From positions 230 through 64,229 of the forward strand of contig JAUMOL010000023.1 in NCBI GenBank assembly GCA_031295385.1: a stretch of DNA of 64,000 nt, given 5' to 3'. The stretch comes from Collinsella sp. Its GTDB lineage: Bacteria > Actinomycetota > Coriobacteriia > Coriobacteriales > Coriobacteriaceae. Shown here piece after piece: positions 1 to 64,000 of the stretch (positions are counted from its first letter, which is position 1; each line of letters opens with the position of its first letter). A program made the translations under genes and the position numbers. Under the pieces are notes generated by a model, which ran no database searches, had not been told where the DNA came from, and saw only the letters and a list, made by a program, of their open reading frames with translations.

Positions 1-76
1 GTGCGCGCTTTCTCGTTTCTTGTTAGACTTCTTGAGAACCATCGATTAACGCTCACAAGTGCAGGAGGCCATAGGC

Positions 77-1471
77 ATGTGCAATGTTTCGCTCAACGGT
101 ACGCAACCGTCCGATGCGTCCCTGCGCGTCCTGCGCGCGCTTGAGGCGGCTGGTCTTGAGGCTTGGTACGTGGGCGGTTGGGTGCGCGACGCCCTGATGG
201 GGTACCCCAGCCACGATGTTGATATGTGCTGTAGCGGCCTGTGGCAGGAGTCCAAAGCGGCGCTCGAGGCCGCCGGCATCGCGGTTGTGGAGTCGGGCAT
301 TAAATTTGGCGGAATCACGGCTATTTCCGATGGCGAGCGTATCGAGGTCACCACGTACCGTCTGGATGGCTTTTACACCGATGGTCGTCATCCCCAGAGT
401 GTGGAGCGTGCCGCCTCGCTCGAGGACGATCTGGCGCGCCGCGACTTTACCGTCAATGCCATGGCCTGGCATCCCGAGCGCGGGCTTGTCGACCGCTACG
501 ACGGCCAGGGTGATCTGGAGCGCAAGCTGATTCGCGCTGTCGGCGATCCCAAGCGTCGCTTTAACGAGGACGCCCTGCGCATGCTGCGTGCGGTGCGCTT
601 TGCCTGCCGTCTGGACTTTATGATTGAGCCCGAGACTAAGCGTGCGCTTGCCGAGTGCGCGCCGCTGCTTGATGCCGTGGCGCGTGAGCGTGTGGGTATT
701 GAGCTCGAGGGCATTCTTTCGACCGGTCATGGGGGAGACGCGATGCTCCGCTATCCCGAGCTCATCTGCGCCGCCGTGCCCGAGTTGGCAGCGGGTCGCG
801 GGTTTGATCAGCGCAGTGTCTATCATGCGTTTAACGTCTACGTGCATATTGCCCGTGTGCTGACGGTGGCGGGGGAGCTCGCGCTGTGTGACGGCGTCGC
901 GCCCTCGTCGAGCCTTATGTGGGCGGCGTTTTTGCACGATGTGTCCAAGCCCGAGTGCTTCACGGTCGACCATGCCGGTAGCGGACACTTCTACGGTCAT
1001 CCCGAGCTCGGCGCCAAGAAGGCGCGCGTCATTATGGATCGCCTGGCGCTCTCGCACGACTTGGTGCGCGACGTGTGTCTGCTCATCAAATACCATGACA
1101 AGCCGCTGCGCCCCGAGCGCTCCTGTCTGCTCAATATGATGCGCGCGCTTTCGGGTGAGGGCGTCGACACGGCCCGCCTGATTGACGAGCTCATGGACCT
1201 TAAGCGTGCCGACACACTTGGCAAGGCCCCGTCTTGCTTCTATTACGTTGAGACGATTGAGGAGATGCGCGCGATGGCGCACGAGCTGCTGAGGGCGGGG
1301 GAGCCCTATACGCTCAAGATGCTCGCCATCAACGGCGGCGACCTGATCCGTGCTGGAGTCAAGCCCGGGCCGGAACTGGGGCAGTTTCTCAACTCCGCCC
1401 TCGACGCCGTGATCGAAGACAACATTCCCAACGATCGCGAAGCTCTTTTGGTCCATCTCAACTTGAATTAG
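77..1471 (+). CDS. cca: CCA-adding tRNA nucleotidyltransferase (poly(A) polymerase/HD family)
   Basis: ORF 59..1471. The ATG at 77 is preceded by AGGAGG. Motifs: GGWVRDALMG, RDFTVNAM, and the HD-type FLHDVSKPE. Confidence 0.85.
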   Translation: MCNVSLNGTQPSDASLRVLRALEAAGLEAWYVGGWVRDALMGYPSHDVDMCCSGLWQESKAALEAAGIAVVESGIKFGGITAISDGERIEVTTYRLDGFYTDGRHPQSVERAASLEDDLARRDFTVNAMAWHPERGLVDRYDGQGDLERKLIRAVGDPKRRFNEDALRMLRAVRFACRLDFMIEPETKRALAECAPLLDAVARERVGIELEGILSTGHGGDAMLRYPELICAAVPELAAGRGFDQRSVYHAFNVYVHIARVLTVAGELALCDGVAPSSSLMWAAFLHDVSKPECFTVDHAGSGHFYGHPELGAKKARVIMDRLALSHDLVRDVCLLIKYHDKPLRPERSCLLNMMRALSGEGVDTARLIDELMDLKRADTLGKAPSCFYYVETIEEMRAMAHELLRAGEPYTLKMLAINGGDLIRAGVKPGPELGQFLNSALDAVIEDNIPNDREALLVHLNLN

Positions 1472-1535
1472 CTACCTAGTTTACCTGCGTGTTCCATAAC
1501 CTGCCGACAATTTTTCGGCAATTTGGAATTTCTTC

Positions 1536-1564
1536 TTGCGCTGACGTTTTTTGTCCCGTAATAT
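1536..1564 (+). promoter_or_regulatory. Candidate sigma-70-type promoter for tRNA-Glu
   Basis: TTGCGC, a 17-nt spacer, then TAATAT, ending about 35 nt upstream of the tRNA. Confidence 0.45.
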
Positions 1565-1598
1565 ATTTCCTCGCAGCACGGCAGTGCAGATGTCATGT

Positions 1599-1675
1599 GG
1601 CCCGTTCGTCTAGCGGTTTAGGACGCCGCCCTCTCAAGGCGGAGATCACCAGTTCGAATCTGGTACGGGCTACCA
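1599..1675 (+). tRNA. tRNA-Glu (anticodon CTC), CCA encoded
   Basis: Cloverleaf read by eye. Acceptor stem GGCCCGT/ACGGGCT, anticodon stem CCGCC/GGCGG with loop CTCTCAA, T-arm GGTTCGAATC-like, and 3' ACCA. Confidence 0.9.
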
Positions 1676-1686
1676 CGCATCTGATA

Positions 1687-1717
1687 CCCGGACTTCCCAT
1701 GGAAGTCCGGGTTTTTT
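1687..1717 (+). terminator. Rho-independent terminator after tRNA-Glu
   Basis: 11-bp stem CCCGGACTTCC/GGAAGTCCGGG followed by TTTTTT. Confidence 0.85.
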
Positions 1718-1825
1718 GTTATCAAACAACCGTCTGCAATTCCCGTTTGAACCAGAGCTTTGCGTTCTGCCTATGGCCCTTACGGGTACAATATCCAAGA
1801 TATTTTGACTGTTAGAAGGAGTCTC

Positions 1826-3133
1826 ATGACGGAGTCCTCTCAGCATACGTCTAAGCCCCAGGTCGAGGTTGAGGCCTCGGGCGGAGATGACAATAAGAGC
1901 GCACGCCGCGGCGCCATCTTTATCGGCGTCGTGCTGGTGGGTTATATCGTCTATCTGGTGGTAACCGGGCAGATGGGGCAGTTCTGGGCCGCAATGTCGA
2001 GCGTCCAGGCGCCATGGCTCGTTGTCGCGTGTCTTTGCATGTTCATGTATCTGTTCTTTGGCATTGTGGCCTATGCGATCGCCGTCTGGCTCGACCCATA
2101 TTCACCCGTCGGTATTCGCGACCTCATTTCGGTCGAGGCGAGCGGCATCTTCTTTGGCAACCTGACGCCCATGATGATGGGCTCGACTCCCGCCCAGATC
2201 TACCGCCTGACCAAGGCGGGCCAAAATGTCGGCGAGGCTGGCGCCACGCAGTTTACGCGCTTTATCGTGTATCAGTTTGGCCTCGTTGCCTGGGGCGCTA
2301 TCCTACTGCTTGCTCGCATGCCGTTTTTTGCCGAGCGCTATGGCGACATGACGCTGCTGTGTGTCTTTAGCTTTGGTGGGCACTGCTGCATCTTGCTGGG
2401 CATCTTCGCCGTCGCGCTCATGCCTAAGACCGTCACGCGCGTCGCCCATTGCATCATCAATTGGCTTGAGCGCATTGGTGTCTCGGCCACTAAGATCGAG
2501 GGATGGCGCACGTTTGTCGATGGCGAGATCTACTCCTTTTCCGAGAAGTTCAAGCTTTCAGCCGGACATTTTTCTTCCATGCTGCTCACGGTGGTCATCA
2601 CCATGCTGCAACTCGCGTTTTTCTACCTCGTGCCGTATTTCCTGATGCTTGCCTTTGGCCACCACGAGGTCGACTTTTTCTCGGTCATGGCCGCGAGCGC
2701 CTTTGTCCAGCTGCTGAGCTCTGCGGTCCCCCTGCCCGGTGGAACTGGTGGCGCTGAGGGCGGCTTTGCATTGTTCTTGGGTCATTTCTTTGGGTCGGCT
2801 TCGACCGCTGGCTATCTGCTGTGGCGCCTCATTACGTTTATTGCGCCGACCATTTTGGCTGCGCCCCTGCTGGGACTTAAGAGCGCCCACAACGAGAGCA
2901 TCCATGCGCGCTGGGATCGTGTGATGCGCAAGCTCGGCCGCACGCCTCAGACGCCCTCTGCGCCCACTATGCCGCACCCCACGAATGCTGTTACCGTTGA
3001 TCCCAAGAAGCGCGCTCAGAAGGCTTCTGGGACCGCTAAGCCGGCTCATAAAGCCTATGTGCGCCAGACAGGCGATGGTATTCGCGTATCTCCGTCGGCA
3101 CTCAATAAGAAGAAGCATCCCAAGTCGCAGTAG
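1826..3133 (+). CDS. Polytopic membrane protein, lysyl-phosphatidylglycerol-synthase TM-region / flippase-like family (UPF0104-like)
   Basis: ORF 1760..3133. The ATG at 1826 follows GAAGGAG. There are many hydrophobic helices, a PLPGGTGGAEGGF motif and a basic C-terminal tail. Confidence 0.6.
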   Translation: MTESSQHTSKPQVEVEASGGDDNKSARRGAIFIGVVLVGYIVYLVVTGQMGQFWAAMSSVQAPWLVVACLCMFMYLFFGIVAYAIAVWLDPYSPVGIRDLISVEASGIFFGNLTPMMMGSTPAQIYRLTKAGQNVGEAGATQFTRFIVYQFGLVAWGAILLLARMPFFAERYGDMTLLCVFSFGGHCCILLGIFAVALMPKTVTRVAHCIINWLERIGVSATKIEGWRTFVDGEIYSFSEKFKLSAGHFSSMLLTVVITMLQLAFFYLVPYFLMLAFGHHEVDFFSVMAASAFVQLLSSAVPLPGGTGGAEGGFALFLGHFFGSASTAGYLLWRLITFIAPTILAAPLLGLKSAHNESIHARWDRVMRKLGRTPQTPSAPTMPHPTNAVTVDPKKRAQKASGTAKPAHKAYVRQTGDGIRVSPSALNKKKHPKSQ

Positions 3134-3182
3134 GGCAGTCGTGCGTTCTTCATGATGCGGGGCATATTTGTGCTGTATGGGG

Positions 3183-3206
3183 GATAATCCTCTTACGTAG
3201 ATTATC
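3183..3206. promoter_or_regulatory. Candidate TetR operator (inverted repeat GATAATC-N10-GATTATC)
   Basis: Perfect 7-bp inverted repeat about 45-65 bp upstream of the TetR start. Confidence 0.3.
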
Positions 3207-3249
3207 TCTCATCTGTTGATGAATGCTCGCATATCGAAGGGACACGCCC

Positions 3250-3861
3250 ATGGCAACCAGCAAACCGCGTCTTGATCGTCGCATCGTTCGCAGCCGTAAT
3301 GCCATCCTTTCCGCTTTCGAGCGCCTGCTCATGGAAAAGCCGCTGGCAGACATTACGGTGAGTGCCATCGCGCGCGAGGCCAATGTCGACCGCAAGACCT
3401 TTTACGTTCACTTTGGTACGGTTGACGGCCTGCTCGATGCCATTGCCGTCGATGTGGTGGAGATGATTGTCGACTCGGTCGAGAAAACGCTTGCTTCAAT
3501 GGACGGCGACACCAATGAGCGCGCTCTTGGCGCGGCGGCGACCTTCTTTAAAACCGTTAACGAGGCACTGTGCAACAATTTGGTGCTCAATCGTCAGCTG
3601 ATCGAGAACATTCCGCTCGATGATTTTATGGCTCGTCTTCGTGCGCCGCTCGAGCACGAGATTGCCGAGCGCGATCTGCTGCCCCAAGGTCTCAAGGACG
3701 AGATGTTCGACTACTATCTGGCGTTTTTGCTGTCGGGTATTATCGGTATCTATCGCACGTGGGCATTGTCTGATGGCTCGGTTCCTATCGAGCGCGTCTC
3801 GGAGGTTGCCAACGACCTCACACTCAACGGCCTGTCGAGCCTGGAATCTCGCTTCGAATAG
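3250..3861 (+). CDS. TetR/AcrR family transcriptional regulator
   Basis: N-terminal HTH region: ITVSAIAREANVDRKTFYVHFGTVDGLL. Size about 200 aa. Confidence 0.85.
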   Translation: MATSKPRLDRRIVRSRNAILSAFERLLMEKPLADITVSAIAREANVDRKTFYVHFGTVDGLLDAIAVDVVEMIVDSVEKTLASMDGDTNERALGAAATFFKTVNEALCNNLVLNRQLIENIPLDDFMARLRAPLEHEIAERDLLPQGLKDEMFDYYLAFLLSGIIGIYRTWALSDGSVPIERVSEVANDLTLNGLSSLESRFE

Positions 3862-3885
3862 CATCGATAATTCAACAACTTAAAG

Positions 3886-3953
3886 AAGTTGCGGTGGAAT
3901 AGGGATCGTTTGGTTATTGGAAGGCCGATCTAGTCCCTATTTCACCGCAACTT
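3886..3953. repeat. 68-bp inverted-repeat element, full copy 1 (arms AAGTTGCGGTG[G/A]AATAGGGA)
   Basis: 20-nt arms at 3886..3905 and 3934..3953 with 1 mismatch. The same arms recur at 43587..43654, and half copies lie at 5617 and 27424. Confidence 0.8.
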
Positions 3954-3974
3954 AGTAAAACTGTTTTGATGGTA

Positions 3975-4017
3975 AGGCGGAGCAGCCTCGAAGATGAGCC
4001 TCGAGACTGCTCCGCCT
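3975..4017. terminator. Long GC hairpin between convergent TetR and radical-SAM genes (candidate terminator)
   Basis: Stem AGGCGGAGCAG/CTGCTCCGCCT with an inner CTCGA/TCGAG stem. The flanking T-runs are weak. Confidence 0.45.
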
Positions 4018-4048
4018 CATTTCTGAGCGTTTGTCGTGTAGAACAGCA

Positions 4049-5482
4049 TTAATCGCCGTTTTTGAGCGTGCGGCCCTGCTTTTCGAACTTGTGCATGTCG
4101 CTATCGGCCATACCCTGTGACTTATCCTCGTGACGCTTGGCGTATAGCGGATCGTCGGAGTCGTTCCAGATGCGGTCGGCGACAGGTGACCATGCCTCGG
4201 CGGCAGCCTGGGTCTTTTCGCGCAGCTGCTCGGGTGACTCCTTCTCGATAAGATCGGTGCTCATTGCGCCACTCTCGGCAACCATTTTGGGTAGCACGTC
4301 GGGATTCTCGAGCATGGGGCATGGTTTGAGGTAGTTGTCGTTGAACGGCATGTTCTCGTAGTACTTCATAAAGAGGGGAGAGCGCAGCGCGTCGAGTAAG
4401 CTCACATCGTGGATGTTGGCGTTTGAGTAGTGGATGAACACGCACGGCTCCACGTCTCCGGCGGCGTTGATGTGCAGGTAGCGGCGGCCGCCGGCGATAC
4501 ATCCGCCTACAAACTCGCCGTCGTTTTGGAAGTCGAGCGTAAACAGCGGCTTCTTCTCACGCATTTCGCGGATAAAGTGATACATGTGCTCGCGCTGCTC
4601 GGGCGTGGGCATGAGCTCGGGGGTTGCATTGCGGCCAACCGGCATAAAGTGGAAGTACCAGCAGAAGAGTGCTCCCTTGCCGATCATCCAGTCCATGTTC
4701 TCCTCGGTAGCAACCGTATCGGCATTGGCGCTGGTCCAACAGGTGGAGATACCAAATGGCAAGTCGCGCTCGCGCAGGAGTTTCATGGCGTGCTCGATCT
4801 TTGCGTAGGTACCCTCGCCGCGACGGGCGTCGGTGGTGTGCTCATTGCCCTCGGCGCTGATGGCGGGGACAAAATTACCTACGCGAATCATATCGTCACA
4901 GAAGGCCTCGTCGATCAGCGTGGAGTTGGTAAAGCAGAGAAACACGCAGTCCTGATGTTTTTCGCAAATTCTGATCAGGTCGTGCTTGCGGACGAGCGGC
5001 TCGCCGCCGGTATAGATGTAGATATGCGTACCGAGCTCTTTGCCCTGCGTAACGATAGAGTCGATGTCTTCGAACGAGAGATTCTGCTTGTGGCCGTACT
5101 CGGCGGCCCAGCAGCCCGTGCAATGCAGGTTGCAGGCGCTCGTGGGATCGAGCAGGATGGCCCACGGAACGTTGCACTGGTACTTTTCGCGGTTCTTTTC
5201 CTGCTCTGGCCAAGCAAGCAGGTTGGCGTCGACAATGAGAGTCTTAAGCAGTTTGGTTCGCATCTGGGGATTAAGGCTGAACACACGCATGATCAGGTCA
5301 TACCAATTGCCGCGGCTCTTGATGACATTGGTGAATGCCTCTCGCTGTACAGGAAATACGCGATTGGGGACCAGCTTGTTCACGAGATCCATGATTTTGT
5401 CGATGTTTTCTTGCGGGTTGTCGTCGAGATAATCGATGAGCTTGTTAAGCGCTGCACGCTCTGCTGACTGTGTAAGCGACAT
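4049..5482 (-). CDS. Radical SAM protein with SPASM-like Cys-rich C-terminal region, function unknown
   Basis: CNLHCTGC (CX3CX2C) motif, the segment GGCIAGGRRYLHINAAGDVEPCVFIHYS, and KPCPMLENP. AAAGGA RBS before the ATG at 5482. Confidence 0.8.
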   Translation of the reverse strand: MSLTQSAERAALNKLIDYLDDNPQENIDKIMDLVNKLVPNRVFPVQREAFTNVIKSRGNWYDLIMRVFSLNPQMRTKLLKTLIVDANLLAWPEQEKNREKYQCNVPWAILLDPTSACNLHCTGCWAAEYGHKQNLSFEDIDSIVTQGKELGTHIYIYTGGEPLVRKHDLIRICEKHQDCVFLCFTNSTLIDEAFCDDMIRVGNFVPAISAEGNEHTTDARRGEGTYAKIEHAMKLLRERDLPFGISTCWTSANADTVATEENMDWMIGKGALFCWYFHFMPVGRNATPELMPTPEQREHMYHFIREMREKKPLFTLDFQNDGEFVGGCIAGGRRYLHINAAGDVEPCVFIHYSNANIHDVSLLDALRSPLFMKYYENMPFNDNYLKPCPMLENPDVLPKMVAESGAMSTDLIEKESPEQLREKTQAAAEAWSPVADRIWNDSDDPLYAKRHEDKSQGMADSDMHKFEKQGRTLKNGD

Positions 5483-5616
5483 GGGTATATCCTTTCACGT
5501 GTGCTTCATGTGTGATAATACCCACTTGTGGATTAAACGAAGTCTAAAGATTTGTAATGTGTCTATTCAACGAATCAATTTAATTTGGGGTGAAGCGTTA
5601 TACGCCGACACCTTCT

Positions 5617-5633
5617 AAGTTGCGGTGAAATAG
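5617..5633. repeat. Half copy (left arm only) of the AAGTTGCGGTGAAATAG element
   Basis: 17/17 identity to the left arm at 43587. No matching right arm nearby. Confidence 0.6.
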
Positions 5634-5670
5634 TGTCAGATGGGGATACGGACGATTTCTTGGGCCGCGC

Positions 5671-6885
5671 CTAGGCGTATCCATTGGAATCCTCCGATGC
5701 GCCTTCGCACGCTCGCATGACCTCGATACCATGTGAGCGTGCGAACTCGACGAGCTCTGCGTTGCGGGCGTTTATGGTGCCGAAGGCAGCGGGGCACACG
5801 ATAAGGCGCGCGCAGTGGACGAGGAGCTCTTTGGCGCGGGCTATGGTTTTATCCCCGATCGGCTCGAAGGCGCGCTCGGCCACGCATTCCGTCGCCAGGT
5901 CGCGCGCGAGCTCGCAGTCGATGTCCCCTTCGTGCAGAACGCCCGCGTAGAACGCCTTGCCCTGCCGGATGAGCTGGCGAAACACAGCCGACCCCGTACC
6001 TGCGCCGGCGATGACGAACGTGTGTGCATCGCCGTGTGGGTGCCCAATTTCTACGCTGCCGAAGCGCTCGTTGAAGGTTCCATGTTGAAGGCCGTAGAGC
6101 TCGCCAATCGTCTCGCGCGTGAATATGTCCTCGGGTGCGCCGGCGCGGAAGACCCGGCCGTCCTTCACGCAAATCACCTTGTCGGCGCTTTTCTGCGCGA
6201 GCTCGAGTTCGTGGATGGACATGATGACAGCAACATTCCGCGATTTCGCAAGGTGGCGAAGTATTCGCAGCAGGTCGATCTGGTAGCGGATATCGAGATA
6301 CGACGTGGGCTCATCGAGCACGAGCACACGCGGATCCTGCGCGATGGCGCGTGCGAGCATGACGCGCTGGCGTTGCCCGTCGCTTATCTGCATGAAGTCG
6401 CGCTCGGCGAGCCCTTCCACATGTGCGGTTTTCATGGCCTCGTCGACCCGATTATGGTCATCGGGCGTGAGTGTGCCCATTCGCCCGGTGTAGGGATGCC
6501 TTCCCGCCTCTACGATATCGCGGCAGGTGAGGAGCTCGGTCCGGGGGCGATCTGTCAGCATAACGGCAAGGTTCCTTGCGAACTCCGCCGTCTTCCATCG
6601 GGAAATCTCCCGCCCGTCGAGCTCGACCGTGCCGGCAAGCGGTGCCAGATGGCGTGTGATTGTTTTCAAGATGGTCGACTTGCCCGAGCCGTTCGGCCCG
6701 ATGAGCGCCACGACGTCGCCCGCGCGAACCTCCAGATCGACGCCTTCGACTACGACCTTCTTGTCGTAGCCCGCCGACAGGTCGCTTATGCGGAAAAGCG
6801 GCGCTCCGTCAGCCTGCGTTTCGACCGGGGTTTCGAGGTTCGACTCCCCTCCGAGCGTTTTGGGCTGCGGCACGAATTTCCCCAT
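5671..6885 (-). CDS. ABC transporter ATP-binding protein (FecE/BtuD-like) with an extra ~140-aa C-terminal domain
   Basis: Walker A GPNGSGKST, signature ISDGQRQRV, Walker B VLVLDEPTS. The last ~140 aa extend beyond a normal ~260-aa NBD. Confidence 0.85.
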   Translation of the reverse strand: MGKFVPQPKTLGGESNLETPVETQADGAPLFRISDLSAGYDKKVVVEGVDLEVRAGDVVALIGPNGSGKSTILKTITRHLAPLAGTVELDGREISRWKTAEFARNLAVMLTDRPRTELLTCRDIVEAGRHPYTGRMGTLTPDDHNRVDEAMKTAHVEGLAERDFMQISDGQRQRVMLARAIAQDPRVLVLDEPTSYLDIRYQIDLLRILRHLAKSRNVAVIMSIHELELAQKSADKVICVKDGRVFRAGAPEDIFTRETIGELYGLQHGTFNERFGSVEIGHPHGDAHTFVIAGAGTGSAVFRQLIRQGKAFYAGVLHEGDIDCELARDLATECVAERAFEPIGDKTIARAKELLVHCARLIVCPAAFGTINARNAELVEFARSHGIEVMRACEGASEDSNGYA

Positions 6886-7926
6886 CTACCTCACCCGCTT
6901 CTTCAACATGAGTGCGATAACCACCGGCGCGCCGAAGATGGCGGTGACGGCGCTGATGGAAAGCTCGACGGGGGAGAACAGCGTGCGTGCGATCAAATCG
7001 CAGCCCGCGCAGAAGATGGCGCCTCCCAAGAAGCACGCAGGAATCACGCGGATGGGCTTCGACGACTTCAGCGCCGACTTAACGAGATGCGGAACCGCGA
7101 TGCCTACGAACGACACCGGACCAGCGAACGCGGTCACGCAGGCGGAGAGCATGCTTGCTAGAAGGACGAGCACCACGCGGAAGCGTGCGACGTTCACGCC
7201 GACGCTTTTTGCGTAGGCTTCTCCCAGCTGGAAGGCGGAAAGGGGCTTCGATATCGCGAATACGCATGCGCTCACGGTGATCACCACGACCGCGATGACC
7301 GCGATGTCGTCCCAGCTCGAACCCGAGAAGCTACCCAAAGACCAGTTGTGCAGGTTCACGATGGACTGGTCGTCGGCGAAGGCGATGAGGAAGTTCGTCG
7401 CCGCCGAGCAGATGTATCCCACCATGACGCCCGCCACGATGAGCATGGCCATGGAACTTATGCGCCGTGCGATGAGGAGCACGAAGCCGATGGTGATAAG
7501 CGATCCCAGAAACGCTGCGGCCACCATGACCGGCGAGGACATGGCCTGGTTCGCGCCCAGAAGCACGATCATCGTAAGCGCGACGACGAACTTTGCGCCC
7601 GAGGAGACGCCCAAGATGAACGGGTCGGCGATGGGGTTGTTGAAAAACGTCTGCAGTAGGAACCCGGAAAGCGAAAGTGCCCCGCCGAGAAGCACGGCTG
7701 AAAGCACGCGCGGCAGGCGAATCTCCCAGATGACCTGGCTTTCCATGGAATTGGCCGCGCCGCCCGAAAGGATGCCGGGGATGTGGTCTGCTGGCACGAG
7801 CACGCTCCCGATGCACAGGTTGGCCCCGACGAGCACGATGAGGGCAACAGCGAGCAGCGCCGTCACGACGCGACACCGCGCGGCGCGCCCCGATTCGTCG
7901 TATGTCATGGAAAGCCGGCTTCTCAT
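6886..7926 (-). CDS. FecCD/BtuC-family ABC permease (iron-siderophore/cobalamin type)
   Basis: About 10 hydrophobic helices and the motif GPVSFVGIAVPHLV. The start is uncertain: ATG at 7926 or TTG at 7938. Confidence 0.85.
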   Translation of the reverse strand: MRSRLSMTYDESGRAARCRVVTALLAVALIVLVGANLCIGSVLVPADHIPGILSGGAANSMESQVIWEIRLPRVLSAVLLGGALSLSGFLLQTFFNNPIADPFILGVSSGAKFVVALTMIVLLGANQAMSSPVMVAAAFLGSLITIGFVLLIARRISSMAMLIVAGVMVGYICSAATNFLIAFADDQSIVNLHNWSLGSFSGSSWDDIAVIAVVVITVSACVFAISKPLSAFQLGEAYAKSVGVNVARFRVVLVLLASMLSACVTAFAGPVSFVGIAVPHLVKSALKSSKPIRVIPACFLGGAIFCAGCDLIARTLFSPVELSISAVTAIFGAPVVIALMLKKRVR

Positions 7927-7930
7927 GACG

Positions 7931-9502
7931 CTAGCCAAGCTTCCTCAGATAATGGAAGTCGCTCGCGTCATCGCCGGTGAACGCCCCGTGCAGCTCGTCG
8001 ATAATGTCGGCGGTAGAAGTCATCTGCTGGTACACGTCGGCGCTTGTGACCCAGACGTTGCCGTTCTTTACAGCTTTGAACTGCGACAATAGCGCGTTTT
8101 TGCCTACGAAGTCTTTCAAGGTGGCAACCGATTCGTCGATGGTGCCGTTGTAGACGATGATGTCGGCATCCTTCGCCGTCGCGTAGAAGCGCTCCATTTC
8201 GAGCGTTACTGACGAACCTGACGTCGACGCCGTCTGCGCGTCATCGAGCGCGTAGCTGCCGCCTGCAAGCTCGATCATCTGCGCCACGTAGTCGCCCGCC
8301 CGCCGCGTGACGGCGGCCCCGTTCGAGTTAATGTAGAAATACGCCACGGTTTTACCTGACGACGCGAGCCTCGACGTTTGCTCGACGCGGGCCTTCTGCT
8401 CGTTGAACAGGTGCGCGGCCTCGTCTTCCTTGTCGAACAGGACGCCGAAAAGCTTAATCCACTCGACGCGCCCGAGTGCTTCGGGCTCGCTCGACGACTG
8501 TTCGGTGAGCACGACGAGCCCGAGCTTCTGCAGCTTTTCCTTCACATCGGGCGTGTGGTTGATCATGGTGTTCTCGATGGCGAGCGTGCAGCCCGAGGCC
8601 GATATTCGCTCGTAGTCGGGTGCGCTGTACTTGCCGCCGTAGGCGATCGCCCCACTTTCGAGCGCGCTTTTGAAGCCCCCGACCGAGCAATCGTCGGCCT
8701 TCGTGCCCGACATGAGGATATTGTCGTTCGCATCGAGCGCGTCGACCAGGCACATCGTCGCCGACGACACGAGGTACACCTTGTCGGCGGGGCGCCTTAT
8801 GACCGCGATGTCAGAGCTCAACCCATCAGGTACCTTCGCATCTTGCGGTACCACGAGGAAGCGCTCCCCGTTCGAAACGCAGATAAGCCGCAGGCCGCCT
8901 TCGAACTCGTCGACAGTGAAGTGCTTGGCGTATTCAAGCTGAAGCGTCCCCGTCGGCTCCCAGCCGCAGCCCAAATCTGGGTTGTGGAAGTCGGCCGCGG
9001 CGCTTGAAGCCGTTCCCGCGGGGGAGTCGCCGCTTGCATCGTCGCCCGATTTCTCCTTCATGGTGGATGAGTCGAAGTGGAGCGTGTAGTCGATGGTGTG
9101 CGGCGTCGACATGGCGACGGTCTCGGCCGACACGGCGATGTCCTCGTCGAGCGTGACGGGTATCTCGAACGTGGAGTTGCCGCCGTCGTTTACGGGCGCG
9201 TAGTCCACGCCGTCGACGGTCATTTTGTCGTAGTTCGAACTCGACCAGGTGATGGTCGCGGTGTAGGTGTCGCCATCCTTCACAATTGTGGTGGGTGAGG
9301 CGATGCTTGCGCGCCCTGACCCGCCGGAGAGCGAGACGCTCACAGTGTATTCCTGAGAGCCTGCCGTGCCACCGGTCGCGTTCGGGCTCGCACTGCACCC
9401 CGCGAAGGGAAGCGCGAACAGGGCGACGAGAACGCAGGCGATCGCGCTCACCGCGATGCTGCGACGCTTCCTGCTTTCCCCCTTGGGAAGAATCGACCGC
9501 AT
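7931..9502 (-). CDS. Substrate-binding lipoprotein (BtuF/FecB-type periplasmic binding fold) with an extra N-terminal ~125-aa module
   Basis: Signal peptide plus lipobox LPFAGCS. The C-terminal ~330 aa look like a class III SBP. The N-terminal module is paralogous to the adjacent small lipoprotein. Confidence 0.75.
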   Translation of the reverse strand: MRSILPKGESRKRRSIAVSAIACVLVALFALPFAGCSASPNATGGTAGSQEYTVSVSLSGGSGRASIASPTTIVKDGDTYTATITWSSSNYDKMTVDGVDYAPVNDGGNSTFEIPVTLDEDIAVSAETVAMSTPHTIDYTLHFDSSTMKEKSGDDASGDSPAGTASSAAADFHNPDLGCGWEPTGTLQLEYAKHFTVDEFEGGLRLICVSNGERFLVVPQDAKVPDGLSSDIAVIRRPADKVYLVSSATMCLVDALDANDNILMSGTKADDCSVGGFKSALESGAIAYGGKYSAPDYERISASGCTLAIENTMINHTPDVKEKLQKLGLVVLTEQSSSEPEALGRVEWIKLFGVLFDKEDEAAHLFNEQKARVEQTSRLASSGKTVAYFYINSNGAAVTRRAGDYVAQMIELAGGSYALDDAQTASTSGSSVTLEMERFYATAKDADIIVYNGTIDESVATLKDFVGKNALLSQFKAVKNGNVWVTSADVYQQMTSTADIIDELHGAFTGDDASDFHYLRKLG

Positions 9503-9506
9503 GGCG

Positions 9507-10040
9507 TTACTTCAGTGCGTCGGCGCGCAGATCGACGCCGGCGGATTCGAACACGAGCGTGCGGTCGTACCACTGCTCTTTTCTAATACTCCACGCGGCG
9601 CAGGCGGTGTCCTCGTCGAGCGCTTCAACGGGCACGTCGTAGGTGTATTTGCCTTCCGCGTTTTCCACATAGGGGATGAAGTCGGCCTCGCTCGCGGCGG
9701 CAGCCTCGTCGCCCGTGCCCATGAAGAGCTTGCCGTAGCCCGTGCCGGAAAGCGTCATCACGCAGTGCATGGAGCCGTTTTCCACGATGAGCTGGGCGTC
9801 CACAATCCTGAACATGTTCGAGCTGGAATCTACGGTGATCGGATAGGTGCCGTCGGCTACCTTGTCGGCGGTGATGGGGGCAGCGCTTGCGCCCTCGGGC
9901 GCATCGGCCGCCTGTTCGGTCTTTTCCTGGGAATCGGCATCGCTTGCCTTTGCGCTGTCGATTGAATTTCCGCCGCAGCCGGCGAGCGAGAAAGCGAAAA
10001 GCGCCGCCGACAGGGCGAAGGCGAGGGTTTTCTTCAACAT
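9507..10040 (-). CDS. Small lipoprotein, unknown function, paralogous to the N-terminal module of the downstream SBP
   Basis: ATG at 10040 after AAAGGAA. Signal peptide plus lipobox SLAGCGG. Pattern shared with the SBP module: Y-x-[IV]-[TS]-V, PV-x-LDED, TL-x-F-[ED]-S. Confidence 0.6.
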   Translation of the reverse strand: MLKKTLAFALSAALFAFSLAGCGGNSIDSAKASDADSQEKTEQAADAPEGASAAPITADKVADGTYPITVDSSSNMFRIVDAQLIVENGSMHCVMTLSGTGYGKLFMGTGDEAAAASEADFIPYVENAEGKYTYDVPVEALDEDTACAAWSIRKEQWYDRTLVFESAGVDLRADALK

Positions 10041-10066
10041 GGAGGGGTTCCTTTCAATCGCTTCGA

Positions 10067-10148
10067 CCGCCCGCGCCGTGCGGTGGGCGGGCGGGATGCG
10101 AATGCAACGGGCATGCGCCGTCAGTCGGGGAAGGCGCATGCCCGTTGC
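10067..10148 (-). other. Two tandem GC-rich stem-loops inside the operon (between the cbiK-like and lipoprotein genes)
   Basis: Perfect 16-bp stem GCAACGGGCATGCGCC/GGCGCATGCCCGTTGC (10104..10148) and 8-bp stem CCGCCCGC/GCGGGCGG (10067..10094). Neither is followed by a U-run. Confidence 0.6.
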
Positions 10149-10184
10149 ACGGGGACGCGACCGGCGCCCCCGTGCGCGGCGAGT

Positions 10185-11111
10185 TTACAGCTTGGCGATG
10201 GCGTCGTCCACGTGCGAGACGTAGATGTCGTCGACCGCGACGTTCTGTCCCAGACCCTGGAGCAGGCACGTCACTTCGAAGCCGGCGGCCACGAACTTCG
10301 CAGCCCAGCTGTCGGGGTCGGTCTCGTCTGCCATGTCGTTGTTCGCGTGGTCGCCCGCGACCACCATGAACGGCGCTAGCACGGCCTTCTTGTAGCCTGC
10401 GGCGCTCGCGGCGGCGATAACATCCTCGCAGGTCGGTTCAGCCTCGACGGTGCCGACGAAGAACTGCGTCAAGCCCTCGTTCTTAAACACTTCCTGCATC
10501 TTGGCATAGTCGGCGTTGGAATCGGCTTCGGTGCCGTGGCCCATGAGGCACAGCGCCGTCTTGCCGTCGTCGAAGGACGCCATGTTCTCCTTAATGGCTG
10601 CGGCCACCTTCTTGTAGTCGTCGTCGGAGGTGAGCAGCGGGTCGCCGAGCGAGATCTTGTCGAACTTGTCGGCGTACTTGTCGAGCTCGTCTTTCACGTC
10701 GGTGTATTCCAGGCCACCCATGAGATGCGTCGGCTGCACGACGATTTCCTTCACGCCGTCTTCCACGCAGCGGTCGAGCGCTTCGGTCATGTTGTCGATC
10801 GTGATGCCGTCGCGCTTCTTCAGCTTGTCGATGATGATCTGCGCGGTGAAGGCGCGGCGGATGTCGAAGTCCTGCCAGTACTTCTCGCGGATAGCGTCTT
10901 CGATGGCGCCGATGGTGATGTGGCGCGAGTCGTTGTAGCTCGTGCCGAAGCTCGTGACGAGGATGACCGGCTTCACGGCCTTCTCCTTTTCACTCGATTT
11001 CTCGGAACTCGCGGTGGTGTTGGAGCAGCCCGCGAGCGCGACTCCGGCGAGCGCGACGGCTCCGGTTGCTGCGGCGCCCATGAAGCCGCGGCGTGACATC
11101 TGGTCGGACAT
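10185..11111 (-). CDS. CbiK-family (anaerobic cobaltochelatase fold) protein with Tat signal and lipobox, predicted extracytoplasmic
   Basis: ATG at 11111 after GAGGAAAGGA. N-terminus MSRRGFMGAAATGAVALAGVALAGCS. CbiK His motifs LMGHGTEA and VVAGDHANNDM. Confidence 0.8.
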   Translation of the reverse strand: MSDQMSRRGFMGAAATGAVALAGVALAGCSNTTASSEKSSEKEKAVKPVILVTSFGTSYNDSRHITIGAIEDAIREKYWQDFDIRRAFTAQIIIDKLKKRDGITIDNMTEALDRCVEDGVKEIVVQPTHLMGGLEYTDVKDELDKYADKFDKISLGDPLLTSDDDYKKVAAAIKENMASFDDGKTALCLMGHGTEADSNADYAKMQEVFKNEGLTQFFVGTVEAEPTCEDVIAAASAAGYKKAVLAPFMVVAGDHANNDMADETDPDSWAAKFVAAGFEVTCLLQGLGQNVAVDDIYVSHVDDAIAKL

Positions 11112-11214
11112 GATTTTTCCTTTCCTCGGTTTGCCGGTCCCCCGGCGACAGTTGCTTGTCGGCACAAGCGAAAGAAAAGCGCACCCCTCGGGGTTCACAA
11201 GGAGCTAACGCCAC

Positions 11215-11365
11215 GGCGATGCCGTGAGGAAAAGGCGAAGCAGTCTGGCTTGGGGCGCGAGGCGGTTCGCCCGCGCGTCCTATACAGTAATGTCCCTTGC
11301 CCAGGATTCCCACCTGGTTCCCTCCGCAAGCCAGCGCGGGCTGTGCGGGCGCCGCGCCGGTCATT
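11215..11365 (-). promoter_or_regulatory. Probable cobalamin (B12) riboswitch in the leader of the cbiK-like/ABC operon
   Basis: The minus strand reads CTTGCGGAGGGAACCAGGTGGGAATCCTGGGCAAGGGACATTACTGTATA ... CCCCAAGCCAGACTGCTTCGCC. This matches the GGGAA / GGTG-AATCC / ACTGTA core and has a degenerate B12 box. Boundaries are approximate. Confidence 0.6.
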
Positions 11366-11569
11366 TCCTTTTATCCGATTGTCATATGCTCGTTGCCGAA
11401 TCTTTTACTATGATAGTGGGCACTTGTGAACGTGTCAAAGCCAGGGCGGGCGGCATTGCGCCTCCTGCCTGCGTATTTGCGCCGATTGCCGCCGCAGGCG
11501 CCGTGTTTTGCCCGCTGCGCGAATGGCGGCGTAAACGGTTGCGATGAGAAACGGGAAGGGAAGGCTCGG

Positions 11570-12361
11570 ATGATTCATATCGTTGGCGCAGGCTCGGGCG
11601 CCGCCGACCTTATCACGCTGCGCGGGGCGCGCCTTCTGCGCGCAGCCGACGTGGTCGTTTGGGCGGGAAGCCTTGTGAACCCCGAGCTGCTCGCTGAGTG
11701 CAAGGAATCCTGCATCGTCTACGACAGCGCGCACATGACCTTGGAGGAAGTGCTCGACGTGATGTGCGCGGCAGATGCGCGGGGCGAGGACGTGGTGCGC
11801 CTGCACACGGGCGACCCGTGCCTGTACGGCGCCATCCAGGAGCAGATGGACGCGCTCGACGCGCGCGGCGTGGACTACGAGGTGGTGCCCGGCGTGTCGA
11901 GCTTTTGCGGTGCCGCGGCGGCGCTTCGCCAGGAATACACGCTGCCGGGAATCAGCCAGTCGGTCGTGATCACGCGGCTTTCCGGACGTACCCCCATGCC
12001 CGCGGGCGAGGGCATGCGCACCATGGCGGAAAGTGGCTCGACTATGGTCATCTTCCTGAGCTCGGGTATGCTCGCCGAGCTTTCCGCCGAGCTTTTGGCC
12101 GCGGGCCGCAGCTCCGACGAGCCGGCCGCGCTCGTGTACAAGGCTACCTGGCCTGAGGAGCGCGTGGTGCGATGCACAGTGGGCACGCTCGCCGATGCGG
12201 GCGCGCGAGAGGGCATCGACCGCACGGCGCTCGTGGTGGTGGGCCGCGTGCTCGGAGCTCGCGGCGGGCTTGCGCACGGCGGCGTGCAAGCGGAGTCGTA
12301 CGAACGCAGCAAGCTTTACGACCCTTCGTTTGCCACGGGGTATCGGAAGGCGAGCAGCTAG
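11570..12361 (+). CDS. cbiF: Cobalt-precorrin-4 C11-methyltransferase
   Basis: ATG at 11570 after GGGAAGG. Motifs IHIVGAGSGAADLITLRG and LHTGDPCLYGA (tetrapyrrole methylase). Confidence 0.9.
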   Translation: MIHIVGAGSGAADLITLRGARLLRAADVVVWAGSLVNPELLAECKESCIVYDSAHMTLEEVLDVMCAADARGEDVVRLHTGDPCLYGAIQEQMDALDARGVDYEVVPGVSSFCGAAAALRQEYTLPGISQSVVITRLSGRTPMPAGEGMRTMAESGSTMVIFLSSGMLAELSAELLAAGRSSDEPAALVYKATWPEERVVRCTVGTLADAGAREGIDRTALVVVGRVLGARGGLAHGGVQAESYERSKLYDPSFATGYRKASS

Positions 12362-12362
12362 C

Positions 12363-13547
12363 GTGGCCTTCGAGCACTACATATATACCGGGACGACCCG
12401 CCTGCGCTGCGGCTACACCACGGGGAGCTGCGCCGCGCTCGCGGCGAAGGCGGCCTGCGAGATGCTCTTGTCACGAAAGCCCGTCGGCCTCGTGTCGATC
12501 GTCACCCCCGGCGGGCTGTCCGTCGAGGCGAACGTGGTCGACGCATGCATCGGCGAGGGGTGCGCCCAGTGCGCCGTTCGAAAGGACGCAGGCGATGATG
12601 CCGATGTGACTGACGGCGTACTCGTGTACGCGCACGTGGAACATGCGGGGTCGGGCACGGGTGCTGCGGGCGGCAAGGACGTGCCCGCGTGTGAATCGGA
12701 AGTTTCCGTCGATGGCGGCGTGGGCGTGGGGCGCGTGACGTTGCCCGGGCTCGAGCAGCCGGTGGGGGCGGCCGCCATCAACGCGACGCCGCGCGCGATG
12801 ATCACTTCGGCGGTGCGCGAGGTGTGCGCCGCGCACGGCTTTTCTGGAGATATTGCTGTGACGATTTCGGTACCCGAGGGTGTGGCCCTTGCCGAAAAGA
12901 CCTTCAACCCGCACCTGGGGATAGAGGACGGCATCTCCATCCTGGGAACGACGGGCATCGTCGAGCCGCGCAGCCTCGCTGCCTTGCGTGACAGCATCGA
13001 GCTCGAGATTCGGCAGCATGCGGCTATGGGGCGGCGCGGAGTCGTGCTCACGCCCGGCAACTACGGCGGGCAGTTCATCTCGGGGCATTTCCACCTAAAC
13101 GGTGCGCCGGTGGTCTTCATCTCCAACTTTGTGGGCGATGCGATTGATTGCTGCGTTCGCGAGGGATTCACCAATGTCCTTCTTGTGGGACACATCGGCA
13201 AGCTGGTGAAGGTCGCTGGCGGCATCATGGACACCCATTCGCGTACCGCCGACTGCCGCGCGGAGATTCTGGCCGCCCACGCGGCCTTGGCCGGCGCGGG
13301 CGCGAAGACCGTGCGCGAGATCATGTCGTCGGTCACGACCGCGGCGGCGCTCGAGGTAATCGAGGCCGCCGGCGTGGGGGACGCTGTGCGCGCTTCGCTC
13401 GCTGCGGCAATCGAGGACAGGTTGCGCCGTCGCGCGGCGGGCGCATGCGACATCGCCGCGGTCGTGTTCGACGCCGAGCGCCGCGAGCTTTTCCGCACGT
13501 CGGGCGCCGATGCAGTTATCGGGAAATTGGGGGCGACGTATGAGTAA
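12363..13547 (+). CDS. cbiD: Cobalt-precorrin-5B C1-methyltransferase
   Basis: GTG at 12363 after GGAAGG. Motifs LRCGYTTGSCAA and ILGTTGIVEP. Confidence 0.9.
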   Translation: MAFEHYIYTGTTRLRCGYTTGSCAALAAKAACEMLLSRKPVGLVSIVTPGGLSVEANVVDACIGEGCAQCAVRKDAGDDADVTDGVLVYAHVEHAGSGTGAAGGKDVPACESEVSVDGGVGVGRVTLPGLEQPVGAAAINATPRAMITSAVREVCAAHGFSGDIAVTISVPEGVALAEKTFNPHLGIEDGISILGTTGIVEPRSLAALRDSIELEIRQHAAMGRRGVVLTPGNYGGQFISGHFHLNGAPVVFISNFVGDAIDCCVREGFTNVLLVGHIGKLVKVAGGIMDTHSRTADCRAEILAAHAALAGAGAKTVREIMSSVTTAAALEVIEAAGVGDAVRASLAAAIEDRLRRRAAGACDIAAVVFDAERRELFRTSGADAVIGKLGATYE

Positions 13548-13773
13548 AGGCGTGCTGTACGGGGTGCGCCGCGCAATCGGCTGGCCGGGGACGAAGGTGG
13601 TCATGAAGGCGCGCCGCTCGCTTGCGGACACGAAGCGCTTCCTTTGCGAGGAGGGCGCCTTCGACGGTGCCGAGCTCGTAGAGGACTGTGGGCTTCCGGG
13701 CGAGCGCGTGTACCGCTCGCTCGACGATGTGCCCGATCGGGGCAGCTACTTCTCGACGATGGTGGTGCGCTAG
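13540..13773 (+). pseudogene. cbiL: Internally deleted remnant of cobalt-precorrin-2 C20-methyltransferase (cbiL), 77 codons
   Basis: The N-terminus MSKGVLYGV resembles the CbiL start. It joins directly to a CbiL-like C-terminus (VVMK...GLPGERVYRSLDDVPDRGSYFSTMVV). About 150 aa of the methylase core are absent. Confidence 0.6.
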
Positions 13774-14907
13774 ATGAGGGTTTCCTGCATAGCGTTCACT
13801 GAGAGGGGGTATGCGTTGGCGGAGCGCACCGCACGCGCGCTTTCCGATTGCGCGCAGACAGGTGAAGATGACCCTGGCTGGGACGTTTCCGTTTCGCGCG
13901 GGTTCGGCGAGGGGAAGGTCGACCTGCGCGCATGGACGGCGCTCGCGTGGGAAGCGTCGGACGCGCTTCTGTTCGTGGGCGCGGCGGGCATCGCCGTGCG
14001 GGCTATCGCGCCGTATGTCGCCTCGAAGGCAAACGATCCCGCGGTTGTGGCGATCGACGAGGCGGGGCGCTTTGTCGTCCCGCTTTTGTCGGGGCATTTG
14101 GGCGGTGCGAACGAGCTGGCGCAAACTGTGGCACGCGTGGAAGGGGTCATCCCCGTTATCACCACGGCGACTGACGTCCGCGGCGTGTGGGCGGTGGATA
14201 CGTGGGCGCGCCGTGTGGGGCTCGCCGTTTCGAATCCCGAGGCCATCAAGCGAGTGTCAGCGCGGCTGCTTTCGGGCGGGCGCGTGGCGCTCTATTCCGA
14301 CATGCCGATTTCGGGACAGCCGCCTGAGGGGGTTGACATTGCGTCAGACCGCGCTCGGGCCGATATCGTCGTGTCGCCGTTCGCTGGCGCGAACGCAGGT
14401 GCGTCCGTTTGCGCGGCGGAGACAACGGGCGAGGTCGTGCTCGCCGGTGAGACGGGGAAGCCGGCGGGCGTGCGGGCGCAGGTGCCTGCGTCCGAGCCGC
14501 TTCGCCTTGTCGTGCCCTGCATCGTTGCGGGTATAGGGTGCCGTCGCGGTGCGTGCGCCGAAGCGATCGGGGAGGCGTTTCTTCTCGCGTGCGGGCAGGC
14601 GGGCATCTCGCCTTCGGCCGTGCGCGAGGTGGCGACGATCGACGTGAAGGCGCACGAGGAGGGTCTGCTCGCCTTCTGCCGCGCGCGCAATATCCCGCTT
14701 GCGACGTATTCCGCAGAGGAGTTGTCGCAGGTCGAAGGCAGCGTTTCGCCATCTGATTTCGTGCGCGCGACGGTGGGGGTCGACAACGTGTGCGAGCGCG
14801 CGGCGCTCGCGGACGGGGGCAAACTTATCTTCCCGAAGCTCGCTCACGGCGGCGTGACCGTCGCGTTTTCAAAGGTAACTATCGAACTTTCGTTTAAGGA
14901 GCGGTGA
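13774..14907 (+). CDS. cbiG: Cobalt-precorrin-5A hydrolase
   Basis: N-terminal CIAFTERG and C-terminal VAGIGCRRG. ATG immediately after the preceding stop. Confidence 0.85.
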   Translation: MRVSCIAFTERGYALAERTARALSDCAQTGEDDPGWDVSVSRGFGEGKVDLRAWTALAWEASDALLFVGAAGIAVRAIAPYVASKANDPAVVAIDEAGRFVVPLLSGHLGGANELAQTVARVEGVIPVITTATDVRGVWAVDTWARRVGLAVSNPEAIKRVSARLLSGGRVALYSDMPISGQPPEGVDIASDRARADIVVSPFAGANAGASVCAAETTGEVVLAGETGKPAGVRAQVPASEPLRLVVPCIVAGIGCRRGACAEAIGEAFLLACGQAGISPSAVREVATIDVKAHEEGLLAFCRARNIPLATYSAEELSQVEGSVSPSDFVRATVGVDNVCERAALADGGKLIFPKLAHGGVTVAFSKVTIELSFKER

Positions 14908-15650
14908 TGGGAAAGCTCTTCGTGGTGGGGATCGGCCCGGGCGGCCCCGACGGCATGACGATTGCGGCCCGGCGCGCGCTCGAGGCGGCGGACATCGTTG
15001 TGGGGTACACGAAATACGTGGAGCTCGCGCTCGCCGCCGTGCCCGACGCGGCGCATCTCGCGACGCCGATGATGCACGAGGTCGAACGGTGCCGCCTGGC
15101 GCTTTCGCGCGCGCAGAGCGGAGAAGCCGTGGCGCTCGTGTGCAGCGGTGACGCGGGCGTGTACGGCATGGCGAGCCCCGTGCTGGAGCTTGCGGAGGAC
15201 TACCCCGATGTAGACGTGGAAGTTATCGCCGGGGTCACCGCGGCTCAGAGCGGGTCGGCGGTGCTCGGCGCCCCGCTTGCCCACGACTTCGCGGTCGTGT
15301 CGCTCTCTGACCTGCTCACGCCGTGGGAGGTCATCGAGCGCAGGCTCGCCGCCGTGGCGAGCGCCGACTTCTGCATCTGTTTGTACAACCCGCGCAGCAG
15401 AAAGCGCGCCGACAGGCTCTCGCGCGCGGCGAAGATTATGCTCGAATGGAAGGCCCCCGACACGCTCTGCGGCTGGGTACGCAACATCGGGCGCGAGGGG
15501 CAGCAGTCGGGCATGTGCAGGCTCTCCGAGCTGGGGGAGATCGACGCCGACATGTTCACCACCGTGTTCGTTGGCAACGCTGACACGAAGCTCGTAGGCG
15601 GCCGTATGGTCACGCCGCGCGGGTATCGGGAGATTCCATGCGAAAGGTAA
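14907..15650 (+). CDS. cbiH: Cobalt-precorrin-3B C17-methyltransferase
   Basis: Motifs KLFVVGIGPGGPDGMT and SGDAGVYGMASP. The start overlaps the cbiG stop (GTGATG). Confidence 0.9.
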   Translation: MGKLFVVGIGPGGPDGMTIAARRALEAADIVVGYTKYVELALAAVPDAAHLATPMMHEVERCRLALSRAQSGEAVALVCSGDAGVYGMASPVLELAEDYPDVDVEVIAGVTAAQSGSAVLGAPLAHDFAVVSLSDLLTPWEVIERRLAAVASADFCICLYNPRSRKRADRLSRAAKIMLEWKAPDTLCGWVRNIGREGQQSGMCRLSELGEIDADMFTTVFVGNADTKLVGGRMVTPRGYREIPCER

Positions 15651-16987
15651 CGATCATCGGGGCGGGGCCCGGAAACCCCGACTTGCTCTCGCGCGCGGCG
15701 CTCGACGCGATCGGCATCGCCGACGTGGTCATCGGCGCTCATCGCGCGCTTGCCGGCATCGACGTGCCGCCCGACGTGGTGAGATGCGAGCTCGTGAAGA
15801 CGGCGGACATCGCCGCCGCGCTCACCGATGCGGCGTCGTGGCGGCGCGCCGTGGTCGTGATGACGGGCGATGTGGGGCTGTTCAGCGGCGCGCGCCGCCT
15901 GGTGGAGGCGCTCTCCGGCGACGCGCAGGTGGACGTGCGCGTCATTCCCGGCATAAGCTCAGCGTCTTATCTCGCCGCGCGCCTCGCGCGTCCATGGCAG
16001 GATTGGCGCTTCGCGAGCGCTCACGGCGTGGCGTGCGACATCGTGGCCGAGGCCGAGCGCGCAGGTGAGCTCTTTCTCGTCACGTCGGGCGGGGAAGACC
16101 CCTCGCGGCTTTCGGGCGAGCTTGTGCAGGCGGGCTTCGGGGACGCGCGTGTGACGGTGGCCGAGCGCCTGTCGTACCCCGACGAGCGCATCACCTGCGC
16201 GACCGCAAGTGAAATCGCAGGTCAGACGTTCGACGACTTGAACGTGATGCTTATCGAGCCCGCAGGCGGCGCCGTGTCGCCTGCGGGCTCTGGCGCAGCC
16301 TCCGAGGCACCGGCCGGCGCGTCTGCGCCCGCGGCGGCTTCTTCCGCGGCGGACTCTGCGGGCGCATCTCGCGCCGCGAGCTCCCGCTGGCCGTACGCTT
16401 CCTCGGGAATTCCCGACGAGCTCTTCATCCGCGGCGACGTTCCCATGACCAAGCAGGAGGTGCGCGCCGTCGCGCTCGCGAAGCTTCGCCTTACCGCGAC
16501 CGACACCGTGTGGGACGTCGGCGCCGGCACGGGGAGCGTGTCGATCGAGGCGGCGCTCGTCGCGCGAGCGGGGTCGGTATGGGCGGTTGAGCGCAGCGCG
16601 GCCGGCGTGCGGCTCATCCGGGAGAACGTGGCTGCATTCGGGTGCGGCAACGTGCATGCAGTCCCCGGTGTCGCCCCCGAAGCGCTCGCGAAACTGCCCG
16701 TCCCCGACGCCGTGTTCGTCGGCGGGAGCGCGGGCGAGCTTCCCTCCATCGTGGAGGCGGCGCTCGAGAAGAACTCGCAGGTTCGTCTGTGCGTGCCATG
16801 CGTCACCGTTGAGACGCTCACCGAGGCGTGCGCGCTCCTCTCGGGTTCGCGCTTTAAGGGGTTCGAGGCGTGCCAGGTGTCGGCCGCCCGCGCCGAGGCT
16901 GTAGGCTCGCACCATCTTATGAAGGCGCAAAACCCCGTGTTCCTCGTCAGCGCGCGTGGTGCAGGTGGGGAAGGCGGTGCCCGGTGA
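15638..16987 (+). CDS. cbiET: Fused cobalt-precorrin-6B/7 methyltransferase-decarboxylase (CbiE-CbiT, CobL-like)
   Basis: N-terminal VTIIGAGPGNPDLLS (CbiE) and C-terminal VWDVGAGTGSVSIEAA (CbiT SAM site), joined by an A/S/G-rich linker. Confidence 0.85.
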   Translation: MRKVTIIGAGPGNPDLLSRAALDAIGIADVVIGAHRALAGIDVPPDVVRCELVKTADIAAALTDAASWRRAVVVMTGDVGLFSGARRLVEALSGDAQVDVRVIPGISSASYLAARLARPWQDWRFASAHGVACDIVAEAERAGELFLVTSGGEDPSRLSGELVQAGFGDARVTVAERLSYPDERITCATASEIAGQTFDDLNVMLIEPAGGAVSPAGSGAASEAPAGASAPAAASSAADSAGASRAASSRWPYASSGIPDELFIRGDVPMTKQEVRAVALAKLRLTATDTVWDVGAGTGSVSIEAALVARAGSVWAVERSAAGVRLIRENVAAFGCGNVHAVPGVAPEALAKLPVPDAVFVGGSAGELPSIVEAALEKNSQVRLCVPCVTVETLTEACALLSGSRFKGFEACQVSAARAEAVGSHHLMKAQNPVFLVSARGAGGEGGAR

Positions 16988-18366
16988 GCACGTCCATCCC
17001 GCGCTTCATGGTCGCTGCGCCCTCGAGCGGGAGCGGCAAGACAGTCGTTACGTGCGCGCTCCTGCGCGCGCTCGCGCGCCGCGGCCTCGCATGCGCGGCC
17101 TTCAAATGCGGCCCCGACTACATTGATCCGCTCTTTCATCGCCGCGTCGTGGGCGCGCGCTCGGGCAACTTAGACGGCTTCTTCACCGACGCCCCGACGC
17201 TGCGCGCCCTGCTCGCACGCGGCGCCGCGGGCGCGGATGTCGCGGTTCTCGAGGGGGTCATGGGCTTCTACGACGGCATGGCGCCCGGCGTGGCCGACGC
17301 GAGCAGCTACCAGGTTGCGCGCGACACGGAAACGCCGGTCGTTTTAGTGGTGAACGGGCGCGGGGCGTCTTTATCGCTCGCCGCCGTAATCCGCGGCATC
17401 GCCGAGTTCCTGCCTTGTGCGAACGTGCGCGGCGTCGTGCTGAACAAGACGAGCGCCGCTGCCTGCGCCTACGCGAAGCCTGCGATCGAGAAGCACACGG
17501 GCGTCGCGGTTTTGGGTAATATCCCCGCCGACGAGGCGTTCTCGCTCGAAAGCCGGCATCTGGGGCTTGTGACCGCCGACGAGGTCGAGCAGGTCTCCGC
17601 GCGCATCGACAAGATGGCCGAGCTGGTGGAAAAGAGCGTCGACGTCGACCGCTTGCTCGAAATAGCGGCGACGGCACCCGATATCCGCGAGGATCCTTAC
17701 CGGTTGGAGCCGATCGCGGGAGCGCGGCCCATCATCGCCGTCGCGCGTGACGAGGCGTTCTCGTTCTACTACGAGGAGAACCTGCGCGCGCTCGAGGACC
17801 TGGGTTGCGAGCTGGCCTTTTTCAGCCCCCTGTGTGATAGCGAGTTGCCCCGGGGGACAAGCGCCCTCTATCTGGGGGGCGGCTACCCGGAGCTCCATGC
17901 GCGGCAGCTCTCCGAGAACGCGCCGATGCGCGAGGCGATGCGGCGCGCGGTTGAATCCGGCATGCCGACGGTCGCCGAATGCGGTGGGTTTCTGTACCTG
18001 CAGCGCGAAATCTTCGATAGCGAGGGGCGGCGCCGGCCTGTTGCGGGCGCCCTTGAGGGCGCAAGCGAGAACGGGGGAAGGCTGTCCCATTTCGGGTACG
18101 TGGAGCTCACTTCCCAACGCGACGGGCTCTACGGGCCGTGCGGCACACGCATCCGCGCGCACGAGTTCCACTACTGGCAGTCCACCTGCCCGGGCGGCGA
18201 CTTCTGGGCGCAGAAGCCCCGGCGCGACAAGGGCTGGCCGTGCATGACGACCACCCCGTCCCTGGTTGCGGGCTTCCCGCATGTGTACTATCCTGCGAAC
18301 CCCGACGTTGCGCGCGCGTTCGCGTCTGCCGCAGCGTCGTTCGCAGAGAGGAGACGGCATGGCTGA
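16984..18366 (+). CDS. cbiA: Cobyrinate a,c-diamide synthase
   Basis: GTG at 16984 overlaps the previous stop (GTGA). Motifs APSSGSGKTVVTCALLRAL and the GATase AECGGFLYL. Confidence 0.9.
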   Translation: MSTSIPRFMVAAPSSGSGKTVVTCALLRALARRGLACAAFKCGPDYIDPLFHRRVVGARSGNLDGFFTDAPTLRALLARGAAGADVAVLEGVMGFYDGMAPGVADASSYQVARDTETPVVLVVNGRGASLSLAAVIRGIAEFLPCANVRGVVLNKTSAAACAYAKPAIEKHTGVAVLGNIPADEAFSLESRHLGLVTADEVEQVSARIDKMAELVEKSVDVDRLLEIAATAPDIREDPYRLEPIAGARPIIAVARDEAFSFYYEENLRALEDLGCELAFFSPLCDSELPRGTSALYLGGGYPELHARQLSENAPMREAMRRAVESGMPTVAECGGFLYLQREIFDSEGRRRPVAGALEGASENGGRLSHFGYVELTSQRDGLYGPCGTRIRAHEFHYWQSTCPGGDFWAQKPRRDKGWPCMTTTPSLVAGFPHVYYPANPDVARAFASAAASFAERRRHG

Positions 18367-19501
18367 AGCAACCGAAACCGCGCTTGCCAGCATCCGCGAG
18401 GAAGTCGAGCGCGCGTTCTCGTCGGCGCCGGGCGCCGTGCTCGAAGCCGCGCTCTCCCGCATCGCGCCCGCAGACGAGTGCGCCCGCGCCGCCGCGTACG
18501 CCGCGTGGGACTCCATCGCGCACCCCTTGGGGGGATTGGGCGACTTTGAAGACGCCGTCGCGTGTATCGCCGCAGCTCAGGGGAGCGCCGAGGTGGCCGA
18601 GTTTCCCCGTGCGCTCGCGGTATTCTTCTCCGACAACGGGGTCGTTGCCGAAGGCGTGTCGCAAAGCGGGCAAGACGTGACGCGAGCCGTCGCGCGCAAC
18701 ATGTGCGAGGGGGCCACGAGCGCCTGCCGCATGGCGGCGTTCGCGGGTGCCGAGGTCGTGCCCGTCGACGTGGGTATGGCCCGGGGCATAGAAGACGCGC
18801 GCATGGTGCGCGCGAACGTGCGGCGGGGGAGCGGCAACATCGCGCACGGCTCCGCCATGTCTCGCGATGGGGCCGTGCGCGCGATCGAGGTCGGAATCGC
18901 CGTCGCGTGCGGGCTTGCCCGCGCCGGCGTGCGCCTTCTCGCTGCGGGCGAGATGGGCATCGGCAACACGACCACCTCGGCGGCGGTGGCCGCAGTGCTC
19001 ATCCGGGCGGACGCGCGGAGCCTCGTCGGGCGCGGCGCGGGGCTCTCGGACGCCTCGCTCGCGCGCAAGCGCGACGTGGTCGAGCGCGCTATCGACGCGA
19101 ACTCGCCCGATCCCGCCGACCCGATCGACGTGCTCTCGAAGGTGGGCGGCTTCGACATCGGGGCGATGTGCGGCTTCTACCTGGGGGCCGCGGCCTCGAA
19201 GGTGCCGGTGCTCCTCGACGGGGTCATATCCTGCACGGCGGCCCTGTGCGCGGTGCGCCTGTGCCCCAACGCCTTGGGCTACCTCGTGGGCACCCACGCA
19301 TCTAGCGAACCCGCAAGCCAGGAGCTCCTTCGCGAGCTCGGCATAAAGGCGCCCCTCGTCGCAGGCATGCACTTGGGCGAGGGCGCGGGCGCCATGGCGT
19401 ATCTGCCCCTTCTGGATTCGGCGCTGCGCGTGTACCGGGATGGGAAGACGTTCACGGCGACTGGCATGGCTGCTTACGAGCATTTCGAGGCTGGGAAATG
19501 A
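18359..19501 (+). CDS. cobT: Nicotinate-nucleotide--dimethylbenzimidazole phosphoribosyltransferase
   Basis: ATG at 18359 after GGAGA. Motif GEMGIGNTTTSAA. Confidence 0.9.
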   Translation: MAEATETALASIREEVERAFSSAPGAVLEAALSRIAPADECARAAAYAAWDSIAHPLGGLGDFEDAVACIAAAQGSAEVAEFPRALAVFFSDNGVVAEGVSQSGQDVTRAVARNMCEGATSACRMAAFAGAEVVPVDVGMARGIEDARMVRANVRRGSGNIAHGSAMSRDGAVRAIEVGIAVACGLARAGVRLLAAGEMGIGNTTTSAAVAAVLIRADARSLVGRGAGLSDASLARKRDVVERAIDANSPDPADPIDVLSKVGGFDIGAMCGFYLGAAASKVPVLLDGVISCTAALCAVRLCPNALGYLVGTHASSEPASQELLRELGIKAPLVAGMHLGEGAGAMAYLPLLDSALRVYRDGKTFTATGMAAYEHFEAGK

Positions 19502-20046
19502 CGGTGACGTTCGTTATCGGCGCCGCAGCGAGCGGCAAGAGCGCCTATGCCGAGTCCCTGTGCCTCGGGCACGACGGCCCCCGCGTGTACCTGGCAACGA
19601 TGGAGCCCTTCGGGGAAGAGGGCGCCCGCCGCATCGCGCGCCATCGGGCGCTGCGCGAGGGCAAGGGGTTTTCCACCCTCGAGCGCACGCGTGACGTGGG
19701 CGCCGCAGTGCCCGGGCTTCCGTGCGGCTGCACGCTTCTTTTGGAGGACGTGGGCAACCTGGTTGCGAACGAGCTCTTCGCGGAAGGCGGCTTGTCCCCA
19801 CGTGACCCCGATGCTGCGGCGAGCGAGGTGCTCGGAGGCATCGAACGGCTCGCTCAGGCCGCTGCGCATACGGTGGTGGTCACCGTCGACGTGTTCGCCG
19901 ATGGGATGCGCTACGATGAGGGGACCGAGGCATGGAGGCGCGCGCTCGCGCGCGTGAACGCGGGCGTGGCGGCGCTGGCCGACCGCGCAGTCGAAGTGGT
20001 ATTCGGGATTCCCGTGTGGATGAAAGGCGAAGGACCTACAAGGTGA
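19498..20046 (+). CDS. cobU: Adenosylcobinamide kinase / adenosylcobinamide-phosphate guanylyltransferase
   Basis: P-loop GAAASGKS and His-loop RIARHRALR. ATGA overlap with cobT. Confidence 0.85.
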   Translation: MTVTFVIGAAASGKSAYAESLCLGHDGPRVYLATMEPFGEEGARRIARHRALREGKGFSTLERTRDVGAAVPGLPCGCTLLLEDVGNLVANELFAEGGLSPRDPDAAASEVLGGIERLAQAAAHTVVVTVDVFADGMRYDEGTEAWRRALARVNAGVAALADRAVEVVFGIPVWMKGEGPTR

Positions 20047-20810
20047 AGATAGCAGAGGCAATCGGCGCGGCGTTCGGAACGTTCTCGCGCATCCCCGTCC
20101 CGAAATCGGCCTGGACCGATTTCGGATCAACCCATGCGCTTGCCGCGTTTCCCCTGGTGGGCCTTGCGGAAGGCTTCCTCATGACGGCGTGGGGGTACGT
20201 GGCGAACCTGCTCGGCGTACCCGCGACCATCGTCGCGGCCGTGCTCGCGGCGCTGCCTGTGGCGGTGACGGGAGGCATCCACCTAGACGGGCTCTGCGAC
20301 ACCTCCGATGCGCTTGCAAGTTGGGCCCCGCGCGAGCGAAAGCTCGAGATCATGCACGACCCGCGGGCGGGCGCCTTCGGGGTCATCGGTGTTGTCGTGT
20401 ACCTTATTCTGCAGTTTTCCCTGTTCACCGCGCTGCCGCTTACGGCGGGGGCGTTCCTCGCGCTTCTGTGCTCGCTCGTGTTCTCCCGTGCGCTTTCGGG
20501 GCTCGCCGTAGAATGCTGGCCTGCCGCGCGGGCGGACGGCATGGCCGCGGGACTCTCGCCTGCTAAGAAGCGCGCGGCGATCGTCGTGCCGCTTTGCGCT
20601 TTCGCTGCGGCTTCGGCTGCAGGGATGGTCGCGTGCGCTCAGGCCGTCGGCGCCCTTATGGCGGTGGCGGGGCTTTTGGCGCTCGCGTGGTACCGTCATG
20701 TTGCCCTGTCCCGCTTCGGCGGGGTGACGGGGGATTTGGCCGGATGGTTTCTGCAATGGGCCGAGCTCGCGATGCTTGCCATGCTGGTGGCGGGGGGTAT
20801 GCTCCTATGA
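20043..20810 (+). CDS. cobS: Adenosylcobinamide-GDP ribazoletransferase (cobalamin synthase)
   Basis: Motifs FGTFSRIPVP and GGIHLDGLCDTSDAL. Membrane protein. GTGA overlap with cobU. Confidence 0.9.
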   Translation: MKIAEAIGAAFGTFSRIPVPKSAWTDFGSTHALAAFPLVGLAEGFLMTAWGYVANLLGVPATIVAAVLAALPVAVTGGIHLDGLCDTSDALASWAPRERKLEIMHDPRAGAFGVIGVVVYLILQFSLFTALPLTAGAFLALLCSLVFSRALSGLAVECWPAARADGMAAGLSPAKKRAAIVVPLCAFAAASAAGMVACAQAVGALMAVAGLLALAWYRHVALSRFGGVTGDLAGWFLQWAELAMLAMLVAGGMLL

Positions 20811-21808
20811 TTCTCGTGGTAGGCGGCGCGCATTCGGGGAAGAGGACCTTCGTGCGCGAAAAGCTCGGGTTCGCGGCGGACGATTTCGTCGACGCGGCGC
20901 AGCTTGAGGAGGGCGGCGTGCCCGCGGCTTTTGCCGGCCGTGTCGCGTACCGTGCTGAGGAACTCGTACGCGCGCTCGACGCTGACCGGGCGCTCGAGCG
21001 GCTGATTGGCTTCGACGCAGTGATTCTGCCCTTGGTTGGCTCGGGGGTCGTCCCCATGCGTGCGGAAGACGCCCAATGGCGCGAGCGCGCGGGGCGCTTG
21101 GGATGCGCGCTTGCTGCGCGCGCCGACGTCGTCGTGCGCATGACGTGCGGGATTCCCCAGGTCATCAAAGGAAACCTTGCCGATGCGCCTCGAGGGACGC
21201 AGGGCGCGGGCGCGCCTTTGGAAGTCGTCTTCGTGCGCCATGGTGCCACGGCGGGCACGGAAGACCATCGCTACAGCGGGGCGGGCACCGACGAGCCCCT
21301 GTCGAGCGCGGGGGAGCGCGCTTTGCGCGAGCTCGCGTGCGATCGTGACGTGTTCCGTGTTATCACGAGCGGCATGGCCCGCACCGACCAGACGGCACGC
21401 ATCCTCTTCCCGAATGCGGAGCTTATGGCATGCCCCGGTCTGCGCGAGATGGATTTCGGTGACTTCGAGGGGCGAAGCGCCGCCGAGCTTAAAGAGGATG
21501 CGCGTTACCGCGCCTGGGTAGACTCCTGGTGCGAGACGCGGTGCCCGCATGGCGAGGGCAAGAGCGATTTCACCCGCCGCGTCGTCGCGGCGTTTCGGGA
21601 GGCGTGCGAATCGGAGCGCGCCCAGGGGAGTGGGCGCGCCGTCTTCGTCGTTCACGCGGGTACCGTGAAAGCGCTGCTTTCCGAGCTTGCTGTCCCGAAA
21701 ATGGAATACTTCGACGTGCATACCGAGCCGGGCGGCGCATGGGCCGCCACCTGGGATGGGCGCTGCCTTCGCGACGTTCGCCCCGCTTCGGGGGGCGATG
21801 CCCGGTGA
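20807..21808 (+). CDS. cobC: Fusion: degenerate CobU-like N-domain + histidine-phosphatase (alpha-ribazole phosphatase CobC-like) domain
   Basis: The N-terminus MILVVGGAHSGKR ... LVGSGVVP ... GIPQVIKG is CobU-like but only ~122 aa. The C-terminus has VFVRHGATAG and VVHAGT (RHG phosphatase). Confidence 0.75.
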   Translation: MILVVGGAHSGKRTFVREKLGFAADDFVDAAQLEEGGVPAAFAGRVAYRAEELVRALDADRALERLIGFDAVILPLVGSGVVPMRAEDAQWRERAGRLGCALAARADVVVRMTCGIPQVIKGNLADAPRGTQGAGAPLEVVFVRHGATAGTEDHRYSGAGTDEPLSSAGERALRELACDRDVFRVITSGMARTDQTARILFPNAELMACPGLREMDFGDFEGRSAAELKEDARYRAWVDSWCETRCPHGEGKSDFTRRVVAAFREACESERAQGSGRAVFVVHAGTVKALLSELAVPKMEYFDVHTEPGGAWAATWDGRCLRDVRPASGGDAR

Positions 21809-22782
21809 TGACGATTCTTGCCGTCGCTGCCGGGTTCGCGGCCGACCTTGCCTTCGGCGACCCGCGCTGGCTTCCCCATCCCGTCGTCACTATGGGGCGC
21901 GCGATCACGTGGGCCGAAGGCCGCCTGCGGCGCGCATTCCCGCAAACGTCCACGGGCATGCGCGCCGCAGGGCTTGTGCTCGCCGTGGCGCTTCCGCTTG
22001 CGTGTTGGCTTTTGACCTGGGGAATCCTGCATATTTGCGGCATGGTTCACCCCGGCTTGCGCTTTGTGGCCGAGGCATGGGCGAGCTATCAGATTCTCGC
22101 GGCATGCGAGCTGCGCCGCCAGAGCCTGGCCGTGGCCCGCGCGTTCTCGAAGGGCGGCCTTGTCGCGGCGCGCGAAGCCGTCGGGCTCATCGTGGGACGC
22201 GACACGTCTGTTCTCGACGAGCAGGGCGTTGCGCGCGCCACCGTGGAAACGGTGGCGGAGAACGCGAGCGACGGCGTCATCGCGCCGCTTTTTTATCTTA
22301 TGATCGGGGGTGCGCCCTTGGGCATGGCGTACAAAGCAGTGAACACGCTCGACAGCATGGTGGGCTACAAAAACGAGCGCTACATCGACTTCGGCTGCGC
22401 CTCGGCGCACCTCGACGATGCTGTGAACTGGATTCCCTCGCGCTTATCGGCCCTGCTCATGATCGCCGTGTGCCCGATCGTCGGGCTTGACGCGCGCGGG
22501 GCGGCGCGCATCTGGCGCCGCGACAGGCGTCGCCATGCGAGCCCCAACTCGGCGCAGACCGAGTCAGCGTGCGCGGGCGCGCTCGGGCTGCGCCTGGCAG
22601 GACCCGCGGTGTATTTCGGCAAGCTCGTTGAGAAACCGACGATAGGCGACGCGTCCCGCGAAATCGAGTGGGGCGACATCGCCCGGGCAACAAGGCTCAT
22701 GCTCGCCGCGTCCGTATGCGCGCTCGTCGTCTTCGGCGCCGCGCGCGCGGCGGTCGTGCTCGCCGTGGGGGCGATGGCATGA
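21808..22782 (+). CDS. cbiB: Adenosylcobinamide-phosphate synthase
   Basis: Motif FGDPRWLPHPVVTMGRAI. Membrane protein. The start overlaps the preceding stop. Confidence 0.9.
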   Translation: MTILAVAAGFAADLAFGDPRWLPHPVVTMGRAITWAEGRLRRAFPQTSTGMRAAGLVLAVALPLACWLLTWGILHICGMVHPGLRFVAEAWASYQILAACELRRQSLAVARAFSKGGLVAAREAVGLIVGRDTSVLDEQGVARATVETVAENASDGVIAPLFYLMIGGAPLGMAYKAVNTLDSMVGYKNERYIDFGCASAHLDDAVNWIPSRLSALLMIAVCPIVGLDARGAARIWRRDRRRHASPNSAQTESACAGALGLRLAGPAVYFGKLVEKPTIGDASREIEWGDIARATRLMLAASVCALVVFGAARAAVVLAVGAMA

Positions 22783-24002
22783 GGGAAGACCACGCCGCGT
22801 CCCGGGCTGCCGGGGGAATCCTGCGCGCCCGTGCGCATGGGGGCAGCTCGCAATCGCTCGGCATCGCTTGCGAAGGGGGCGCCTCCGGCCTCATCGACTT
22901 CTCGGTGAACGTGAATCCGGCAGGCCCCTCGCCGCGCGCCGTCGCCGCAGCTTGCAAGGCGCTTTCTCGAATCGACGCCTACCCCGATAGGGAAAGCCTC
23001 GCCCTCGTTCGCGCCCTAGCGCGCACCCAGGGCATTCCCGAAGATACTATCGTTTGCGGCGCGGGCGCGTCCGACATCATCTGGCGGCTCGCCGCGGCGG
23101 TGCGCCCGAAACGCATCGTCGTGTGCGCGCCGACGTTCTCTGAATATGCGGAGGCGGCATCGTACTACGACGCATGCGTGCAGGAGTTCCCGCTCTCCGA
23201 AGCGGATGATTTCGACGTGCCCGCCTCCTTCGCCCGCGCGATCGAGGGGCCGGGAGACGTGGCGTACCTCTGCAATCCGAACAACCCGACGGGGCGCCTC
23301 GTCGACCCCCGCGTGATCGATGCCGCGGCTTGCCGCTGCGAGCAGGTGGGCGCGCTGCTCGTCGTGGACGAGTGCTTCCTCGGATTTGCGCCCGACGCCC
23401 GCGAAAGGAGCGTGGCCTCACGCGCCGCGTGTTCGCACCATGTGGCCGTGCTCTCCGCGTTCACCAAGCTCTACGGAATGGCAGGGTTGCGGTTGGGGTA
23501 TCTGATCAGCGGAAACGCCCAACTCATCGAGGGGATTCGTCGTGCGGGGCAGGCGTGGCCCGTCTCCTCGGTCGCCGAGGCCGCGGGCATCGCCGCCCTG
23601 GAGGACGTCGAATACGTCTCGCGCACGCGCGATGTATTGGCGGGCGAGCGAGCGTGGCTTTCCCACGAGCTCTCCTCGCTCGGGCTTTCCGTCGTGCCGT
23701 CGGATGCGAACTTCCTTTTAGTCCGCACGCCGGCGAAAGACATCCCCGAGCGCCTGTATAAACAGGGGGTTTTGGTCCGCACGTGCGACTCGTTTTCGGT
23801 ACTGTCGCGTTTCTGGTGCCGCGTCGCCGTGCGCACGCGCAAGGAGAATGCCCGGCTTGCGATGGCGTTCAGCCGCGCGCTTCGGGCGGAAGGCGCATCG
23901 GGCGAAGGCGAACCCGACGAACGGGGCGGCGCTTCTTGCAGCGACGCTATGGCGGGCGCGGATGGCCGAGGCTCGGCGAAGGAGGTCGATACCCGTGGGT
24001 AG
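22779..24002 (+). CDS. cobD: L-threonine-O-3-phosphate decarboxylase (class I/II aminotransferase fold)
   Basis: Motifs HGG...DFSVNVNPAGP and the PLP-Lys motif SAFTKLYGMAGLRLGY. There is a low-complexity C-terminal extension. Confidence 0.85.
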   Translation: MREDHAASRAAGGILRARAHGGSSQSLGIACEGGASGLIDFSVNVNPAGPSPRAVAAACKALSRIDAYPDRESLALVRALARTQGIPEDTIVCGAGASDIIWRLAAAVRPKRIVVCAPTFSEYAEAASYYDACVQEFPLSEADDFDVPASFARAIEGPGDVAYLCNPNNPTGRLVDPRVIDAAACRCEQVGALLVVDECFLGFAPDARERSVASRAACSHHVAVLSAFTKLYGMAGLRLGYLISGNAQLIEGIRRAGQAWPVSSVAEAAGIAALEDVEYVSRTRDVLAGERAWLSHELSSLGLSVVPSDANFLLVRTPAKDIPERLYKQGVLVRTCDSFSVLSRFWCRVAVRTRKENARLAMAFSRALRAEGASGEGEPDERGGASCSDAMAGADGRGSAKEVDTRG

Positions 24003-25494
24003 GGCGAAGCCCATCATGATCCAGGGCACCATGTCGAACGCGGGGAAGAGCCTGCTTGCGGCGGGGCTGTGCCGTGTGCTTTCGCAGGACGGCCTGCGCG
24101 TGGCTCCCTTCAAGAGCCAGAACATGGCGCTCAACAGCGGTGTCACGGCCGATGGGCTCGAGATGGGGCGCGCCCAGATCATGCAGGCCGAGGCGTGCGG
24201 CATCGCGCCCGACGTGCGCATGAACCCCATCCTGCTCAAGCCCGAAAGCGACCACCGAAGCCAGCTCATCGTGGCCGGCAAGGCGCAGGGAGCCTTCGCT
24301 GCGAGGGACTACTTCGCGCGAAAGAAGGCGTTCATGCCGCAGATTTTGGAGGCGTTCGATTCGCTCGCGGAGGAAAACGACGTCATCGTCATCGAGGGCG
24401 CCGGCAGCCCCGTCGAAATCAACCTTGCCGAAAACGACATCGTCAACATGGGGCTCGCGCGCGCCGTGTCCTCCCCCGTGCTGCTCGCGGGCGACATCGA
24501 CCCAGGCGGGGTGTTTGCCCAGCTCTACGGCACGGTCGCGCTCTTTGCGCCCGAGGATCGCGCTCTTTTGCGGGGGCTTGTGGTGAACAAGTTCCGCGGC
24601 GATGTGGAAATCCTGCGCCCGGGTTTGGCCCCGCTCGAGAAGATGTGCGGGGTTCCCGTCGTGGGGGTCGTGCCGTATCTTACGCTCGACCTGGACGACG
24701 AGGACTCGCTCGCGCCGCGCCTATCTGCCCGCGAGGCGCGCGGCGTCATCGACGTCGCCGTCGTGCGCCTTCCACATCTGTCGAACTTCACCGACTTCGA
24801 CCCGCTTTCGCGCGTGCCCGGCGTGGGCGTGCGCTACGTTTCCTCGACGACCGATCTGGGCCGACCCGACCTGGTGGTGCTCCCCGGCTCGAAGACCACG
24901 CTCGACGACGCGCGCTGGCTTGCGGCTAGCGGCATCGGAGCCTGTGTACGCGCGCTTTCGGGTGCGGGCACGCCGGTGCTCGGCATATGCGGAGGCTACC
25001 AGCTTTTGGGTGACGAGCTTTCCGACCCGCACGGCAGGGAAGGCGCTGGCACCGCGCGCGGGCTCGGGCTCATCCCTGCAAGTACGGTGTTCAGGGAGGA
25101 AAAGCGCCTCGCCCAGTCGGAGCTGCGCATCACAGGCGCCCAAGGCGCGTTCTCGGTGTGGAACGGCATGACGGCTCGCGGGTACGAGATCCACGACGGC
25201 GAAACGATCGTCTCCTGCGCCCCTGCGGGCACGATTGGCGGCAAACCAGAAGGCGCGGCCTGCGGAAACGTGTTTGGAACCTATCTCCACGGCCTGTTCG
25301 ACGAACCGGGGGTGGCGCTCGCCCTCGCGCGCTCGCTCGCGCGCATGCGTGGCCTGCCCGAGAGCGTCGTGGGTGCTGCGGGCGCGGCGTCCGCGGCCGA
25401 TCACCGTGAGCGCGAGTTCGACCGCCTGGCCGACTCCGTGCGCGTGGCGCTCGACATGGAGTATGTCTACCGCATTATCGAGGAGGGCGTATGA
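23995..25494 (+). CDS. cbiP: Cobyric acid synthase
   Basis: GTG at 23995 after GGAGG. Motifs IMIQGTMSNAGKSLLAAGLCR and the GATase GICGGYQLLG. Confidence 0.9.
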   Translation: MGRAKPIMIQGTMSNAGKSLLAAGLCRVLSQDGLRVAPFKSQNMALNSGVTADGLEMGRAQIMQAEACGIAPDVRMNPILLKPESDHRSQLIVAGKAQGAFAARDYFARKKAFMPQILEAFDSLAEENDVIVIEGAGSPVEINLAENDIVNMGLARAVSSPVLLAGDIDPGGVFAQLYGTVALFAPEDRALLRGLVVNKFRGDVEILRPGLAPLEKMCGVPVVGVVPYLTLDLDDEDSLAPRLSAREARGVIDVAVVRLPHLSNFTDFDPLSRVPGVGVRYVSSTTDLGRPDLVVLPGSKTTLDDARWLAASGIGACVRALSGAGTPVLGICGGYQLLGDELSDPHGREGAGTARGLGLIPASTVFREEKRLAQSELRITGAQGAFSVWNGMTARGYEIHDGETIVSCAPAGTIGGKPEGAACGNVFGTYLHGLFDEPGVALALARSLARMRGLPESVVGAAGAASAADHREREFDRLADSVRVALDMEYVYRIIEEGV

Positions 25495-26006
25495 TCCACG
25501 TGTATCATGGCGACGGCAAAGGCAAGACCACGGCGGCGATGGGCCTCGCCCTTCGCATGCTCGCCGCAGGCCGCCGCGTCGTCGTCGTGCAGTTTCTGAA
25601 AGACGGCGAAAGCGGGGAGGTGCGCCTGCTCGCCGAGCATTTCGGCGTGCCCGTGTTCGCGGGGAAGGCGTCGGACAAGTTTACCTGGTCCATGACGTCG
25701 GAAGAACTTGCCGCGACGCGCGAGCTGCACGATGGGAACCTCGCTTCCGCGCTCGCCGAGCTCGAGGGCGCGCAGGAGGGGCTGCTCGTGCTCGACGAGG
25801 CGCTCGACGCGCTTTCGAAGGGGCTTGTCGACGAGGCGCTCGTGGACCGCGCGCTCGATATGTCCGCGCGCGGCGTCGAAGTAGCGCTCACCGGGCGCGC
25901 GCCTTCCCGCAAGATCGTGGAGAAGGCCGACTACATAACCGAGATGCGGTGCGAGAAACACCCCTACGCTCAGGGGATAGGTGCAAGGGAAGGAGTGGAG
26001 TACTAG
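25491..26006 (+). CDS. cobO: Cob(I)yrinic acid a,c-diamide adenosyltransferase (CobA/CobO/BtuR type)
   Basis: Motif HGDGKGKTTAAMGLALR. ATGA overlap with cbiP. Confidence 0.85.
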   Translation: MIHVYHGDGKGKTTAAMGLALRMLAAGRRVVVVQFLKDGESGEVRLLAEHFGVPVFAGKASDKFTWSMTSEELAATRELHDGNLASALAELEGAQEGLLVLDEALDALSKGLVDEALVDRALDMSARGVEVALTGRAPSRKIVEKADYITEMRCEKHPYAQGIGAREGVEY

Positions 26007-26648
26007 ATGGATTCCAAGGAGATGGCGCCCGGCGACATCGAGCGGCGCAGCTTCGAGATCATCACCGAAGAGCTCGGCGGCCGCACGTTCCCGCCGCTTG
26101 AAGAGCCCGTCGTGAAGCGCGTCATCCACACCACTGCTGACTTCTCGTACGCCGATTCCCTCGTATTCACCCATGACGCCGCGCACTGTGCTCTCGACGC
26201 ACTGCGCGCAGGGGCCACGGTGCTCACCGACACGAACATGGCGCTCGCAGGCATAAGCAAGCCCGCGCTCGCAAAGCTCGGCTGCAAGGCCGTGTGCTAC
26301 ATGGCCGACCCTAATGTCGCCGCGGCTGCGCGCGCCGCGGGCACGACTCGCGCCGTTGCGAGCATGGACAAAGCTTGCGGCATCGAGGGTCCGCTCATCG
26401 TGGCCGTCGGTAACGCCCCCACGGCACTTCTGCGCCTCGCCGAGCTCATGGACGCGGGGAAGATCGCGCCCGCGCTCGTCGTTGGGGTGCCGGTCGGGTT
26501 TGTGAACGTGGTCGAGGCGAAAGAGGAGCTACTCGCGCGAAGCGTGCCGGCCATCGTCGCGAGGGGTCGCAAGGGCGGTTCGACCGTGGCGGCCGCCATT
26601 ATGAACGCGCTGCTCTACCAGATCACGCGCCCAGGCGGCCCGAAGTGA
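26007..26648 (+). CDS. cbiC: Cobalt-precorrin-8 methylmutase
   Basis: Motifs VIHTTADF and VGNAPTAL. Confidence 0.9.
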   Translation: MDSKEMAPGDIERRSFEIITEELGGRTFPPLEEPVVKRVIHTTADFSYADSLVFTHDAAHCALDALRAGATVLTDTNMALAGISKPALAKLGCKAVCYMADPNVAAAARAAGTTRAVASMDKACGIEGPLIVAVGNAPTALLRLAELMDAGKIAPALVVGVPVGFVNVVEAKEELLARSVPAIVARGRKGGSTVAAAIMNALLYQITRPGGPK

Positions 26649-27418
26649 CGGCGCCCGCATCCGCGCCGGCGCTGCGCATCTTCGCCGGCACCACCGAGGG
26701 CCGCCTTCTGTGCGAATGGGCGAGCGGGGCGGGCATCCCCGCCCGTGCCTACGCGGCAACCGAGTACGGAGGCGAGCTTTTGGGCGAGCTTCCGGGCATC
26801 GAGGTGCATGCGGGCAGGCTCGACGAGGCCGACATGGAGCGCGAGCTTTTCGGCGCGCGCATCGTCGTCGACGCCACGCACCCCTTCGCTACGCTCGCAA
26901 GCGGCAACATCCGGGCCGCTTCGCTCGCCGTGGGTGCACGATGCCTGCGCCTTGCGCGCCCGGCCGAGGCGCTGCCCAAAGGCGTCGTGCCGGTCGCGTC
27001 GATTGCCTGCGCGGCGCGCTTTCTCTCCGAGAACCCGGGTCGCGCGCTTCTCACGACGGGGAGCAAGGAGCTTGCTCCCTACACGCGTGTCGCCGATTTC
27101 GCGGAGCGCTTCTTCGTGCGTGTGCTCCCGCTGCCCGGTGCTATAACGAAGTGCATCGACGCGGGGTTTTCGCCGTCGCACGTCATCGGCATGCAGGGGC
27201 CCTTTACCCGCGAGCTCAACGAAGCGATGCTTCGGCAGGTGGGCGCCCAGTGGCTTGTGACCAAGGACTCGGGAACCGTAGGCGGCACGGCCGAGAAGCT
27301 CGCCGCCGCGCGCGACGCGGGAGCGCGCTGCATCGTGGTCACCCGTCCCGCCGAGGGAGGCGGGGCCCTTTCGCTTCGGGAAGTGGAAGACGCGCTCTTA
27401 CGGGAGCTCGCGCGCTAG
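26645..27418 (+). CDS. cbiJ: Cobalt-precorrin-6A reductase
   Basis: Motifs IFAGTTEGR, VDATHPFA and LVTKDSG. GTGA overlap with cbiC. Confidence 0.85.
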   Translation: MTAPASAPALRIFAGTTEGRLLCEWASGAGIPARAYAATEYGGELLGELPGIEVHAGRLDEADMERELFGARIVVDATHPFATLASGNIRAASLAVGARCLRLARPAEALPKGVVPVASIACAARFLSENPGRALLTTGSKELAPYTRVADFAERFFVRVLPLPGAITKCIDAGFSPSHVIGMQGPFTRELNEAMLRQVGAQWLVTKDSGTVGGTAEKLAAARDAGARCIVVTRPAEGGGALSLREVEDALLRELAR

Positions 27419-27423
27419 GCGCT

Positions 27424-27440
27424 CTAATTCACCGCAACTT
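27424..27440. repeat. Half copy (right arm) of the AAGTTGCGGTGAAATAG element
   Basis: CTAATTCACCGCAACTT versus the consensus CTATTTCACCGCAACTT (1 mismatch). It lies in the 34-bp gap between convergent genes. Confidence 0.5.
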
Positions 27441-27452
27441 GTTGGTGGTGAC

Positions 27453-28667
27453 TTACTGGTAGCGTAGGCATTCCACCGGGTCGAGCTTTGCTGCGCGGCG
27501 AGCGGGGTAGAAGCCAAATATTACTCCGATGCCGACGGAGACGGCAAACGCGATCAACACGGTCGTAATGGAGAAGCTTGGCGTGATCGTCCCGGTGGCT
27601 CCAAACTCGCTCATGATGCCCGAGCTTGCGGCAAAGAACGTGAGCCCCCAGGCCAGCAGATAGCCAATCACGACGCCCAGAATGCCGCCAGTGACGCACA
27701 GCGCCGAGGACTCGGCCAAAAACTGCGCGGTGATATCGCGACGACTGGCGCCCAGGGCACGGCGAATACCGATCTCGCGGATGCGTTCCGTTACGTTGGT
27801 GAGCATCATATTCATAATGCCGATACCGCCGACAAGCAGCGAGATGCTGGCGACAGCACCCATGATGAGCGAGAATGCGCCCATAAAGGAGTTGAGTGCA
27901 TCGATAGCGCTTTTCATGGAGGTCGCCGATACGCTGTCGTACTCATCCTCCTCCCCGATGCCCTTCATCGCGCGCACCTTGGACTCGATGGTCTTACAAA
28001 GCTCATCCATGTCCGTGCCCTCGGCGGCAAGTGCCGTCACGCTGGGGAATGAAGGATTTTCATCGCCAAATAGTCCGGAGATAGTTTCGCGTGGCATATA
28101 CAGCGTGAGCGAGCCCATGGAGTCGCTGCCGCCATCAATCACGCCTACAATCTGCACCTCGCCGTTGGACACCTTGATGGTTTTCCCCAGCGCATCCTGT
28201 TCGTTGCCGTAAAGCTGATCGGCGCCGCCGCGGCTGATGAGCGCCACGCGCGAGCCTGATTGGGACTCGGCCTGGGAATAGGTACGCCCCGCAACGAGCT
28301 TGCCGGCCCCCACCGCGTCGAGCATGTCGCTATCGACGCCCTGTGCCATGACGGTATAGCTTTTATCGCCGGTCTTGTACTCGGTGTACGCGCTGTCGAC
28401 AATTCCGATCTGCTCTATCTGCGGCACTAGTTTTTGAAGCTTCTGAACGTCAGAATCGGTGAGTTCTTGGGACGAATAGATCTGAACCATACGAGCTGCG
28501 TTGAGGCCCAGGCTGTTGACCAAGCTGTTTTGGATGCCGCCGATGAGCGAAGTCATGGCAATAACAGAGGCGATGCCGATGACAATGCCCAGGATGGTGA
28601 GCAGGCTGCGCCCCTTGTTGGCCTCGAGCGAGTGAAGGGCTTCCTGGATGAGATCGCGGGCGCTCAT
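27453..28667 (-). CDS. ABC transporter permease, MacB/FtsX family
   Basis: N-terminal TM helix, large extracytoplasmic domain, then a C-terminal FtsX-like 3-TM bundle. ATGA overlap with the upstream ATPase. Confidence 0.85.
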   Translation of the reverse strand: MSARDLIQEALHSLEANKGRSLLTILGIVIGIASVIAMTSLIGGIQNSLVNSLGLNAARMVQIYSSQELTDSDVQKLQKLVPQIEQIGIVDSAYTEYKTGDKSYTVMAQGVDSDMLDAVGAGKLVAGRTYSQAESQSGSRVALISRGGADQLYGNEQDALGKTIKVSNGEVQIVGVIDGGSDSMGSLTLYMPRETISGLFGDENPSFPSVTALAAEGTDMDELCKTIESKVRAMKGIGEEDEYDSVSATSMKSAIDALNSFMGAFSLIMGAVASISLLVGGIGIMNMMLTNVTERIREIGIRRALGASRRDITAQFLAESSALCVTGGILGVVIGYLLAWGLTFFAASSGIMSEFGATGTITPSFSITTVLIAFAVSVGIGVIFGFYPARRAAKLDPVECLRYQ

Positions 28668-29437
28668 GCCACCACTCCTTTCGGCGGGTTGGCGGAGGCG
28701 GAAATTATGGGCAGGCTATCTACGGCGCTGCGCAGGGTCCGCGGTGCATGTGGAATATACGCGCCGTCGTGAATGCGACCGTCGCGGATGGTCACGGCAC
28801 GGTCGGCCTCAGCGGCGATTCCGGGGTCGTGTGTGATAAGAACGATGGTTTTGCCGCGCTTTTGGAGCTTATGGAAGGTCTCCATTACAAGCGCTCCAGT
28901 GGCGGAGTCCAGGTTTCCCGTCGGTTCGTCAGCCAAAATGATGGGCGGGTCATTAACGAGGGCGCGCGCGATGGCGACACGCTGCATCTGGCCGCCCGAG
29001 AGCTCGGATATGCGGTGGTCCCAGTGGTCGACCGGTAGCGTGACGGCCTGCAGCGCGTGGACGGCGCGCATCTCGCGCTGGCTACGGGGCACATTGGTGT
29101 AGGCCAGCGGCAGCATCACGTTTTCGATGACCGTTAGGCGCGGCAGCAGGTTGAAGCTCTGAAAGACAAAGCCAATGCTCAGGGCGCGAACTTCGGTGAG
29201 CTCGTCATCATCGAGCTCGGCCACGTTGAGCCCTTGCAGGTAATAGTCGCCCGCCGTCGGCTTATCCAGGCAGCCCAGGATGTTCATGAGCGTTGATTTG
29301 CCCGAGCCCGAGGGGCCGGTAATGGCGACGAATTCGCCGGGATTTACCGCCAGGCTCACGTTGTGCAGGATGTGGGCGCAACCTGCCTCGCTCTCAAAGA
29401 TGCGGTGCACGTTGCGAATGTCGATGACGGGGCGCAT
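28664..29437 (-). CDS. ABC transporter ATP-binding protein (MacB/LolD-like)
   Basis: Motifs GPSGSGKSTL, LSGGQMQRVAIARAL and ILADEPTGNLD. Confidence 0.9.
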   Translation of the reverse strand: MRPVIDIRNVHRIFESEAGCAHILHNVSLAVNPGEFVAITGPSGSGKSTLMNILGCLDKPTAGDYYLQGLNVAELDDDELTEVRALSIGFVFQSFNLLPRLTVIENVMLPLAYTNVPRSQREMRAVHALQAVTLPVDHWDHRISELSGGQMQRVAIARALVNDPPIILADEPTGNLDSATGALVMETFHKLQKRGKTIVLITHDPGIAAEADRAVTIRDGRIHDGAYIPHAPRTLRSAVDSLPIISASANPPKGVVA

Positions 29438-30873
29438 TACATACCCTCGTCGGCAGACATGCTGCCCGAATCCGTGCTATAGCCGCCGTCAGCCGTTGCG
29501 TCCGCTCCGGTGTCCATGACGAGGGTGTCGCCATCGCGCAGCTTGGTAACCGGCACGTTGGGGTTAATCTCGTTGCCCTGGTCGTCGCGCTTGACCTGTG
29601 TCTTGCCGACTACGGCTTCGTTGTCGTTTTGCGTCACGACGGTCACCTTCACGCGGCGGGTCTGCTTGCCCTCGTCATCGGTTGCCACGTTGACATAATA
29701 GTGTTCGCCGTCTTCGGTCATGAGCGCCATCGTCGGCACCATCACCACATCGTCGAGCTGCTCGGTCACCACCGAGACCTCGGCCGTCATGCCCGGCTTC
29801 AGGCGCGCGTCGGGCGCCTCGATGAGGATGTCGACGTTAAAGGTTACGCTGCCGCCGCCACTGTTGGCGGCGTCGGAGTTTGCCACCGACGCGATAGCCG
29901 TGACGGTGCCCTGGCTCACGATATCCGGAAACGCGGGATACGTGACGTTGGCGTTCTGCCCAACGGCGATCTTGGCGATGTCCTTTTCGCCCACCTGCAC
30001 GGTCACCTTCATCTTGGATAGGTCGGCGATCTGCATGCACTGCTTGCCGCCGCTCGTATCGCTTTCGCCCATGATCATGCCGCCTGTTACCGTGGCGCCC
30101 ACCTTGGCGTTGAGCTCCACGATGCTGCCCGAGCTCGGGGCCGTGACCGTACGGCTGGCGGTCTTGGCGTTCGCCTGATCGAGGTTTGCCTGGGCCGATG
30201 CGAGGCTACGCTGCGCGGCAGATACGGCGTTCGTGTCCGCTGATGCTGCGGGGGAGCCAGCCGCTGCGGAAGCTCCATCGACGTCCGTCGTTGGGGTGGC
30301 CTGCGCGGCGGCTGCGGCTTTCTGCGCGTTGGCGAGGTCTTCTTGAGCGGCTGTAACTGCACGCTGCGCCTCGGCAACGTTGCGATCGAGCTCGTCGTTT
30401 TTAATGGTCATAAGCACGTCGCCCTCGTTGACGGATTGGCCTGCCTGCACGTTGATTGAATCGACCGTGCCGTCGACAGAAGGGGAGACCACTGAGGACG
30501 AAATGGGTTTGAGCTGGCCTTTCGCCTCGACCGTTGTGGTAAATGTGCCCTCGGTCACCATGTCGGTCACAGGCCCGCTAGCGCCCTGTGGCTGCGCATT
30601 GATAACAAGGGTTGCGACAATGGCAATGAGCGCGATGGCGCCCACGACGCCGGCGGCAATACCGCGTCGAATCAGCTTTTTGCGTCGACGTTCGGCACGT
30701 TTTGCCTTGAGCTTGGCATAGGCCTCTTCATCGGAAATCTCGGCCGCATCGTTCGTGTGTCCGTTCTGCTTGTCGGCATGTACGTGTGTAATCAGAGGAA
30801 TCGTTTCGGTGGCACCTTCGGGCGTGTTCTCGGTATCATCCGGGCCCGGTGTGATCGTGGGGACATTCGGCAT
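29437..30873 (-). CDS. Efflux periplasmic adaptor (HlyD/MacA membrane-fusion family)
   Basis: N-terminal TM anchor, a coiled-coil (AEAQRAVTAAQEDLANAQKAAAAAQ), and beta-barrel-like C-terminal domains. It precedes the MacB-like pair. Confidence 0.8.
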   Translation of the reverse strand: MPNVPTITPGPDDTENTPEGATETIPLITHVHADKQNGHTNDAAEISDEEAYAKLKAKRAERRRKKLIRRGIAAGVVGAIALIAIVATLVINAQPQGASGPVTDMVTEGTFTTTVEAKGQLKPISSSVVSPSVDGTVDSINVQAGQSVNEGDVLMTIKNDELDRNVAEAQRAVTAAQEDLANAQKAAAAAQATPTTDVDGASAAAGSPAASADTNAVSAAQRSLASAQANLDQANAKTASRTVTAPSSGSIVELNAKVGATVTGGMIMGESDTSGGKQCMQIADLSKMKVTVQVGEKDIAKIAVGQNANVTYPAFPDIVSQGTVTAIASVANSDAANSGGGSVTFNVDILIEAPDARLKPGMTAEVSVVTEQLDDVVMVPTMALMTEDGEHYYVNVATDDEGKQTRRVKVTVVTQNDNEAVVGKTQVKRDDQGNEINPNVPVTKLRDGDTLVMDTGADATADGGYSTDSGSMSADEGM

Positions 30874-31005
30874 AGCGTCTCCTTTATAGAAAGAACCTCG
30901 TTAAGTATATGCGCCCACCGGTTGGGGCGGGCGCATGGGACGGTTTCTTTCGGAACTGTTAGATTGGTCGCAGCGGTTCCACGTTGTAGGAACGCGCGCG
31001 TTGCA

Positions 31006-32739
31006 CTACGAGTGGACAACCACGCACAGACCGACTTTGATGCAGTCGTGAAGTGCCTTGGCGTCTGCCAGGCGCAGGTTGATGCAACCGTGGCTGCCGC
31101 ACCACTTATAGGACTCGGCATTATCGAAGCTCTTGTCGTTTTGCCATGTAGCGTCGTGGAAGCCGATCATGTTGCCCTCAAACGGCATCCAGTAGCTCAC
31201 CGGGCTCTCGTATTTGGGCTTACCGGTCTCGGGATCCTTGGCTCCGATCAGGGTGCTGCCGCCGTCGTTGCTGTTGATTTGCCACACGCCCTCGGGGGTG
31301 GCGTCTTCGCCCGGTTTGCCGGAAATAAAGTTGGCCTCCCAAACGATATTACCGTTCTCGTCATAGTAGCGCGCGTGCTGCTCGGACAGGTCGACGTCGA
31401 TATACGCCCTCCAGTCGGGCTCTCCCTTTGCAGTAAAGGTGTCGGCCTTCTGGGAGTACTTGATCTCGATCTCGCCGGTCTGCTTGTTGTTAATGGCGTC
31501 CTCGACCTGCTTGGCGAGCGAGCTGCTGTCGATGGACCAACCAAAGTCGCCGCCTTCGACGGCGCACTGCTTGCCATCGGCGCGCGTCCACCAGCGAGTG
31601 GAGCCCACGGTATTAAAGCCGTTGGCGAGCTCGGCTGCCCAGCTACTGATCTGCGACGTATCGAGCGTGGGGTTGGCCGGATCGGCAAAGCTGATCCACT
31701 GCAACACGGAGCTGCCATCAACCTTGCCGGCATCCTCGCCGTTGAGCTTGAGGGTCACGTTGACGCCCAGGAAGTTGTTGGCGGCATCGCATGCGGCCTG
31801 AATCTGATCATCGGTCAGCGTTCCATTGAGCGGCTCATAGGCATCGTTGCCGAGCTTGGAAAGATCTACGGTCTCGGCCAGCGAGGCAAGCTCGAGCTCG
31901 GCATACTTAATGACATGCTCGCGGTTGAGTTTTTCGTTGGAGCGCGCCTTCTCGACGGTAAACTTGCCCGCTTGCTCGTCATAAGAGCTATTGGCCTCGA
32001 ACGTGCCCGAACGCCCCTCGTTAAACTCGTCGATGGCGGCGCCTAGATCCTTCTCAAACTTCTTTTGGTCAAAGGTGTCGGAGAGCATGGACAGGTCGAC
32101 GTCTTGATCAAGATCGACTTCGTTGGAGGTAGCGGTTGTTTTGGTTTTGCCGCTTAAGGATTCCACAAGGCGGACCGGCCATACAAAGGCTTCGTTGTGG
32201 CTGATGATCTCTTTTGCGGCAGCCTCTCCGTCGACGATGGGTTCATCGGACTCGGGCTGATAGGTCCAGCTAAAGTCATCGCCTGTCACGGTGAGCTTAT
32301 AGTGCTTCCATGCCGAGTTGACCTTGGTGGCGGCAGATGAAGCGTTGGAGAACGAGACGTCGACGCCGGCGATGATGGTGTTGGGGTAGGCTACCTGCGA
32401 AAATGCTACGACGCCTACGATATAGACAATGACGATTAGACCCAGGACGACAAAGAGCGTCGTCTTTTTGCCCGACTTATTGTTGCCGGCGGACTTGCGC
32501 GCGGGGCCGCGATCGCCTCGAGCGTGCGTGGGGGGCTGCTTGGGCGCATTGCCGTTTGCCTGGTGCTGCTGTCGTTGTTGACGCTGCTGTCGCTGTTGGT
32601 TCGGGCGTTGAGAAGCGTTTGCCGCACCACGCTGCTGACCGTGGCTCGGCGCGATAGGGCGCGGCGACTGAACGCCGCCGGCGTGCCTGCTCGGCTGCTG
32701 CGGATCGGGAATCAGTTGAGTTCGATCGTTTTGCGACAT
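31006..32739 (-). CDS. L,D-transpeptidase (YkuD domain) with Gln-rich cytoplasmic N-terminus, TM anchor and repeat domains
   Basis: C-terminal catalytic motif GSHGCINL. N-terminal QQRQQRQQRQQ stretch. The start is ATG 32739 or 32748. Confidence 0.8.
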   Translation of the reverse strand: MSQNDRTQLIPDPQQPSRHAGGVQSPRPIAPSHGQQRGAANASQRPNQQRQQRQQRQQHQANGNAPKQPPTHARGDRGPARKSAGNNKSGKKTTLFVVLGLIVIVYIVGVVAFSQVAYPNTIIAGVDVSFSNASSAATKVNSAWKHYKLTVTGDDFSWTYQPESDEPIVDGEAAAKEIISHNEAFVWPVRLVESLSGKTKTTATSNEVDLDQDVDLSMLSDTFDQKKFEKDLGAAIDEFNEGRSGTFEANSSYDEQAGKFTVEKARSNEKLNREHVIKYAELELASLAETVDLSKLGNDAYEPLNGTLTDDQIQAACDAANNFLGVNVTLKLNGEDAGKVDGSSVLQWISFADPANPTLDTSQISSWAAELANGFNTVGSTRWWTRADGKQCAVEGGDFGWSIDSSSLAKQVEDAINNKQTGEIEIKYSQKADTFTAKGEPDWRAYIDVDLSEQHARYYDENGNIVWEANFISGKPGEDATPEGVWQINSNDGGSTLIGAKDPETGKPKYESPVSYWMPFEGNMIGFHDATWQNDKSFDNAESYKWCGSHGCINLRLADAKALHDCIKVGLCVVVHS

Positions 32740-32888
32740 CGTATGCATATCCTTCGATTTTCGCCTTGCGGTTCATCGTGTTTTTACTGGGCTTGCATTA
32801 TAGCGATTGCCCTGCTGTTTGTGGTACGGAAACGGTGGCATTCAAAAGAGGTGGGACATTTGTCCCACCTTTGAGTCGTTCTTTGCCG

Positions 32889-34496
32889 CTATCCGCACAC
32901 ACCGCATTTTGCACAGGCCGAAAGTGCGGCCGGAGCCTGCGCGATGCCGCCCTTTGCCGTCTCGCGCAGCGTGGCCGGCAACGCGTGACCCACCGAGAGC
33001 ATGACATGTGCCATCTGGTCAAACGGCACCAGGCTCTTAATGCCTGCGAGGGCGAGTTGTGCCGAGCTAAAGGCCGCTGCCACGCCGATGGCGTTGCGGT
33101 TTTGGCAGGGCACCTCCACGAGGCCACCGACGGGGTCACAAACGAGGCCCAGCAGGTTACTCAGCGCGATGGAACTGGCGTCAAGCGCCTGCTCGGGCGT
33201 GCCGCCGAGCATCTGCACCAGCGCGGCGGCTGCCATGGCGGCGGCGCTTCCGACCTCGGCTTGGCAGCCGCCCTCGGCGCCGGCAACGCAGGCGCTTGTG
33301 GTGAGGTTGAGGCCGATGGCGGCTGCGCAGTAGAGCGCGTCCATGACTTGCTCGTCGTCGAGCTGAAGGTGATCGGCGAGCGCCAGCACGCAGCCGGGCA
33401 CAACACCCGCGGATCCTGCCGTCGGAGCTGCGACGATTACGCCCATGGTGGCGGAGCGTTCGAGCACGGCCATCGCGCGGGCCACAGCTTCGGTCTGAAC
33501 GGGGCCCATCAGGCTTGCACTCAAATCGTTGCGGCCGGTGGCTTCGACGAGCTTGGCCTCGCCGCCGATAAGCCCGCCGAGCGAACGCTGCGGATTGGCG
33601 ATGGGGGCCGTGGTCTCCTCGCGCATGACGTCGAGCACGCGGCGCATGGCGGCGACGGCGTGCGCCTCGCCGGTCAGGCGCGCCTCGCGCACGGCCATAA
33701 CGGCGCCGATGCTGAGCCCCAGTTCCTCGCACGCATCGAGCAGCTGCTCACCGTCGTCGAAGATTTCCTTGGCCGAGACGCCGGGGGAGAGCGACGAGGC
33801 AGAACCGGGGAGCTCGATAAAGGTCGCGTAATCGACATTGTCGAGTTTGCGCAGCATGGGGACGACGGTGTCGTCGGGTGCGCCGTCGGTCTCAAAGACG
33901 GAGTAGGCCTGGCCGCCCACCTCGGTGCGGTAGGTACGGCAAAACGCGATGTTTACATGGGCATAGGCGAGCAGGTTCGTGAGCGCGGCGAGCACGCCGG
34001 GAACGTCCTTGTGCGCCACGAAGAGCGTGGAATACATACCCGAGATGTCGACGCCGACGCCGTTAATGCGGCTGATGCGCATCTTGCCACCGCCCAGGCT
34101 CTCGCCGCGAACCTGTGCCGTGGCGCCCGTGTCGTCGACCATGTCGATGTCGACGGTGTTGGGGTGGATGGAGGCGTCGTCGCCCTTGATGTCAAAGTGA
34201 TATTCGAGGCCCTGCTCGCGCGCGAGGTCGAAGGCCTGCTTGATGTTCTCGTCATCGGTGTCGAGGCCAAGTATGCCCGCGACGAGCGCACGGTCGGTGC
34301 CGTGGCCGCGGTAGGTGTGGGCGAAGGAGTTCCACAGGCCAAAGGTGACTTTGGTGATGCGGCCTTCCAGCAGGCTGGCGGCAACTTGGGCGCACCGCAG
34401 GGCGCCGGCGGTGTGCGATGAGCTGGGGCCGACCATGACGGGGCCCAAGATCTCGAATGCCGAGGTCGTAGCTAGTGTTTGCGGCTTGCCTGCCAT
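32889..34496 (-). CDS. sdaA: L-serine dehydratase, iron-sulfur type, single-chain (beta+alpha)
   Basis: ATG at 34496 after AAAGGAG. Motif GPVMVGPSSSHTAGALR. Full-length similarity pattern to SdaA/SdaAB-AA. Confidence 0.9.
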   Translation of the reverse strand: MAGKPQTLATTSAFEILGPVMVGPSSSHTAGALRCAQVAASLLEGRITKVTFGLWNSFAHTYRGHGTDRALVAGILGLDTDDENIKQAFDLAREQGLEYHFDIKGDDASIHPNTVDIDMVDDTGATAQVRGESLGGGKMRISRINGVGVDISGMYSTLFVAHKDVPGVLAALTNLLAYAHVNIAFCRTYRTEVGGQAYSVFETDGAPDDTVVPMLRKLDNVDYATFIELPGSASSLSPGVSAKEIFDDGEQLLDACEELGLSIGAVMAVREARLTGEAHAVAAMRRVLDVMREETTAPIANPQRSLGGLIGGEAKLVEATGRNDLSASLMGPVQTEAVARAMAVLERSATMGVIVAAPTAGSAGVVPGCVLALADHLQLDDEQVMDALYCAAAIGLNLTTSACVAGAEGGCQAEVGSAAAMAAAALVQMLGGTPEQALDASSIALSNLLGLVCDPVGGLVEVPCQNRNAIGVAAAFSSAQLALAGIKSLVPFDQMAHVMLSVGHALPATLRETAKGGIAQAPAALSACAKCGVCG

Positions 34497-34521
34497 GGGT
34501 GCTCCTTTAATCTGTCCCGTC

Positions 34522-34641
34522 GTCCCGAGGGGCGGGGCATAAGGTCGCCTGCTCGGACAGTCCTGCTCGCACGGAGAGCACATTAAGTGCTCTCCGGCTC
34601 GTGCGGAACTCGCGATCGACCTTATGCCCCGCCCTCGGGAC
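34522..34641. repeat. 120-bp long hairpin (25-bp arms plus an inner 10-bp hairpin) in the sdaA leader
   Basis: Arms GTCCCGAGGGGCGGGGCATAAGGTCG (34522..34547) and CGACCTTATGCCCCGCCCTCGGGAC (34617..34641). Inner hairpin CGGAGAGCAC-ATTAA-GTGCTCTCCG (34572..34596). Confidence 0.8.
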
Positions 34642-34734
34642 TAAGGATACATGGTAGAGGCGCGTGTGCTCCAAAATTCATTGGGTGGTGACCTATTCCA
34701 TGTCCCGCGGTGGCTCATCTTCATCACCGGTTAA

Positions 34735-34772
34735 ATAAAAAAGAAGTACCGGTTGAAACCGGTACTTCTTTT
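34735..34772. terminator. Bidirectional rho-independent terminator downstream of metK
   Basis: Stem GAAGTACCGG/CCGGTACTTC flanked by an A-run (left) and a T-run (right). Confidence 0.85.
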
Positions 34773-34807
34773 GAAAGTGCATATGTTGTGACCTTAGCGG
34801 TTCTTAA

Positions 34808-36088
<1,281 letters not shown>

Positions 36089-36100
36089 GATTGTCCTTTC

Positions 36101-36137
36101 AAAAACGTGTCCCGGCGACCGTTACCATTCCGCCGGG
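36101..36137 (-). promoter_or_regulatory. Terminator-like attenuator hairpin immediately upstream of the metK RBS
   Basis: The minus strand reads CCCGGCG-N13-CGCCGGG, then ACACGTTTTT, then GAAAGGACAATC-ATG. Confidence 0.5.
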
Positions 36138-36194
36138 CTCTCTATGCAAGGGCACATCATAGCGCGTAAATCAAACATTCACACCCTTTCCGCA

Positions 36195-36284
36195 CCTACT
36201 CATTGGGGACAGACATAAATGAGCGGCCTTAAACTAAGAACGTCTCCAACGACTGGTCATTTAAGTCTGTCCCCAATGAGTAGG
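36195..36284. repeat. 90-bp long hairpin (28-bp arms) in the metK/gltX divergent intergenic region
   Basis: Arms CCTACTCATTGGGGACAGACATAAATGA (36195..36222) and TCATTTAAGTCTGTCCCCAATGAGTAGG (36257..36284), with 1 mismatch. Confidence 0.8.
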
Positions 36285-36365
36285 TCGGTGCCCTTTGTGC
36301 GGAGGTTGCTTTGATGCTTTATACTGGTGCGGTTAGACATCCATCCTGCAATCGAGGAGATTTCC

Positions 36366-37841
36366 ATGGCATCAGACGTTCGCGTCCGCTTTGCACCCTC
36401 ACCGACGGGCAAGCTGCACATCGGCGGCGCCCGCACCGCTATCTATAACTGGGCTTTCGCCCGTGCTAACGGCGGCACGTTCATCCTGCGCATCGACGAC
36501 ACCGACCCCACCCGCTCCACCGACGAGAACACGCAGATCATCCTGCGCGCCATGCGTTGGCTGGGCCTGGACTGGGACGAGGGTCCCGAGGTGGGCGGCG
36601 ACTTTGGCCCCTACGCCCAGACCGAGCGCTTGGACCTGTACAAGCAGGCCGCCCAGAAGCTTTGGGACGAGGGCAAGGCCTATCCCTGCTTCTGCACCAA
36701 GGAGCAGCTCGACGCCGACCGCAAGGCCGCGCAGGAGCGCAAGGACCCCTTCCAGGGCTATCAGCGCCGTTGCCGCGATCTTGATCCCGAGGAGGCCCGC
36801 CGCCGCATCGAGGCCGGGGAGTCCTACGTCCTGCGCATCAAGGTGCCCGAGGACCGCGGCGACGTCGTCATCCACGACGCCGTCCACGGAGAGGTGACCT
36901 TCGACGCCAAGGAGCTCGACGACTTTGTCATCTTCCGCTCCGACGGTACGCCCACGTATAACTTCGCGACCGTCGTCGACGACGCCATGATGAAGATCAC
37001 CCACGTCATCCGCGGCGACGACCACCTGTCCAACACCCCGCGTCAGGTCATGGTCTACGAGGCCCTCGGCGCTCCCGTGCCCGCGTTCGCTCACATCTCC
37101 ATGATCCTGGGCGCCGACGGCAAAAAGCTCTCCAAGCGCCACGGCGCCACCTCGGTGGAGGAGTACCGCGACGCCGGCTACCTGTCCGACGCCTTTGTCA
37201 ACTACCTGGCGCTGCTCGGCTGGTCGCTCGACGGCGAAACCACGATCATCCCGCGCGATGTCCTGGCCAGCAAGTTCTCGCTCGACCGCATCTCCAAGAA
37301 CCCGGCGACCTTCGACCCCAAGAAGCTCGACTGGGTCAACGCCGAGTACATCAATGGCATGTCCGATGCTCAGTTTGCCGACGAGATCATGGTTCCCGAG
37401 CTGCACGAGGCGGGTCTCATCGAGGGTAATGTCGAGTACGGCGAGGATTGGATCGACGCGCTTGCCGCCATCGTTAAGCCGCGCACCAAGATGCCGGCCG
37501 ACGCCGTGACCGTCGCCGCTCCCATCTTCGCTACGGCCGAGACGCTCGAGTATGACGAGAAGTCCGTCAACAAGGGCCTGGCCAAGGAGGGCATGGGTGC
37601 CATTCTGGATGCCGCCAAGGGCGCGCTCGAGGGCGTGGACGAGTGGACGGCTGCCAACATCGACGCTGCGCTTGAGCCGTTGCCCGAGCAGATGGACCTT
37701 AAGAAGCGCGTGGTGTTCCAGGCTGTGCGCGTTGCCGTCTGCGGCAACATGGTGAGCCCTCCGCTGGGCGAGACCATGGCGCTCGTCGGCCGCGACGACT
37801 GCCTGGCGCGCATCGACCGCGCCCGCACGATGGCGCTGTAG
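36366..37841 (+). CDS. gltX: Glutamate--tRNA ligase
   Basis: ATG at 36366 after GAGGAG. HIGH motif (HIGGARTA) and KMSKS-type motif (KLSKRHG). Confidence 0.95.
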   Translation: MASDVRVRFAPSPTGKLHIGGARTAIYNWAFARANGGTFILRIDDTDPTRSTDENTQIILRAMRWLGLDWDEGPEVGGDFGPYAQTERLDLYKQAAQKLWDEGKAYPCFCTKEQLDADRKAAQERKDPFQGYQRRCRDLDPEEARRRIEAGESYVLRIKVPEDRGDVVIHDAVHGEVTFDAKELDDFVIFRSDGTPTYNFATVVDDAMMKITHVIRGDDHLSNTPRQVMVYEALGAPVPAFAHISMILGADGKKLSKRHGATSVEEYRDAGYLSDAFVNYLALLGWSLDGETTIIPRDVLASKFSLDRISKNPATFDPKKLDWVNAEYINGMSDAQFADEIMVPELHEAGLIEGNVEYGEDWIDALAAIVKPRTKMPADAVTVAAPIFATAETLEYDEKSVNKGLAKEGMGAILDAAKGALEGVDEWTAANIDAALEPLPEQMDLKKRVVFQAVRVAVCGNMVSPPLGETMALVGRDDCLARIDRARTMAL

Positions 37842-37864
37842 CAGCCGCGTAAACGCACGTATCC

Positions 37865-37897
37865 GAGCCCCGTTCACCCGAGCGGGGCTCTTGTTTC
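37865..37897 (+). terminator. Rho-independent terminator after gltX
   Basis: Stem GAGCCCCG/CGGGGCTC followed by TTGTTTC. Confidence 0.75.
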
Positions 37898-37929
37898 TGA
37901 AGACGAATGGGATGGGAGGTGTTGGGGCC

Positions 37930-40383
37930 ATGGCCGAGCAACTGTCGCTGTTTGGTTCGCCGGAACCGGAGCAGGCTCCGGCCACGCCCGAGCCTGCTGT
38001 TTCCCCGGCCAAGTCCGAGCCTGTACCTGAGCCCGTCGCCGCCTACGCGAGCGTAGTCCTGGACATTCCGACGCGTGCGCTGTCCGAGCCATTCGCCTAC
38101 GGCATCCCGGAAACTCTTGCCTACGAGGCGCAGATCGGATCCACGGTTCTGGTCCATTTTGGCAACCGTGCCGCCGCGGGCTATATCGTCGACATTGCGT
38201 CTGAGCTGGGTGACCTGCAGGGCAACAGCGCTCTCGATCCCGCGCGTATCAAGCCTATCGAGGCTATCCTCAGCAAGCCGCTGTTTACCGCAGAGGCCGC
38301 CCGTATCGCACGCTGGATGAGCCGCGAGTACGTCGCGACGCTTTCCGAGTGCCTGCGCCTGTTCTTGCCACCGGGCGGAAGCCCGCGCGTGGTCAAGGGC
38401 GACGACGGCGTGTGGACCGTTGAGCGCCCCGCCGTCAAGCCTATCCAAAACCGCTGGGTGATGCTCACGCCTGAGGGCTTTGACTATACGCCGCCCAAGA
38501 CCGCCGTTCGCCAGCGTCAGCTCATCGAGGCTCTCCAATGCGGACCGGTAACAACGCGCGACCTCAACCTGCTCTACAACAGCATGTCGGCGACCATCAA
38601 GGCGCTCGAAAAACGCGGCGTCGTGGTGGTGGAGGAGCGCCGCGCCTGGCGTGGCTGCAGCGAGCAGACCACGCTGTCCTCGGCGAGCGGCAAGGCCCCG
38701 GTGGCACTCACCAACGGCCAGCAGCGGGCGCTCGCGCAGATTGAGCGCGCTCGCCTGGATGCTCACGGCGACGTGGTGCTCGTGGACGGCGTCACTGGTT
38801 CCGGCAAAACCGAGGTCTACCTCTCTGCCATCGAGCGCGTGCTCGCGGCCGGCCGCTCAGCGTGCGTGCTTGTGCCCGAAATCTCGCTGACGGCCCAGAC
38901 CGTCGGCCGCTTCCGCTCTCGCTTTGGCGAGACGGTCGCCGTGTTCCATTCGCGCCTCTCGGCCGGCGAGCGCCTGGACCAGTGGGATATGGTCGCCAGC
39001 GGTGCCGCACGCGTGGTCGTGGGCGCCCGCTCGGCGCTCTTTTGTCCGCTCAGCGACTTGGGCCTCATCATCATCGACGAGGAGCACGAGACCAGCTACA
39101 AGCAGGGTTCCAGCCCGCGCTACCACGCGCGCGAGGTGGCGGCCGAGATGGCGCGCCGCTACCGCTGCCCGCTCGTGTTGGGCTCCGCCACGCCTTCTGC
39201 CGAGGCCCTCGACCGCTGCCGCCGCGGCACGTACAACGGTGCCACCTGGACGCGCGTCGAGATGCCCGAGCGCCCGGGGCATGCCGTGCTGCCCACGGTT
39301 CGCATTGCCGACCTGCGCCGCGAGTTCTCGCACGGCAGTCGCTCCATGTTCTCAAAACCGCTGATGGAAGGCCTGGAACGTGTGGTCGAGCGTCGCGAGA
39401 AGGCCGTGCTGCTGCATAACCGCCGCGGCTTTGCGCCATTCCTTATGTGCCGCGAGTGCGGCTGCGTGCCCACCTGCAACCACTGCTCCACCGCGCTTAC
39501 GTATCACGAGCGCACGCACACGCTGCAGTGCCACACCTGTGGATCGTCCTGTCGCGTGCAGCCCTATCCCGCGCCCACGAGCCGTTGCCCCAAATGTGGC
39601 AGTCGCTACCTGGCAAAAATGGGTCTGGGCACGCAGCAGATTGAGGACGCACTGCACCAGATGCTTCCCGAGGATGTCGCCATTATTCGCATGGATGCCG
39701 ATTCCACGCGCGGTAAGGATGCGCACAAAAAGCTGCTCGAGCAGTTCGATGCGGCAGATTGCGCCGTGTTGCTGGGCACCCAAATGATCGCAAAGGGTCT
39801 CGACTTTCCCGAGGTCACGCTCGTAGGCGTGGTCAATGCCGACTTCGCCCTCAAGCTGCCCGACTTTCGCGCAGGGGAGCGCGCCTACGACCTGCTGGAA
39901 CAGGTGGCGGGCCGTGCCGGTCGCGGCGATCGCCCCGGCGAGGTGATCATCCAGACCTACCTGCCCGAGGATCCGGTCATCCGCGCCGTCGCTGAGCATG
40001 ACCGTTCGATCTTTACCGACTACGACCTGGATCAGCGCCGCGACGCGCTATACCCGCCGTTTGTTCGCCTGGTCAACATCTTGGTGTGGTCGGCGAACCG
40101 AGACAACGCGCAAGACTACATCGGGCGCATTGCAAAGCTTCTTAAGCGCCGCTGGCATGCCGCCGCGCCCGACTTTTTGCGGGCGGGGAGTGCCGTGCCG
40201 CAGGTGCTGGGCCCGGCTTCGTGTGTAATCGAGAGAGCCAAGGACCGTTACCGCTTCCATCTGCTTGTGAAGTCACCGGTAGGGTACCATGTCTCTGATG
40301 ATATCGACGCCTGCCTCAAAGAGGTGGGCTCCGTGCGCGGCGTGAGCGTGAGCGTTGACGTCGACGCCTATGATTTGATGTAA
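37930..40383 (+). CDS. priA: Primosomal protein N' (replication restart helicase)
   Basis: Motifs GVTGSGKTEVY and IIIDEEHETSYK, and a Cys-rich zinc region CRECGCVPTCNHCSTALTYH...CHTCG...CPKCG. Confidence 0.9.
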   Translation: MAEQLSLFGSPEPEQAPATPEPAVSPAKSEPVPEPVAAYASVVLDIPTRALSEPFAYGIPETLAYEAQIGSTVLVHFGNRAAAGYIVDIASELGDLQGNSALDPARIKPIEAILSKPLFTAEAARIARWMSREYVATLSECLRLFLPPGGSPRVVKGDDGVWTVERPAVKPIQNRWVMLTPEGFDYTPPKTAVRQRQLIEALQCGPVTTRDLNLLYNSMSATIKALEKRGVVVVEERRAWRGCSEQTTLSSASGKAPVALTNGQQRALAQIERARLDAHGDVVLVDGVTGSGKTEVYLSAIERVLAAGRSACVLVPEISLTAQTVGRFRSRFGETVAVFHSRLSAGERLDQWDMVASGAARVVVGARSALFCPLSDLGLIIIDEEHETSYKQGSSPRYHAREVAAEMARRYRCPLVLGSATPSAEALDRCRRGTYNGATWTRVEMPERPGHAVLPTVRIADLRREFSHGSRSMFSKPLMEGLERVVERREKAVLLHNRRGFAPFLMCRECGCVPTCNHCSTALTYHERTHTLQCHTCGSSCRVQPYPAPTSRCPKCGSRYLAKMGLGTQQIEDALHQMLPEDVAIIRMDADSTRGKDAHKKLLEQFDAADCAVLLGTQMIAKGLDFPEVTLVGVVNADFALKLPDFRAGERAYDLLEQVAGRAGRGDRPGEVIIQTYLPEDPVIRAVAEHDRSIFTDYDLDQRRDALYPPFVRLVNILVWSANRDNAQDYIGRIAKLLKRRWHAAAPDFLRAGSAVPQVLGPASCVIERAKDRYRFHLLVKSPVGYHVSDDIDACLKEVGSVRGVSVSVDVDAYDLM

Positions 40384-40401
40384 CAACCCGAAAGGATGGC
40401 C

Positions 40402-40938
40402 ATGGAAGCCAACGGAATCGTACTGTCGCCCGACCCTCGTCTGCGCCAGGAGTGCGCCGTCATCGAGGAAATCACCCCGGCGATCGAGGCGCTTGCCGAG
40501 AAGATGAAGAAGATGATGTTCGAGAACGGCGGCTGCGGTCTGGCTGCTCCGCAGATCGGCGAGCTCATCCAACTCGTTACTATCGACTGCGACTACAGCG
40601 ATAAGAACGACTACGACCCGTACGTGCTCATCAATCCCGTCATTGTTGAGCAGAGCGACCATCTGGTGCCGTTTAGCGAGGGCTGCCTGTCTATCCCCGG
40701 CATTAGCTGCGAAATTGAGCGTCCTGACCATGTCGTCGTCGAGGCGTATGACCTGGACGCCAACCTGATTCGCTACGAGGCCTCGGGCGATCTGTTCTGC
40801 GTGTGCCTGCAGCACGAGATCGATCACCTGCACGGCAACACCATGTTCGAGCGCCTTAAGCCCATGCAGAGGATCAAGGCGGTCAAGGAGTACCAGGACG
40901 CCCTGGCCCGCGGCGCTCGACCGGGCGAGACGGAGTAG
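40402..40938 (+). CDS. def: Peptide deformylase
   Basis: Motifs GCGLAAPQIG, EGCLSIPG and HEIDHLHG. The start is ATG 40402 (AAAGGA 5 nt upstream) or 40396. Confidence 0.95.
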   Translation: MEANGIVLSPDPRLRQECAVIEEITPAIEALAEKMKKMMFENGGCGLAAPQIGELIQLVTIDCDYSDKNDYDPYVLINPVIVEQSDHLVPFSEGCLSIPGISCEIERPDHVVVEAYDLDANLIRYEASGDLFCVCLQHEIDHLHGNTMFERLKPMQRIKAVKEYQDALARGARPGETE

Positions 40939-40946
40939 GTTCCACC

Positions 40947-41048
40947 GTCCCCGGTGCTGAGCGTCCACATATCATCCCGTGCTCAAACATTCTCGCTTCG
41001 CTGCGAAACTGCGCGCGGGACGATATGTGGGCGCTCAGCACCGGGGAC
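40947..41048. repeat. 102-bp long hairpin (33-bp arms) immediately after def
   Basis: Arms GTCCCCGGTGCTGAGCGTCCACATATCATCCCG (40947..40979) and CGGGACGATATGTGGGCGCTCAGCACCGGGGAC (41016..41048), with 2 mismatches. Confidence 0.8.
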
Positions 41049-41263
41049 TGCGTTGTTCTGGCTCGGTTCGCCCGGGTGCCGTTGGGCCAGGGATGGGCGT
41101 CTTCGCTGATAATTGCTTTGTTGGGAGGGCTGCTTTTGCTGCAGTCCTTTCTTTGTTTTTGGGTATATTTGAACGTGTTGAATTGATCTGGCGTCTTGGT
41201 TGGGACTTGGCCTGGCGCTGTTATTTGTAGCCTTCTTGGCTCTGGGTTTGAGGGGTCTATTTT

Positions 41264-42184
41264 ATGCGTATTGTGTTTATGGGTACGCCTGATTTTGCTG
41301 TACCTTCGCTGACTTCGCTTGTTGAGGCTGGGAACGAGATTGCTCTTGTTGTTACTCGTCCCGATGCTGTTCGCGGGCGTGGTAAAAAGTTGGAGCCGTC
41401 TCCTGTTAAGGCTAAGTCGCTTGAGCTGGGGTTGCCGGTTATTGAGGCTAATCGTATGACGGCCGAGGTTGTTGAGGCGCTCCAAGCTGCGCAAGCCGAT
41501 ATTTTCTGTGTGGCTGCTTATGGCTGCATTTTACCTGATGAGGTTCTTCATATGGCGCCACTCGGCATTGTGAATGTTCATGCGTCCTTGCTGCCTCGTT
41601 GGCGTGGGGCTGCTCCTATTCAGCGTGCCATTCTTGCTGGTGATGAGGTTGCTGGCGTTTCCATTATGCGCATTGGGCATGGCGTGGATACTGGTGCTTA
41701 TTGTGCTCAGGCTTCCACGTCGGTTGCCGGTAAGCATGCTGAGGCGCTGACCATGGAGCTTGGTGAGCTTGGCGGCAAACTGCTTGCCGATACTCTTCCC
41801 TCGCTTGCCGATGGCTCGGCTGTTTGGACTGAGCAGGATGAGTCGCTCGTCACTCATGCTGCCAAGATTTCCAAGCAGGAGATGCGCCTGGATCCGCAAA
41901 TGGCGGCGTTTGATTGCGTGCGTCATGTGCTGGCCTCGTCCGATACCGCGCCTGCTCGTTGCGTGATTGCCGGCAAGACCGTGCGCGTGCTCGATGCTGC
42001 GCCGGCTGATGTGTCGCTTGGCGAGGGTCAGGTTCTCGTTAAGGCCAAGCGTGTTTACCTTGGTCTTTCCGATGGCACGGTTGAGTTGCTCGAGGTTAAG
42101 CCCGATGGCAAGCGTGCTATGGCCGCTTCTGCTTGGGCTGCTGGGCTGCAAGGCGCCGATCTTTCGTGGGGTGTTCTGTCATGA
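41264..42184 (+). CDS. fmt: Methionyl-tRNA formyltransferase
   Basis: Motifs RIVFMGTPDFAV and NVHASLLPRWRGAAPIQRAI. Confidence 0.95.
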   Translation: MRIVFMGTPDFAVPSLTSLVEAGNEIALVVTRPDAVRGRGKKLEPSPVKAKSLELGLPVIEANRMTAEVVEALQAAQADIFCVAAYGCILPDEVLHMAPLGIVNVHASLLPRWRGAAPIQRAILAGDEVAGVSIMRIGHGVDTGAYCAQASTSVAGKHAEALTMELGELGGKLLADTLPSLADGSAVWTEQDESLVTHAAKISKQEMRLDPQMAAFDCVRHVLASSDTAPARCVIAGKTVRVLDAAPADVSLGEGQVLVKAKRVYLGLSDGTVELLEVKPDGKRAMAASAWAAGLQGADLSWGVLS

Positions 42185-43581
42185 GCAAGCTGTCTCCCGC
42201 GCGCAAGCTTGCGCTCGATGTGCTGATGGAGGCCGATCGCCGCGGCATGTATGCGCGTGACGTGCTGTCCTCTCGCGCATCGGCTAAGGCTATTGACCAG
42301 CGCGATTCCGCTTTTGCCGCCCGCTTGGCGCTTGGTGTGGCCGCCACGCAGGGTATTTTGGATGAGTTGCTCGATCAGTTTCTCGATAAGCCTAAAAAGG
42401 TTGCGCCGCGTGTTCGCATGGCGCTTCGTATCTCGGCTTTCGAGATGCTCTATTTACATACGCCTGGGCGCGTTGCTGTAAGTCAGGGTGTTGAGCTGGT
42501 TCGCTGCGGCGCTAAGTCCGCCGCTGGCTTGGCCAATGCCGTGCTGCATAAGGTTGCGGACAATGTTGAGGACTTTGCCACGGCGTCCGATGTAGATGAG
42601 TCTGAGCGACGCCTGGTTCGTCTGTCGCGCCTGATGGGTCTGCCGCGTTGGCTGTGCGCTCGCATTATGGCATCGTTCGACACGCCTGAGGGTGCGCTTA
42701 ACTTTGCCGGCAATCTGGCCCCCGCGCCGCTGGCCCTGCATGAGAACGCCTTTGCGACCAAGCCCGATCCGTATGTCTCGCAGCTCGTCGCGCCCGTTTT
42801 CCCGGGCTGCCATGCCCCGGTAGATGCGCAGGTCACGGTTGCATCGGGTGTGTTTGAGCGTGCTGCCGCGGTGGCATCTGATCTCAATGCGCAGCTTATC
42901 GCCACAGCTGCCACGCGCCCTGGAAGCTGCCTTGAGATTGGTGCCGGTCGTGGCACCAAGACCTATGTGATGATGTGCCAGGCCAAGCGTGCGGGCTATG
43001 AGCGTCAGCATACGGCGCTCGATCTGCATGATCGCAAATGCGATCTGAATCTCGCTCGTCTGCACAAGGCCGGTATTCAGGGCGTTCGTACGGTTTCGGG
43101 TGATGCCTGCGAGCTTGATGAAGTACTGACGTCGTTTGATGCCATGCTTGGCAAGCCGGTTAAGTTCGATACGGTCTTTATCGATGCGCCGTGCTCTGGC
43201 ACCGGCACCATGCGTCGTCATCCCGAGATCCCGTGGCGTCTGACCGAGAAGGATGTGACGGTTGAGCTGCCCAAACTGCAGCTGTCGATGCTCAAGGAAG
43301 CCGCCGCGCGCGTGGCTGCCGGCGGCGAGCTCATCTATGCGACGTGCTCGGTCTTCGACGAGGAGAACACGCAGGTGGTGGATGCTTTCCTTGCTTCTCC
43401 TGAGGGCGCCGGCTTTAGCGTCGCACCGCTCTCCGAGGCGCAGATCCTGCAACTCCCCGAGTTCGATCAGGCCAAGAAACTCGTATCCGTACGCCAAAAC
43501 GATCGAGGCATCTTCCAAAGCGTGCCAGTAAACGCCGACTCCTACGACGGCCACTTCTGCGCCCGCCTGGTCCACAAGTAA
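42181..43581 (+). CDS. rsmB: 16S rRNA (cytosine967-C5)-methyltransferase (NusB-like N-domain + SAM MTase)
   Basis: ATGA overlap with fmt. Motifs FIDAPCSGTGTMRRHPE and YATCSV. Confidence 0.85.
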   Translation: MSKLSPARKLALDVLMEADRRGMYARDVLSSRASAKAIDQRDSAFAARLALGVAATQGILDELLDQFLDKPKKVAPRVRMALRISAFEMLYLHTPGRVAVSQGVELVRCGAKSAAGLANAVLHKVADNVEDFATASDVDESERRLVRLSRLMGLPRWLCARIMASFDTPEGALNFAGNLAPAPLALHENAFATKPDPYVSQLVAPVFPGCHAPVDAQVTVASGVFERAAAVASDLNAQLIATAATRPGSCLEIGAGRGTKTYVMMCQAKRAGYERQHTALDLHDRKCDLNLARLHKAGIQGVRTVSGDACELDEVLTSFDAMLGKPVKFDTVFIDAPCSGTGTMRRHPEIPWRLTEKDVTVELPKLQLSMLKEAAARVAAGGELIYATCSVFDEENTQVVDAFLASPEGAGFSVAPLSEAQILQLPEFDQAKKLVSVRQNDRGIFQSVPVNADSYDGHFCARLVHK

Positions 43582-43586
43582 CGATT

Positions 43587-43654
43587 AAGTTGCGGTGAAA
43601 TAGGGATTGAATATCGGCTTCTACCCGCCAAACAGTCCTTATTTCACCGCAACT
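43587..43654. repeat. 68-bp inverted-repeat element, full copy 2 (inverted relative to copy 1)
   Basis: Arms AAGTTGCGGTGAAATAGGGA (43587..43606) and TCCTTATTTCACCGCAACT (43636..43654). The reverse-complemented loop shares GTTTGG and GAAG(G)CCGAT with the copy 1 loop. Confidence 0.8.
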
Positions 43655-43679
43655 CATAGAGATGCCTGGGTAGTTAAAG

Positions 43680-43717
43680 AATCAGCCCCGCGATTGGTGT
43701 CGGTCGCGGGGCTGATT
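43680..43717 (-). terminator. Hairpin downstream of the FmdB-family gene (candidate terminator)
   Basis: 14-bp stem AATCAGCCCCGCGA/TCGCGGGGCTGATT. The U-run is weak. Confidence 0.55.
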
Positions 43718-43722
43718 GGTTT

Positions 43723-43959
43723 CTAGTGGTTGTGCGGGCAATTGGCGCAGCAGCCGCTGGTGGCGGTGGTGCTGGAACCACCGCTGCGCTGGTCGGTGTT
43801 GTAGAAACCGCTGCCCTCAAACTTGATGCCGCTGGCCGAGAACGTCTTGGCCGCCGGGGCACCGCAGCTCGGGCACACGACCTCGGGGGTCTCGGACATG
43901 GGATGCTCAACCTCAAACACGTTGCCGCAGCTCGAGCACTTGTAATCGTAGCGCGCCAT
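43723..43959 (-). CDS. FmdB-family zinc-ribbon protein
   Basis: N-terminus MARYDYKCSSCG...VVCPSCG (two CxxC pairs) and a Cys-containing C-terminal tail. 78 aa. Confidence 0.8.
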   Translation of the reverse strand: MARYDYKCSSCGNVFEVEHPMSETPEVVCPSCGAPAAKTFSASGIKFEGSGFYNTDQRSGGSSTTATSGCCANCPHNH

Positions 43960-43981
43960 AATACTTCCTTTTCAGCACAAA

Positions 43982-44003
43982 GCGGGCAGATCGCTCTGCC
44001 CGC
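43982..44003 (-). terminator. Terminator downstream of the GH13-GH77 gene
   Basis: Stem GCGGGCAGA/TCTGCCCGC, followed on the minus strand by TTTGTGCTG. Confidence 0.6.
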
Positions 44004-44047
44004 ATAAATTCAAACAGCTGTAACTGTACCCTATATCGGGGGTTTTA

Positions 44048-47000
44048 TCACGCTTCGCCCCAGAATCTATGGGTGCTGCGCAGGAGCTGTGCAGTTTTGC
44101 CCTCGGCGGCTGCAACGTCGGCCTCATCGGCCTTCCAGGTCCAGTTGCCCGTTGCCACGCCCGGCACGTTCATGCGTGCATCGTCGCCTAGCCCCAGGAT
44201 GTCCTGCAGCGGCATCATCACCAGGGGAGCGTCGCTTGCGAGCGCGTCGCCCATCAGTTTGCCGGCCAACTCCTTGCCGCTCGGCTCGTCGCCGCCCGCG
44301 AAGGAGCGCGTGCACCAACCGGCGAGCGTCGACGTGTCGTGTGTCGAGGTGTACAGAATCTTGCCCGGCGTGGGATGCACGCCGCAGCGGACGTCGTAAT
44401 CGCTAAACTCCAGCACGTCCATACCGGGGAAGCCGCAGGTCGAAGCCATGGCGCGAACGCCGGGCGTCAGGTAGCCCAGGTCCTCGGCGATAAAGTTGAG
44501 CGGCCCCAGCTCGTCATAGGCAGTCTGGAAGAGATCCTTGCCCGGACTCGCCAGCCAGCGGCCGTCGGCGCAGGCCTTGCCTGCGGGAATGCTAAAGTAG
44601 CTGTGGAATCCCAGGAAGTGGTCCAGGCGCACGCGGTCGTAGAGCGAGAACGCGCGACGCAGGCGGTCCATCCACCAGCGGTAGCCGTTCTCCTTCATGT
44701 GATCCCAACGGAAGGTGGGGTTGCCCCATACCTGGCCCTCGGGCGCAAAATTGTCGGGCGGCGCGCCGGAAATCTCAATCGCCTTGCCGGTATCGGACAG
44801 CCAGAAGTTCTCGGGCTCGCTCCATGCGTCTGCCGAATCGTCCGAAACATACATGGGAATGTCGCCGATGACCTCGATGCCCTTCTTGTGCGCATAGTTC
44901 ATCAGCTCGCACCAGGCCAGGTCAAAGCGATACTGCATGTACGCGTGCAGTTCAGCCTCGTCGTGGAAACGCTTGTCATCGATCAGGTGCTCGTTGTAGC
45001 GCGCGACATCTGCCGGCCAATCGTGACGCGATTCGCCCTCAAAGTACTTCTTAACGGCCATGTAGACGCAGTACTTCTCGAGCCAGTCGGCGTTGCGATG
45101 CTTAAACGCCGTGTAGAGCGGGTCTGCATCTTCGCCGCCACGGGCCTTCCAAGCCTCAAAGTCGTCCGCAAGTTCCTCTTGGCTCTCGGGCAGCAGGTCA
45201 ATATTGCCCGCAAAGGCTGAAGGCCCCGCGTAAGGGGAGCGGAAGAAGTCTGTCGGGTTGACAGGCAGGACCTGCCAGTAGCGCATACCCATAGCGGCCA
45301 GATGGTCGATAAAGCGACGCGTGGGTGCGCCAATCGTGCCGGGCTTGCCGTCGTCGGTGGGCACCGAGGTGATATGGCACACGACGCCCGCGCCGTGATC
45401 GAGCGGCTCCTGCAGGCGCTGCTCGGCATGGTGATAGATGATCGACGAGCCCAGCGGATACAGATCGAGCGTGACCGTACCGTTGTGGATCTCGCACTCT
45501 TGACCGCTGATCACGTCACTCGCACATTCGTCGAGCGCCGGAATCGTCACGCGGTGCGAATTGCGCAGGCTGCGGTTGATGATAACCGTCGCGCACTCGC
45601 CATTCTTGCCCGTGCGGTTGTAGGCCAGCACCTCGTCGTTGAGCGCGAAGGCCTTGATCTCGCCGTCGATCATAAATGGCAGTGCGCGGCGTACGGCGGA
45701 GGCGTTCTTGACAATAGCCAGCGTGTCGAAGTCGTGCAGTTGGTCCTTGGTCGGCAGGGTGCGGCGGTTGCCCGGATCGGTAAGGCCCTCCAAGCCGTAT
45801 TCGTCGCCGTAGTAGATCGAAGGCACGCCGGGGAACGTCATCTGCATGAGCGTGGCGAGCCAAAAGCGGCTCTTGGCCAGTCCCATCGCGTTCTCGTCCA
45901 AGCGCCATTTGCTGCGCTCGCTCTCGGGCAGCTGCGACTCGTCGGGGCCGCCGCCGAGCACCGAGATGATGCGCGGACGGTCGTGGCTCGAAAGCAGATT
46001 GAGCGCGCAGGACAATGCCTCGCTCGGGTAGTTCTCGCGCAGGGTCTCGATGTCCTCGGCAGCTTGGTAGGCGTTTTTGTAGCCCATCAAAAAGCCGATG
46101 ACCATGTCGCGGAAGGGATAATCCATGGCAGAGTCCAGTTCGGAGCCCTGCAGGTAGCGGCGCAGATGGCCGTAGCTAATTTTATTGGAGGCGTCTTCCC
46201 AGACTTCGCCGAGCAACAGTGCATCGGGCTTTTCGGCAAGTACAGCCTTCTTGATCTCGGCCAGGAAGTCGTCGGAAAGCTCGTCGGCGACGTCCAGGCG
46301 CCAACCATGGGCACCGGCGCGCAGCCATTTGCGGATCACGCCGTCCTTGCCCAGGAGCCTCTCGCGCACCAGCTCGGACTTCTCGTTGATGGCTGGCATG
46401 TTGCCCACGCCCCACCAGCAGTCATACGAGCCGTCTTCGTGGAAGGTAAACGCATCGCGCCACGGCGAATCCTCGCTCTGCCAGGCACCCAAACCGGGGT
46501 AGTTGCCGTAGCGGTTGAAATAGATCGAGTCGTCGCCCGTGTGGTTGAAGACGCCGTCCAGGATGATGGAGATGCCCAGCTTCTCGGCTGCCTGGCACAG
46601 CTCGGTAAAGTCCTGCTCGGTGCCCAGGATCGGGTCGATCTTGGTGTAGTCAGCCGTGTCGTAGCGGTGGTTGCTCGCTGCTTCAAAGATGGGGTTGAGG
46701 TAGATGGCCGTAAAGCCCAGCTCGGCGATGCGGGGCAGGTCTTCCTGGATGCCCTTGAGCGAGCCGCCGTAGAAGTCCCAGGTCTTGATGGAGCCGTCCT
46801 CGGCGCGCTCGTACACGGGCGGCTCGTTCCAGTCCTCGACCATCCGGCGCTGAATGCCCTTGCGCGGTTTTTCGAGTTGGGCCATTGTGCGCTCGCGCCA
46901 GTGCTCGTCGCGGGCATAGCGATCGGGGAAGATTTGGTAGACCATGCCGCGCTCGTACCAGGTGGGGCGGTTCTCGCGGTGCTTGTAGACAGTAATCTGG

Positions 47001-47344
47001 AAGGACGGCACCTCGGCATAGCCGTAGGTTACGCCCTCTCCGCCGGTGCGGCCCTGCGGTGCGCCCAGGCGAACCTCGGGCTGGCCCTCGATATTGCATA
47101 TAAAGCTGTACCACACAAGACACGGTTCAGTGCATTTGAGCTCGCCGGTAAAAATGCCATCGCCTTCGTGCTCCATCGGAATCAGGGTCTCGCCGACTTC
47201 ATCGACCCAGGTACGCAGGGTGAGTGTCGCCTGGTTGGGATCGGCATCCTCCAATATCACCGAGAGTGCAACGGTAGTTCCAGTGGTCACAGCGCCAAAC
47301 GGAGTGCGAAACTGCGGTAGGCGGCTGTTGTGTATCAATCTCAT
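44048..47344 (-). CDS. malQ: Bifunctional fusion: GH13 alpha-glucosidase/neopullulanase-like domain + GH77 4-alpha-glucanotransferase (MalQ) domain
   Basis: GH13 regions: DGVFNHTGDDS, GWRLDVADEL, GEVWED, LLSSHDRPR. GH77 regions: YWQVLPVNPT, GDIPMYVSDDSADAW, WGNPTFRWD, DHFLGFHSYF, YTSTHDTSTLAGW. Confidence 0.85.
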   Translation of the reverse strand: MRLIHNSRLPQFRTPFGAVTTGTTVALSVILEDADPNQATLTLRTWVDEVGETLIPMEHEGDGIFTGELKCTEPCLVWYSFICNIEGQPEVRLGAPQGRTGGEGVTYGYAEVPSFQITVYKHRENRPTWYERGMVYQIFPDRYARDEHWRERTMAQLEKPRKGIQRRMVEDWNEPPVYERAEDGSIKTWDFYGGSLKGIQEDLPRIAELGFTAIYLNPIFEAASNHRYDTADYTKIDPILGTEQDFTELCQAAEKLGISIILDGVFNHTGDDSIYFNRYGNYPGLGAWQSEDSPWRDAFTFHEDGSYDCWWGVGNMPAINEKSELVRERLLGKDGVIRKWLRAGAHGWRLDVADELSDDFLAEIKKAVLAEKPDALLLGEVWEDASNKISYGHLRRYLQGSELDSAMDYPFRDMVIGFLMGYKNAYQAAEDIETLRENYPSEALSCALNLLSSHDRPRIISVLGGGPDESQLPESERSKWRLDENAMGLAKSRFWLATLMQMTFPGVPSIYYGDEYGLEGLTDPGNRRTLPTKDQLHDFDTLAIVKNASAVRRALPFMIDGEIKAFALNDEVLAYNRTGKNGECATVIINRSLRNSHRVTIPALDECASDVISGQECEIHNGTVTLDLYPLGSSIIYHHAEQRLQEPLDHGAGVVCHITSVPTDDGKPGTIGAPTRRFIDHLAAMGMRYWQVLPVNPTDFFRSPYAGPSAFAGNIDLLPESQEELADDFEAWKARGGEDADPLYTAFKHRNADWLEKYCVYMAVKKYFEGESRHDWPADVARYNEHLIDDKRFHDEAELHAYMQYRFDLAWCELMNYAHKKGIEVIGDIPMYVSDDSADAWSEPENFWLSDTGKAIEISGAPPDNFAPEGQVWGNPTFRWDHMKENGYRWWMDRLRRAFSLYDRVRLDHFLGFHSYFSIPAGKACADGRWLASPGKDLFQTAYDELGPLNFIAEDLGYLTPGVRAMASTCGFPGMDVLEFSDYDVRCGVHPTPGKILYTSTHDTSTLAGWCTRSFAGGDEPSGKELAGKLMGDALASDAPLVMMPLQDILGLGDDARMNVPGVATGNWTWKADEADVAAAEGKTAQLLRSTHRFWGEA

Positions 47345-47442
47345 AGTACGGTCCAGTTCAATAGAATCACGGCCTGCGGGCCATGGGCTTTACGCACAAA
47401 TTGTAAGTATATCTGTTGTACACAGGGTGTATAAACAACATC

Positions 47443-47683
47443 CGTTTACCATCGGCGAACGGTTGTCCTAGAAAATCGTTTTACCACATAAATTATCGCG
47501 ATATTCAAAAACGCCTATACCGATCCTATTTGTAGCTAACCAAAAGTACCTCGGTTTACTACGATAAATTGAATGATCTCAACCACAGTCATTTTGCTGA
47601 TTTTAAAACCGCAGGTAGAAGCGTTGCCAATTTCGTAGATTACTGGCCGTGATCGGCCAGAGCCATTTTGTCGTAGTAAACCG
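47443..47683. promoter_or_regulatory. AT-rich promoter region upstream of the GH13-GH77 gene with four GTTT(T)AC-type motif copies
   Basis: CGTTTACCAT (47443), CGTTTTACCAC (47477), CGGTTTACTACGA (47552) and its inverted partner TCGTAGTAAACCG (47671). Confidence 0.4.
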
Positions 47684-47706
47684 GCCCTCTTTTTAATACA
47701 GAAGTT

Positions 47707-47751
47707 CAACGCAAAAGAGGGCGCCTGGTTGGGGCGCCCTCTTTTGCGTTG
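47707..47751. terminator. Terminator downstream of glgA (long perfect hairpin)
   Basis: Stem CAACGCAAAAGAGGGCGCC / GGCGCCCTCTTTTGCGTTG with a 7-nt loop. Confidence 0.8.
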
Positions 47752-47775
47752 AGGATTAAGTTTTAATCGTCCGTA

Positions 47776-50097
47776 TTAGCGGCGCTTACGGGTGGCCGTT
47801 GCCTTGCGGACGGATGTCTTCTTGGACGGGGCTTTTTCCTTTGCCGGAGCGGCGGGGGAGACCGGAGTCTCCTTGGCGGGCTCGGGCTTGACCGTAGCCT
47901 TCGGTGCGGCCTTGTCCTCAGCGGCCTTCGGTGCCGGCTTGGCCTTTACTGCGGGCTTGTCCTCGGCTTTAGCCTCTACCTTGGGAGCGGCTGTCTTGGT
48001 CGTGGTCTTCTTGATCGTCGTTGCGCGCTTGCGCGTAGTGGTCTTGGCTGCCGGCTTGGCCTCGACGGTTGCCTCGGCCTTGGACTCTGCGGACGTATCC
48101 TCGACTTTGGCGGCCGGCTTTGCGGCTGCCTTGGTCGTGGGTGCTTTCGTGGTCGTCTTCGCGGCGGCCCTCGTTGCGGCAGCCTTGGTCGTTGTTGACT
48201 TTGCGGCCGTCGCCTTCCTGGCGGTCGCGGTCGTCTTCTTGGCTGCAGTCTTGGCCGGAGCCTTAGCGACCGACTGGGCCTCGGCGGTCTCGGCCTTTAC
48301 CTCGGGAGCAGCCTCGACCTCGGCGGCCTTCTTGGCAGCGGCGGTCGTGCGCTTACGCGTGGTCGTTGTCTTGGCAGCAGTCGTCTTTGCTGCGGCGGTC
48401 TTGGAGGCAGCGGACTTCGTGGTCGTAGTGGCCTTCTTAGCCGTCGTCTTACGAGTCGTGGTCTTCTTGGCGGCAGACTTTGCAGCCGGTTTATCCTCTG
48501 TCTCGGGAGCTGCCTCAACCTTTACCTCAGATTCAGCCTCAACTGGCTTCTCCTCAGCCTTGGGCTCGGGCTCGGCCGCGGTCTTCTCAGCCACAACCAC
48601 AGGCTCGTCGACAACCGCCGCCGGCCTCTCGATCTCCGGGTGCATAAAGAAGTACAGGTCCAGATACTTGTCGGCCGAGCGCGTCCAGCTAAAGTCCTGG
48701 CTCATTGCCTGCGTGACCAGCTGATTCCACGCCTCGCGGTTGTCCCAGAACAGGCGTGCCGCGCGGAACACGGCGTCGCCCATCTCGTCGCCGTTAAAGT
48801 TGCTAAACGAGAAGCCCGTGCCCTCGCCGGTAAACTCGTTATACGGGATCACTGTGTCCTTCAGGCCACCGGTCTCGCGAACAATCGGCAGGGTGCCGTA
48901 GCGCATGGCGATGATCTGCGACAAGCCGCAGGGCTCAAACTTCGAAGGCATCAGGAACATATCGGCGGCGGCATACATGCGCTGCGACAGCGCCGGATCG
49001 AACTCGATGCGCGCGGCCATGGTGCCGGGGTACTTGTCCTGGAAGTAGCGCAGGCCGTCCTCATAGTCGCGGTCGCCGGTGCCCAGTACGGCCACCTGAA
49101 CGCCGCCGGACAGGATGCGGTCGAGCGCGTACATGACCAGGTCCATGCCCTTCTGGCGCGTCAGGCGCGTGACCATCACCATAAGCGGGCGGTCGTCGCG
49201 AACCTCGAGCCCCAGCTCTTCCTGCAGCTTGGCCTTGCACACGGCCTTGCCGGAACGGTCCTCGACCGTGTAGTTTGCGGCAATGCGCTTGTCGGTCGCC
49301 GGGTCAAAGCCCGCCACGTCAATGCCGTTCAAAATGCCCTGCAGCGCATAGGAGCGCTCGCGCAACACACCGTCCAGGCCCTCGCCAAACTCGGGCGTCT
49401 GGATCTCGTTGGCATAGGTGGGGCTTACCGTGGTGATGGCATCGGCATAGCGCAGCGCGCCCAGCATGTAGTTGATGCTGCAGGCGTCGCAACGCAGCTG
49501 CGAGGCGGCCGCCGGAATATGTGCCACACCCAGGATGTCCTCCATCACGGTGTCGCTAAACTGGCCCTGGAACGCCACGTTGTGGATCGAGAACACGGTC
49601 TTGACGCGGTCGTACAGCGGCAGGCCTTGGTAGAACTCACGCAAGAACACGGGCGCCAGTGCCGTTTGCCAGTCATTGCAGTGCAGGATATCGCACTCAA
49701 AGCCGGCCGGCAGGTGCTGCAGGCTCTCGGTGATGGCCTTGGAGAAGAACGCAAAGCGCTCGCCGTCGTCAAAGAAGCCGTACGGATAGTCGCGCGCAAA
49801 GTAGCGCTCGTTGTCGATGAACATATACGTGACACCGTCGTGCTCGAGCTTCTCAAGCCCGCAGTACTCGTTGCGCCAGCCCAGGCTCACGTAAAAGTCA
49901 GAGAAGTGCTCCATCTGCGCCTTGTACTCGTCCTTGATGGTGGCGTACTTGGGCACCATCACGATGACTTCGGCGCCTGCGCGCACGAGTGCCGCGGGCA
50001 GCGAGCCCGCCACGTCGCCCAGGCCACCGGTCTTTACAAACGGTGCGCACTCAGCCGAGGCAAACACGATCTGCATCTTTTTGCTGGAATCTGCCAT
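47776..50097 (-). CDS. glgA: Glycogen (starch) synthase with a ~290-aa Lys/Ala/Thr/Glu-rich C-terminal extension
   Basis: Motif KTGGLGDV and a GT5 core of ~480 aa. The tail holds repeated AAKKTT / TTTRK / KAAPK units. The start is ATG 50097 (GGGAGA RBS) or 50109. Confidence 0.9.
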   Translation of the reverse strand: MADSSKKMQIVFASAECAPFVKTGGLGDVAGSLPAALVRAGAEVIVMVPKYATIKDEYKAQMEHFSDFYVSLGWRNEYCGLEKLEHDGVTYMFIDNERYFARDYPYGFFDDGERFAFFSKAITESLQHLPAGFECDILHCNDWQTALAPVFLREFYQGLPLYDRVKTVFSIHNVAFQGQFSDTVMEDILGVAHIPAAASQLRCDACSINYMLGALRYADAITTVSPTYANEIQTPEFGEGLDGVLRERSYALQGILNGIDVAGFDPATDKRIAANYTVEDRSGKAVCKAKLQEELGLEVRDDRPLMVMVTRLTRQKGMDLVMYALDRILSGGVQVAVLGTGDRDYEDGLRYFQDKYPGTMAARIEFDPALSQRMYAAADMFLMPSKFEPCGLSQIIAMRYGTLPIVRETGGLKDTVIPYNEFTGEGTGFSFSNFNGDEMGDAVFRAARLFWDNREAWNQLVTQAMSQDFSWTRSADKYLDLYFFMHPEIERPAAVVDEPVVVAEKTAAEPEPKAEEKPVEAESEVKVEAAPETEDKPAAKSAAKKTTTRKTTAKKATTTTKSAASKTAAAKTTAAKTTTTRKRTTAAAKKAAEVEAAPEVKAETAEAQSVAKAPAKTAAKKTTATARKATAAKSTTTKAAATRAAAKTTTKAPTTKAAAKPAAKVEDTSAESKAEATVEAKPAAKTTTRKRATTIKKTTTKTAAPKVEAKAEDKPAVKAKPAPKAAEDKAAPKATVKPEPAKETPVSPAAPAKEKAPSKKTSVRKATATRKRR

Positions 50098-50120
50098 ATT
50101 GTCTCCCATGTTGTAATTCG

Positions 50121-50156
50121 AGAATAGCCGCCTGGCACAAACCGGGCGGCTATTCT
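50121..50156 (-). other. Intercistronic stem-loop between glgD and glgA
   Basis: 12-bp stem AGAATAGCCGCC/GGCGGCTATTCT. No U-run. Confidence 0.5.
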
Positions 50157-50187
50157 ACATGTTACGAGCGATGTTGCGGTGCCTACG

Positions 50188-51315
50188 TTAATGCACGATG
50201 GTGGTATCGGGAGTTAACGGAGCCTTGCCCAGCACCAGGATGTTCTCGGGCGTGCCGCGAAGCTCGGTGTTGGTGGGAACCACGTTGTTCTTGTCCAGGA
50301 TGGCATTCTCAACGCGGGCGCCGCTCTTGATGATGCAGCTCTGGTTGATGATCGAGTTGGTCACCGAGGCGCCCTCCTCGACCACGACGCCGCGCGACAG
50401 GATCGAGTTGCGCACGGTGCCCTTGATGATGCAGCCGGCCGAGATGATCGAGTTGCACGCGTGGCTGCCGGTCGCATAGCGCGAAGGCGGCACGTCGTGA
50501 GCCTTGGTCAGGATCGGGCGCTCGGGGTCAAAGAGCTGGTCGGCCACGGTCTGGTCGAGCAGGTCCATGCTACGGCGATAGAGCGACTTCTCGCTAAACA
50601 CGCCCACGACCTCGCCCTTGTACTCGTAGCTGCACACGTCGATATTGCCAAAGTCGCCCTGGAGTGCCTCGAGCAGGTCCAGATAGTCGGCAGCCTGGTA
50701 GTGATCGATGATCTCGAGCAGCGTCTCGCGGTTGACGATGCAGCAGTCCATGGAGGCGTTGTCGCCGTATGCGACGCCGGCGCTCACGCCCGTCAGGCGG
50801 CCGTTCTCGTTAATCTCGAGTTTGGTCTCGTCATCGACGTTGCGCGTGGCCTTGCAGTACACCACGGTCATCTGGGCGCCGGAGTTCTCGTGCGCGTCAA
50901 TGATGGTGTTGAGGTCCATGTTAAAGATGATGTTGGTGCCCATCATCACGACATAGGGCTTGTCCGAGCGCTGGAACAGCGTCTTGTTGGAGATGATGTC
51001 GCGCAGCAGGAAGCGCATGCCGCCCTTGGTGGTGCCATACGCGTTGCCGGGCACCATGAACAGGCCGCCCTTCTTGCGGTCCAGGCCCCAGTCCTTGCCC
51101 GAGCCCACATGGTCGATCAGCGAGCGGTAGTTGCCCGGCATGACGACGCCGACGGTCTTAATGCCGGCATTCATCATGTTGGACAGCGGGAAGTCGATCA
51201 GGCGGTAGCGGCCCAAAAACGGAACGGACGCGATGGGGCGGTCCTTCAGCAGCACGCTGCCGTAGGTCGAAGAGTAGTTAGCGGTGATATAACCGATGGC
51301 CTTGCGATTGATCAT
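50188..51315 (-). CDS. glgD: Glucose-1-phosphate adenylyltransferase, GlgD (regulatory) subunit
   Basis: ADP-Glc PPase fold without the GGxGxRL motif (N-terminus MINRKAIGYITANYSS). It directly follows glgC. Confidence 0.85.
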   Translation of the reverse strand: MINRKAIGYITANYSSTYGSVLLKDRPIASVPFLGRYRLIDFPLSNMMNAGIKTVGVVMPGNYRSLIDHVGSGKDWGLDRKKGGLFMVPGNAYGTTKGGMRFLLRDIISNKTLFQRSDKPYVVMMGTNIIFNMDLNTIIDAHENSGAQMTVVYCKATRNVDDETKLEINENGRLTGVSAGVAYGDNASMDCCIVNRETLLEIIDHYQAADYLDLLEALQGDFGNIDVCSYEYKGEVVGVFSEKSLYRRSMDLLDQTVADQLFDPERPILTKAHDVPPSRYATGSHACNSIISAGCIIKGTVRNSILSRGVVVEEGASVTNSIINQSCIIKSGARVENAILDKNNVVPTNTELRGTPENILVLGKAPLTPDTTIVH

Positions 51316-51319
51316 CGGA

Positions 51320-52468
51320 TCATTCCCCCTTCCCGATAACGACGTCATTTCCAACGACGGCCGTATCCTTGGTGGTATCGACAGAGCCGAGCTTCACGCC
51401 CTCCTCGACCGTGGAGTTCTCGCCCAAAATAGCGCGGCAGATGTGCGCGCCGCTCTTAACGTGCGCACCCGGCAGCAGCACGGAGTCCTCGACCACGGCG
51501 CGCTCCTCGATGATGACGTCGGTCGAAAGGATCGAGTGGCGAGCGGTGCCGTAGATCTTGCAGCCGTTGGAGACCAGGCAGTCGTCCAGGCGGCCATCCG
51601 GGCCAATGTAGTGCGGCGGACGCGTGGTGATGTTGGACATGATGGGGAAGTTCTTGTCAAACAGATCGAACTCGGGGTTGTTGCCCAGCAGGTCCATCGA
51701 GGTCTCGTGGAAGCTGGCGATGGTGCCAACGTCCTTCCAAAAGCCGTGGAACTCGTAGCTGTACAGGCGCTTGCCCTCGCCGAGCAGCTTGGGGATGATG
51801 TCCTTGCCAAAGTCGTGGCTCGAGCGCTGGTCCAGGGCGTCCGCCTCGAGCGCCTCGATCAGCACGTCTGCCGAGAAGATGTAGATACCCATGGACGCGA
51901 GGTTCGAATCGGGCTTCTCGGGCTTCTCGGTAAACTTGGTGATGCGGCCGTCCTCGGGGTCGGTGGTCAGGATGCCAAAGCGGCTGGCCTCCTCCCACGG
52001 CACGGGCATAACGCTCACCGTGAGGTCGGCGTTGCTCTCAATGTGCGTCTTGAGCATCTTGCGGTAGTCCATGCGATACAGGTGATCGCCCGAAAGAATC
52101 AGGACGTACTTGGGGTCGTTGGCCTTAATGTAGTCGAGGTTCTGCGTAATGGCGTCGGCCGTGCCCGCATACCAGGCGCCACCGGTCTGCGTCTCGTACG
52201 GCGGAAGGATCGACACGCCGCCGTCACGGCTGTCCAGATCCCAAGCCTCGCCGGAGCCCACATAGGCATGCAGCAGGTAGGGGCGGTACTGCGTCAGAAC
52301 GCCCACCGTGTCGATGCCCGAGTTGGAGCAGTTGGACAGTGAAAAGTCGATAATGCGGAACTTGCCACCAAAGCTAACCGCCGGCTTGGCGATCTTTTGG
52401 GTGAGTGCCCCCAATCGGCTGCCCTGTCCTCCTGCGAGGAGCATCGCGATGCATTCTTTCTTACTCAT
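51320..52468 (-). CDS. glgC: Glucose-1-phosphate adenylyltransferase
   Basis: Motif [14 protein letters not shown] and a left-handed beta-helix C-terminus. Confidence 0.95.
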
Positions 52469-52576
52469 CGATTTCTCCTTCTGTCATCGATGTTCTTAAA
52501 CCCATTAGCGACGGGCACGGCGCTCGGACGCGCCCGTCGAGTAATGCCGTGCTGGCATAGGGGAGCTCGCGCGCCT

Positions 52577-55003
52577 CTACGCGTGCCAGATCTCGTCGCA
52601 GTACTCGCGAATGGTGCGGTCGCTCGAGAACCAGCCGGAAGAGGCGGTGTTGAGCAGGGCCTTGCGGTTCCAGGTCTCCTGGTCGCCATAGCTGCCGGTG
52701 AGCTTTTCCCACGCATCCACGTAGCTGCGGAAGTCTGCCATGACCAGGTCGGGGTCGTTGTTGTTCATAAGCTCGTTGTAGATACTCTCGAAGTTGCCCG
52801 AAAGACCCGCAAAGGTGTTGTCCTTGAGCTCGTCCATCACGCGGCCCAGACGCTCGCGATCGTTGTTGAGCGTATCCCACGCAAAGTAGCTGTTGGATGC
52901 CCAGAGCTGCTCGACCTCGGGAGCGGTCAGGCCAAAGATGGCCTCGTTCTCGCGGCCGGCCAGGTCGGCGATCTCGATGTTGGCGCCGTCGAGGGTGCCC
53001 AGCGTAATGGCGCCGTTCATCATGAGCTTCATGTTGGACGTGCCCGAGGCCTCCTTGCCGGCCGTGGAGATCTGTTCCGAAATCTCGGCGGCGGGGTAGA
53101 TGAGCTGGGCGTTGCTCACGCGGAAGTTGGGGATAAAGCAGACCTTCATGACCTCGTTGACGCGCGGGTCGTTGTTGATGACGTCGGCCACGGAGTTAAT
53201 GAGGCGGATGGTCTCTTTGGCGAAGGTGTAGCTCGAGGCAGCCTTGCCGCTAAAGATGAAGGTCGTCGGCGTCACGTGGAAGTTGGGATCGGCGATGCGA
53301 CGGTTGTAGATGTCCATCACCTTCATGATGTTCATGAGCTGGCGCTTGTAGGCATGGAAGCGCTTAACCTGAACATCGAAGACGGTGTTGGGGTCGATGA
53401 CCAGACCAGTCTCGGCCTTGACGTAGGCGGCCAGACGCTCCTTGTTGGCGCGCTTGGAGGCACCCACGGCCTTCAGGAATTCGGTGTCGTTCTGGAAACT
53501 TTTAAGCTTCTCCAACTCAAAGGCGTCCTTGAGCCAGCCGTCGCCAATAGCCTCGGTGACGAGCTTGGCATAGGTGGGGTTGGCCTCGGCAAAGAAGCGA
53601 CGGTGCGAGATGCCGTTGGTCTTGTTGTTGAACTTCTCGGGCGTCAGGGCATAGAAGTCCTTGAGCACGATGTTCTTGATGATGTCGGAGTGGATCTTGG
53701 CCACGCCGTTGACGCTGTGGCTGCAGATCACAGACAGGTTGGCCATGCGAATCTCGCCGTCCCACAGAATGGCGGTCTGGCGCAGACGCTCCTGCCAGCC
53801 TTCCTGGGTGGTGTCGAACGACTCGTGCCAACGACGGCTAATCTCGTCGATGATCTGGTACACGCGGGGGAGGAGCTTGGAGAACGTGCCGATGGGCCAC
53901 TTCTCCAGAGCCTCGGGCAGGATGGTGTGGTTGGTGTAGCTCACGACCTGCGTCACGATGTTCCAGGCGTCGTCCCACTCGAGCTTCTTCTCGTCGATGA
54001 GGATACGCATGAGCTCGGGGCCGCACATGGCGGGGTGCGTGTCGTTGGTGTGGATGGCCACAAACTGCGGCAGCAGCTCCCAGTTTGCGCCGTGCTCCTT
54101 CTCAAAGGTGTCGAGCAGGCTGTAGATACCGGCCGATACAAACAGGTACTCCTGCTTTAAGCGTAGCAGACGGCCGTGCTCGCCGGCGTCGTTGGGGTAG
54201 AGGATGGCGCTGATGGCCTCGGCCTCGGCGCGCTTGGCATCGGCCAGGGCGTAGTCGCCGCGGTTGAAGGCCTCCAGATCGAAGTGCTCCTCGACCGGCT
54301 CGGCGGCCCAGACGCGCAGCTTGTTGACGGTCTCGCCGGCATAGCCCACAACGGGGATGTCATATGGGACGGCCAGGGTGTCCTGCGTGTCCACCGTGCG
54401 GTAGAACGTGCGGCCGTTCTCCTCAAAGCCCTCGACGTGGCCACCAAACTTAATGGTCACGGCCTTGTCCTGACGGCGGACCTCCCAGGGATAGCCGTGG
54501 GTGAGCCACTCGTCGGTGGCCTCGACCTGGCTGCCGTTGACGATCTCCTGCTTAAACAGGCCGTAGCGGTAGCGCATACCGTTGCCGTAGCCGGCAATGC
54601 CCTCGGCTGCCATAGAATCCAGGAAGCACGCGGCCAGACGGCCCAGACCACCGTTGCCCAGAGCCGGATCGGGCTCCTGGTTCTCGATGACGGACAGGTC
54701 AAAGCCCATGTCGTCGAGCGCCTCGGCGACCATGTCGCGCACGCCAAAGTTGAGCAGGTAGTTGTCGAGCAGGCGGCCGATCAAAAACTCGATCGAGAAG
54801 TAGTACACGCGCTTCTTGCCCTCGGCGGCCGCACGGGCGTCGCTCTTGGTGGCAACGGTGCGTGCCTTCTCGGCCACGAGCTTGGCCAGGGCGTTAAAGC
54901 GGTCGAGGTCGCTGGCGGCCTCGACGCTCTTGCCGCTAATGCTCATGACGGCATCGCGATAGAGCTCGGAAAACTCCTGCTTGTTGTCGAAGATCTTATT
55001 CAT
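52577..55003 (-). CDS. glgP: Glycogen/maltodextrin phosphorylase (GT35)
   Basis: PLP-lysine motif EASGTSNMKLMMNGA. 808 aa. GGAAAGGA RBS. Confidence 0.95.
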   Translation of the reverse strand: MNKIFDNKQEFSELYRDAVMSISGKSVEAASDLDRFNALAKLVAEKARTVATKSDARAAAEGKKRVYYFSIEFLIGRLLDNYLLNFGVRDMVAEALDDMGFDLSVIENQEPDPALGNGGLGRLAACFLDSMAAEGIAGYGNGMRYRYGLFKQEIVNGSQVEATDEWLTHGYPWEVRRQDKAVTIKFGGHVEGFEENGRTFYRTVDTQDTLAVPYDIPVVGYAGETVNKLRVWAAEPVEEHFDLEAFNRGDYALADAKRAEAEAISAILYPNDAGEHGRLLRLKQEYLFVSAGIYSLLDTFEKEHGANWELLPQFVAIHTNDTHPAMCGPELMRILIDEKKLEWDDAWNIVTQVVSYTNHTILPEALEKWPIGTFSKLLPRVYQIIDEISRRWHESFDTTQEGWQERLRQTAILWDGEIRMANLSVICSHSVNGVAKIHSDIIKNIVLKDFYALTPEKFNNKTNGISHRRFFAEANPTYAKLVTEAIGDGWLKDAFELEKLKSFQNDTEFLKAVGASKRANKERLAAYVKAETGLVIDPNTVFDVQVKRFHAYKRQLMNIMKVMDIYNRRIADPNFHVTPTTFIFSGKAASSYTFAKETIRLINSVADVINNDPRVNEVMKVCFIPNFRVSNAQLIYPAAEISEQISTAGKEASGTSNMKLMMNGAITLGTLDGANIEIADLAGRENEAIFGLTAPEVEQLWASNSYFAWDTLNNDRERLGRVMDELKDNTFAGLSGNFESIYNELMNNNDPDLVMADFRSYVDAWEKLTGSYGDQETWNRKALLNTASSGWFSSDRTIREYCDEIWHA

Positions 55004-55097
55004 ACGTTCCTTTCCCCCGGGGATGTTTCTCCCGGAACGGTTATGACATGTATCCTACGCCCCGGCGGGGCGGGTAATTGCAGTGGTAACGCTTTTG

Positions 55098-57347
55098 TTA
55101 CGCATCCTTGCCAGATGCTTTAACAGCGCCTGCCTTAGCCTTGGGAGCAGCCTTTTTGGTGGCTGCCTTCTTGGCCGTGGTGGACTTGGCAGAAGCCTTG
55201 GCAGCCTTCGCCTTAGCCGGAGCCTTTTTAGCGGCCGCGGCCTTGGGCTTCACCGAGAACGTGCGCTTGCGCGTCGCCTTCTTGGGCTCCTCAACCACCG
55301 GCGGCTTGTAGCTGCTGGGACCGCGGCGCTTAAGCACCACGCCTGCCAGGCCGGGCACCTTAATCTCAATGGAGTCCATCTGCCCGTTCCAGGGATAGGG
55401 CTCGCTCGAGCAGGTGTAGGGCTCCTCGCCGGCATAGCCGCTGCCGCCAAACTCGGGTCGGTCGGAGTCGAAGATGACCTCCCAGTCGCCCTCGCGAGGC
55501 ACGCCCACGCGGAAGCTCTCGTAGCTCGCCGGGTCAAAGTTGATCAAGATCACCAGGTCGTCGTCGATGTCCTCGCCCTGGCGCACAAAGCTCACGATGG
55601 ATTGCTTGGAGTTGTCCGCATCGACCCAGGTAAAGCCGTCGTCGGTGTAGCCGCGCTCGTACAGGGCGGGCTCGGCGGTGTACAGGTGGTTGAGCGCCTT
55701 GATAAACGCCTGATGATGCTTGTGAGTCTCGTACTCCTCGGTCAGGAACCACTGGATGGACTCGTAGTAGCGCCACTCAATAAACTGGCCGATCTCGTTG
55801 CCCATAAAGTTGAGCTTGGCACCGGGATGCGTCATCTGGTAGAAGGCGAGCGTGCGCAGGCCGGCAAACTGGCGCCACCAGTCGCCCGGCATGCGGCCGA
55901 TGAGCGAGCACTTGCCGTGCACGACCTCGTCGTGGCTCAGCGGACAGATAAAGTTCTCGGTAAAGGCATACATAATGGAGAACGTGAGCAGGCCGTGGTT
56001 GCCGGGGCGCCACGGAAAATCGGTCTGCATGTAGTGCAGGGTGTCGTTCATCCAGCCCATGTCCCACTTGTAGTGGAAGCCCAGGCCGCCGTCCTGCGGC
56101 GGATAGGTCACGAGCGGCCACGCGGTGGACTCCTCGGCCATCATCATCACGTCGGGGTAGTGCGCCTCTACAGCGCAGTTGACCTGACGGATAAACGCGC
56201 TGGCGTCCAGGTCCTCCTCGGTACCGTACTTGTTGAACTTCTTTTGGCCCGGATCGTCGATGCCAAAGTTGAGGTACAGCATGCTGGACACGCCGTCCAT
56301 GCGAATGCCGTCCACGTGGAAGTTCTCGAGCCAGTACAGCACGTTAGAGACCAGGAAGGAGCGGACCTCGCCGCGGGCGAAGTCGAACTTGTGCGTGCCC
56401 CAGTTGGGGTGAATCTCGTGCTCAAACAGCATGTGGCCGTTAAAGGTGGCAAGGCCGTGGGAGTCGGCGCAAAAACCGCCGGGCACCCAGTCCATGATCA
56501 CACCGATGCCCGCCTCGTGGCACGCATCGATAAAGTGCATGAGCTGCTGTGGGTTGCCATAGCGCGACGTTGCAGCATAGTAGCCAGTCGTCTGGTAGCC
56601 CCAGGAGCCATCGAAGGGATGCTCCATAAGCGGCATGACCTCGATATGCGTGTAGCCCATGTCGCGCACGTAGTCCACGAGCTCCACCGACAGGTCGTCG
56701 TAGGTGTAAAACTCGCCGCGCTGCGCGGGGAAGGGATCCATGGGGCCGGGGTAGTTGCCGTACTCGTCCGGCTCGCCCTGCGGTGCGTCGCCGTGGCGCT
56801 TCCACGAGCCAATGTGCACCTCGTAGATGTTAAGGGGCTGCGACATGTGGTTATGGCTCGCACGGCGCTTAAGCCACGCGGCGTCGTTCCACTGGTAGCC
56901 ATCGAGGGTCCACAGCACGCTGGCGGTACCCGGAGGGCACTCGGCCTTAAAGGCGTACGGATCGGCCTTATAGAGCTTTTTGCCCTCGTTGGTCTCGATA
57001 AGGTACTTATAGAGCTGACCCTGCTCGGCACCAGGAATAAAGCCTTCCCAAATAGCGCTTGTATGCATGGGCACCAGCGGGTTGGCTTGCTCATCCCAGT
57101 CGTTAAATTCGCCAATGACGTGGACGCTCTTTACGTCGGGCGCCCAAACGCAAAAGCGCCAGCCACGCGTACGGTTCTGCGTGTCGGGGTGCGCGCCCAT
57201 CTTTTCCCAGCTGCGCTCCCATGTGCCGATGCCAAACAGGTAGACATCGTCCTTGGTGAGCTCCGGTGCATGCGGGGCGGCTTTACGGGTGGCGGGCTTT
57301 TTGGTTGCTGGCTTTAGCTTTGTATCGCTCACGTTTGATCCCATCAT
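55098..57347 (-). CDS. glgB: 1,4-alpha-glucan branching enzyme with a Lys/Ala-rich C-terminal tail (and a basic N-terminal extension)
   Basis: GH13 branching-enzyme regions: IMDWVPGGF, GIRMDGV, MMAEEST. Tail: KPKAAAAKKAPAKAKAAKASAKSTTAKKAATKKAAPKAKA. The start is uncertain (ATG 57347/57344; ORF opens at TTG 57392). Confidence 0.9.
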   Translation of the reverse strand: MMGSNVSDTKLKPATKKPATRKAAPHAPELTKDDVYLFGIGTWERSWEKMGAHPDTQNRTRGWRFCVWAPDVKSVHVIGEFNDWDEQANPLVPMHTSAIWEGFIPGAEQGQLYKYLIETNEGKKLYKADPYAFKAECPPGTASVLWTLDGYQWNDAAWLKRRASHNHMSQPLNIYEVHIGSWKRHGDAPQGEPDEYGNYPGPMDPFPAQRGEFYTYDDLSVELVDYVRDMGYTHIEVMPLMEHPFDGSWGYQTTGYYAATSRYGNPQQLMHFIDACHEAGIGVIMDWVPGGFCADSHGLATFNGHMLFEHEIHPNWGTHKFDFARGEVRSFLVSNVLYWLENFHVDGIRMDGVSSMLYLNFGIDDPGQKKFNKYGTEEDLDASAFIRQVNCAVEAHYPDVMMMAEESTAWPLVTYPPQDGGLGFHYKWDMGWMNDTLHYMQTDFPWRPGNHGLLTFSIMYAFTENFICPLSHDEVVHGKCSLIGRMPGDWWRQFAGLRTLAFYQMTHPGAKLNFMGNEIGQFIEWRYYESIQWFLTEEYETHKHHQAFIKALNHLYTAEPALYERGYTDDGFTWVDADNSKQSIVSFVRQGEDIDDDLVILINFDPASYESFRVGVPREGDWEVIFDSDRPEFGGSGYAGEEPYTCSSEPYPWNGQMDSIEIKVPGLAGVVLKRRGPSSYKPPVVEEPKKATRKRTFSVKPKAAAAKKAPAKAKAAKASAKSTTAKKAATKKAAPKAKAGAVKASGKDA

Positions 57348-57568
57348 GACGCGGCAGCGTGTTGCCTTGGTGACTAGATGCGAAAGGTCCAAGGCTGCAC
57401 GAATCGAAGGGACGGCGATAGTTCTATGATTCGTTCCACCTCGCGTGCTCGGTGGAACTTTCGGCAGAAACTACGATAACACCTGTACGTTAGTTTTATG
57501 GACGAAAGCGGATTTGCGGGGGTGTTTAATCGGTAAGCGACATGTTTATACCACTGGCAGAATTGCAA

Positions 57569-57656
57569 TGGTAAAACCCTTGACAGTTTTACCAATTAGG
57601 GTTTCAAAACTGATAGACTTACGTTTGGTAAAACGTTTTTAGCAGGTTGTTTACCA
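57569..57656. promoter_or_regulatory. Two TGGTAAAAC / GTTT(T)ACCA inverted-repeat pairs in the glgB / HAD divergent promoter region
   Basis: TGGTAAAAC(57569)-CCTTGACA-GTTTTACCA(57586) and TGGTAAAAC(57626)-N13-TGTTTACCA(57648). The first spacer contains TTGACA. Confidence 0.5.
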
Positions 57657-57678
57657 TTTGACATCGAAAGGTTCGTTT

Positions 57679-58368
57679 ATGTCCCATACCGCCGCTCCCA
57701 AGGTTGCTTTTATTTTCGATTGCGACGGCACGCTAGTTAATAGCACCCCCGTTTGGGCCTATGCCCAGCCCGAGTTATTGCACCGCCACGGAGTTGATGT
57801 GACGGTCGACGATTTTGCCCAGTTTGAGCATTTGTCGCTGGAGGCTGAGTGCCAGGCCTACCACGACACCTGGGGCATTGGCGCGAATGGCGAGGAGCTG
57901 TACCGCGAGCTGAGCAATATTCTGATTGATGGGTACTCCAAGGTGCCGCCGCGCAAGGGTCTCCTGGCATTTTTGGAGCAGGCGAAGGCGGCAGGCATTG
58001 CCATGTGCGTGGCTACGTCCACGCCGGCTGAGCTGGTGCAGTCCGCGCTCGCTGGTGCCGGGCTCGACGCTTACATGGAGTTTGTTACCACCACGGGCGA
58101 GGCAGGACGCTCCAAACAGTTCCCCGATGTGTACGAGCTGGCGCTGCGCCGCCTGGAGGAGCGCCACGGGTGTAAATTTGAGCGTGCATGGGTGTTTGAG
58201 GACGCCGTCTTTGGCCTTAAGAGCTCTGGCACTGCCGGCTTTAAGCGCGTGGGCGTCTATGACCCGCACGGCCGTATGAAGCGCGACGAGGTTCGTGACA
58301 ACTGCGAAATCTTTATCGATAGCTATGAGGACCTGGATCTGGCCCGCGTGCTTGCGTTTGAGGAATAG
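57679..58368 (+). CDS. HAD-superfamily hydrolase (beta-phosphoglucomutase/phosphatase-like)
   Basis: Motif FIFDCDGTLVNS (DxDGT). Cap-domain helices and a C-terminal FEDA..G motif. Confidence 0.8.
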   Translation: MSHTAAPKVAFIFDCDGTLVNSTPVWAYAQPELLHRHGVDVTVDDFAQFEHLSLEAECQAYHDTWGIGANGEELYRELSNILIDGYSKVPPRKGLLAFLEQAKAAGIAMCVATSTPAELVQSALAGAGLDAYMEFVTTTGEAGRSKQFPDVYELALRRLEERHGCKFERAWVFEDAVFGLKSSGTAGFKRVGVYDPHGRMKRDEVRDNCEIFIDSYEDLDLARVLAFEE

Positions 58369-58377
58369 GCGAGAGCT

Positions 58378-59019
58378 GTGGCTTGCAAGGTATTGGTGGT
58401 CTGCGGTTCGCCCGTGGTTGCGAGCGCGGATCTGCTGCGTCGGCTGGCAGGGGAGTGCGACCACGTTGTCGCTGTGGACCGCGGGCTCGACGCGCTGCTG
58501 GGTGCGGGGCTGGGTTGCGACGTGTATGTAGGAGATGCCGACACGGTGAGCGACGCCGGCCGCGCGTTGGTCGATGCCGCCGAAGCCTTTGAGGTAGAGC
58601 GCCATAGCCCCTACAAGGACTATACCGATCTGGCGCTGGCGCTCGATTCCGTCCGCCGCCGCTGGCCGGGTGCCGAAGTGGTTGCGACCTGCGCCACCGA
58701 CGGCCGTCCGGACATGGCCTTGTCCGTACTAGGGTTGCTCGCGGGCTACGAGGGCGCCCCAGTCTGGATTGCCGAGGACAAGGTGGTCGCCCGTATTCTT
58801 CACGCAGACGAGTCGTGGACCATCGAAGGTGCCGAAGGCAAGACGTTCTCCATCATCGCCATAGCCCCTGGGACGGTGGTAAGCGAATACGGCCTAGAAT
58901 GGGAGCTAGATCACAGCCCCTTGGGCCTGTTGGCCGATACGGGCATTAGCAACGTCGTCAGGTCAACAGCCACGATCCAAGTCCACACCGGCACCGCCAT
59001 CGCTTACCTATATCAATAG
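58378..59019 (+). CDS. thiN: Thiamine pyrophosphokinase
   Basis: GTG start. Motifs VGDADTVS (GDxDS-like), PYKDYTDLALAL, TDGRPDMALSVLGLL and GISNV. Confidence 0.6.
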   Translation: MACKVLVVCGSPVVASADLLRRLAGECDHVVAVDRGLDALLGAGLGCDVYVGDADTVSDAGRALVDAAEAFEVERHSPYKDYTDLALALDSVRRRWPGAEVVATCATDGRPDMALSVLGLLAGYEGAPVWIAEDKVVARILHADESWTIEGAEGKTFSIIAIAPGTVVSEYGLEWELDHSPLGLLADTGISNVVRSTATIQVHTGTAIAYLYQ

Positions 59020-59047
59020 GCATTTAGAGTCTGACCCAAAAAAGTCC

Positions 59048-59076
59048 TTGCACGCCGCGCCAACTTCCCCTATAGT
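59048..59076 (+). promoter_or_regulatory. Promoter for tRNA-Ala
   Basis: TTGCAC, a 17-nt spacer, then TATAGT, 14 nt upstream of the tRNA 5' end. Confidence 0.6.
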
Positions 59077-59089
59077 ATCTCCACGTCAC

Positions 59090-59165
59090 GGGGGCGTAGC
59101 TCAGCTGGGAGAGCGCTTGACTGGCAGTCAAGAGGTCAGGGGTTCGATCCCCCTCGTCTCCACCA
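59090..59165 (+). tRNA. tRNA-Ala (anticodon GGC), CCA encoded
   Basis: 76 nt. Acceptor stem GGGGGCG with G3:U70, anticodon stem CTTGA/TCAAG with loop CTGGCAG, and T-arm GGTTCGATCC. Confidence 0.9.
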
Positions 59166-59176
59166 CCGTGAATGCA

Positions 59177-59205
59177 AAAGCCTTCGGTATCCCGAAGGCT
59201 TTTTT
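59177..59205 (+). terminator. Rho-independent terminator after tRNA-Ala
   Basis: Stem GCCTTCGG/CCGAAGGC with loop TATC, followed by TTTTTT. Confidence 0.9.
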
Positions 59206-59927
59206 CATGCCAAAATTCCCCGCGCACATATCCTCAGCTACGCAAACAAAAAGTTGCACAATTTATTTCCCATGTCTGTACATAGTTTGTTAGACAAACG
59301 CGATTATCAGTGTAGATCACTGTTCCATTTGGGTTTCAGGAACGCTCCCAATTATTGCCAGCACCCCAATAACCTGCGTCAACATGAACAACATCCCAAA
59401 ACAACCTCCTTAAGCACGTCAAATGAACGATATGTTGTCCAACGCAGCCTAAATCAGTTTCACTAACAGCTTGTGCTAGGATATCTAACGTTACATGAGT
59501 TCAACTGTGCTCACGGCTCCAGCAAGCCACAAAGCGCAGGGTCGATCAGCATCCGGCCGTAACGGCGGTGCCAGAAACACCACGAGCTCCAATAAAGAAG
59601 TCATGCGACGTTATTTATTTGCATTGACGTAATTACAAAGTGCATTTAGTAGCTTGTATGCCAATACGTAGCAGTCCTTTAGCTGTTTGCGTGCGGTCCA
59701 GTTTTGTACCCGCTTGACTGGCTCGCACGCAGTCAGCTGGGGATGCGGTCTTTTGCGATACACGTCCGCGTCTCCTGCAACTGCATTTGTACATACCGTT
59801 CACGGTGGGGCAGAGCCACGCGCTTGTCTGACTGGGCTCAGGGTTTGAATATGGAGCGCCTTCGCGCATGAGCGCCCTGGCGAAGCCATACCCAAACCCC
59901 GTGAGCCACACGTAAGACAGCAAGGGG

Positions 59928-60482
59928 GTGGTGCTCGTGTGGTATGTGATCCAGGTCATTAACGGTCGCGAAGACGTAATGCGCGAGCGCATCGAGCGCA
60001 TGGTGCCGGCGAGTGCCATGCAAGAGCTCTTTTATCCCCAATATCAAACCGAGATCAAGGTACACGGCGAATGGGTCAATACGACTAAGCCGCTCTTTCC
60101 CGGTTATCTTATCTGCGATACGGCAGATCCCCGTACCGTGCAACATTATCTGCTGCGCATAGACGACTTTGCCCGGGTACTTGCCCAGGACGGTCAGTTT
60201 GTGCCGCTGGCAAAAGAAGAGGTCTAGCTTATTGGCGGCTTTACGCATAGGGGAGACCGCGTAGTGCCCATGAGCGAGGCCCTAAAAGACGGCGACCAGG
60301 TGGTAGTGACGGCAGGTCCGCTGCTGGGCCACGAAGGCCTTATCAAAACCATTAACAGACGCAAGAGCACTGCTTATTTGGAGTTCGACCTGTGCGGCCG
60401 ACGCGTAACAACGCGCGTTGGCCTTGCTGTGCTTACGGCCGAGCAGCGCGTAATGCGAAACCTTAAAAAGGCGATCGCCTAG
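59928..60482 (+). pseudogene. NusG-family specialised paralogue (LoaP/UpxY/RfaH-like) interrupted by one in-frame TAG (60225..60227)
   Basis: NGN part: WYVIQV...PLFPGYL (59928..60224). KOW part: GDQVVVTAGPLLGHEGLIKTINRRK (60264..60482). Both are in the same frame and separated only by TAG. Confidence 0.7.
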
Positions 60483-60551
60483 TTGCAGGCGATCGCTACA
60501 CAGAACAGGGAGGATCCCCGACCCGGGGACGAAGTCTTGGAAGAAAACGTG

Positions 60552-61298
60552 TCGGATAAAACTCAATTTGCAACGGATGCGCCTGCGGGGGCAGCGCTCA
60601 TTGCTCAGGCCATGGAACGACGCGAGGGCGCCGGCCGCTACAAGGCCATGCAGTCCATCATGGACTGGGATCGTTCGCGTTTGGTCTACCGCGCCGTTAA
60701 GCGCGCCTTTGACGTCGTGTTCAGCGGCTGCGTGCTGGCCGTCATCGCCGTTCCCAGCCTTGTGCTTGCCGCCGCCATTCGTCTTGAAAGCGAAGGCAAC
60801 CCCTTCTACAGCCAGATCCGCGTGGGCCAGACCCGCCCCGACGGCAGCCTGACCACGTTCCGCATGTGGAAGTTCCGCTCCATGTACAGGGACGCCGACG
60901 AGCGCCTCGCCGAGCTCAAGGAGCGCAACGAGATCGCCGGAGCCATGTTCAAGATGAAGGAGGACCCGCGCGTCACCAAGATCGGAAAGTTCATCCGCAA
61001 GCACTCCATCGACGAGTTCCCGCAGTTCTTGAACGTGTTCCTGGGCCAGATGTCTGTCGTCGGCCCGCGCCCGCCGCTGCCCAACGAGGTCGCGGAGTAC
61101 ACCGAGTATGACCTGCAGAGGCTAGCGGTGAAGCCAGGTATTACGGGGCTCTGGCAGGTGACGGAGCGAAACTCCACCGGGTTCGACGGCATGGTCCGCC
61201 GGGACCTCGAGTACATAGCCAAGCGCGGAGTCATCACGGACTTCAAGATCATCCTCCTAACGGTTCTGGAGGTCTTTAACGGGAGCGATGCGTACTAA
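60552..61298 (+). CDS. Polyprenyl-phosphate sugar-phosphate transferase (bacterial sugar transferase family, priming enzyme)
   Basis: Motifs KFRSM, PRVTKIGKFIRKHSIDEFPQFLNV and VVGPRP. The start is uncertain (GTG 60552, ATG 60612; ORF opens at 60483). Confidence 0.85.
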   Translation, partial: SDKTQFATDAPAGAALIAQAMERREGAGRYKAMQSIMDWDRSRLVYRAVKRAFDVVFSGCVLAVIAVPSLVLAAAIRLESEGNPFYSQIRVGQTRPDGSLTTFRMWKFRSMYRDADERLAELKERNEIAGAMFKMKEDPRVTKIGKFIRKHSIDEFPQFLNVFLGQMSVVGPRPPLPNEVAEYTEYDLQRLAVKPGITGLWQVTERNSTGFDGMVRRDLEYIAKRGVITDFKIILLTVLEVFNGSDAY

Positions 61299-62464
61299 TG
61301 CAGCATGTTTTCATCATCGGATCCAAGGGAATTCCGGCAAACTACGGCGGTTACGAGACGTTCGTGGAGAAACTGACCGAGAATCAGGTATTGCCCGACA
61401 TCAAGTACCACGTGGCGTGCGCTGTGGACTCCGCCGAGGAGGTCGGCGAGTTCGAGCACAACGGAGCGCATTGCTTCAAGGTACTACGCAGGCCCGTCGG
61501 AGCCGCTAGGGCGATCTTCTACGACATAGACGCCCTCAAGTGGTGCACCGCCTATATCGAGAATAACCGTGTCGAGCACCCCATCGTCTACGTGCTGGCC
61601 TGTCGCATCGGACCGTTTTTCGGAAAGTACGTAAAGATGATCCACGCCCTTGGTGGCAAGGTCTTCGTGAACCCCGACGGCCACGAGTGGAAGCGCGCCA
61701 AGTGGAGCGCGCCCGTCCGCAGGTACTGGAAAGTCTCGGAGCGCGGGATGGTCAAGCACGCCGACCTGATGGTGTGCGACTCCAAGAACATCGAGAAGTA
61801 CATTCGAGGGGAGTATGCCGACCTGCACCCCGAGACGACCTTCATCGCCTACGGGGCCGACATCAGGCACTCAGCGCTCGCGGACGACGACCCCAAGTTC
61901 ACTGGATGGCTCTCCGAGAAGGGCCTCAAGCCCTTCGGCTACTACCTGGTCGTGGGACGCTTCGTGCCCGAGAACAACTACGAGACCATGATCCGGGAGT
62001 TCATGGCTTCCGACTCCAAGCGGGATTTCGCGCTCGTGACGGGAGTGGACGACTCCTTCCTCGCGGAGCTCGAGCGGAAGACGCACTTCAAGTCCGACCC
62101 ACGCATCAAGTTCGTCGGGACCGTCTACGACCAGGAGCTCCTGAAGAAGATCCGTGAGCAGGCTTACGGCTACTTCCACGGCCATGAGGTCGGGGGTACC
62201 AATCCGAGCCTCCTGGAGGCGCTGGCGTCCACGCGCCTCAACCTCCTTCTCGACGTCGGTTTCAACCGCGAGGTCGCTGAGGACTCGGCCCTGTATTGGA
62301 GCAAGGAATCCGGAGACTTGGCTGAACTTATCAATAGCGCCGACGTGATGGATTGGAAGTCGATCGAGGAGCTCGATACGGCATCGACCTCCGTTATCCG
62401 CGACCGGTATTCGTGGCGGTCCATCACTGACAGCTACGAAGACCTTTTCCTCGGAAGGAGATAA
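61298..62464 (+). CDS. Glycosyltransferase, DUF1972 N-domain + GT1/GT4 C-domain (WchF/RgpA-like, probable rhamnosyltransferase)
   Basis: N-terminus MQHVFIIGSKGIPANYGGYETFVE. C-terminal motif HEVGGTNPSLLEAL. TAATG overlap with the upstream gene. Confidence 0.75.
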   Translation: MQHVFIIGSKGIPANYGGYETFVEKLTENQVLPDIKYHVACAVDSAEEVGEFEHNGAHCFKVLRRPVGAARAIFYDIDALKWCTAYIENNRVEHPIVYVLACRIGPFFGKYVKMIHALGGKVFVNPDGHEWKRAKWSAPVRRYWKVSERGMVKHADLMVCDSKNIEKYIRGEYADLHPETTFIAYGADIRHSALADDDPKFTGWLSEKGLKPFGYYLVVGRFVPENNYETMIREFMASDSKRDFALVTGVDDSFLAELERKTHFKSDPRIKFVGTVYDQELLKKIREQAYGYFHGHEVGGTNPSLLEALASTRLNLLLDVGFNREVAEDSALYWSKESGDLAELINSADVMDWKSIEELDTASTSVIRDRYSWRSITDSYEDLFLGRR

Positions 62465-62467
62465 CCA

Positions 62468-63367
62468 GTGAAAGGCATCATCCTCGCAGGCGGGTCCGGC
62501 ACGCGCCTGTACCCGCTCACGCTCGTGACCTCCAAGCAGCTGCTGCCGGTCTACGACAAGCCCATGATCTACTACCCGCTGTCCACCCTCATGCTTGCGG
62601 GCATCCGGGACATCCTGGTCATCTCCACGCCGACCGACCTGCCCAACTTCGAGCGCCTGCTCGGGGACGGCTCGCGCTACGGCGTCAACCTGTCCTACGC
62701 CGAGCAGCCGAGCCCGGACGGCCTGGCCCAGGCCTTCACCATCGGCGAGGAGTTCATCGCCGGCGAGCCGTGCGCCCTGGTGCTCGGGGACAACATCTTC
62801 TACGGAAACGGCCTGTCGCGCCACCTGACGCGCGCCGTCCAGAACGCCGAGTCGGGCCGCGCCACGGTCTTCGGCTACCACGTGGACGACCCCGAGCGCT
62901 TCGGCGTCGTGGAGTTCGATGCGCAGGGCCGTGCCGTCTCCATCGAGGAGAAGCCCGCCGAGCCCAAGAGCTCCTACGCGGTCACCGGCCTGTACTTCTA
63001 CCCGGGCGACGTCGCCGCCAAGGCGCATGAGGTTAAGCCGTCGGCCCGCGGCGAGCTGGAGATCACCACGCTCAACCAGATGTACCTGGAGGAGGGGACG
63101 CTGTCCGTCGTGACGCTGGGCCGCGGCTACGCGTGGCTGGACACCGGCACCATGGAGAGCCTCCACGAGGCGGCGGAGTTCGTCCGCGCCGTGGAGCACT
63201 CCCAGGACCTGCCGGTGTCCGTCCCCGAGGAGATCGCCTGGGAGAACGGCTGGATCACGACCGCCGAGCTTGAGGAGGCCGCGAAGGCCTACGGCAAGTC
63301 GGTCTACGGCCGGCACCTGAAGAAGGTCGCCGCCGGCGAGATCGTCAACAGCCCGCGCGAGTACTAG
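62468..63367 (+). CDS. rfbA: Glucose-1-phosphate thymidylyltransferase
   Basis: GTG start after GGAAGGAG. Motif [16 protein letters not shown]. Confidence 0.95.

Positions 63368-64000
<633 letters not shown>

Follow-up and report, generated by a model that had tools for sequence, protein, structure and literature searches.

An operon of Collinsella linking an exported CbiK-fold protein and NEAT-fold lipoproteins to a FecCD-type importer: a candidate system for corrinoid capture and uptake

The window analysed here, a stretch of 64,000 nucleotides from a Collinsella sp. (contig JAUMOL010000023.1), carries on its minus strand, from position 11111 down to 5671, five genes of the same direction (g1 to g5), as seen from inspection of the reading frames and Pfam matches. 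The initial annotation had placed five co-directional genes in this interval, and all the sequence features that it listed are present there. Divergently from them, on the plus strand, runs a cobamide-biosynthesis cluster (11573..27418) comprising cbiF, D, G, H, ET, A, cobT, S, U/C, cbiB, cobD, cbiP, cbiC and cbiJ. This divergent arrangement recurs at the related loci L088, L092, L093 and L094, and cbi/cob genes adjoin the operon also at L081, L083, L086 and L090. At L081 the neighbours include PocR and pdu microcompartment genes, while at L095 PocR follows the operon, the locus stopping before any pdu gene. The gene order of the operon is conserved among Coriobacteriia as well as at 80 metagenome loci of Firmicutes. 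Since 79 of these 80 have no cbi gene within 3.5 kb, biosynthesis genes are not its usual neighbours, and this counts against a corrinoid substrate.

The first gene, g1 (10185..11111, minus strand), encodes a lipoprotein of 308 residues, beginning MSDQMSRRGFMG...LAGC and containing the Tat motif SRRGFMG, the lipobox LAGC and the motifs GHGT and VAGDHANNDM. The original description of an exported CbiK-fold protein with chelatase motifs is thus borne out, Pfam CbiK being matched with 262.7 bits (4e-78), and the best PDB matches are CbiK 1qgo (5e-44), FetB 9b86 (4e-37) and CbiKP 2xvx (8e-33). A lipoprotein signal is present in 10/10 operon CbiK orthologues, and L084 additionally encodes a signal-less CbiK. 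As judged from alignment, g1 keeps the full chelatase active site, retaining the positions of the CbiK motifs GHG, VE(S/A)xP and GDHAxNDM, and the same positions are kept in all exported CbiK homologues. The position aligned to CbiKP His96, presumably a haem ligand, is Thr in g1 and is not conserved here. For the retention of a complete chelatase active site by a corrinoid receptor, the reading that we prefer below has no explanation.

This retention favours another account, which we regard as unlikely, namely that the exported CbiK would insert Co2+ into an extracellular tetrapyrrole, which could be a secreted intermediate or else a porphyrin or isobacteriochlorin from the environment, and that the NEAT-like modules and ABC importer would take up the resulting cobalt-tetrapyrrole as a 'cobaltophore' feeding cobamide synthesis or cobalt supply. 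Cobalt transporters are commonly under B12 riboswitches and FecCD-type importers carry chelates, not free ions, both in keeping with such a scheme, as is the finding that the window's cbi cluster, on inspection, contains no cytoplasmic cbiK/cbiX, cbiL or cbiMNQO. However, we know of no extracellular acceptor tetrapyrrole, and a cytoplasmic chelatase and cobalt transporter may lie elsewhere in the genome, both types of CbiK being encoded at L084; most Firmicutes loci are not beside cbi genes, and more steps are needed than for simple corrinoid salvage. In favour of the scheme, the exported homologue FetB has demonstrated chelatase activity and catalyses metal insertion into tetrapyrroles (PMC13065792), and bacteria commonly control their cobalt import through feedback by B12 (PMC7689651, section 5.2).

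The product of g2 (9507..10040, minus strand) is a small lipoprotein, as initially proposed, and begins MLKK...LAGC. The listed reading frame spans 9507..10139, but the true start probably lies at 10040, because homologues are 177 aa long. An AlphaFold2 model (core pLDDT > 94) of module A, at residues ~55-170, retrieves NEAT domains and Shp as its top 19 Foldseek matches in the PDB, the best being Hbp2-N2, IsdA, IsdH-N3 and IsdC. This fold had been missed at first, the Foldseek search itself having been among the checks suggested. Matches of Pfam NEAT to members of the module family, which comprises 1303 representatives at 50% identity, are borderline. A second copy, module B, occupies the N-terminus of g3 (residues ~47-150; 9053..9364, minus strand), where the predicted model has a beta-sandwich at residues 50-150. 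The claim of a duplicated module holds, A and B being homologous by hhalign (97.3% probability, E 2.4e-11, 99 columns) and by BLASTP of the g2 module against the g3 N-terminus (E 7e-5), and the B region of one family member, P0115, matches Pfam NEAT with 35.7 bits (gathering score 32.8). Judging from the models, the module is a divergent NEAT fold.

Module B carries H135-x3-Y139 in its final strand; among 36 homologues H135 is invariant and Y139 nearly so. To judge by the secondary structure that the model predicts, this (H/Y)xxxY motif would coincide with the haem-iron tyrosine of NEAT domains. The YxxxY pair is absent from module A in the A-B alignment. The modules occur free, joined to one another, fused to the binding protein and in arrays that reach 9 copies, and such arrangements are typical of relay receptors. 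To our knowledge, all NEAT domains characterised so far bind haem or haemoproteins; the fold and the motif of module B both count against corrinoids as the ligand.

As a whole, g3 (7931..9502, minus strand) encodes a lipoprotein of 523 aa with the lipobox FAGC, in which module B and a linker precede a class-III (Peripla_BP_2) domain at residues 245-488 (Pfam 1.7e-31), in agreement with the earlier view of a binding lipoprotein carrying an extra copy of the g2 module. Searched as a profile against the PDB, the binding protein finds Lmo2184 5joq first (1e-8), followed among others by IsdE (0.02) and BtuF (0.25); as a single sequence, the binding domain best matches BtuF 5ysc (0.002), and in Foldseek it finds, at ~1e-11, a generic set of binding proteins for siderophores, haem and B12. 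Because the nearest solved profile relatives are of IsdE type and not BtuF, the alternative of haem uptake stays alive. Under it, NEAT-like lipoproteins would pass haem or a porphyrin to the IsdE-like binding protein and the FecCD importer in an Isd/Hbp-like relay, and the CbiK-fold lipoprotein would bind or dechelate haem, as proposed for IhtB/FetB. We consider this rather improbable. It draws on the NEAT fold, with the borderline Pfam matches of family members, on the (H/Y)xxxY motif, and on the kinship with IsdE and Lmo2184, the latter of which we take to be a member of the Listeria Hbp haem locus, a profile likeness that likewise counts against corrinoids. Yet the alignment shows no conservation here of the PHG/AHG site of IsdE and Lmo2184, presumably home to His229, the haem ligand of IsdE; this and the unconserved His96 position count for corrinoids. 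Moreover, module A lacks the tyrosine pair, TIGR03659 IsdE reaches 21 bits where its cut-off is 299, and the operon adjoins cbi/cob and pdu genes. Haem or metallated porphyrins are bound by FetB as well as by CbiKP (PMC13065792; PMC12094164), an observation on the side of haem and against corrinoids.

The two remaining genes encode the core of the importer. The permease g4 (6886..7938, minus strand; 350 aa) is of FecCD/BtuC type (Pfam FecCD 6e-81), its best NCBIfam being BtuC NF003001 at 210 bits, below the cut-off of 334. The ABC ATPase g5 (5671..6885, minus strand; 404 aa; ABC_tran 2e-31) ends in an MJ0874-type domain of ~135 aa (5671..6078, minus strand). The permease and the extended ATPase had both been recognised in the initial annotation, but in database terms the C-terminal domain is not unexplained, as was then held, since it corresponds to PF27219 (MJ0874), precomputed on orthologues; it is conserved in 11 loci, and a sequence search found no solved relative. 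The best NCBIfam of g5 is NF007082, 'corrinoid ABC transporter ATPase', an archaeal-type family (NF007082/PRK09536) with a similar C-terminal extension, whose 402-position profile aligns with g5 residues 29-368 and so with part of the C-terminal domain. At 252.8 bits against a cut-off of 537, g5 shares this architecture but is not an equivalog. That NF007082 and BtuC are the best families of ATPase and permease counts for corrinoids; that none of the five operon proteins reaches an equivalog-level NCBIfam cut-off counts against them.

Upstream of g1, the best promoter-like site within 5400..11650 is of sigma-70 type (11410..11438, minus strand), with TTGACA, a 17-nt spacer and TATCAT (11/12 matches). 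Some 35 nt downstream of it begins a short aptamer resembling a cobalamin riboswitch (11219..11375, minus strand), with the core GGGAACCAGGUGGGAAUCCUGGGCAAGGGACAUUACUGU ... AAGCCAGACUGC and, from the RF00174 alignment, without the long P6 extension. A terminator-like hairpin with its U-tract (GCUCCUUGUGAACCCCGAGGGGU GCGCUUUUCU; 11173..11205, minus strand), a candidate expression platform, sits between the aptamer and the ribosome-binding site of g1 (GAGGAAAGGAAAAAUC AUG). The leader strings quoted in the initial annotation are found here as given; its proposal of a cobalamin riboswitch fared less simply. At gathering score RF00174 has no match in the window, and a focused scan yields 16.0 bits against the gathering score of 31.5 (E 0.12; 11255..11365, minus strand), a shortfall that counts against corrinoids. 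Comparative data nevertheless support a short variant. Among related leaders of Coriobacteriia, those of L088 and L086 reach 31.0 and 25.6 bits, respectively; an alignment of six leaders has 32 pairs, 93% paired, 10 of them with compensatory changes; and R2, a leave-out covariance model built without the window, matches 11215..11376 (minus strand) with 76.8 bits (E 2.4e-18), the score of model R1 being 141 bits. The canonical riboswitch of L084 matches R2 weakly. In Firmicutes, RF00174 lies directly upstream in 4/4 loci from genomes or assemblies (54.8-90.1 bits) and in 20/20 diverse metagenome loci (77.6-117.9 bits), that is, in 24/24 of all loci tested. Related scores, covarying structure, leave-out model and Firmicutes matches together show that the element is no chance resemblance.

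Might the leader be a decayed, non-functional remnant, the Collinsella operon being constitutive or under another regulator, and the transporter serving whichever of the other functions holds? The low score, the missing P6 extension and the operons at L081 and L095, which have no riboswitch-like leader, could be so read, but we give this little credence. At 77 Collinsella loci the leader shows 98.5-100% conservation, compensatory changes keep its helices across three Coriobacteriia lineages, the core motifs persist, as does the B12-box-like AAGCCAGACUGC, and a terminator-like hairpin follows the aptamer; moreover, short cobalamin riboswitches that lack this extension (class II / AdoCbl-variant) are known to function. 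Cobalamin riboswitches regulate B12-related functions, not iron or haem, so that the 24 Firmicutes loci and the Coriobacteriia variant argue against haem uptake.

Among known systems, the operon most resembles Desulfovibrio CbiKP-BtuFCD, P. gingivalis Iht/FetB and Isd/Hbp. In Desulfovibrio vulgaris a B12 element controls cbiK-cbiL and btuCDF, so that an exported CbiK with chelatase residues likewise accompanies a BtuFCD/FecCD importer (PMC545781); that system, however, is Gram-negative and periplasmic, whereas here a Tat/Sec lipoprotein would sit on a monoderm surface, and neither NEAT-like modules nor a module-fused binding protein are reported there, nor is the Thr of g1 found at His96. The Iht system of Porphyromonas gingivalis (IhtA-E; IhtB = FetB) also combines a CbiK-fold surface lipoprotein with a binding lipoprotein, permease and ATPase, but it includes a TonB-dependent receptor and lacks NEAT-like proteins, and a review that mentions no riboswitch treats it as a system for haem, iron or Mn-porphyrin (PMC12094164). 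The Isd/Hbp haem relays of Firmicutes (IsdA/C/H, IsdE-IsdF; Listeria Hbp2, Lmo2184) share the single or arrayed NEAT modules beside a class-III binding lipoprotein and FecCD permease. They differ in sortase anchoring, here replaced by lipoprotein or transmembrane attachment, in their YxxxY and PHG/AHG motifs, against HxxxY in module B alone, and in iron control, in place of which stands a cobalamin riboswitch; the CbiK-fold partner and the MJ0874 domain of the ATPase are further differences. In concept, B12-riboswitch control of surface lipoproteins feeding an ABC importer recalls BtuFCD and the Bacteroides BtuG/BtuH/BtuB/BtuF relay (compare PMC13616437), although the accessory folds are unrelated to BtuG/BtuH, outer membrane and TonB receptor are absent here, and scores stay below the equivalog cut-offs of BtuC, BtuD and BtuF. 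As a precedent in favour of corrinoids, other authors have interpreted Hmu-like, haem-type operons of Bacteroidetes with cobalamin riboswitches as cobalamin-related (PMC10100974). A literature search found no description of an import operon combining CbiK-fold and NEAT-like proteins.

On balance we favour, with moderate confidence, a Gram-positive system under cobalamin-riboswitch control for surface capture, relay and ABC import of corrinoids or related cobalt-tetrapyrroles, a reading close to the one originally put forward (corrinoids or metallo-tetrapyrroles, with haem as the alternative), and one which the evidence fits. What the analysis establishes is the gene content, export signals and folds, the kinship of the two modules, the conservation of the operon and its strict link to cobalamin riboswitches. 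The ligand, as we infer it, could be a complete cobamide, an incomplete corrinoid or a near relative among the cobalt-tetrapyrroles. At low cobamide, transcription from the promoter would read through the leader and express the five genes; at high cobamide, to judge from its anatomy, ligand on the aptamer would favour the terminator-like hairpin. The lipoproteins g1, g2 and g3 would lie on the outer face of the cell membrane, with module B of g3 on a flexible linker, and the NEAT-like modules, acting like those of Isd/Hbp haem relays, may bind the planar metallo-macrocycle and hand it to the binding domain of g3, which would dock on the permease, import being powered by the ATPase. Most likely g1 would serve as an extra receptor for cobalt-tetrapyrroles through product-like binding, or else in the extracellular (re-)metallation of scavenged macrocycles, and the MJ0874 domain of g5 may be a regulatory module. 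The combination of an exported CbiK-fold protein with NEAT-fold lipoproteins in one capture-import operon is widespread in Gram-positive gut bacteria, and is best read as an importer built from haem-uptake-type parts.

The five co-directional open reading frames that the initial annotation had placed on the minus strand, from 11111 down to 5671, are present exactly as it described them: a CbiK-fold lipoprotein (g1), a small lipoprotein (g2), a binding lipoprotein (g3), a FecCD permease (g4) and an ABC ATPase (g5). Together they constitute a widespread ABC uptake system of the B12 regulon, whose surface accessories, NEAT-like and CbiK-like, are novel. The databases name the operon proteins only as 'hypothetical protein', 'ABC transporter substrate-binding protein' or 'iron complex transport system substrate-binding protein'.

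The leader of this operon had been read as a cobalamin riboswitch, a claim that is upheld by comparative data but not by the threshold of the Rfam cobalamin riboswitch model RF00174. At the gathering score of 31.5 bits this model matches nowhere in the window, and a focused permissive scan of 10900..11700 yields 16.0 bits (E 0.12) at 11255..11365(-), in an alignment that shrinks the long P6 extension of the model to a few bases. The core strings, namely a GGGAA..GGUG..AAUCC hairpin, ACUGU and a B12-box-like AGCCAG, are present, and orthologous Coriobacteriia leaders in the same position score 31.0 bits (locus L088) and 25.6 bits (L086) against RF00174. A common structure of 32 pairs, derived from an alignment of six Coriobacteriia leaders, is 93.2% paired, compared with 82.4% in column shuffles and 39-53% when the partners are slid. 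Compensatory changes occur in 10 of the 32 pairs, including the GGUG...AAUCC hairpin and the short P6 stem, so that covariation lends the predicted structure moderate support, the six leaders representing three independent lineages only. The covariance model R2, built from the leaders of L086, L088 and L094 only and without the window sequence, finds its sole strong match in the 64 kb at 11215..11376(-), with 76.8 bits and E 2.4e-18; it also weakly matches the canonical RF00174 site of locus L084 (E 0.039). Finally, canonical RF00174 elements stand directly 5' of the same operon in all four Firmicutes loci taken from assemblies (54.8-90.1 bits) and in 20 of 20 diverse metagenome Firmicutes loci (77.6-117.9 bits). 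The scores of the related leaders, the covarying structure, the R2 match and the Firmicutes orthologues together identify the window leader, by sequence comparison, as a real and conserved cobalamin-riboswitch-type element.

This element is a short variant without the long P6 extension, located at 11219..11375(-) in the window and in the relatives at L086 6627..6755, L088 6723..6861, L092 4589..4737, L093 4593..4747 and L094 4731..4869. With scores of 16-31 bits the Coriobacteriia variant is missed by RF00174 at the gathering score, and annotation of the B12 regulon of Coriobacteriia would need a dedicated riboswitch model. A near-consensus promoter (TTGACA-17-TATCAT, 11438..11410(-)) lies 5' of the aptamer and a terminator-like hairpin with a U-tract (11205..11173(-)) lies 3' of it, an anatomy that points to a transcription-attenuating riboswitch. 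Within the window the transporter operon alone has a riboswitch-like leader, scans of the plus strand 5' of cbiF giving no such match; the operons of loci L081 and L095 have no riboswitch-like leader of their own. In one metagenome locus, L121, the riboswitch is preceded by a match to a group II intron domain (RF00029, 47.3 bits, 879..953). With cobalamin riboswitches in 24 of 24 Firmicutes loci and the variant in Coriobacteriia, the operon is assigned to the B12 regulon.

A genome scan with the alignment of module A, the NEAT-like module of g2, returned only near-identical Collinsella loci, 80 in number and with g2 99-100% identical, which assigns the organism of the window to the Collinsella aerofaciens group; their leaders, being 98.5-100% identical, are of no use for covariation. 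Wider sampling was obtained by looking up more distant homologues and by a Firmicutes-first metagenome scan. Coriobacteriia and all 80 Firmicutes metagenome loci, as far as their contigs extend, share one gene order (CbiK-lipoprotein, module or modules, binding protein, permease, ATPase-MJ0874). In Coriobacteriia the operon is divergent from, or 3' of, a cbi/cob cluster, which in the window spans 11573..27418(+) and comprises cbiF, D, G, H, ET, A, cobT, S, U/C, cbiB, cobD, cbiP, cbiC and cbiJ; in L081 the operon comes after cbiJ. The operon is succeeded in both L081 (12512..16531) and L095 (6133..8171) by genes for a PocR sensor kinase and an AraC-type regulator; in L081 microcompartment and B12-dependent diol-dehydratase genes come next, the L095 locus ending before any pdu gene. 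As a general rule adjacency to cbi genes fails, since cbi genes come within 3.5 kb of the operon in only one of the 80 Firmicutes metagenome loci; in these loci the operon is a free-standing riboswitch unit.

The flanks of the window operon contain further genes. A radical SAM/SPASM protein of 477 aa is encoded at 4049..5482(-), on the same strand and 188 nt downstream of the ATPase gene, its best NCBIfam matches, far sub-threshold, being the tetrapyrrole-modifying NirJ2, AhbD and AhbC. We rejected it as a sixth operon member because no homologue stands beside the operon in any non-Collinsella locus; in Collinsella it may be co-transcribed, with an imported tetrapyrrole as the substrate, or else be unrelated. 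A TetR-family regulator (3223..3861(+)) is divergent from it, and the window also holds two tRNA genes (1599..1672 and 59090..59162(+)).

The importer itself contains a FecCD-type permease, an ABC ATPase and a class-III binding protein in one operon, as do BtuFCD importers, and Pfam bears out what had been proposed for all three proteins. The binding lipoprotein g3 (7931..9502(-)) has a lipobox and an N-terminal module that a low-complexity linker joins to a Peripla_BP_2 domain (2e-31), g4 matches FecCD (6e-81) and g5 matches ABC_tran (2e-31), followed by about 135 extra C-terminal residues. There is no equivalog-level similarity to BtuC, BtuD or BtuF. The best NCBIfam match of g4 is BtuC (NF003001, 210 bits, below the cut-off of 334) and that of g5 is the 'corrinoid ABC transporter ATPase' NF007082 (252.8 bits, below the cut-off of 537), a profile of 402 positions that reaches into the C-terminal domain; judged by these scores, neither protein is an equivalog of its best family. 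The C-terminal domain is conserved among the orthologues, all of which carry it as PF27219 (MJ0874) in precomputed annotation. Its profile found only a spurious designed-repeat match and no solved relative by sequence in the PDB, and it matched no family in a Pfam set without PF27219.

Importers of the type-II (FecCD) kind with a class-III binding protein carry chelates or macrocycles, and the membership of the operon in the B12 regulon, taken together with an importer of this kind, makes corrinoid uptake the most economical reading. As a single sequence the binding domain of g3 matches only V. cholerae BtuF in the PDB (5ysc, E 0.002), and a 36-sequence profile places Lmo2184 (1e-8) and IsdE (0.02) above BtuF (0.25). 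The position at which IsdE and Lmo2184 have a PHG/AHG motif, which we take to hold the haem ligand His229 of IsdE, is N or T in the family of g3, and the IsdE model TIGR03659 scores 21.4 bits on the binding protein against a cut-off of 298.65. Foldseek with the full g3 model (pLDDT 85.6) was discarded as a guide to the ligand, siderophore, haem and B12 binders all lying at about 1e-11 to 1e-10 with no discrimination.

The homology between g2 and the N-terminus of g3, where an extra copy of the g2 module had been noted, is borne out by BLASTP (E 7e-5) and by profile-profile comparison (97.3% probability, E 2.4e-11, 99 columns); we refer to the g3 copy as module B. Since the homologues of g2 are 177 aa long, its real start is probably 10040 (MLKKTLAF...SLAGC) rather than the listed 10139. 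By sequence g2 finds in the PDB only T-cell-receptor matches at chance level (E about 1), and an assignment to NCBIfam PplA (E 9e-5, 21.8 bits against 325) was rejected, the match spanning the signal peptide and linker region. The Pfam NEAT family PF05031 (gathering 32.8 bits) matches neither g2 nor g3 and is borderline on other members of the module family (35.7 bits on P0115, 34.6 on P0061, 19-31 on others). An AlphaFold2 model of g2, built from 56 sequences and with pLDDT >94 over residues 55-170, retrieved as Foldseek ranks 1-19 against the PDB exclusively NEAT domains (Hbp2-N2, IsdA, IsdH, IsdC, IsdB, Hal) and Shp, with probability 0.99-1.00, target-normalised TM 0.21-0.64 (0.41-0.64 for single-domain targets) and a best E of 9e-4. 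Shp is a haem-transfer protein. On these top matches the module is a divergent NEAT fold.

Haem uptake by the operon is the main rival on grounds of fold, and had been named as the alternative from the outset. On its last strand module B combines an invariant His with a near-invariant Tyr four residues further on (Tyr-x3-Tyr in some homologues), a pair presumably located at the NEAT YxxxY haem-iron motif, as judged from secondary structure and from what is known of NEAT domains. Module A has Q and R at the aligned positions and instead carries an invariant WYDR together with conserved SSSxMF and Met residues. Haem uptake would leave the B12 control of the operon unexplained. Modules and binding protein have their closest precedents in the Isd/Hbp systems, from which the operon differs in that their relays employ sortase-anchored NEAT proteins under iron regulation, whereas here lipobox or transmembrane anchors and a cobalamin-riboswitch leader are found. 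In other taxa a module may stand alone in a small lipoprotein or membrane-anchored protein, be duplicated as an A-A tandem, or be fused, A to B or B to the binding protein, the last as in g3. Arrays reach nine copies and proteins 2538 aa, some with a terminal Peripla_BP_2 domain; among the comparison proteins P0241-P0251 (for example P0242, 1965 aa; P0244 and P0245) some have 4-9 copies of module A and some end in Peripla_BP_2. Proteins with multiple copies of module A resemble the multi-NEAT surface receptors of haem systems, and the module A family comprises 1303 representatives at 50% identity.

The remaining accessory, g1 (10185..11111(-)), starts with a twin-arginine motif followed by a lipobox (MSDQMSRRGFMG...VALAGC). 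Its proposed identity as an exported CbiK-fold protein with chelatase motifs agrees with its sequence, with its alignment and with Pfam (CbiK 4e-78; PF06180, the class II chelatase family, 262.7 bits against a gathering score of 26.2). The closest solved structures are S. enterica CbiK (1qgo, 5e-44), the P. gingivalis 'haem-binding protein FetB' (9b86, 4e-37) and D. vulgaris periplasmic CbiK (2xvx, 8e-33). The GHG, VE(S/A)xP and GDHAxNDM positions of the S. enterica enzyme, which we take to be the metal-binding His145/Glu175/His207, are conserved, and g1 scores 224.9 bits on the NCBIfam equivalog of biosynthetic sirohydrochlorin cobaltochelatase CbiK (NF047852), below its cut-off of 400. All ten operon CbiK orthologues have lipoprotein signals, of Tat type (SRRxF with LAGC or the close variants TGC and AAC) in Coriobacteriia and of Sec type in Firmicutes. 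A second, signal-less CbiK of 271 aa is encoded nearby in L084.

The closest precedents for g1 are the periplasmic CbiK of Desulfovibrio, where a B12 element lies upstream of cbiK-cbiL and btuCDF (PMC545781), and the P. gingivalis lipoprotein IhtB/FetB, whose operon also encodes an ABC importer (PMC12094164). Given its complete active site and the insertion of metals into tetrapyrroles by its homologue FetB (PMC13065792), the exported CbiK could serve as an extra receptor for cobalt-tetrapyrroles or as an extracytoplasmic (de)metallating enzyme. The cobamide cluster at 11573..27418 contains no cbiL, no cytoplasmic cbiK/cbiX chelatase and no cbiMNQO cobalt transporter; in L088, L093 and L094 a cbiL-sized methylase is encoded between cbiD and cbiG. 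Import of a cobalt chelate, or 'cobaltophore', would account both for the intact chelatase of g1 and for the absence of a cobalt transporter and a chelatase from the cbi cluster, and is a more speculative rival.

Corrinoid uptake is retained as the best reading of the evidence, in support of the capture-plus-import interpretation of the initial annotation, the ligand being one that we infer. On this reading the NEAT-fold modules, both free and tethered to the binding protein, would capture the ligand and hand it on in an arrangement built like a haem relay. The logic is that applied to Hmu-like operons of Bacteroidetes with cobalamin riboswitches, which their authors read as cobalamin-related and not haem-related (PMC10100974). 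In the open-access literature we found no description of NEAT-like domains linked to a cobalamin riboswitch or to corrinoids. A bolder proposal, which we consider a real possibility while leaning slightly against it, is that modules A and B bind corrinoids, the first non-haem physiological ligand of the NEAT fold, and with a competent extracytoplasmic CbiK capturing or metallating cobalt-tetrapyrroles form a Gram-positive counterpart of the Bacteroides BtuG/BtuH relay.

Gut communities are shaped by competition for cobamides. To our knowledge the surface scavengers BtuG, BtuH and BtuB are specific to Bacteroidetes, and we know of no comparable surface capture step in Gram-positive bacteria. 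The operon, conserved in abundant gut Actinobacteria (Collinsella, in clusters with thousands of member sequences) and in many Firmicutes, recruits the NEAT fold, known otherwise from haem capture, and the CbiK fold, known otherwise from tetrapyrrole metallation. Were the ligand haem, a B12 riboswitch over haem uptake would itself be unexpected. If it is a corrinoid, the chemistry of the NEAT fold would be wider than haem, the operon would be a concrete candidate for Gram-positive B12 piracy, and the long-puzzling exported CbiK homologues (CbiKP, FetB/IhtB) would be re-framed as transport components of the B12 regulon. Given the size of the family (1303 representatives) and its giant surface proteins with many modules, corrinoid-binding modules, if real, may amount to a major way of competing for B12 in the human gut that has gone unrecognised.
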